Shown here: in pieces, positions 1 through 63,801 of the stretch
Numbering within the stretch: the stretch's first letter is position 1
Layout: the number at the start of each line of letters is the position of its first letter
NCBI GenBank assembly: GCA_964016885.1
Contig: OZ024740.1
Span: 228,656,001 to 228,719,801 of the forward strand
Direction of reading: 5' to 3'
DNA: 63,801 nucleotides
From: Eledone cirrhosa
Taxonomy: Eukaryota
Program-made: the position numbers and the translations under genes
The notes under the pieces: generated by a model
What the model was told of the DNA's origin: nothing
Database searches by the model: none
The model's input: the letters and a program-made list of their open reading frames with translations, nothing else

Positions 1-3000
1 TCATTTTAGTCATTGAACACAATTATAGTGTACAACAGTCATTTTAGTTATTGAACACAATTACAGTGTACTATAGACATTTTAGTCATTGAACACAATT
101 ACAGTGTACAATAGTCATTTTAGTAATTGAACACAATTACAGTGTACAATAGTCATTTTAGTCATTGAACACAATTACAGTGTACAAGAGTCATATTAGT
201 CATTGAACACAATTACAATGTACAATAGTCATTTTAGTTATTGAACACAATTACAGTGTACTATAGACATTTTAGTCATTGAACACAATTACAGTGTACA
301 ATAGTCATTTTAGTTATTGTACACAATTACAGTGTACAATAGTCATTTTAGTCATTGAACACAATTACAGTGTACAAGAGTCATATTAGTCATTGAACAC
401 AATTACAATGTACAATAGTCATTTTAGTTATTGAACACAATTACAGTGTACTATAGACATTTTAGTCATTGAACACAATTACAGTGTACAATAGTCATTT
501 TAGTTATTGTACACAATTACAGTGTATAATAGTCATTTTAGTCATTGAACACAATTACAGTGTACAATAGTCATTTTAGTCATTGAACACAATTACAGTG
601 TACAATAGTCATTTTAGTCATTGAACACAATTACAGTGTACAATAGTCATTTTAGTCATTGAACACAATTACAGTGTACTATAGTCGTTTTAGTCATTGA
701 ACACAATTACAGTGTACAATAGTCATTTTAGTCATTGAACACAATTACAGTGTACAATAGTCATTTTAGTTATTGAACACAATTACAGTGTACAATAGTC
801 ATTTTAGTCATTGAACACAATTACAGTGTACCACAGTCATTTTAGTCATTGAACACAATTACAGTGTACAATAGTCATTTTAGTCATTGAACACAAATTA
901 CAGTGTACAATAGTCATTTTAGTCTTTGAACACTATTACAGTGTACAATAGTCATTTTAGTCATTGAACACAATTACAGTGTACAATAGTCATTTTAGTC
1001 ATTGAACACAATTACAGTGTACAAGAGTCATTTTAGTTATTGAACACAATTACAGTGTACAACAGTCATTTTAGTCATTGAACACAATTACAGTGTACAA
1101 CAGTCATTTTAGTCATTGAACACAATTACAGTGTACAATAGTCATTTTAGTCATTGAACACAATTACAGTGTGCAATAGTCATTTTAGTCATTGAACACA
1201 ATTACAGTGTACAATAGTCATTTTAGTCATTGAACACAATTACAGTGTACAACAGTCATTTTAGTCATTGAACACAATTACAGTGTACAATAGTCATTTT
1301 AGTCATTGAACACAATTACAGTGTACAACAGTCATTTTAGTCATTGAACACAATTACATTGTACAATAGTCATTTTAGTCATTGAACACAATTACAGTGT
1401 ACAATAGTCATTTTAGTCATTGTACACAATTACAGTGTAAAATAGTCATTTTAGTCATTGAACATAATTACAGTGTACAATAGTCATTTTAGTTATTGAA
1501 CACAATTACAGTGTACAATAGTCATTTTAGTCATTGAACACAATTATAGTGTACAATAGTCATTTTAGTTATTGAACACATTTACAGTGTACAATAGTCA
1601 TTTTAGTCATTGAACACAATTACAGTGTACAATAGTCATTTTAGTCATTGAACACAATTTCAGTGTAATATAGTCATTTTAGTCATTGAACACAATTACA
1701 GTGTACAATAGTCATTTTAGTCATTGAACACAATTACAGTGTACAATAGTCATTTTAGTTATTGTACACAATTACAGTGTACAATAGTCATTTTAGTCAT
1801 TGAACACAATTACAGTGTACAATTAGTCATTTTAGTAATTGAACACAATTACAGTGTACAATAGTCATTTTAGTCATTGAACACAATTTCAGTGTAATAT
1901 AGTCATTTTAGTCATTGAACACAATTACAGTGTACAATAGTCATTTTAGTCATTGTACACAATTACAGTGTACAATAGTCATTTTAGTCATTGAACACAA
2001 TTACACTGTACAATAGTCATTTTAGTCATTTAACACAATTACAGTGTACAATAGTCATTTTAGTCATTGAACACAATTACAGTGTACAATAGTCATTTTA
2101 GTTATTGAACACAATTACAGTGTACAATAGTCATTTTAGTCATTGAACACAATTATAGTGTACAATAGTCATTTTAGTTATTGAACACATTTACAGTGTA
2201 CAATAGTCATTTTAGTCATTGAACACAATTACAGTGTACAATAGTCATTTTAGTCATTGAACACAATTTCAGTGTAATATAGTCATTTTAGTCATTGAAC
2301 ACAATTACAGTGTACAATAGTCATTTTAGTCATTGAACACAATTACAGTGTACAATAGTCATTTTAGTTATTGTACACAATTACAGTGTACAATAGTCAT
2401 TTTAGTCATTGAACACAATTACAGTGTACAATTAGTCATTTTAGTAATTGAACACAATTACAGTGTACAATAGTCATTTTAGTCATTGAACACAATTTCA
2501 GTGTAATATAGTCATTTTAGTCATTGAACACAATTACAGTGTACAATAGTCATTTTAGTCATTGTACACAATTACAGTGTACAATAGTCATTTTAGTCAT
2601 TGAACACAATTACACTGTACAATAGTCATTTTAGTCATTTAACACAATTACAGTGTACAATAGTCATTTTAGTCATTGAACACAATTACAGTGTACAATA
2701 GTCATTTTAGTTATTGTACACAATTACAGTGTACAATAGTCATTTTAGTCATTGAACACAATTACAGTGTACAGTAGTCATTTTAGTCATTGAACACAAT
2801 TACAGTGTACAATAGTCATTTTAGTCATTGAACACAATTACAGTGTACAATAGTCATTTTAGTCATTGAAAACAATTATAGTGTACAACAGTCATTTTAG
2901 TTATTGAACACAATTACAGTGTACTATAGACATTTTAGTCATTGAACACAATTACAGTGTACAATAGTCATTTTAGTAATTGAACACAATTACAGTGTAC

Positions 3001-6000
3001 AATAGTCATTTTAGTCATTGAACACAATTACAGTGTACAAGAGTCATATTAGTCATTGAACACAATTACAACGTACAATAGTCATTTTAGTTATTGAACA
3101 CAATTACAATGTACTATAGACATTTTAGTCATTGAACACAATTACAGTGTACAATAGTCATTTTAGTAATTGAACACAATTACAGTGTACAATAGTCATT
3201 TTAGTCATTGAACACAATTATAGCGTACAATAGTCATTTTAGTTATTGAACACAATTACAGTGTACAATAGTCATTTTAGTCATTGAACACAATTATAGT
3301 GTACAATAGTCATTTTAGTTATTGAACACATTTACAGTGTACAATAGTCATTTTAGTCATTGAACACAATTACAGTGTACAATAGTCATTTTAGTCATTG
3401 AACACAATTTCAGTGTAATATAGTCATTTCAGTCATTGAACACAATTACAGTGTACAATAGTCATTTTAGTCATTGTACACAATTACAGTGTACAATAGT
3501 CATTTTAGTCATTGAACACAATTACAGTGTACAATAGTCATTTTAGTCATTTAACACAATTACAGTGTACAATAGTCATTTTAGTCATTGAACACAATTA
3601 CAGTGTACAATAGTCATTTTAGTTATTGTACACAATTACAGTGTACAATAGTCATTTTAGTCATTGAACACAATTACAGTGTACAATAGTCATTTTAGTC
3701 ATTGAACACAATTACAGTGTACAATAGTCATTTTAGTCATTGAACACAATTTCAGTGTAATATAGTCATTTTAGTCATTGAACACAATTACAGTGTACAA
3801 TAGTCATTTTAGTCATTGTACACAATTACAGTGTACAATAGTCATTTTAGTCATTGAACACAATTACAGTGTACAATAGTCATTTTAGTCATTTAACACA
3901 ATTACAGTGTACAATAGTCATTTTAGTCATTGAACACAATTACAGTGTACAATAGTCATTTTAGTTATTGTACACAATTACAGTGTACAATAGTCATTTT
4001 AGTCATTGAACACAATTACAGTGTACAATAGTCATTTTAGTCATTGAACACAATTACAGTGTACAATAGTCATTTTAGTCATTGAACACAATTACAGTGT
4101 ACAATAGTCATTTTAGTCATTGAACACAATTATAGTGTACAACACTCATTTTAGTTATTGAACACAATTACAGTGTACTATAGACATTTTAGTCATTGAA
4201 CACAATTACAGTGTACAATAGTCATTTTAGTAATTGAACACAATTACAGTGTACAATAGTCATTTTAGTCATTGAACACAATTACAGTGTACAAGAGTCA
4301 TATTAGTCATTGAACACAATTACAATGTACAATAGTCATTTTAGTTATTGAACACAATTACAGTGTACTATAGACATTTTAGTCATTGAACACAATTACA
4401 GTGTACAATAGTCATTTTAGTTATTGTACACAATTACAGTGTATAATAGTCATTTTAGTCATTGAACACAATTACAGTGTACAATAGTCATTTTAGTCAT
4501 TGAACACAATTACAGTGTACAATAGTCATTTTAGTCATTGAACACAATTACAGTGTACAATAGTCATTTTAGTCATTGAACACAATTACAGTGTACTATA
4601 GTCGTTTTAGTCATTGAACACAATTACAGTGTACAATAGTCATTTTAGTCATTGAACACAATTACAGTGTACAATAGTCATTTTAGTCATTGAACACAAT
4701 TACAGTGTACAATAGTCATTTTAGTTATTGTACACAATTACAGTGTACAATAGTCATTTTAGTCATTGAACAAAATTACAGTGTACAATAGTCATTTTAG
4801 TCATTGAACACAATTAGAGTGTACAATAGTCATTTTAGTCATTGAACACAATTACAGTGTACAATAGTCATTTTAGTCATTGAACACAATTATAGTGTAC
4901 AACAGTCATTTTAGTTATTGAACACAATTACAGTGTACTATAGACATTTTAGTCATTGAACACAATTACAGTGTACAATAGTCATTTTAGTCATTGAACA
5001 CAATTACAGTGTACAATAGTCATTTTAGTCATTGAACACAATTACAATGTACAAGAGTCATATTAGTCATTGAACACAATTACTGTGTACAACAGTCATT
5101 TTAGTCATTGAACACAATTACAGTCTACAATAGTCATTTTAGTCATTGAACACAATTACAGGGTACAATAGTCATTTTAGTCATTGAACACAATTACAGT
5201 GTACAATAGTCATTTTAGTCATTACAATTACAGTGTACAATAGTCATTTTAGTAATTGAACACAATTACAGTGTACAATAGTCATTTTAGTCATTGAACA
5301 CAATTATAGCGTACAATAGTCATTTTAGTTATTGAACACAATTACAGTGTACAATAGTCATTTTAGTCATTGAACACAATTATAGTGTACAATAGTCATT
5401 TTAGTTATTGAACACATTTACAGTGTACAATAGTCATTTTAGTCATTGAACACAATTACAGTGTACAATAGTCATTTTAGTCATTGAACACAATTTCAGT
5501 GTAATATAGTCATTTCAGTCATTGAACACAATTACAGTGTACAATAGTCATTTTAGTCATTGTACACAATTACAGTGTACAATAGTCATTTTAGTCATTG
5601 AACACAATTACAGTGTACAATAGTCATTTTAGTTATTGTACACAATTACAGTGTACAATAGTCATTTTAGTCATTGAACACAATTACAGTGTACAATAGT
5701 CATTTTAGTCATTGAACACAATTACAGTGTACAATAGTCATTTTAGTCATTGAACACAATTTCAGTGTAATATAGTCATTTTAGTCATTGAACACAATTA
5801 CAGTGTACAATAGTCATTTTAGTCATTGTACACAATTACAGTGTACAATAGTCATTTTAGTCATTGAACACAATTACAGTGTACAATAGTCATTTTAGTC
5901 ATTTAACACAATTACAGTGTACAATAGTCGTTTTAGTCATTGAACACAATTACAGTGTACAATAGTCATTTTAGTTATTGTACACAATTACAGTGTACAA

Positions 6001-9000
6001 TAGTCATTTTAGTCATTGAACACAATTACAGTGTACAATAGTAATTTTAGTCATTGAACACAATTACAGTGTACAATAGTCATTTTAGTCATTGAATACA
6101 ATTACAGTGTACAATAGTCATTTTAGTCATTGAACACAATTATAGTGTACAACAGTCATTTTAGTTATTGAACACAATTACAGTGTACTATAGACATTTT
6201 AGTCATTGAACACAATTACAGTGTACAATAGTCATTTTAGTTATTGTACACAATTACAGTGTATAATAGTCATTTTAGTCATTGAACACAATTACAGTGT
6301 ACAATAGTCATTTTAGTCATTGAACACAATTACAGTGTACAATAGTCATTTTAGTCATTGAACACAATTACAGTGTACAATAGTCATTTTAGTCATTGAA
6401 CACAATTACAGTGTACTATAGTCGTTTTAGTCATTGAACACAATTACAGTGTACAATAGTCATTTTAGTCATTGAACACAATTACAGTGTACAATAGTCA
6501 TTTTAGTTATTGAACACAATTACAGTGTACAATAGTCATTTTAGTCATTGAACACAATTACAGTGTACCACAGTCATTTTAGTCATTGAACACAATTACA
6601 GTGTACAATAGTCATTTTAGTCATTGAACACAAATTACAGTGTACAATAGTCATTTTAGTCTTTGAACACTATTACAGTGTACAATAGTCATTTTAGTCA
6701 TTGAACACAATTACAGTGTACAATAGTCATTTTAGTCATTGAACACAATTACAGTGTACAAGAGTCATTTTAGTTATTGAACACAATTACAGTGTACAAC
6801 AGTCATTTTAGTCATTGAACACAATTACAGTGTACAACAGTCATTTTAGTCATTGAACACAATTACAGTGTACAATAGTCATTTTAGTCATTGAACACAA
6901 TTACAGTGTGCAATAGTCATTTTAGTCATTGAACACAATTACAGTGTACAATAGTCATTTTAGTCATTGAACACAATTACAGTGTACAACAGTCATTTTA
7001 GTCATTGAACACAATTACAGTGTACAATAGTCATTTTAGTCATTGAACACAATTACAGTGTACAACAGTCATTTTAGTCATTGAACACAATTACATTGTA
7101 CAATAGTCATTTTAGTCATTGAACACAATTACAGTGTACAATAGTCATTTTAGTCATTGTACACAATTACAGTGTAAAATAGTCATTTTAGTCATTGAAC
7201 ATAATTACAGTGTACAATAGTCATTTTAGTTATTGAACACAATTACAGTGTACAATAGTCATTTTAGTCATTGAACACAATTATAGTGTACAATAGTCAT
7301 TTTAGTTATTGAACACATTTACAGTGTACAATAGTCATTTTAGTCATTGAACACAATTACAGTGTACAATAGTCATTTTAGTCATTGAACACAATTTCAG
7401 TGTAATATAGTCATTTTAGTCATTGAACACAATTACAGTGTACAATAGTCATTTTAGTCATTGAACACAATTACAGTGTACAATAGTCATTTTAGTTATT
7501 GTACACAATTACAGTGTACAATAGTCATTTTAGTCATTGAACACGATTACAGTGTACAATTAGTCATTTTAGTAATTGAACACAATTACAGTGTACAATA
7601 GTCATTTTAGTCATTGAACACAATTTCAGTGTAATATAGTCATTTTAGTCATTGAACACAATTACAGTGTACAATAGTCATTTTAGTCATTGTACACAAT
7701 TACAGTGTACAATAGTCATTTTAGTCATTGAACACAATGTATTACACTGTACAATAGTCATTTTAGTCATTTAACACAATTACAGTGTACAATAGTCATT
7801 TTAGTCATTGAACACAATTACAGTGTACAATAGTCATTTTAGTTATTGAACACAATTACAGTGTACAATAGTCATTTTAGTCATTGAACACAATTATAGT
7901 GTACAATAGTCATTTAGTTATTGAACACATTTACAGTGTACAATAGTCATTTTAGTCATTGAACACAATTACAGTGTACAATAGTCATTTTAGTCATTGA
8001 ACACAATTTCAGTGTAATATAGTCATTTTAGTCATTGAACACAATTACAGTGTACAATAGTCATTTTAGTCATTGAACACAATTACAGTGTACAATAGTC
8101 ATTTTAGTTATTGTACACAATTACAGTGTACAATAGTCATTTTAGTCATTGAACACAATTACAGTGTACAATTAGTCATTTTAGTAATTGAACACAATTA
8201 CAGTGTACAATAGTCATTTTAGTCATTGAACACAATTTCAGTGTAATATAGTCATTTTAGTCATTGAACACAATTACAGTGTACAATAGTCATTTTAGTC
8301 ATTGTACACAATTACAGTGTACAATAGTCATTTTAGTCATTGAACACAATTACACTGTACAATAGTCATTTTAGTCATTTAACACAATTACAGTGTACAA
8401 TAGTCATTTTAGTCATTGAACACAATTACAGTGTACAATAGTCATTTTAGTTATTGTACACAATTACAGTGTACAATAGTCATTTTAGTCATTGAACACA
8501 ATTACAGTGTACAGTAGTCATTTTAGTCATTGAACACAATTACAGTGTACAATAGTCATTTTAGTCATTGAACACAATTACAGTGTACAATAGTCATTTT
8601 AGTCATTGAAAACAATTATAGTGTACAACAGTCATTTTAGTTATTGAACACAATTACAGTGTACTATAGACATTTTAGTCATTGAACACAATTACAGTGT
8701 ACAATAGTCATTTTAGTAATTGAACACAATTACAGTGTACAATAGTCATTTTAGTCATTGAACACAATTACAGTGTACAAGAGTCATATTAGTCATTGAA
8801 CACAATTACAACGTACAATAGTCATTTTAGTTATTGAACACAATTACAATGTACTATAGACATTTTAGTCATTGAACACAATTACAGTGTACAATAGTCA
8901 TTTTAGTAATTGAACACAATTACAGTGTACAATAGTCATTTTAGTCATTGAACACAATTATAGCGTACAATAGTCATTTTAGTTATTGAACACAATTACA

Positions 9001-12000
9001 GTGTACAATAGTCATTTTAGTCATTGAACACAATTATAGTGTACAATAGTCATTTTAGTTATTGAACACATTTACAGTGTACAATAGTCATTTTAGTCAT
9101 TGAACACAATTACAGTGTACAATAGTCATTTTAGTCATTGAACACAATTTCAGTGTAATATAGTCATTTCAGTCATTGAACACAATTACAGTGTACAATA
9201 GTCATTTTAGTCATTGTACACAATTACAGTGTACAATAGTCATTTTAGTCATTGAACACAATTACAGTGTACAATAGTCATTTTAGTCATTTAACACAAT
9301 TACAGTGTACAATAGTCATTTTAGTCATTGAACACAATTACAGTGTACAATAGTCATTTTAGTTATTGTACACAATTACAGTGTACAATAGTCATTTTAG
9401 TCATTGAACACAATTACAGTGTACAATAGTCATTTTAGTCATTGAACACAATTACAGTGTACAATAGTCATTTTAGTCATTGAACACAATTTCAGTGTAA
9501 TATAGTCATTTTAGTCATTGAACACAATTACAGTGTACAATAGTCATTTTAGTCATTGTACACAATTACAGTGTACAATAGTCATTTTAGTCATTGAACA
9601 CAATTACAGTGTACAATAGTCATTTTAGTCATTTAACACAATTACAGTGTACAATAGTCATTTTAGTCATTGAACACAATTACAGTGTACAATAGTCATT
9701 TTAGTTATTGTACACAATTACAGTGTACAATAGTCATTTTAGTCATTGAACACAATTACAGTGTACAATAGTCATTTTAGTCATTGAACACAATTACAGT
9801 GTACAATAGTCATTTTAGTCATTGAACACAATTACAGTGTACAATAGTCATTTTAGTCATTGAACACAATTATAGTGTACAACACTCATTTTAGTTATTG
9901 AACACAATTACAGTGTACTATAGACATTTTAGTCATTGAACACAATTACAGTGTACAATAGTCATTTTAGTAATTGAACACAATTACAGTGTACAATAGT
10001 CATTTTAGTCATTGAACACAATTACAGTGTACAAGAGTCATATTAGTCATTGAACACAATTACAATGTACAATAGTCATTTTAGTTATTGAACACAATTA
10101 CAGTGTACTATAGACATTTTAGTCATTGAACACAATTACAGTGTACAATAGTCATTTTAGTTATTGTACACAATTACAGTGTATAATAGTCATTTTAGTC
10201 ATTGAACACAATTACAGTGTACAATAGTCATTTTAGTCATTGAACACAATTACAGTGTACAATAGTCATTTTAGTCATTGAACACAATTACAGTGTACAA
10301 TAGTCATTTTAGTCATTGAACACAATTACAGTGTACTATAGTCGTTTTAGTCATTGAACACAATTACAGTGTACAATAGTCATTTTAGTCATTGAACACA
10401 ATTACAGTGTACAATAGTCATTTTAGTCATTGAACACAATTACAGTGTACAATAGTCATTTTAGTTATTGTACACAATTACAGTGTACAATAGTCATTTT
10501 AGTCATTGAACAAAATTACAGTGTACAATAGTCATTTTAGTCATTGAACACAATTAGAGTGTACAATAGTCATTTTAGTCATTGAACACAATTACAGTGT
10601 ACAATAGTCATTTTAGTCATTGAACACAATTATAGTGTACAACAGTCATTTTAGTTATTGAACACAATTACAGTGTACTATAGACATTTTAGTCATTGAA
10701 CACAATTACAGTGTACAATAGTCATTTTAGTCATTGAACACAATTACAGTGTACAATAGTCATTTTAGTCATTGAACACAATTACAATGTACAAGAGTCA
10801 TATTAGTCATTGAACACAATTACTGTGTACAACAGTCATTTTAGTCATTGAACACAATTACAGTCTACAATAGTCATTTTAGTCATTGAACACAATTACA
10901 GGGTACAATAGTCATTTTAGTCATTGAACACAATTACAGTGTACAATAGTCATTTTAGTCATTACAATTACAGTGTACAATAGTCATTTTAGTAATTGAA
11001 CACAATTACAGTGTACAATAGTCATTTTAGTCATTGAACACAATTATAGCGTACAATAGTCATTTTAGTTATTGAACACAATTACAGTGTACAATAGTCA
11101 TTTTAGTCATTGAACACAATTATAGTGTACAATAGTCATTTTAGTTATTGAACACATTTACAGTGTACAATAGTCATTTTAGTCATTGAACACAATTACA
11201 GTGTACAATAGTCATTTTAGTCATTGAACACAATTTCAGTGTAATATAGTCATTTCAGTCATTGAACACAATTACAGTGTACAATAGTCATTTTAGTCAT
11301 TGTACACAATTACAGTGTACAATAGTCATTTTAGTCATTGAACACAATTACAGTGTACAATAGTCATTTTAGTTATTGTACACAATTACAGTGTACAATA
11401 GTCATTTTAGTCATTGAACACAATTACAGTGTACAATAGTCATTTTAGTCATTGAACACAATTACAGTGTACAATAGTCATTTTAGTCATTGAACACAAT
11501 TTCAGTGTAATATAGTCATTTTAGTCATTGAACACAATTACAGTGTACAATAGTCATTTTAGTCATTGTACACAATTACAGTGTACAATAGTCATTTTAG
11601 TCATTGAACACAATTACAGTGTACAATAGTCATTTTAGTCATTTAACACAATTACAGTGTACAATAGTCGTTTTAGTCATTGAACACAATTACAGTGTAC
11701 AATAGTCATTTTAGTTATTGTACACAATTACAGTGTACAATAGTCATTTTAGTCATTGAACACAATTACAGTGTACAATAGTAATTTTAGTCATTGAACA
11801 CAATTACAGTGTACAATAGTCATTTTAGTCATTGAATACAATTACAGTGTACAATAGTCATTTTAGTCATTGAACACAATTATAGTGTACAACAGTCATT
11901 TTAGTTATTGAACACAATTACAGTGTACTATAGACATTTTAGTCATTGAACACAATTACAGTGTACAATAGTCATTTTAGTTATTGTACACAATTACAGT

Positions 12001-15000
12001 GTATAATAGTCATTTTAGTCATTGAACACAATTACAGTGTACAATAGTCATTTTAGTCATTGAACACAATTACAGTGTACAATAGTCATTTTAGTCATTG
12101 AACACAATTACAGTGTACAATAGTCATTTTAGTCATTGAACACAATTACAGTGTACTATAGTCGTTTTAGTCATTGAACACAATTACAGTGTACAATAGT
12201 CATTTTAGTCATTGAACACAATTACAGTGTACAATAGTCATTTTAGTTATTGAACACAATTACAGTGTACAATAGTCATTTTAGTCATTGAACACAATTA
12301 CAGTGTACCACAGTCATTTTAGTCATTGAACACAATTACAGTGTACAATAGTCATTTTAGTCATTGAACACAAATTACAGTGTACAATAGTCATTTTAGT
12401 CTTTGAACACTATTACAGTGTACAATAGTCATTTTAGTCATTGAACACAATTACAGTGTACAATAGTCATTTTAGTCATTGAACACAATTACAGTGTACA
12501 AGAGTCATTTTAGTTATTGAACACAATTACAGTGTACAACAGTCATTTTAGTCATTGAACACAATTACAGTGTACAACAGTCATTTTAGTCATTGAACAC
12601 AATTACAGTGTACAATAGTCATTTTAGTCATTGAACACAATTACAGTGTGCAATAGTCATTTTAGTCATTGAACACAATTACAGTGTACAATAGTCATTT
12701 TAGTCATTGAACACAATTACAGTGTACAACAGTCATTTTAGTCATTGAACACAATTACAGTGTACAATAGTCATTTTAGTCATTGAACACAATTACAGTG
12801 TACAACAGTCATTTTAGTCATTGAACACAATTACATTGTACAATAGTCATTTTAGTCATTGAACACAATTACAGTGTACAATAGTCATTTTAGTCATTGT
12901 ACACAATTACAGTGTAAAATAGTCATTTTAGTCATTGAACATAATTACAGTGTACAATAGTCATTTTAGTTATTGAACACAATTACAGTGTACAATAGTC
13001 ATTTTAGTCATTGAACACAATTATAGTGTACAATAGTCATTTTAGTTATTGAACACATTTACAGTGTACAATAGTCATTTTAGTCATTGAACACAATTAC
13101 AGTGTACAATAGTCATTTTAGTCATTGAACACAATTTCAGTGTAATATAGTCATTTTAGTCATTGAACACAATTACAGTGTACAATAGTCATTTTAGTCA
13201 TTGAACACAATTACAGTGTACAATAGTCATTTTAGTTATTGTACACAATTACAGTGTACAATAGTCATTTTAGTCATTGAACACAATTACAGTGTACAAT
13301 TAGTCATTTTAGTAATTGAACACAATTACAGTGTACAATAGTCATTTTAGTCATTGAACACAATTTCAGTGTAATATAGTCATTTTAGTCATTGAACACA
13401 ATTACAGTGTACAATAGTCATTTTAGTCATTGTACACAATTACAGTGTACAATAGTCATTTTAGTCATTGAACACAATGTATTACACTGTACAATAGTCA
13501 TTTTAGTCATTTAACACAATTACAGTGTACAATAGTCATTTTAGTCATTGAACACAATTACAGTGTACAATAGTCATTTTAGTTATTGAACACAATTACA
13601 GTGTACAATAGTCATTTTAGTCATTGAACACAATTATAGTGTACAATAGTCATTTAGTTATTGAACACATTTACAGTGTACAATAGTCATTTTAGTCATT
13701 GAACACAATTACAGTGTACAATAGTCATTTTAGTCATTGAACACAATTTCAGTGTAATATAGTCATTTTAGTCATTGAACACAATTACAGTGTACAATAG
13801 TCATTTTAGTCATTGAACACAATTACAGTGTACAATAGTCATTTTAGTTATTGTACACAATTACAGTGTACAATAGTCATTTTAGTCATTGAACACAATT
13901 ACAGTGTACAATTAGTCATTTTAGTAATTGAACACAATTACAGTGTACAATAGTCATTTTAGTCATTGAACACAATTTCAGTGTAATATAGTCATTTTAG
14001 TCATTGAACACAATTACAGTGTACAATAGTCATTTTAGTCATTGTACACAATTACAGTGTACAATAGTCATTTTAGTCATTGAACACAATTACACTGTAC
14101 AATAGTCATTTTAGTCATTTAACACAATTACAGTGTACAATAGTCATTTTAGTCATTGAACACAATTACAGTGTACAATAGTCATTTTAGTTATTGTACA
14201 CAATTACAGTGTACAATAGTCATTTTAGTCATTGAACACAATTACAGTGTACAGTAGTCATTTTAGTCATTGAACACAATTACAGTGTACAATAGTCATT
14301 TTAGTCATTGAACACAATTACAGTGTACAATAGTCATTTTAGTCATTGAAAACAATTATAGTGTACAACAGTCATTTTAGTTATTGAACACAATTACAGT
14401 GTACTATAGACATTTTAGTCATTGAACACAATTACAGTGTACAATAGTCATTTTAGTAATTGAACACAATTACAGTGTACAATAGTCATTTTAGTCATTG
14501 AACACAATTACAGTGTACAAGAGTCATATTAGTCATTGAACACAATTACAACGTACAATAGTCATTTTAGTTATTGAACACAATTACAATGTACTATAGA
14601 CATTTTAGTCATTGAACACAATTACAGTGTACAATAGTCATTTTAGTAATTGAACACAATTACAGTGTACAATAGTCATTTTAGTCATTGAACACAATTA
14701 TAGCGTACAATAGTCATTTTAGTTATTGAACACAATTACAGTGTACAATAGTCATTTTAGTCATTGAACACAATTATAGTGTACAATAGTCATTTTAGTT
14801 ATTGAACACATTTACAGTGTACAATAGTCATTTTAGTCATTGAACACAATTACAGTGTACAATAGTCATTTTAGTCATTGAACACAATTTCAGTGTAATA
14901 TAGTCATTTCAGTCATTGAACACAATTACAGTGTACAATAGTCATTTTAGTCATTGTACACAATTACAGTGTACAATAGTCATTTTAGTCATTGAACACA

Positions 15001-39130: not shown

Positions 39131-42100
39131 TATTGGTGGTACTGATAGTGGTAGATATAGTGGTGGTATTGGTGGTAGTAATAGTGGTAGTACAGTGGTA
39201 GTATTGGTGGTAGTAATAGTGGTAGGTATAGTGGTGGTATTAGTGGTAGTAATAGTGGTAGTATAGTGGTGGTATTAGTGGTAGTAATAGTGGTAGGTAT
39301 AGTGGTGGTATTGGTGGTAGTAATAGTGGTAGTATAGTGGTGGTATTAGTGGTAGTAATAGTGGTAGGTATAGTGGTGGTATTAGTGGTAGGTATAGTGG
39401 TAGTATAGTGGTGGTATTAGTGGTAGGTATAGTGGTGGTATTGGTGGTAGTAATAGTGGTAGGTATAGTGGTGGTATTAGTGGTAGTAATAGTGGTAGGT
39501 ATAGTGGTGGTATTAGTGGTAGTATAGTGGTGGTATTAGTGGTGGTATTGGTGGTAGTAATAGTGGTAGGTATAGTGGTGGTAGTAGTGGTAGTAATAGT
39601 GGGGTATTAGTGGTAGTAATAGTGGTAGGTATAGTGGTGGTATTAGTGGTAGTAATAGTGGTAGGTATAGTGGTGGTATTGGTGGTGGTATTGGTGGTAG
39701 TAATAGTGGTAGGTATAGTGGTGGTAGTAGTGGTAGTAATAGTGGTAGGTATAGTGGTGGTATTAGTGGTAGGTATAGTGGTAGTATAGTGGTGGTATTG
39801 GTGGTAGTAATAGTGGTAGGTATAGTGGTGGTAGTAGTGGTAGGTATAGTGGTAGGTATAGTGGTGGTATTAGTGGTAGTAATAGTGGTAGGTATAGTGG
39901 TGGGTAATGGTGGTAGTAATAGTGGTAGGTATAGTGGTGGTATTAGTGGTAGATATAGTGGTGGTATTAGTGGTAGGTATAGTGGTAGTATAGTGGTGGT
40001 ATGGTGGTAGTAATAGTGGTAGGTATAGTGGTGGTATTGGTGGTAGTAATATGGTAGGTATAGTGGTGGTATTAGTGGTAGTAATAGTGGTAGGTATAGT
40101 GGTGGTATTAGTGGTAGTATTAGTGGTAGTATAGTGGTGGTATTAGTGTTAGGTATAGTGGTGGTATTAGTGGTAGTATTAGTGGTAGTATAGTGGTGGT
40201 AATAGTGGTAGGTATAGTGGTGGTATTAGTGGTAGGTATAGTGGTGGTATTAGTGGTAGTAATAGTGGTAGGTATAGTGGTGGTATTAGTGGTGGTATTA
40301 GTGGTAGTAATAGTAGTAGGTATAGTGGTGGTATTAGTGGTGGTAATAGTGGTAGGTATAGTGGTGGTATTAGTGGTAGGTATAGTGGTGGTATTAGTGG
40401 TAGTAATAGTGGTAGGTATAGTGGTGGTATTAGTGATAGGTATTAGTGGTAGTAATAGTGGTAGATATAGTGGTGGTATTAGTGGTAGTAATAGTGGTAG
40501 GTATAGTGGTGGTATTAGTGGTAGTAATAGTGGTAGGTATAGTGGTGGTATTAGTGGTAGTAATAGTGGTAGATATAGTGGTGGTATTAGTGGTAGTAAT
40601 AGTGGTAGGTATAGTGGTGGTATTAGTGGTAGTAATAGTGGTAGGTATAGTGGTGGTATTAGTGGTAGTAATAGTGGTAGGTATAGTGGTGGTATTAGTG
40701 GTAGTAATAGTGGTAGATATAGTGGTAGTATTGGTGGTAGTAATAGTGGTAGGTATAGTGGTGGTATTAGTGGTAGTAATAGTGGTAGGTATAGTGGTGG
40801 TATTAGTGGTAGTAATAGTGGTAGGTATAGTGGTGGTATTAGTGGTAGTAATAGTGGTAGGTATAGTGGTGGTATTAGTGGTAGTATTAGTGGTAGGTAT
40901 AGTGGTGGTATTAGTGGTAGTAATAGTGGTAGGTATAGTGGTGGTATTAGTGGTAGTAATAGTGGTAGGTATAGTGGTGGTATTAGTGGTAGTAATAGTG
41001 GTAGATATAGTGGTAGTATTGGTGGTAGTAATAGTGGTAGGTATAGTGGTGGTATTAGTGGTAGTAATAGTGGTAGGTATAGTGGTGGTATTAGTGGTAG
41101 TAATAGTGGTAGGTATAGTGGTGGTATTAGTGGTAGTAATAGTGGTAGGTATAGTGGTGGTATTAGTGGTGGTATTAGTGGTAGGTATAGTGGTGGTATT
41201 AGTGGTAGTAATAGTGGTAGGTATAGTGGTGGTATTAGTGGTAGTAATAGTGGTAGATATAGTGGTAGTATTGGTGGTAGTAATAGTGGTAGGTATAGTG
41301 GTGGTATTAGTGGTAGTAATAGTGGTAGGTATAGTGGTGGTATTAGTGGTAGTAATAGTGGTAGGTATAGTGGTGGTATTAGTGGTGGTATTAGTGGTAG
41401 GTATAGTGGTGGTATTAGTGGTAGTAATAGTGGTAGGTATAGTGGTGGTATTAGTGGTAGTAATAGTGGTAGATATAGTGGTGGTATTAGTGGTAGTATT
41501 AGTGGTAGGTATAGTGGTGGTATTAGTGGTAGTAATAGTGGTAGGTATAGTGGTGGTATTAGTGGTAGTAATAGTGGTAGTATAGTGGTGGTATTAGTGG
41601 TAGTAATAGTGGTAGTATAGTGGTGGTATTAGTGGTAGGTATAGTGGTAGTATAGTGGTAGGTATAGTGGTGGTATTAGTGGTGGTATTAGTGGTAGGTA
41701 TAGTGGTGGTATTAGTGGTAGTAATAGTGGTAGATATAGTGGTGGTATTAGTGGTAGTAATAGTGGTAGGTATAGTGGTGGTATTAGTGGTAGGTATAGT
41801 GGTAGTATAGTGGTGGTATTAGTGGTAGTAATAGTGGTAGGTATAGTGGTGGTATTAGTGGTAGTAATAGTGGTAGGTATAGTGGTGGTATTAGTGGTAG
41901 GTATAGTGGTGGTATTGGTGGTAGTAATAGTGGTAGGTATAGTGGTGGTATTAGTGGTAGTAATAGTGGTAGGTATAGTGGTGGTATTAGTGGTAGGTAT
42001 AGTGGTAGTATAGTGGTAGGTATAGTGGTGGTATTAGTGGTAGTATTAGTGGTAGGTATAATGGTGGTGTAGTGGTAGTAATAGTGGTAGGTATAGTGGT

Positions 42101-45100
42101 GGTATTAGTGGTAGTAATAGTGGTAGGTATAGTGGTGGTATTAGTGGTAGTAATAGTGGTAGGTATAGTGGTGGTATTAGTGGTAGTAATAGTGGTAGTT
42201 ATAGTGGTGGTATTAGTGGTAGTAATAGTGGTAGGTATAGTGGTGGTATTAGTGGTAGTAATAGTGGTAGGTATAGTGGTGGTATTAGTGGTAGTAATAG
42301 TGGTAGGTATAGTGGTGGTATTAGTGGTAGGTACAGTGGTGGTATTAGTGGTAGTAATAGTGGTAGGTATAGTGGTGGTATTAGTGGTAGGTACAGTGGT
42401 GGTATTAGTGGTAGGTATAGTGGTAGGTATAGTGGTGGTATTAGTGGTAGTAATAGTGGTAGGTATAGTGGTGGTATTAGTGGTAGGTAATAGTGGTAGG
42501 TATAGTGGTGGTATTAGTGGATAGTATTAGTGGTAGGTATAGTGGTGGTATTAGTGGTAGGTATAGTGGTAGGTATAGTGGTGGTATTGGTGGTAGTAAT
42601 AGTGGTAGTATAGTGGTAGGTATAGTGGTGGTATGGTGGTAGTAATATGGTAGGTATAGTGGTGGTAATAGTGGTAGGTATAGTGGTGGTATTAGTGGTA
42701 GGTATAGTGGTGGTATTGGTGGTAGTAATAGTGGTAGTAATAGCTGGTGGTATTAGTGGTAGTTATAGTGGTAGGTATAGTGGTGGTATTAGTGGTAGTA
42801 ATAGTGGTAGGTATAGTGGTGGTATTAGTGGTAGGTATAGTGGTGTATTAGTGGTAGGTATAGTGGTGGTATTAGTGGTAGTAATAGTGGTAGGTATAGT
42901 GGTGGTATTAGTGGTGGTATTAGTGGTAGGTATAATGGTGGTATTAGTGGTGGTATTAGTGGTAGGTATAGTGGTGGTATTAGTGGTAGTAATAGTGGTA
43001 GGTATAGTGGTGGTATTAGTGGTAGTATTAGTGGTAGGTATAATGGTGGTATTAGTGGTGGTATTAGTGGTAGGTATAATGGTGGTATTAGTGGTAGTAA
43101 TAGTGGTAGGTATAGTGGTGGTATTAGTGGTGGTAATAGTGGTAGGTATAGTGGTGGTATTAGTGGTAGTATTAGTGGTAGGTATAATGGTGGTATTAGT
43201 GGTGGTATTAGTGGTAGGTATAGTGGTGGTATTAGTGGTAGTAATAGTGGTAGGTATAGTGGTGGTATTAGTGGTAGTAATAGTGGTAGGTATAGTGGTA
43301 GTATTAGTGGTGGTAATAGTGGTAGGTATAGTGGTGGTATTAGTGGTAGTATTAGTGGTAGGTATAATGGTGGTATTAGTGGTGGTATTAGTGGTAGGTA
43401 TAGTGGTAGTATTAGTGGTGGTATTAGTGGTAGGTATAGTGGTGGGATTAGTGGTAGTAATAGTGGTAGGTATAGTGGTGGTATTAGTGGTGGTATTAGT
43501 GGTAGGTATAATGGTGGTATTGGTGGTGGTATTAGTGGTAGGTATAATGGTGGTATTAGTGGTAGTAATAAGTGGTAGGTATAGTGGTGGTATTAGTGGT
43601 AGTATTAGTGGTAGGTATAATGGTGGTATTAGTGGTGGTATTAGTGGTAGGTATAATGGTGGTATTAGTGGTAGTAATAGTGGTAGGTATAGTGGTGGTA
43701 TTAGTGGTAGTAATAGTGGTAGGTATAGTGGTGGTATTAGTGGTGGTAATAGTGGTAGGTATAGTGGTGGTATTAGTGGTAGTATTAGTGGTAGGTATAA
43801 TGGTGGTATTAGTGGTGGTATTAGTGGTAGGTGTAATGGTGGTATTAGTGGTAGTAATAGTGGTAGGTACAGTGGTGGTATTAGTGGTAGTAATAGTGGT
43901 AGGTATAGTGGTAGTATTAGTGGTGGTAATAGTGGTAGGTATAGTGGTGGTATTAGTGGTAGTATTAGTGGTAGGTATAATGGTGGTATTAGTGGTGGTA
44001 TTAGTGGTAGGTATAGTGGTAGTATTAGTGGTGGTATTAGTGGTAGGTATAGTGGTGGGATTAGTGGTAGTAATAGTGGTAGGTATAGTGGTGGTATTAG
44101 TGGTAGGTATAGTGGTAGGTACAGTGGTGGTATTAGTGGTAGGTATAGTGGTAGGTATAGTGGTGGTATAGTGGTGGTATTAGTGGTAGGTATAGTGGTG
44201 GTATTAGTGGTAGTAATAGTGGTAGGTATAGTGGTAGTATTAGTGGTGGTAATAGTGGTAGGTATAGTGGTGGTATTAGTGGTAGGTATAAGTGGTAGGT
44301 ATAGTGGTGGTATTGGTGGTAGTAATAGTGGTAGGTATAGTGGTGGTATTAGTGGTAGTAATAGTGGTAGGTATAGTGGTGGTATTAGTGGTAGGTATAG
44401 TGGTGGTATTAGTGGTAGTTATAGTGGTAGGTATAGTGGTGGTATTAGTGGTAGTAATAGTGGTAGGTATAGTGATGGTATTAATGGTAGGTATAGTGGT
44501 GGTATTAGTGGTAGGTATAGTGGTGGTATTAGTGGTAGGTATAGTGGTAGGTATAGTGGTAGGTATAGTGGTGGTATTAGTGGTAGGTATAGTGGTAGGT
44601 ATAGTGGTAGGTATTAGTGGTGGTAATAGTGGTAGTATAGTGGTGGTATTAGTGGTAGTATAGTGGTGGTATTAGTGGTAGGTATAGTGGTGGTATTAGT
44701 GGTAGTAATAGTGGTAGTAATAGTGGTGGTATTAGTGGTAGTAATAGTGGTGGTATTAGTGGTGGTAATAGTGGTAGTAATAGTGGTGGTATTAGTGGTA
44801 GGTATAGTGGTGGTGTTAGTGGTAGGTATAGTGGTAGTAATAGTGGTAGGTATAGTGGTGGTATTAGTGGTAGTAATAGTGGTAGTAATAGTGGTGGTAT
44901 TAGTGGTAGGTATAGTGGTGGTGTTAGTGGTAGGTATAGTGGTAGTAATAGTGGTAGGTATAGTGGTGGTATTAGTGGTAGGTATAGTGGTAGGTATAGT
45001 GGTGGTATTAGTGGTAGTAATAGTGGTAGGTATAGTGGTGGTATTAGTGGTAGGTATAGTGGTGGTATTAGTGGTAGTATTAGTGGTAGGTATAGTGGTG

Positions 45101-48100
45101 GTATTAGTGGTAGGTATAGTGGTAGTAATAGTGGTGGTATTAGTGGTAGGTATAGTGGTGGTGTTAGTGGTAGGTATAGTGGTAGTAATAGTGGTAGGTA
45201 TAGTGGTGGTATTAGTGGTAGGTATAGTGGTGGTATTAGTGGTAGTAATAGTGGTAGTAATAGTGGTGGTATTAGTGGTAGGTATAGTGGTGGTGTTAGT
45301 GGTAGGTATAGTGGTAGTAATAGTGGTAGGTATAGTGGTGGTATTAGTGGTAGGTATAGTGGTAGGTATAGTGGTGGTATTAGTGGTAGGTATAGTGGTG
45401 GTATTAGTGGTAGTATTAGTGGTAGGTATAGTGGTAGTATTAGTGGTAGGTATAGTGGTAGGTATAGTGGTGGTATTAGTGGTAGGTATAGTGGTAGGTA
45501 TAGTGGTGGTATTAGTGGTAGTGATAGTGGTAGGTATAGTGGTGGTATTAGTGGTAGGTATAGTGGTGGTATTAGTGGTAGGTATAGTGGTGGTGTAGTG
45601 GTAGTAATAGTGGTAGGTATAGTGGTGGTATTAGTGGTAGGTATAGTGGTAGGTATAGTGGTGGTGTAGTGGTAGTAATAGTGGTAGGTATAGTGGTGGT
45701 ATTAGTGGTAGGTATAGTGGTAGGTATAGTGGTGGTGTAGTGGTAGTATTAGTGGTAGGTATAGTGGTGGTATTAGTGGTAGCTATTAGTGGTAGGTATA
45801 ATGGTGGTATTAGTGGTAGTATTAGTGGTAGGTATAGTGGTGTGTAGTGGTAGTAATAGTGGTAGGTATAGTGGTGGTATTAGTGGTAGGTATAGTGGTA
45901 GGTATAGTGGTGGTATTAGTGGTAGTAATAGTGGTAGGTACAGTGGTGGTATTAGTGGTAGGTATAGTGGTGGTATTAGTGGTAGTAATAGTGGTAGGTA
46001 TAGTGGTGGTATTAGTGGTAGTATTAGTGGTAGGTATAGTGGTGGTATTAGTGGTAGTAATAGTGGTAGGTATAGTGGTGGTATTAGTGGTAGTAATAGT
46101 GGTAGGTATAGTGGTGGTATTAGTGGTAGTATTAGTGGTAGGTATAGTGGTAGGTATAGTGGTGGTGTAGTGGTAGTATTAGTGGTAGGTATAGTGGTGG
46201 TGTAGTGGTAGTAATAGTGGTAGTAATAGTGTTAGGTATAGTGGTGGTATTAGTGGTAGTAATAGTGGTAGGTATAGTGGCTGGTATTAGTGGTAGGTAT
46301 AGTGGTAGGTATAGTGGTGGTATTAGTGGTAGTATTAGTGGTAGGTATAATGGTGGTGTAGTGGTAGTAATAGTGGTAGGTATAGTGGTGGTATTAGTGG
46401 TAGTAATAGTGGTAGGTATAGTGGTGGTATTAGTGGTAGTAATAGTGGTAGGTATAGTGGTAGGTATAGTGGTGGTATTAGTGGTAGTATTAGTGGTAGG
46501 TATAGTGGTGGTATTAGTGGTAGGTATAGTGGTAGGTATAGTGGTGGTATTAGTGGTAGTATTAGTGGTAGGTATAGTGGTGGTATTAGTGGTAGTAATA
46601 GTGGTAGGTATAGTGGTGGTATTAGTGGTAGTAATAGTGGTAGGTATAGTGGTGGTATTAGTGGTAGGTACAGTGGTGGTATTAGTGGTAGTAATAGTGG
46701 TAGGTATAGTGGTGGTATTAGTGGTAGGTACAGTGGTGGTATTAGTGGTAGGTATAGTGGTAGGTATAGTGGTGGTGTAGTGGTAGTAATAGTGGTAGGT
46801 ATAGTGGTGGTATTAGTGGTGGTAATAGTGGTAGGTATAGTGGTGGTATTAGTGGTAGTATTAGTGGTAGGTATAGTGGTGGTATTAGTGGTAGGTATAG
46901 TGGTGGTATTGGTGGTGGTATTAGTGGTAGGTATAGTGGTAGGTATAGTGGTGGTATTAGTGGTAGGTACAGTGGTGGTATTAGTGGTAGTAATAGTGGT
47001 AGTAATAGTGGTAGGTATAGTGGTGGTATTGGTGGTAGTAATATGGTAGGTATAGTGGTGGTAATAGTGGTAGTAATAGTGGTAGGTATAGTGGTGGTAT
47101 TGGTGGTAGTAATAGTGGTAGTATAGTGGTGGTATTAGTGGTAGTTATAGTGGTAGGTATAGTGGTGGTATAGTGGTAGTAATAGTGGTAGGTATAGTGG
47201 TGGTATTAGTGGTAGGTATAGTGGTGGTATTAGTGGTAGGTATAGTGGTGGTATTAGTGGTAGTAATAGTGGTAGGTATAGTGGTGGTATTAGTGGTAGT
47301 ATTAGTGGTAGGTATAATGGTGGTATTAGTGGTGGTATTAGTGGTAGGTATAATGGTGGTATTAGTGGTAGTAATAGTGGTAGGTATAGTGGTGGTATTA
47401 GTGGTGGTAATAGTGGTAGGTATAGTGGTGGTATTAGTGGTAGTAATAGTGGTAGGTATAGTGGTGGTATTAGTGGTAGTAATAGTGGTAGGTATAGTGG
47501 TGGTATTAGTGGTAGTAATAGTGGTAGGTACAGTGGTGGTATTAGTGGTAGTAATAGTGGTAGGTATAGTGGTAGTATTAGTGGTGGTAATAGTGGTAGG
47601 TATAGTGGTGGTATTAGTGGCTAGTAATAGTGGTAGGTATAGTGGTGGTATTCAGTGGTAGTATTAGTGGTAGGTATAATGGTGGTATTAGTGGTGGTAT
47701 TAGTGGTAGGTATAATGGTGGTATTAGTGGTAGTAATAGTGGTAGGTATAGTGGTGGTATTAGTGGTGGTAATAGTGGTAGGTATAGTGGTGGGATTAGT
47801 GGTAGTAATAGTGGTAGGTATAGTGGTGGTATTAGTGGTAGGTATAGTGGTAGGTACAGTGGTGGTATTAGTGGTAGGTATAGTGGTAGGTATAGTGGTG
47901 GTATAGTGGTGGTATTAGTGGTAGGTATAGTGGTGGTATTAGTGGTAGTAATAGTGGTAGGTATAGTGGTAGTATTAGTGGTGGTAATAGTGGTAGGTAT
48001 AGTGGTGGTATTAGTGGTAGGTATAGTGGTGGTATTAGTGGTGGTAATAGTGGTAGGTATAGTGGTGGTATTAGTGGTAGGTATAGTGGTAGGTATAGTG

Positions 48101-50460
48101 GTGGTATTGGTGGTAGTAATAGTGGTAGGTATAGTGGTGGTATTAGTGGTAGTAATAGTGGTAGGTATAGTGGTGGTATTAGTGGTAGGTATAGTGGTGG
48201 TATTAGTGGTAGTTATAGTGGTAGGTATAGTGGTGGTATTAGTGGTAGGTATAGTGGTGGTATTAGTGGTAGTAATAGTGGTAGGTATAGTGATGGTATT
48301 AATGGTAGGTATAGTGGTGGTATTAGTGGTAGGTATAGTGGTGGTATTAGTGGTAGGTATAGTGGTAGGTATAGTGGTAGGTATAGTGGTGGTATTAGTG
48401 GTAGGTATAGTGGTAGGTATAGTGGTGGTATTAGTGGTAGGTAATAGTGGTAGTATAGTGGTGGTATTAGTGGTGGTAATAGTGGTAGGTATAGTGGTGG
48501 TATTAGTGGTAGGTATAGTGGTGGTATTAGTGGTAGGTATAGTGGTGGTATTAGTGGTAGTAATAGTGGTAGTAATAGTGGTGGTATTAGTGGTAGGTAT
48601 AGTGGTGGTATTAGTGGTGGTAATAGTGGTAGTATAGTGGTGGTATTAGTGGTAGGTATAGTGGTGGTATTAGTGGTAGTAATAGTGGTAGTCAATAGTG
48701 GTGGTATTAGTGGTAGGTATAGTGGTGGTGTTAGTGGTAGGTATAGTGGTAGTAATAGTGGTAGGTATAGTGGTGGTATTAGTGGTAGGTATAGTGGTGG
48801 TATTAGTGGTAGTAATAGTGGTAGTAATAGTGGTAGGTATTAGTGGTAGGTATAGTGGTAGTAATAGTGGTAGGTATAGTGGTGGTATTAGTGGTAGGTA
48901 TAGTGGTAGGTATAGTGGTGGTATTAGTGGTAGGTATAGTGGTGGTATTAGTGGTAGTATTAGTGGTAGGTATAGTGGTGGTATTAGTGGTAGGTATAGT
49001 GGTAGTAATAGTGGTGGTATTAGTGGTAGTATAGTGGTGGTGTTAGTGGTAGGTATAGTGGTAGTAATAGTGGTAGGTATAGTGGTGGTATTAGTGGTAG
49101 GTATAGTGGTGGTATTAGTGGTAGTAATAGTGGTAGTAATAGTGGTGGTATTAGTGGTAGGTATAGTGGTGGTGTTAGTGGTAGGTATAGTGGTAGTATT
49201 AGTGGTAGGTATAGTGGTGGTGTTAGTGGTAGGTTATAGTGGTAGGTATAGTGGTAGGTATAGTGGTGGTATTAGTGGTAGGTATAGTGGTGGTATTAGT
49301 GGTAGTATTAGTGGTAGGTATAGTGGTAGTATTAGTGGTAGGTATAGTGGTAGGTATAGTGGTGGTAATAGTGGTAGGTATAGTGGTGGTATTAGTGGTA
49401 GTATTAGTGGTAGGTATAGTGGTGGTATTAGTGGTAGTGATAGTGGTAGGTATAGTGGTGGTATTAGTGGTAGGTATAGTGGTGGTATTAGTGGTAGGTA
49501 TAGTGGTGGTGTAGTGGTAGTAATAGTGGTAGGTATAGTGGTGGTATTAGTGGTAGGTATAGTGGTAGGTATAGTGGTGGTGTAGTGGTAGTAATAGTGG
49601 TAGGTATAGTGGTGGTATTAGTGGTAGGTATAGTGGTAGGTATAGTGGTGGTGTAGTGGTAGTATTAGTGGTAGGTATAGTGGTGGTATTAGTGGTAGTA
49701 TTAGTGGTAGGTATAATGGTGGTATTAGTGGTAGTATTAGTGGTAGGTATAGTGGTGGTGTAGTGGTAGTAATAGTGGTAGGTATAGTGGTGGTATTAGT
49801 GGTAGGTATAGTGGTAGGTATAGTGGTGGTATTAGTGGTAGTAATAGTGGTAGGTACAGTGGTGGTATTAGTGGTAGGTATAGTGGTGGTATTAGTGGTA
49901 GTAATAGTGGTAGGTATAGTGGTGGTATTAGTGGTAGTATTAGTGGTAGGTATAGTGGTGGTATTAGTGGTAGTAATAGTGGTAGGTATAGTGGTGGTAT
50001 TAGTGGTAGTAATAGTGGTAGGTATAGTGGTGGTATTAGTGGTAGTATTAGTGGTAGGTATAGTGGTAGGTATAGTGGTGGTGTAGTGGTAGTATTAGTG
50101 GTAGGTATAGTGGTGGTATTAGTGGTAGGTATAGTGGTAGGTATAGTGGTGGTGTAGTGGTAGTAATAGTGGTAGGTATAGTGGTGGTATTAGTGGTAGG
50201 TATAGTGGTAGGTATAGTGGTGGTGTAGTGGTAGTAATAGTGGTAGGTATAGTGGTGGTATTAGTGGTAGTATTAGTGGTAGGTATAGTGGTGGTATTAG
50301 TGGTAGTATTAGTGGTAGGTATAGTGGTAGGTATAGTGGTGGTGTAGTGGTAGTATTAGTGGTAGGTATAGTGGTGGTATTAGTGGTAGTATTAGTGGTA
50401 GGTATAGTGGTGGTATTAGTGGTAGTATTAGTGGTAGGTATAGTGGTGGTATTAGTGGTA
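39131..50460 (+). repeat. 12-bp-unit satellite with a preferred 36-bp trimer TAGTGGTAGGTA-TAGTGGTGGTAT-TAGTGGTAGTAA (left arm of palindrome)
   Basis: Read directly. The strand is almost free of C, and the units are shuffled in variable order. Confidence 0.97.
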
Positions 50461-51687
50461 GGTATGAGTGGTAGGTAGAGTGGTGGTATTAGTGGTTGTA
50501 TAGTGGGAGGTATAGTGGTGGTATTAGTGGTAGTAATAGTGGTAGGTATAGTGGTGGTATTGGTGGTAGTAATAGTGGTAGGTATAGTGGGTGGTATTAG
50601 TGGGTAGGTATTGGGGTAGGTTTAGTGGTGGTATTATGGTAGGATAGAATGGGTAGGTATAGTGGTGGGTATTGTGGTTGGTAGTGGGTAGGTAGGGGTG
50701 GTTGGTGGTGGGGGTGGATTGTGGGGTGTATAGTGGGTAGGTAGTGTGGTGGTAGTGGGGGGAGTTGTGGTGGAGTAGGGGTGGTATGGGGGTGGTAGAG
50801 GGGGAGGTAGAGGGGGTGGGTGTGGGGGTGGTTGTGGGTGGTGGTGATGGAGGTGGTGGGGTGGGTGGTAGTGGTGGTGTGGGGTGGGAGTGGTGGTTGT
50901 GTGGGTGGTGGAGTTGTGGTGGGGGTGGGTGTGGGGTGGTATGGGGGAGGTTGGGGTGGGTTTGTGGGGGGTGGTGTGGTGGTAGTGGGTGGTAGGTGGG
51001 AGGGTTTGGGGTGTAGAGGGGTGGTGAGGGTGAGGGTTGGTGGTTGGTAGTGGTGGGGAGGGGGGGTGTGGGGGGGGGTGGTGGGGGTGGGTGTGGGGGT
51101 GGAGAGGGGGGGGTGGGGTGGGATAGGGGGGGGTGGTGGGGGTGGTAGTGGGGTGGTTGTGGGGGTGGGTGAGGGGGTGGGTGTGGGGGGGGTGGTGGGG
51201 GTGGTTGTGGGGTGGGTGGTGGGGGGGTGGAGGGGGTGGTTGTGGGGGTGGGTGTGGGGGGGGTGGTGGGGGTGGTTGTGGGGGTGGAGTGGGGGAGGTG
51301 GTGGGGGGGGTGGTGGGGGTGGGTGTGGGGGGGGTGGTGGGGGTGGTTGTGGGGGTGGGTGGTGGGGGGGGTGGTGGGGGTGGGTGTGGGGGTGGGTGTG
51401 GGGGGGGTGGTGGGGGTGGTGGTGGGGGTGGGTGTTGGGGGGGTGGTGGGGGTGGGTGTGGGGGGGGTGGTGGGGGTGGTTGTGGGGGTGGTGGTGGGGG
51501 GGGTGGTGGGGGTGGGTGTGGGGGGGGTGGTGGGGGTGGTTGTGGGGGTGGGTGTGGGGGGGGTGTGGGGGTGGTTGTGGGGGTGGGTGTGGGGGGGGTG
51601 GTGGGGGTGGTTGTGGGGGCTGGGTGTGGGGGGGGTGGTGGGGGTGGTTGTGGGGGTGGGTGTGGGGGGGGTGGTGGGGGTGGTTGT
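50461..51687 (+). other. G-rich tract that is the same 12/36-bp array under the substitution A>T, T>G, G>G (probable base-calling artefact)
   Basis: Applying the substitution to the trimer gives GTGGGGGTGGGT-GTGGGGGGGGTG-GTGGGGGTGGTT, which is the unit seen at ~51200-51687. Onset is gradual and noisy from ~50460. Confidence 0.85.
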
Positions 51688-54600
51688 AATAACTAGTGTA
51701 AGTAATAGTGGTAGTAATAGTTGTAATAATAGTGTAAGTAATAGTGGTAGTAATAGTTGTAATAATAGTGTAAGTAATAGTGGTAGTAATAGTTGTAATA
51801 ATAGTGTAAGTAATAGTTGTAATAATAGTTGTAGTAATAGTGGTAGTAATAGTTGTAATAATAGTGTAAGTAATAGTTGTAATAATGGTGTAAGTAATAG
51901 TTGTAGTAATAGTTGTAATAATAGTGTAAGTAATAGTGTTAGTAATAGTTGTAATAATAGTTGTAAGTAATAGTGGTAGTAATAGTTGTAATAATAGTGT
52001 AAGTAATAGTTGTAATAATAGTTGTAGTAATAGTGTAAGTAATAGTGGTAGTAATAGTTGTAATAATAGTGTAAGTAATAGTGGTAGTAATAGTTGTAAT
52101 AATAGTTGTAAGTAATAGTGGTAGTAATAGTTGTAATAATAGTGTAAGTAATAGTGTAAGTAATAGTGGTAGTAATAGTGGTAGTAATAGTTGTAATAAT
52201 AGGGTAAGTAATAGTTGTAATAATAGTGTAAGTAATAGTGTAAGTAATAGTTGTAATAATAATTGTAATAATAGTGTAAGTAATAGTGGTAGTAATAATT
52301 GTAAGTAATAGTGTAAGTAATAGTGGTAGTAATAGTGGTAATAATAGTGTAAGTAATAGTTGTAGTAATAGTATAATAATAGTGTAAGTAATAGTGTAAG
52401 TAATAGTGTTAGTAATAGTGTAAGTAATAGTTGTAATAATAGTGTAGTAATAGTGGTAGTAATAGTTGTAATAATAGTGTAGTAATAGTGGTAGTAATAA
52501 TTGTAATAATAGTGTAAGTAATGTGGTAGTAATAATTGTAATAATAGTGTAAGTAATAGTGGTAGTAATAGTGGTAATAATAGTGTAAGTAATGTGGTAG
52601 TAATAATTGTAATAATAGTGTAAGTAATAGTGTAGTAATAGTGGTAGTAATAATTGTAAACTAGTGTAAGTAATAGTGGTAGTAATAGTTGTAATAATAG
52701 TGTAAGTAATGGTGGTCGTAATGGTTGTAATAATAGTGTAAGTAATAGTGTAAGTAATAGTTGTAATAATAGTGTAGTAATAGTGGTAGTAATAATTGTA
52801 ATAATAGTGTAAGTAATAGTGGTAGTAATAGTTGTAATAATAGTGTAAGTACTAGTGGTAGTAATAGTTGTAATAATAGTGTAAGTAATAGTGTAAGTAA
52901 TAGTTGTAATAATAGTGTAAGTAATAGTTGTAGTAATAGTTGTAATAATAGTGTAAGTAATAGTTGTAGTAATAGTTGTAATAATAGTGTAAGTAATAGT
53001 TGTAGTAATAGTATAATAATAGTGTAAGTAATAGTGTAAGTAATAGTTGTAGTAATAGTTGTAATAATAGTGTAAGTAATAGTTGTAGTAATAGTTGTAA
53101 TAATAGTGTAAGTAATAGTGGTAGTAATAGTATAATAATAGTGTAAGTAATAGTGTAAGTAATAGTTGTAATAATAGTGTAAGTAATAGTGGTAGTAATA
53201 GTATAATAATAGTGTAAGTACTAGTGTAAGTAATAGTTGTAATAATAGTGTAAGTAATAGTTGTAGTACTAGTATAATAATAGTGTAAGTAATAGTGTAA
53301 GTAATAGTTGTAGTAATAGTTGTAATAATAGTGTAAGTAATAGTGGTAGTAATAGTTGTAATAATAGTGTAAGTAATAGTGGTAGTAATAGTTGGTAATA
53401 ATAGTGTAAGTAATAGTTGTAGTAATAGTTGTAATAATAGTGTAAGTAATAGTGGTAGTAATAGTTGTAATAATAGTGTAAGTAATAGTTGTAATAATAG
53501 GGTAAGTAATAGTGGTAGTAATAGTTGTAATAATAGTGTAAGTAATAGTGTAAGTAATAGTTGTAATAATAGTGTAAGTAATAGTGGTAGTAATAGTATA
53601 ATAATAGTGTAAGTAATAGTTGTAGTAATAGTTGTAATAATGGTGTAAGTAATAGTTGTAGTAATAGTTGTAATAATAGTGTAAGTAATAGTTGTAGTAA
53701 TAGTATAATAATAGTGTAAGTAATAGTGTAAGTAATAGTTGTAATAATAGTGTAAGTAATAGTGGTAGTAATAGTATAATAATAGTGTAAGTAATAGTGT
53801 AAGTAATAGTTGTAATAATAGTGTAAGTAATAGTGGTAGTAATAGTATAATAATAGTGTAAGTAATAGTTGTAATACATAGTGTAAGTAATAGTTGTAAT
53901 AATAGTGTAAGTAATAGTGATAGTAATAGTTGTAATAATAGTGTAAGTAATAGTTGTAGTAATAGTTGTACATAATAGTGTAAGTAATAGTTGTAATAAT
54001 AGTGTAAGTAATAGTGTAAGTAATAGTTGTAGTAATAGTGTAAGTAATAGTTGTAGTACTAGTTGTAATAATAGTGTAAGTAATAGTTGTAATACTAGTG
54101 TAAGTAATAGTGTAAGTAATAGTGTAAGTAATAGTTATAATAATAGTGTAAGTAATAGTTGTAGTAATAGTGTAAGTAATAGTTATAATAATAGTGTACG
54201 TAATAGTTGTAATAATAGTGGTAGTAATAGTGGTAGTAATAGTTGTAATAATAGTGTAAGTAATAGTTGTAATAATAGTGTAAGTAATAGTGGTAGTAAT
54301 AGTGTAAGTACTAGTTATAATAATAGTGTAAGTAATAGTTGTACATAATAGTGGTAGTAATAGTGTAAGTAATAGTTGTAATAATAGTGTAAGTAATAGT
54401 TGTAGTAATAGTTGTAATAATAGTGTAAGTAATAGTTGTAATAATAAGTGTAAGTAATAGTGTAAGTAATAGTTGTAATAATAGTGTAAGTAATAGTGGT
54501 AGTAATAGTGTAAGTAATAGTTGTAAGTAATAGTGGTAGTAATAGTGGTAGTAATAGTTGTAATAATAGTGTAAGTAATAGTTGTAATAATAGTGTAAGT

Positions 54601-57600
54601 AATAGTGGTAGTAATAGTGTAAGTAATAGTTATAATAATAGTGTAAGTAATAGTTGTAATAATAGTGGTAGTAATAGTGGTAGTAATAGTTGTAATAATA
54701 GTGTAAGTAATAGTTGTAATAATAGTGTAGTAAATAGTGGTAATAATAGTTGTACTAATAGGTGTAAGTAATAGTTGTAATAATAGTGGTAGTAATAGTG
54801 GTAGTAATAGTTGTAATAATAAGTGTAAGTAATAGTTGTAATAATAGTGTAAGTAATAGTTGTAATAACTAGTGTAAGTAATAGTGGTAATAATAGTTGT
54901 AATAATAGTGTAGTAATAGTGGTAATAATAGTTGTAATAATAGTGTAAGTAATAGTGTAAGTAATAGTTGTAATAATAGTGTAAGTAATAGTGTAAGTAC
55001 TAGTGTAAGTAATCGTTGTAATAATAGTGTAAGTAATAGTTGTAATAATAGTGTAAGTAATGGTTGTAATGATAGTGTAAGTAATAGTGGTAGTAATAGT
55101 TGTAATAATAGTGTAAGTAATAGTTGTAATAATAGTGTAAGTAATAGTGTTAGTAATAGTTGTAATAATAGTGTAAGTAATAGTTGTAATCATAGTGGTA
55201 AGTAATAGTGGTAGTAATAGTTGTAATAATAGTGTAAGTAATAGTGGTAGTAATAATTGTAATAATAGTGTAAGTAATAGTGTAAGTAATAGTTGTAATA
55301 ATAGTGTAAGTAATAGTGGTAATAATAGTTGTAATACATAGTGTAAGTAATAGTTGTAATAATAGTGTAAGTAACTAGTGGTAATAATAGTTGTAGTAAT
55401 CGTGTAAGTACATAGTGGTAGTAATAGTTGTAATAATAGTGTAAGTAATAGTTGTAATAATAGTGTAATAATAGTGTAAGTAATAGTGTAAGTAATAGTT
55501 GTAATAATAGGGTAAGTAATAGTGTAAGTAATAGTTGTAATAATAGTGTAAGTAATAGTGGTAGTAATAGTTGAAATAATAGTGTAAGTAATAGTGGTAA
55601 TAATAGTTGTAATAATAGTGTAAGTAATAGTGGTAAGGTAATAGTTGTAATACTGGTGTAAGTAATAGTTGTAATAATAGTTGTACATAATGGTGTAAGT
55701 AATAGTTGTAGTAATAGTTGTAATAATAGTGTAAGTAATAGTGTAGTAATAGTTGTATAATAGTGTAAGTAATAGTGGTAATAATAGTTGTAGTAATAGT
55801 GTAAGTAATAGTGGTAGTAATAGTTGTAATAATAGGGTAAGTAATAGTGGTAGTAATAGTTGTAATAATAGTGTAAGTAATAGTGGTAGTAATAGTTGTA
55901 ATAATAGTGTAAGTAATAGTGGTAGTAATAGTTGTAATAATAGTGTAAGTAATAGTGGTAATAATAGTTGTAATAATAGTGTAAGTCATAGTGTAGTAAT
56001 AGTTGTAATAATGGTGTAAGTAATAGTTGTAATAATAGTTGTAATAATGGTGTAAGTAATAGTTGTAGTAATAGTTGTAATAATAGTGTCAGTAATAGTG
56101 GTAGTAATGTTGTAATAATAGTGTAAGTAATAGTTGTAATAATAGTGTAAGTAATAGTTGTAATAATAGTGTAAGTAATAGTGGTAGTAATAGTTGTAAT
56201 AATAGTGTAAGTAATAGTGTTAGTAATAGTTGTAATAATAGTGTAGTAATAGTGGTAGTAATAATTGTAATAATAGTGTAAGTAATAGTGGTAGTAATAG
56301 TGGTAATAATAGTGTCAGTAATGTGGTAGTAATAATTGTAATAATAGTGTAAGTAATAGTGGTAGTAATAGTGGTAGTAATAGTTGTAATCAATAGGGTA
56401 AGTAATAGTTGTAATAATAGTGTAAGTAATAGTGTAAGTAATAGTTGTAATAATAATTGTAATAATAGTGTAAGTAATAGTTGTAATAATAGTGTAAGTA
56501 ATAGTTGTAGTAATAGTTGTAATAAATAGTGTAAGTAATAGTGGTAATAATAGTTGTAATAATAGTGTAAGTAATAGTGGTAGTAATAGTATAATAATAG
56601 TGTAAGTAATAAGTGTAAGCTAATAGTTGTAATAATAGGGTAAGTAATAGTTGTACTAATAGTGTAAGTAATAGTGGTAGTAATAGTTGTATAATAGGGT
56701 ACAGTAATAGTTGTAATAATAGGTGTAAGTAATAGTGGTAGTAATAGTTGTAATAATAGTGTAAGTAATAGTGGTAGTAATAGTTGTAATAATAGTGTAA
56801 GTAATAGTTGTAGTAATAGTTGTAATAATAGTGTAAGTAATAGTGTAAGTAATAGTTGTAATAATAGTGTAAGTAATAGTTGTAGTAATAGTTGTAATAA
56901 TAGTGTAAGTAATAGTGTAAGTAATAGTGGTAGTAATAGTTGTAATAATAGTGTAAGTAATAGTGGTAGTAATAGTTGTAATAATAGTGTAAGTAAATAG
57001 TGGGTAGTAATAGTATAATAATGGTGTAAGTAATAGTTGTAGTAATAGTTGTAATAATAGTGTAAGTAATAGTGTAAGTAATAGTTGTAATAATAGTGTA
57101 AGTAATAGTGGTAGTAATAGTTGTAATAATAGTGTAAGTTATAGTGGTAGTAATAGTGGTAGTACTAGTATAATAATAGTGTAAGTAATAGTTGTAGTAA
57201 AGTATAATAATATAGTGTAAGTAATAGTGTAAGTAATAGTTGTAGTAATAGTTGTAATAATAGTGTAAGTAATAGTGGTAGTAATAGTTGTAATAATAGT
57301 GTAAGTAATAGTGGTAGTAATAGTTGTAATAATAAGTGTAAGTAATAGTTGTAGTAATAGTTGTACTAATAGTGTAAGTAATAGTGGTAGTAATAGTTGT
57401 AATAATAGTGTACAGTAATAGTTGTAATAATAGGGTAAGTAATAGTGGTAGTAATAGTTGTAATAATAGTGTAAGTAATAGTGTAAGTAATAGTTGTAAT
57501 AATAGTGTAAGTAATAGTGGTAGTAATAGTATAATAATAGTGTAAGTAATAGTTGTAGTAATAGTTGTAATAATGGTGTAAGTAATAGTTGTAGTAATAG

Positions 57601-60600
57601 TTGTAATAATAGTGTAAGTAATAGTTGTAGTAATAGTATAATAATAGTGATAAGTAATAGTGTAAGTAATAGTTGTAATAATAGTGTAAGTAATAGTGAG
57701 TAAGTAATAGTATAATAATAGTGTAAGTAATAGTGTAAGTAATAGTTGTACTAATAGTGTAGTAATAGTGGTAGTAATAGTATAATAATAGGTGTAAGTA
57801 ATAGTTGTAATAATAGTGTAAGTAATAGTTGTAATAATAGTGTAAGTAATAGTGATAGTAATAGTTGTAATAATAGTGTAAGTAATAGTGTAAGTAATAG
57901 TTGTAATAATAGTGTAAGTAATAGTGTAAGTAATAGTTGTAGTAATAGTGTAAGTAATAGTTGTAGTAACTAGTTGTAATAATAGTGTAAGTAATAGTTG
58001 TAATAATAGTGTAAGTAATAGTGTAAGTAATAGTTGTAATAATAGTGTAAGTAATAGTGGTAGTAATAGTGTAAGTAATAGTTATAATAATAGTGTAAGT
58101 AATAGTTGTAATAATAGTGGTAGTAATAGTGGTAGTAATAGTTGTAATAATAGTGTAAGTAATAGTTGTAATAATAGTGTAAGTAATAGTGGTAGTAATA
58201 GTGTAAGTAATAGTTATAATAATAGTGTAAGTAATAGTTGTACATAATAGTGGTAGTAATAGTGTAAGTAATAGTTGTAATAATAGTGTAAGTAATAGTT
58301 GTAGTAATAGTTGTAATAATAGTGTAAGTAATAGTTGTAATAATAGTGTAAGTAATCGTGGTAGTAATAGTTGTACATATAGTGTAAGTAATAGTGTAAG
58401 TAATAGTTGTAATAATAGTGTAAGTAATAGTGGTAGTAATAGTGTAAGTAATAGTTATAATAATAGTGTAAGTAATAGTTGTAATAATAGTGGTAGTAAT
58501 AGTGGTAGTAATAGTTGTAATACATAGTGTCAAGTAATAGTGGTAGTACTAGTGTAAGTAATAGTTATAATAATAGTGTAAGTAATAGTTGTAATAATAG
58601 TGGTAGTAATAGTGGTAATAATAGCTTGTAATAATAGTGGTAGTAATAGTTGTAATAATAGTGGTAGTCAATAGTGGTAGTAATAGTTGTAATAATAGTG
58701 TAAGTAATAGTTGTAATAATAGTGTAAGTAATAGTTGTAATAATAGTGTAGTAATAGTGGTAATAATAGTTGTAATAATAGGTGTAAGTAATAGTGTAAG
58801 TAATAGTAGTAAATAATAGTGTAAGTAATAGCTGTAAGTAATAAGTGTAAGTAATAGTTGTAATAATAGTGTAAGTAATAGTTGTAATAATAGTGTAGTA
58901 CTGGTTGTAATGATAGTGTAAGTAATAGTGGTAGTAATAGTTGTAATAATAGTGTAAGTAATAGTGTTAGTAATAGTTGTAATAATAAGTGTAAGTAATA
59001 GTTGTAATAATAGTGTAAGTAATAGTGGTAGTAATAGTTGTAATAATAGTGTAAGTAATAGTGGTAGTAATAATTGGTCATAATAGTGTAAGTAATAGTG
59101 TAAGCTAATAGTTGTAATAATAGTGTAAGTAATAGTGGTAATAATAGTTGTAGTAATAGTGTAAGTAATAGTGGTAGTAATAGTTGTAATAATAGTGTAC
59201 GTAATAGTTGTAATAATAGTGTAATAATAGTGTAAGTAATAGTGTAAGTAATAGTTGTAATAATCGGGTAAGTAATAGTGTAAGTACTAGTTGTAATCAA
59301 TAGTGTAAGTAATAGTGGTAGTAATAGTTGACAATAATAGTGTAAGTAATAGTTGTAATAATAGTTGTAGTAATAGTGTAAGTAATAGTTGTAATAATAG
59401 TTGTAATAATGGTGTAAGTAATAGTTGTAGTAATAGTTGTAATAACTAGTGTAAGTAATAGTGGTAATAATAGTTGTAGTAATAGTGTAAGTACTAGTGG
59501 TAGTAATAGTTGTAATAATCGGGTAAGTAATAGTGGTAGTAATAGTTGTAATAATGGTGTAAGTCATAGTTGTAATCATAGTTGTAAATAATGGTGTAAG
59601 TAATAGTTGTAGTAATAGTTGTAATAATAGTGTAAGTAATAGTGGTAATAATAGTTGTAATAATAGTGTAAGTAATCGTGGTAGTAACTAGTTGTAATAA
59701 TAGTGTAAGTAATCGTGGTAGTAATAGTTGTAATAATGGTGTAAGTACTAGTTGTAATAATAGTTGTAATAATGGTGTAAGTAATAGTTGTAGTAATAGT
59801 TGTAATACATAGTGTAAGTAATAGTGGTAGTAATAGTTGTAATAATGGAGTAAGTAATCGTTGTAATAATAATTGTAATAATGGTGTAAGTAATAGTTGT
59901 ACTAATAGTTGTAATAATAGTGTAAGTAATAGTGGTAGTAATAGTTGACATATAGGTAAGTAATAGTTGTAATAATAGTTGTAGTAATAGTGTAAGTAAT
60001 AGTTGTAATCATAGTTGTAATAATGGTGTAAGTAATAGTTGTAGTAATAGTTGTAATAATAGTGTAAGTAATAGTGGTAATAATAGTTGTAGTAATAGTG
60101 TAAGTAATAGTGGTAGTAATAGTTGTAATAATAGTGTAAGTAATAGTGGTAGTCATAGTTGTACTAATAGTGTAAGTAATAGTTGTAATAATAGTTGTAA
60201 TAATGGTGTAAGTAAATAGTTGTAGTAATAGTTGTAATAATAGTGTAAGTAATAGTGGTAGTAATAGTTGTAATAATAGTGTAAGTAATAGTGGTAGTAA
60301 TAGTTGTAATCATGGTGTAAGTAATAGTTGTAATAATAGTTGTAATAATGGTGTACAGTAATAGTTGTAGTAATAGTTGTAATAATAGTGTAAGTAATAG
60401 TGGTAGTCATAGTTGTATAATAGTGTAAGTAATAGTTGTAATAATCGTTGTAATAATGGTGTAAGTAATAGTTGTAATACTAGTTGTAATAATAGTGTCA
60501 GTAATAGTGGTAGTAATAGTTGTAATAATAAGTGTAAGTAATAGTTGTAATAATAGTGTAAGTAATAGTTGTAATAATCGTGTAAGTAATAGTGGTAGTA

Positions 60601-61815
60601 ATAGTTGTAATAATAGTGTAAGTAATAGTGTTAGTAATAGTTGTAATAATAGTGTAGTAATAGTGGTAGTAATAATTGTAATAATAGTGTAAGTAATAGT
60701 AGTACTAATAGTGTAAGTAATAGTGGTAATAATCGTGTAAGTAATGTGGTAGTAATAATTGTAATACTAAGTGTAAGTAATAGTGGTAGTAATATTGAAG
60801 TACTAATTGTATAAGTACTAAGTAAGTGGTAAGTAATAGTTGTAATAATAGTGTAAGTAATAGTTGTACGTACTAGTTGTACTAATAGTGTAAGTAATCG
60901 TGGTAATACATAGTTGTAATACATAGTGTAAGTAATAGTGGTAGTACATAGTATAACTAATAGTGTAAGTAATAGTGTCAGTATAGTTGTACACTAATAG
61001 GGTAAGTACTAGTTGTAATCATAGTGTAAGTACTAGTGGTAGTAATAGTTGTAATAATAGGGTAACGTAATAGTTGTAATAATAGTGTAAGTCACTAGTG
61101 GTAGTAATCGTTGTACATAATAGTGTAAGTACATAGTGGTAGTAATAGTTGTAATAATAGTGTAACGTAATAGTGGTAGTATAGTTGTAATCATAGTGTG
61201 AGTAATAGTGGTAGTACATACGTTGTAATCATAGTGTAAGTAATAGTGGTAGTACATAGTGTAATAATAGTGTAAGTCACTAGTGGTAGTAATAGTTGTA
61301 ATAAATAGTGTACGTAATAGTGGTAGTACTAGTATAATCATGTGTCAGTAATCGTAGTAGTACAAGTTGTAACTAATAGTGTACGGTACCTAGTGTAGTA
61401 ATAGTGTCAGTACTCGTTGTAATACATAGTGTAAGTAATAGTGGTAGTACTCGTTGTACATAATAGTGTAAGTCAATAGTGGTAGTAACTAATTGTAACT
61501 ATAGTGTAAGTAATAGTTGTAATAATAGTGTAAGTAATAGTGGTAGTAATAGTTGTCATACTAGTGTACGTACTAGTGGTAGTACTAGTTGTACATAATA
61601 GTGCTGGTCATAGTGTAAGTACTAGTTGTCATAATCGTGTAGTAATAGAGGTAGTCAACTCGTTGTCCTCATAGTGTGAGTCATAGTGGTCGTAATCGTG
61701 TAATAATCAGTGTACAGTAATCGTAGTACTACATAGTTGTAACTAACTAGTTCAACTAGTGAGTACTAGTGTAAGTAACCTCGTTGTACTCACTATTGTA
61801 GTAAAGTGGTAGTAC
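51688..61815 (-). other. Apparent (TAGTGGTAGTAA-TAGTTGTAATAA-TAGTGTAAGTAA)n array that is the reverse complement of ~41.6-51.7 kb under C>A, A>T, T>G, G>G
   Basis: Unit order and rare variants mirror the left arm at coordinate sums of ~103,360 (see findings). Confidence 0.88.
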
Positions 61816-63801
61816 ACTAATACCACCACTATATCTACCACTATTACTACCTACTAATACCCACCACTATACTACCACTAATTACTACCACTAATACCAC
61901 CACTATACCTACCACTATTCTCACACTAATACACCACTATACCTACCACTATACTACACTATATACCACCACTATAACTACCACTATTACTACCACTAAT
62001 ACCACCACTATACCTACCCACTAATACTACCACTAATACCACCACATATACCTACCACTAGTCCGACCACTAATACCACCACTATACTACCACTATTACT
62101 ACCACTTAATACCACCACTATACCTACCACTATTACTACACACTAATACCACCATCTATACCTACACTATTACTACCACTAATACATACCACTATACCTA
62201 CCACTATTACTACCACTAATACCACCACTATACCTACCACTAATACTACCACTAATACCACCACTTATACCTACCACTATTACTACCACTAATACCACCA
62301 CTATACCTACCACTATTACTACCACTAATACCACCACTATACCTACCACTATTACTACCACTAATACACCACTATACCTACCACTATTACTACCACCAAT
62401 ACTACCACTATACTACACTATTACTACCACAATACACCACTATACCTACCACTATTACTACACTAATACCACCACTATACCTACACTATTACTACCACTA
62501 ATACCACCACTATACCTACCACTATTACTACACTCTAATACCACCACTATACCTACCACTATTACTACCACTAATACCACCACTATACCTACTACCACTA
62601 TTACTAACCACTAATACCACCACTATACCTACCACTATTACTACCACTAATACCACCACTATACCTACCACTATTACTACCACTAATACACCACTATATC
62701 TACCACTATTACTACCACTAATACCACCACTATACCTACCACTATTACTACCACTAATACCACCACTATACCTACCACTATTACTACCACTAATACCACC
62801 ACTATACCTACCACTATTACTACCACTAATACCACCACTATACCTACCACTATTACTACCACCTAATACCACCACTATACCTACCACTATTACTACCACT
62901 AATACCACCACTATACCTACCACTATTACTACCACTAATACCACCACTATATCTACCACTATTACTACCACTAATACCACCACTATACCTACCACTATTA
63001 CTACCACTAATACCACCACTATACCTACCACTAATACCAACCACTATACCTACCACTATTACCACCACTAATACCACCACTATACCTACTACTATTACTA
63101 CCACTAATACCACCACTAATACACCACTATACCTACCACTATTACTACCACTAATACCACCACTATACCTACCACTAATACCACCACTATACCTACCACT
63201 ATTACCACCACTATACTACCACTAATACTACCACTAATACCACCACTATACCTAACACTAATACCACCACTATACTACCACTAATACTACCACTAATACC
63301 ACCACTATACCTACCACTATTACTACCACTAATACCACCACTATACCTACCATATTACTACCACCAATACCACCACTATACCTACCACTATTACTACCAC
63401 CAATACCACCACTATACTACCACTATACCTACCACTAATACCACCACTATATCTACCACTAATACCACCACTATACCTACCACTATTACTACCACCATTA
63501 CCACCACTATACCTACCACTATTACTACCACTAATACCACCACTATACCTACCACTATACCTACCACTACTACCACCACTATACCTACCACTATTACTAC
63601 CACCAATACCACCACTATACTACCACTATACCTACCACTAATACCACCACTATACCTACCACTATTACTACCCACTACTACCACCACTATACCTACCACT
63701 ATTACTACCACCAATACCACCACCAATACCACCACTATACCTACCACTATTACTACACTAATACCACCACTATACCTACCACTATTACTACCACTAATAC
63801 C
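61816..63801 (-). repeat. Plain reverse-complement copy of ~39603-41590 (right arm of palindrome, runs off the window)
   Basis: The window end is the reverse complement of sequence starting at 39603. Diagnostic variants pair up: TAGTGTTAGG 40144 / CCTAACACTA 63251, AGTAATATGG ~40045 / CCATATTACT ~63350, TAGTAGTAGG 40311 / CCTACTACTA 63085. Confidence 0.96.

Follow-up and report, generated by a model that had tools for sequence, protein, structure and literature searches.

A 24-kb satellite mirror at a contig end of the Eledone cirrhosa assembly is very likely a single hairpin read with a one-step base-call shift

The 24-kb mirror at the right end of the analysed DNA very likely goes back to a single hairpin molecule, sequenced as one long read that was left uncorrected, and is no palindrome of the chromosome. 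With a probability of roughly 0.77 we assign it to a hairpin carrying one adapter, which PacBio sequencing read over and over in the same direction while the base-caller slipped by one brightness level. That the block is an artefact of some kind is close to certain.

Sequence and scaffold layout

The window, i.e. the whole stretch of DNA that was analysed, comprises 63,801 nucleotides (OZ024740.1, positions 228,656,001-228,719,801, forward strand). Positions above 63,801 are given as window-extended coordinates. The last 24.7 kb of the window are made up of a single satellite of 12-mer words using A, G and T, arranged in a higher-order repeat with a 713-bp exact match at offset 3,912. The following features were distinguished:

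39,124-50,460 (+): left part of the C-less satellite, correctly called; 12-mer words, 36-bp unit, ~3.9-kb higher-order repeat, C 0.17%
45,445-51,687 (+): stretch present again at the start of the next contig, a false duplication (offset +18,553 to +18,557)
50,460-51,687 (+): G-rich zone, the forward satellite under the shift (A>T, T>G, G>G); mixed at 50,460-51,069, locked at 51,070-51,687
51,640-51,682 (+): hairpin loop of 43 nt, its forward-strand sequence present once
51,683-51,687 (no strand): inverted microhomology of 5 nt, true letters TAATA/TATTA, readable on either arm
51,688-61,814 (-): ciphered mirror arm (on the plus strand C>A, A>T, T>G, G>G); locked at 51,688-60,699, mixed at 60,700-61,814
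61,815-63,801 (-): mirror tail, correctly called, stopping at the contig end
39,603-63,801 (-): putative single palindromic read of 24,199 bases; the tail ends at partner 39,603, the presumed left end

A gap of 200 N begins at 63,802, directly after the contig end. Past it the same satellite is found again, correctly called and in its original orientation, and unique DNA starts at 74,122 (window-extended). The overlap of this next contig with the left arm begins at 45,445, with exact matches of up to 1,097 bp and 11 differing columns in 5,016, and the contig passes the turning point without folding. As it both overlaps the left arm and crosses the turn unfolded, the true array has a length of about 16.4 kb (16,442 bp, computed from the contig overlap), and about 18.6 kb of the scaffold (18,557 bases: duplicated overlap, mirror arm and gap) is false. 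The next contig may represent the same or the other haplotype.

Other repeats were found around the array. A 38-bp satellite fills window positions 1-20,840 and the whole of the 40 kb upstream (at least 60.8 kb), with a 5.7-kb higher-order duplication at 98.2%. A broken non-LTR retrotransposon lies on the minus strand at 26,591-29,640, having its endonuclease (PF03372, PF14529) and reverse transcriptase (PF00078, E 1.3e-21) in different frames, together with a weak PHD match below the cut-off. Positions 37,478-37,671 belong to a CAG/AAC-rich minisatellite family, relatives of which occur at 258 or more genomic sites. Finally, an inverted block of 3.95 kb is located at 90,153-94,101 (window-extended; chromosome about 228,746,150-228,750,100) within a G/T-rich array of the 51-bp type. 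The letter shift is absent from this block, and at its right junction the arms of a 10-bp inverted repeat enclose 5 nt. That the block folds back from neighbouring sequence was rejected, the best match there being only 92%; judged from its sequence, it looks like a real inversion inside the satellite.

Extent and register of the mirror

The first-pass annotation had described 61.8-63.8 kb as the reverse complement of 39.6-41.6 kb. This holds, as 61,815-63,801 matches the reverse complement of 41,599-39,603 at 96.5%, with coordinate sums of 103,414 and 103,404, and other registers reach at most 90.7%. The interior, 51,688-61,814, was tested as 600-bp pieces (n=17) against the enciphered reverse complement of the left arm. 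For 15 of the 17 pieces the best left-arm match lay on the mirror diagonal (sums 103,359-103,415), in agreement with the proposal that the symmetry continues inward after decoding. Identities were 96.5-99.3% for 13 of these pieces, and 90.0% and 85.6% for the outermost two. For the two innermost pieces the left partner is the G-rich zone, which is itself miscalled and hence unreadable; their identities to the next contig are 99.7% and 99.2%.

The mirror sums are not constant: they start at about 103,320 at the loop and climb to 103,415. The axis lies near 51,661, and the centre first placed at ~51,687 turned out to be the position where the letters switch. From the earlier estimate of 'at least 24 kb' the 24 kb can be kept, and the suggestion of more has to be dropped, since the mirror ends at 63,801 where the gap begins. 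Nor does it reach 37-39 kb or the transposon cluster, an extension that had been put forward for checking. A mirror running into 37-39 kb and the retrotransposon was rejected, the minus-strand matches within -40/+80 kb being simple-repeat matches at 72-76% only. Within the same range, no mirrored copy of 20.8-39.7 kb was found beyond the window, i.e. the unique flank is not mirrored.

One-letter shift

All 256 one-letter maps were scored by recovery of 20-mers, separately for the G-rich zone and for the AGTAAT zone that follows it. In the AGTAAT zone only maps with A>T, C>A and T>G recovered any 20-mers (79%), G>G being the best fourth assignment, and in the G-rich zone only A>T, T>G, G>G did so (87.5%). 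A single table fits both zones, and written for the minus strand it reads G>T, T>A, A>C, C>C. A context-dependent (k-mer) cipher, which had been our first fit, was superseded by this one-letter map.

The shift is nearly complete in the locked part of the mirror arm (51,688-60,699), where 8,833 of 8,945 aligned bases are shifted, 107 unshifted and 5 otherwise substituted, with 57 insertions versus 16 deletions. Before the turn the shifted letter prevails in 134 of 138 7-mer contexts (the exceptions have 1-3 observations), and after it in 36 of 36. Where A and C merge into runs of C, the expected run length is kept in 96 of 98 cases, including all twelve runs of eight. Followed along the minus strand in steps of 500 bases, the shifted fraction is 0.4, 0.4, 1.8, 6.5, 86, 91 and 97%, rising to 100% at the turn, and past the turn 99.7, 80, 22 and 0%. 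The shift accordingly sets in ~2 kb into the C-less strand, remains locked up to the turn and is gone about 1.2 kb after it. As the turn is approached, the unshifted residue becomes steadily lower (Spearman 0.81 against coordinate, 20 bins), and in the mirror tail 32 of 42 substitutions already have the direction of the shift.

Each base moves one step on a single ordered scale and the number of bases is preserved, as expected of a slip between levels. The context-dependent conversion of motifs seen in nanopore repeat-calling errors is a different pattern; here the map is free of context and homopolymer counts are kept. The cipher reflects a caller that registers bases as discrete events and slips by one step in a fixed order.

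The ciphered 48-mer has 18 copies in the 3-Gb assembly, all forward and all in this zone, and the true 48-mer has 113+11 copies, all at this locus. A search of the genome for further cases of the letter shift by a generic G/T pattern gave none among the matches listed, but the pattern was insensitive: of its 1,533 matches, those listed were mostly poly-G and did not include the zone itself.

A consensus or polishing step that mixed forward and reverse-complement copies, or a real sister satellite, would leave a block with the three letters of the forward array (A, G, T), and the ciphered strand does have these, as well as one 12-mer word in common with it. Such an origin is nevertheless most improbable. 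The block reproduces the position-specific private variants of its mirror partner under one fixed map, and a G>T>A>C ladder with a gradual onset and a gradual end is produced neither by mixing nor by mutation. The sister satellite was rejected on its absence elsewhere in the genome.

Structure of the turn

'Essentially no spacer' had been reported between the arms; what is present instead is the 43-nt loop together with the 5 nt of microhomology, and the forward strand extends 48 nt past the point from where the copy-back starts. The loop length rests on counting identical 36-bp units and would be 7 nt if the count were one unit off. Among 3,097,344 possible junctions with loops of up to 200 nt, 0.57% have a microhomology of at least 5 nt. 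No adapter-like insert is found in the junction sequence.

Going by its sequence, the turn is built as expected when the 3' end of the G-rich strand primes on itself. A polymerase copying that hairpin would give out the minus strand, which is the direction of the error trend, and a self-primed plus strand as template would place the loop on the strand where it is found. Error trend and loop strand together suggest that the minus strand is probably the direction of reading. The order implied earlier, with the left arm as template read first and the noisier right arm second, is thus probably to be reversed.

Evidence for a single molecule

The left arm and the next contig differ mainly by single-base indels (10 of 11 differences). 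At 10 of the 11 positions the mirror arm cleanly sides with the next contig, the eleventh having an adjoining gap, and we conclude that the left arm carries uncorrected read errors. Five of the 11 are an inserted C on the plus strand, i.e. an inserted G on the probable read strand, which is the lowest rung of the ladder. A tie between this excess and the ladder is only suggestive, and insertions in the locked zone are not biased towards G (10 of 57).

A loss of one base, seen once across both copies of the array, falls exactly between 39,602 and 39,603, and 39,603 is the partner of the last base of the contig, 63,801. This one missing base suggests that the layout switches at 39,603 to a read of 24,199 bases with symmetric ends.

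We have weighed these data against a genuine fold-back inverted duplication in the chromosome (breakage-fusion-bridge), or an inverted triplication across the gap, in which one badly called read was assembled. The loop and microhomology are the anatomy of a self-primed fold-back, and a short spacer with inverted microhomology would be found at such an inversion, though self-priming in vitro leads to the same expectation. The order forward, reverse, gap, forward is also formally that of an inverted triplication, the gap being of unspecified size. A genuine inversion is still very unlikely. The arms are uncorrected, with 11 private errors in 5 kb, which points to an absence of supporting reads; the decoded arm diverges from the next contig by no more than read error; the read ends appear mirror-symmetric; only one arm is shifted; and a mirrored unique flank is absent. 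The transition stretch (61,650-61,815) had 0 records in four of four sets, namely three contig sets from one sample with this species label and a RAD run, which is weak evidence as there was no matched positive control, the RAD run is no test and contigs can show presence only. The three contig sets contain 0.55-0.61 of the words sampled from 26,000-34,200.

The breakage-fusion-bridge alternative of the first-pass annotation consequently finds no support, the flank being unmirrored, the arms uncorrected and the contig ending inside the array. Its preferred reading, a fold-back of a single molecule built into the assembly, is strengthened by the gap, the unfolded contig, the uncorrected errors on both arms and the restriction of the ciphered 48-mer to this locus.

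Proposed mechanism

The proposed scheme presumes that PacBio base signals follow the order C>A>T>G and that their levels are calibrated adaptively. In it, the end of a fragment inside the array would fold back on the 5 nt of A/T microhomology and be extended by a polymerase, either during library repair or in a single cell in vivo, giving an end closed without an adapter. With a single adapter at the other end the molecule would form one circle, every pass of which has the same direction: first the G-rich C-less strand, then the loop, then the C-rich strand, corresponding to the minus strand of the window. Once C has been missing for ~2 kb, the level estimate, being adaptive, might treat A as the top level, so that G>T, T>A and A>C. 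The slipped reading is a self-consistent sequence of A, C and T and could therefore stay locked until real C pulses return past the turn and bring the calibration back within about 1.2 kb. An identical slip in every pass would be retained by the consensus at about 99% fidelity. Overlapping the left flank, the read could be neither corrected nor extended and would terminate the contig, and scaffolding would then set the true continuation after the 200-N gap.

The read length of ~24.2 kb and the indel-dominated error of 0.2% fit CCS reads, for which a concordance of 99.8%, a richness in indels, 0.03% of reads missing one adapter and 0.1% with low-quality runs are given (10.1101/519025). The DeepConsensus preprint, in the part at hand, confirms only that there are four per-base signal-to-noise values. 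In our literature search neither the brightness order C>A>T>G nor an error of this kind was found described; supplements on bioRxiv could mention such HiFi errors. Two published observations count against PacBio: fold-backs make up 0.55-0.6% of nanopore gDNA reads and are virtually missing from the one Revio HiFi set reported (PMC12870357), and the satellite miscalls described are specific to nanopore, with HiFi serving as the clean control (PMC9414165; 10.64898/2026.07.13.738322).

The block could instead, with a clearly lower probability, be a nanopore fold-back read, in which template and complement follow each other without an adapter and a neural base-caller miscalls the repeat after a current offset; this too would be an artefact. 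Fold-backs are common in ONT gDNA and mostly have little or no spacer (PMC12870357), poor calls and a current uplift after inverted junctions are on record (PMC7229812), strand-specific repeat miscalls are already known (PMC9414165), and the mirror tail has an error of 3.5% with many indels. What makes nanopore unlikely is the character of the shift, which is letter-wise and free of context over 138 7-mer contexts and on both strands, with merged homopolymers of 8 bases counted exactly. Accuracy after decoding is highest right at the junction (99.7%), and the locked zone has more insertions than deletions (57 versus 16), contrary to PMC7229812, where bases are missed from the junction onwards. 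A plus-strand read would also need the shift to start 1.2 kb ahead of the turn.

An extension of the slip to the dropout of HiFi reads in GA-rich DNA was considered and not adopted, as an 18-kb AAGGAG block was covered throughout and the source argues for triplex formation (10.64898/2026.07.13.738322, as far as its text was available).

Implications

The feature is not genomic; it is a clean and possibly undescribed signature of sequencing error. It has no biological meaning, and a chromosome palindrome should not be claimed here. About 11 kb of the sequence is invented and would be catalogued as two new satellites.

We give even odds to a broader proposition, namely that this is an undescribed general failure mode of HiFi sequencing, in which calls on long C-less strands are displaced by one brightness level (G>T>A>C) and all passes of a one-adapter hairpin agree. 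If so, phantom satellites of high confidence and false palindromes would enter public assemblies at contig ends. In ordinary molecules with two adapters, passes would be lost to this slip and coverage would become thinner in three-letter arrays, and the platform affected is the one that serves as truth set for repeat miscalls. The fixed letter map would at the same time provide a simple genome-wide detector, one substitution table applied to contig ends.

Comparison with known systems

CCS reads that miss one SMRTbell adapter, and those with low-quality runs at microsatellites (10.1101/519025), resemble the present case in length, in the indel-dominated error of 0.2% and in the palindromic layout to be expected. 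The turn differs from a missing adapter in having a genomic loop with microhomology and no ciphered adapter-like insert, and the source, in the part available, gives neither the mechanism nor a letter map.

Nanopore errors in telomeres and satellites (PMC9414165; 10.64898/2026.07.13.738322) likewise produce a strand-specific phantom repeat that can enter an assembly, and a one-sided strand count is seen here as well (18 forward, 0 reverse). As these sources describe them, such errors convert motif to motif, sometimes with a change of length, between k-mers of similar current, and are absent from HiFi. The present ladder, in contrast, acts on single letters irrespective of context and keeps every variant and the base count. 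PMC12758392 reports a long-read bias at simple satellites, and the available part of that source gives no letter map.

The drop in quality on nanopore inverted duplicates (PMC7229812) is similar in that a failure of base-calling is tied to an inverted junction. There, quality drops after the junction and bases are missed, whereas here the decoded sequence is most accurate at the junction, on both sides of which the shift occurs.

On the features that can be tested from an assembly, the block belongs to the class of fold-back reads. As in the fold-back artefacts addressed by Breakinator (PMC12870357), the second segment aligns with the same locus in opposite orientation, no more than 200 bp away (the 43-nt loop), no adapter intervenes, and the site is crossed unbroken by independent sequence, here the contig after the gap. 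The turn lies at the midpoint of the read in that class, and in our case 63,801 pairs with 39,603, the presumed read end. The published class is mainly ONT and virtually absent from the HiFi data tested, and its description, in the part of the source available, includes no letter substitution. It also concerns reads, whereas the read described here has been built into a chromosome-scale assembly.

Follow-up and report, generated by a model that had tools for sequence, protein, structure and literature searches.

Why does a contig of the Eledone cirrhosa assembly (OZ024740.1) end in an 11-kb "satellite" that adjoins a quite different array? The window, meaning the whole stretch of 63,801 nucleotides analyzed here, finishes at the contig tip, with a 200-N gap directly after position 63801. 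A real satellite made of G, T, and A alone occupies 39124..50460 on the plus strand (the left arm); it has a period of 36/12, with 12-nt monomers within a 36-nt unit, and C is almost absent (20 C in 11.4 kb). A G-rich tract and an AGTAAT-type array follow. An earlier note had claimed that one per-base map, C>A, A>T, T>G, and G>G, joins these two tracts to the plain repeat. Decoding and alignment confirm this cipher, and the 11-kb "satellite" almost certainly consists of miscalled bases of the adjoining repeat, produced from a folded-back molecule, rather than of real DNA.

When 51688-61815 is decoded (A>C, T>A, G>T) and reverse-complemented, as the earlier note had proposed, it becomes colinear with 41599-50700 (8,908 matches, 142 mismatches, and 153 gaps, none longer than 2 nt). 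The mirror center of the two arms drifts only from 51678 to 51705, and 120-mer diagonals give 1,114 matches at centers 51675-51700 and at most 104 elsewhere. Across the mirror, left-arm A faces G at 2,094 of 2,099 positions, T faces T at 3,299 of 3,312, G faces A at 3,515 of 3,628 (101 face C), and C faces G at 11 of 11. The map is thus a monotone, one-step shift along the ladder C, A, T, G that is many-to-one at one end, where it saturates, as a slip along the ladder would be. For 53000-57000, decoded identity at the mirror position is 98.55%; in two non-mirror stretches of this satellite it falls to 89.5% and 89.0%, and 30 unit-shuffled controls give 87.7 ± 0.3% (maximum, 88.7%). Mirror-position identity set against the shuffled controls rules out a chance likeness of two satellites.

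We also scored all 256 letter maps in two orientations by the share of 20-mers found. The best map for both tracts is A>T, C>A, G>G, T>G (77% and 79% of 20-mers), so that one map does join the G-rich tract and the array. Three maps differing from it solely at the strand's missing letter score nearly as well, and the best remaining map reaches 3.9% and 7.1%. Five variants singled out in the earlier note are present at mirror positions (49853/53495, 49711/53638, 49434/53915, 50148/53199, and 50219/53128), and the unit order of 50100-50290 recurs reversed in the ciphered arm. By a crude motif count, left-arm variants have mirror partners in 6 of 11, 16 of 19, 2 of 2, and 14 of 16 cases, the first motif, counted in a fixed context, probably being undercounted. 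Two extents need revision. The tract was taken to be ciphered throughout 50461..61815, which holds for about 51310-61815; across 50460-51310, shifted and unshifted letters are mixed, the shifted share rising gradually from 0 to 100%. Similarly, the ciphered arm mirrors the left arm from about 52900 to 61815, its first part (51688-52900) being the mirror counterpart of the transition and the G-rich tract.

Both tracts can be read in plain text in the next contig (L001). Its start overlaps the left arm by 5 kb (45445-50452, 99.78% identical), and the decoded right arm agrees with it at all 11 left-arm/next-contig differences. Past the overlap, L001 continues in the plain text of both ciphered tracts at 98.3 to 99.4% identity. 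Put through the cipher, L001:5933-6473 matches 51150-51687 at 98.34% identity. The reverse complement of the next contig, once enciphered, matches 51688-57850 at 98.96%, and the enciphered reverse complement of the left arm matches 57851-61600 at 95.97%. At the level of the assembly, as distinct from read counts, the next contig passes the fold position forward, in plain text, and with no inversion.

The ciphered words, by comparison, are confined to this site. The ciphered 36-mer has 35 matches in the 3.0-Gb assembly, all within 51718-61549 and all forward (0 reverse), and the G-rich 38-mer has a single match, here; neither word occurs elsewhere in the assembly. All 177 matches of the plain 36-mer are accounted for at this locus, and 0 of 4,725 ciphered 31-mers are present in the plain arrays. 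The earlier note had read the tract as a base-calling artefact, a reading upheld by the plain text in the next contig and by the absence of ciphered words from the rest of the assembly. A sequencing-run search with 464 words sampled from 46000-55999 listed 24 runs from 22 studies, each with a share of 0.06 to 0.07. Plain words account for 29% of distinct words and for 45% of positions, so that no listed run contains even the real satellite, and the outcome, for want of a positive control, weighs neither for nor against the artefact.

These observations bear on whether the tract could be real DNA, either a mirror copy made through non-Watson-Crick pairing (G-A, A-G, and T-T) or a genuine sister satellite. 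It is part of a chromosome-scale assembly, as real DNA would be, but the same position is crossed in plain text by the next contig, and the tract, which occurs once, lies at the very end of a contig. Mirror copying would further need two separate pairing rules for the array and the G-rich tract, both of which a single ladder shift covers. A genuine satellite or inverted duplication should be a Watson-Crick copy or carry its own variants and copies; here, variants are inherited via the cipher, and 6.1 kb of array holds none of its own except leaks to C and small indels. We consider real DNA extremely improbable.

The arrangement of the arms is that of a fold-back. Once decoded, they are colinear mirrors, head-to-head forward and reverse-complement copies of one locus. 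The forward cipher matches through 51687 and the reverse cipher back to 51683, placing the fold-back point at 51683..51687 (plus strand), a 5-nt microhomology of plain TAATA/TATTA across a 43-nt loop. The unpaired loop region (51636-51687) belongs to the fully ciphered forward satellite, the G-rich tract at 51310..51687 on the plus strand, and is G-strand on the plus strand. Matches of 5 nt occur at 0.089% of position pairs and lie within 300 nt for 4.4% of 3' ends. For the 75 nt that precede the fold, the computed folding energy is only -1.2 kcal/mol and the favored structure has a 7-nt loop in place of the observed 43-nt one, so that priming at this site is not supported by folding energy. 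A missed adapter was ruled out, since there are no foreign bases at the fold.

Beyond the fold, the AGTAAT-type "array" at 51688..61815 (plus strand) is the cipher of the reverse complement of the plain satellite, and 61816..63801 (minus strand) is its plain, unshifted reverse complement up to the contig tip. Identity of this last segment to 39603-41633, in four bins heading to 61815, is 99.2, 96.7, 96.9, and 93.9%, meaning that the accuracy of the unshifted arm drops approaching the switch at 61815. The contig end at 63801 mirrors 39603, which lies in the sole GGGG of the plain array (39601..39604, plus strand; one GGGG in 39124-50450 and none in the next contig's array). This GGGG is probably a read seam, and the left arm from about 39603 on is probably the hairpin read's own sequence. 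With ends at 39603, a putative read start, and 63801, the break at 51683-51687 falls near the center of the read. The arms differ by a 13-nt block at 40426, which a single molecule would not predict and which counts against the explanation that we favor.

Error spectra, taken from strict alignments because either-letter alignment confuses C insertions with C leaks, reveal how the letters went astray. All 22 substitutions in the 6.1 kb of 51688-57850 are leaks back to the true letter C (A>C), and such leak-back affects 1 to 20% of C positions. In the gradual transition at 50460..51310 (plus strand), which has many deletions, A>T and T>G climb jointly from about 10% to 100%. Tallied in 100-nt bins against the next contig's plain text, substitutions there comprise 208 A>T and 348 T>G, compared with 4 A>G, 2 T>A, 4 G>A, and 8 G>T. 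The A>T and T>G rates correlate (r = 0.975, 10 bins) and fade together, as from one drifting scale. Residual errors thus move to the adjacent rung, both steps together, as in a ladder slip. In the 51310..51687 tract, 82 of 83 G-runs have the predicted length, including 10 of 10 eight-G runs, indicating that bases were counted singly and only their labels were wrong. A per-letter deletion-rate argument for the transition was dropped, as deletions within G-runs are not assignable.

A nearly exact per-base map like this one could also come from a fault in software or encoding that affected part of a read or contig, for instance a 2-bit code that was shifted or a complement table with errors. A table error would be all-or-none, however, and the map is many-to-one (T and G both become G), leaks at C positions, and fades over 850 nt; such a fault is very unlikely. 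Two-color short-read poly-G was also set aside, on the reasoning that it cannot produce C>A or 10 kb of altered sequence.

Which strand was misread is a subtler matter. The earlier note proposed a one-step ladder shift, which holds, running downward on the plus strand, which fits less well than an upward shift on the minus strand (G>T>A>C, with C saturating). The C, A, T, G ladder is its own reverse complement, so both give identical letters, and "minus strand, C brightest" and "plus strand, G brightest" are separable from the sequence only through loop and timing arguments. The loop polarity, with the G-strand on the plus strand, implies that a copying polymerase yields the minus strand. In the order of events, only the minus-strand direction puts the cause, the appearance of C, before the recovery. 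Further, the absent letter is falsely inserted as minus-strand G in 57 of 96 inserted bases and as minus-strand C in 0 of 21 (hand tally; Fisher P about 1e-7), as expected if G is the dim end of the ladder. If the minus strand was read, loop polarity and insertion asymmetry would imply the amplitude order C>A>T>G, the putative order of single-channel PacBio calling. This order was not found stated in the literature searched, which takes in few subscription papers or vendor documents.

The plus-strand down-shift of the earlier note could instead reflect a one-off physical change in signal (polymerase position or bleaching), independent of composition, with the fold-back a coincidence or a polymerase template switch. 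It yields the same letters as the minus-strand up-shift, so the alignment and letter-map results fit both. Such a drop, however, must begin by chance 1.2 kb before the fold-back, must have noise called as the brightest letter and never the dimmest, and must reach about 99% accuracy in an event that does not repeat between passes. We judge it improbable.

The minus-strand up-shift suggests the following course of events. A 12-kb fragment of the satellite G-strand would have folded on itself, its 3' TAATA priming on TATTA 43 nt upstream, and fill-in would have produced a stem closed on one side by a natural loop. Since a sequencing polymerase would have a single direction in which to copy this hairpin, each pass would yield the minus strand, from G-strand through the loop to C-strand. 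If bases are separated by signal level, with the ladder G<T<A<C, a strand without C offers three levels that fit equally well one rung up. After about 2 kb of G-strand, the scale used by the caller would slip (G>T, T>A, A>C) and stay slipped for 10 kb. Past the fold, real C is lumped with A; on the plus strand, the outcome is the G-rich tract. The shift stays complete for about 380 nt and dies away across the following 850 nt or so. Base composition would drive the slip and make it repeat in most passes, so that the consensus would retain it with letters about 99% accurate; single-pass long reads have a far higher error than this 1% or so. That the switch at 61815 is abrupt and the one at 50460-51310 gradual counts against this course of events, although multi-pass voting may account for the difference. 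The assembly then closes the contig with the hairpin sequence, whereas the next contig takes up the true path again from a point 5 kb earlier.

This slip pattern fits single-color PacBio HiFi calling, judged from the letters. The artefact might instead come from a nanopore read that folds back from template to complement, its low-complexity signal mislabeled by a neural base caller as happens at telomere repeats. Among nanopore genomic reads, 0.55 to 0.6% are fold-backs (PMC12870357); repeats miscalled on one strand and phantom satellites in nanopore assemblies have been documented (10.1101/2022.01.11.475254; 10.64898/2026.07.13.738322), and the ciphered words stand in a single orientation. 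The miscalls described in those reports, however, exchange repeats of similar k-mer current profile, whereas the map here is context-free, carries single-base variants, turns mixed-letter stretches into homopolymers of exact length, and drifts gradually within the read; a plus-strand shift would also start 1.2 kb ahead of the fold. A nanopore origin therefore appears unlikely. We think it highly probable that the contig tip, 39603-63801, is a single 24.2-kb hairpin read of the single-color SMRT type with ladder-slipped calls.

The finding holds no new biology and says nothing on the organism, and its importance lies in genome quality, since such an error can plant phantom repeats in reference genomes. 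The contig ended with the hairpin sequence and the next one restarts 5 kb back, so that 18,557 bases of the assembly (about 18.6 kb) are spurious and a 16.4-kb array is shown as 35 kb; the ciphered array thus coincides with a contig break and this false sequence. On this reading, the correct path would leave the contig at about 50452 and go on at L001:5205. HiFi-type reads serve as the clean control for satellite miscalls, and a 10-kb, 99%-clean ciphered array resembles a real satellite, would enter repeat libraries, and evades alignment-based fold-back filters. It is conceivable, though we stop slightly short of expecting it, that single-color HiFi calling fails in general on kilobase stretches lacking an end letter (C or G), through a composition-triggered one-rung slip that recurs in most passes, survives quality filters, and writes a clean phantom repeat. 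If so, reference genomes and libraries of repeats would contain further ciphered satellites, overlooked wherever neither a fold-back nor an adjacent contig reveals the plain text, and some of the coverage that HiFi loses at three-letter repeats would be mislabeled sequence, not missing sequence. A screen by decoding is possible, in which the map is applied to three-letter arrays and a plain twin is sought.

In the literature searched, which takes in few subscription papers or vendor documents, no artefact of this type was found, and it would be a previously undescribed form of repeat miscalling. Two of the sources describe PacBio as using four dyes (10.1101/2022.01.11.475254; PMC9419648), a point against the favored explanation. 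So are the virtual absence of fold-back reads from the one HiFi genomic set described in the Breakinator report (PMC12870357) and the view of Carvalho, Kim, and Uno (10.64898/2026.07.13.738322) that nanopore is "uniquely prone" to satellite miscalls, which they ascribe to ONT alone, HiFi agreeing with Illumina. Like the Breakinator fold-backs, our arms are near-perfect forward and reverse-complement copies, break near the center, and can tangle assemblies. The return arm here, however, is mostly ciphered, so that an alignment-based filter would detect just the last 2 kb as reverse complement, and microhomology, present at our fold, is mentioned 0 times in that report. The phantom satellites of Carvalho, Kim, and Uno, such as AAGAC called AAAC, likewise enter assemblies, are strand-skewed, and are expected to fragment them through broken overlaps; the accessible part of that paper describes no ladder substitution such as ours and uses "substitution" 0 times. 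A further parallel is with the nanopore telomere errors of Tan et al. (10.1101/2022.01.11.475254), in which k-mer repeats of similar current profile are swapped and HiFi is the clean control. There, too, a real repeat is systematically reported as another in one strand orientation through the assignment of signal to letters, and the false repeat here is equally strand-specific, although all 35 matches come from one place. Judged from the letters alone, the change here is not a context-dependent swap of current-similar repeats: unlike the telomere errors, it is a context-free, one-step letter map that extends over about 11 kb, keeps rare variants and exact run lengths, and drifts within the read.

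A satellite of 12-nt monomers containing only G, T, and A (39124-50460; the left arm) is followed by a G-rich tract (50460 to 51687), an AGTAAT-type array (51688-61815), and a plain, that is, unciphered, reverse complement of the satellite (61816-63801), the last part before the contig tip. The earlier note claimed that the tract and the array are copies of the left arm altered by a per-base map. A comparison of 256 letter maps, each in two orientations, ranks A>T, C>A, G>G, T>G first for both tracts, with 77% and 79% of 20-mers recovered compared with 3.9% and 7.1% for the next best map, excluding maps that differ solely at the absent letter. When decoded (A>C, T>A, G>T) and reverse-complemented, 51688-61815 is colinear with the left arm (8908 matches, 142 mismatches, all gaps ≤2 nt), as predicted. 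Positions 53000-57000 decode to 98.55% identity at the mirror position, whereas parts of this satellite away from the mirror give 89-89.5% and 30 unit-shuffled controls give 87.7% (maximum, 88.7%). All five variants named in the note are located at mirror positions. Real C is rare in the left arm, and each of its 11 aligned occurrences becomes G, which confirms G>G for the opposite strand. The substitution map therefore holds, but full ciphering covers only ~51310-61815, not all of 50461-61815.

The window stops at the tip of its contig, beyond which lie 200 N. The next contig begins 5 kb back and, beyond this overlap, runs on as plain forward text until its satellite array stops normally at ext 74122 (ext numbering continues the window downstream). 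Once decoded, 51688-52900 is 99.42% identical to ext 69010-70221. Enciphering the next contig reproduces window sequence: ext 69734-70274 gives the G-rich tract (51150-51687) with 98.34% identity, and the contig's reverse complement gives 51688-57850 with 98.96%. Independently assembled sequence thus passes the same position with neither inversion nor cipher. In word counts over the 3.0-Gb eukaryotic assembly, which may be lower bounds, the ciphered 36-mer has 35 matches, all within 51718-61549 and in a single orientation, and the G-rich 38-mer has 1; the plain 36-mer has 163 + 14, every one accounted for at this locus. We are virtually certain that this is an artefact of some kind, and it is exceedingly improbable that real DNA of this kind exists; base calling, the source proposed in the note, is supported with refinements. 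A 16.4-kb array shows up as 35 kb in the assembly, with 18,557 surplus bases (64002 minus 45445). The 5-kb overlap is a false duplication across the 200-N gap (L001:201-5204 in the next 10-kb stretch, or ext 64002-69005, versus window 45445-50452; 99.78%), and the contigs on either side could be joined directly.

The tip from 39603 to 63801 acts as one read, whose putative length would be 24,199 nt. Position 39603 is the mirror of the final base, 63801; the single GGGG in ~21 kb of plain array, at 39601-39604, looks like the seam where the read starts. The decoded right arm sides with the next contig at all 11 differences between that contig and the left arm, indicating that the left-arm differences are uncorrected read errors. 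A 13-nt block at 40426-40438, absent from the reverse-complement arm, counts against a single read; it may mark a second seam or an error introduced by correction. No foreign sequence is present at the fold, where the forward cipher reaches 51687 and the reverse cipher begins at 51683. Both ciphers include the same 5 nt, TAATA in plain text, able to pair with a TATTA on the far side of a 43-nt loop. A 5-nt match of this kind is found for 0.089% of position pairs, and for 4.4% of 3' ends one lies ≤300 nt away. The computed fold is weak (-1.2 kcal/mol) and pairs preferentially with a nearer partner, so a self-priming step is suggested by geometry only.

The map amounts to one step along C, A, T, G, saturating at one end. 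All 22 substitutions in 6.1 kb of ciphered arm are leaks back to true C, A>T and T>G fade in parallel at the left transition (r = 0.975), and 82 of 83 G-runs are of the correct length, among them all 10 eight-G runs whose plain text has mixed letters. Together, these features suggest that bases were counted separately and labelled by one drifting scale. A table error in software should be all-or-none, whereas this shift leaks and fades, making such a fault very unlikely. The available text of two sources weighs against a HiFi origin, reporting virtually no HiFi fold-backs (PMC12870357) and calling nanopore "uniquely prone" to satellite miscalls (10.64898/2026.07.13.738322). A nanopore fold-back read is unlikely: a k-mer current model should be context-dependent, and the map, run lengths, and joint drift say otherwise.

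Because the ladder equals its own reverse complement, identical letters result from a plus-strand down-shift, as originally proposed, and from a minus-strand up-shift. From three arguments, we infer that the minus strand was read. The unpaired loop is the G-strand on the plus strand; the plus strand would thus be the physical hairpin, from which a copying polymerase would yield the minus strand. A minus-strand slip would start ~2 kb into C-less strand, where three levels fit equally well one rung up, and stop once real C has been present for 0.4-1.2 kb. A plus-strand shift would set in ahead of the fold, which also leaves a one-off signal drop on that strand with little probability. Finally, the absent letter is falsely inserted as minus-strand G in 57 of 96 inserted bases and as minus-strand C in 0 of 21 (hand tally, Fisher test), suggesting that G is the dim, noise-catching end. 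Loop polarity, slip timing, and insertion asymmetry would together imply the order C>A>T>G, which we take to be the amplitude order of single-colour PacBio instruments, each step differing from the next by roughly the same ratio. The literature searched, including the accessible portions of PMC11610455, PMC9419648, and 10.1101/2021.08.31.458403, did not confirm this order; the last gives four per-base signal-to-noise values without an order, and PacBio is described as four dyes in the portions seen of PMC9419648 and 10.1101/2022.01.11.475254. Letter accuracy of ~99% suggests a consensus of several passes, which would require the slip to repeat in most of them, as a hairpin template always read in one direction would allow. 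We consider the full account, a hairpin read with a minus-strand ladder slip, quite probable.

Other repeats lie nearby. A 38-bp satellite occupies window 1-20840 (550 copies in the window, 94% match); the 10 kb upstream begins and ends in its unit, so this array is probably >30 kb. A frame-broken non-LTR retrotransposon (26591-29640, minus strand) has Pfam matches to endonuclease (PF03372, PF14529; 28729-29640) and, within 26591-27985, to reverse transcriptase (PF00078) and weakly to a PHD finger; its middle frame has no Pfam match. Next come 25 copies of a 30-bp minisatellite unit (31983-32734; 93% match), then a compound, CA-rich repeat of 42 bp (35401-37333). Downstream, a second G/T-rich satellite (ext ~81000-98000) carries a 3.95-kb inverted segment mid-array (L003:6350-10000 and L004:1-300, two farther stretches; ext ~90150-94100). 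It is only ~92% identical to either flank and thus not a mirror of its neighbour; either the inversion is genuine or the sequence was mis-joined.

Long C-poor (TGG)n-type tracts lie at 22993-25953 and 37819-39098, and the genome is rich in near-three-letter stretches, where the same slip could happen. The finding holds no biology but presents a surprising, testable failure mode of sequencing, with a little under an even chance of being general beyond this one case.

A one-step substitution ladder is not described in the literature searched, most subscription papers and vendor notes lying outside its scope. As far as the portions seen of each source go, the tip resembles the repeat-calling error of 10.1101/2022.01.11.475254 in how it works, the fold-back reads of PMC12870357, whose sequence-level signs it shows, and the phantom satellites reported for nanopore assemblies (10.64898/2026.07.13.738322). 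It differs from the nanopore miscall class in that the context dependence tested for did not appear here.
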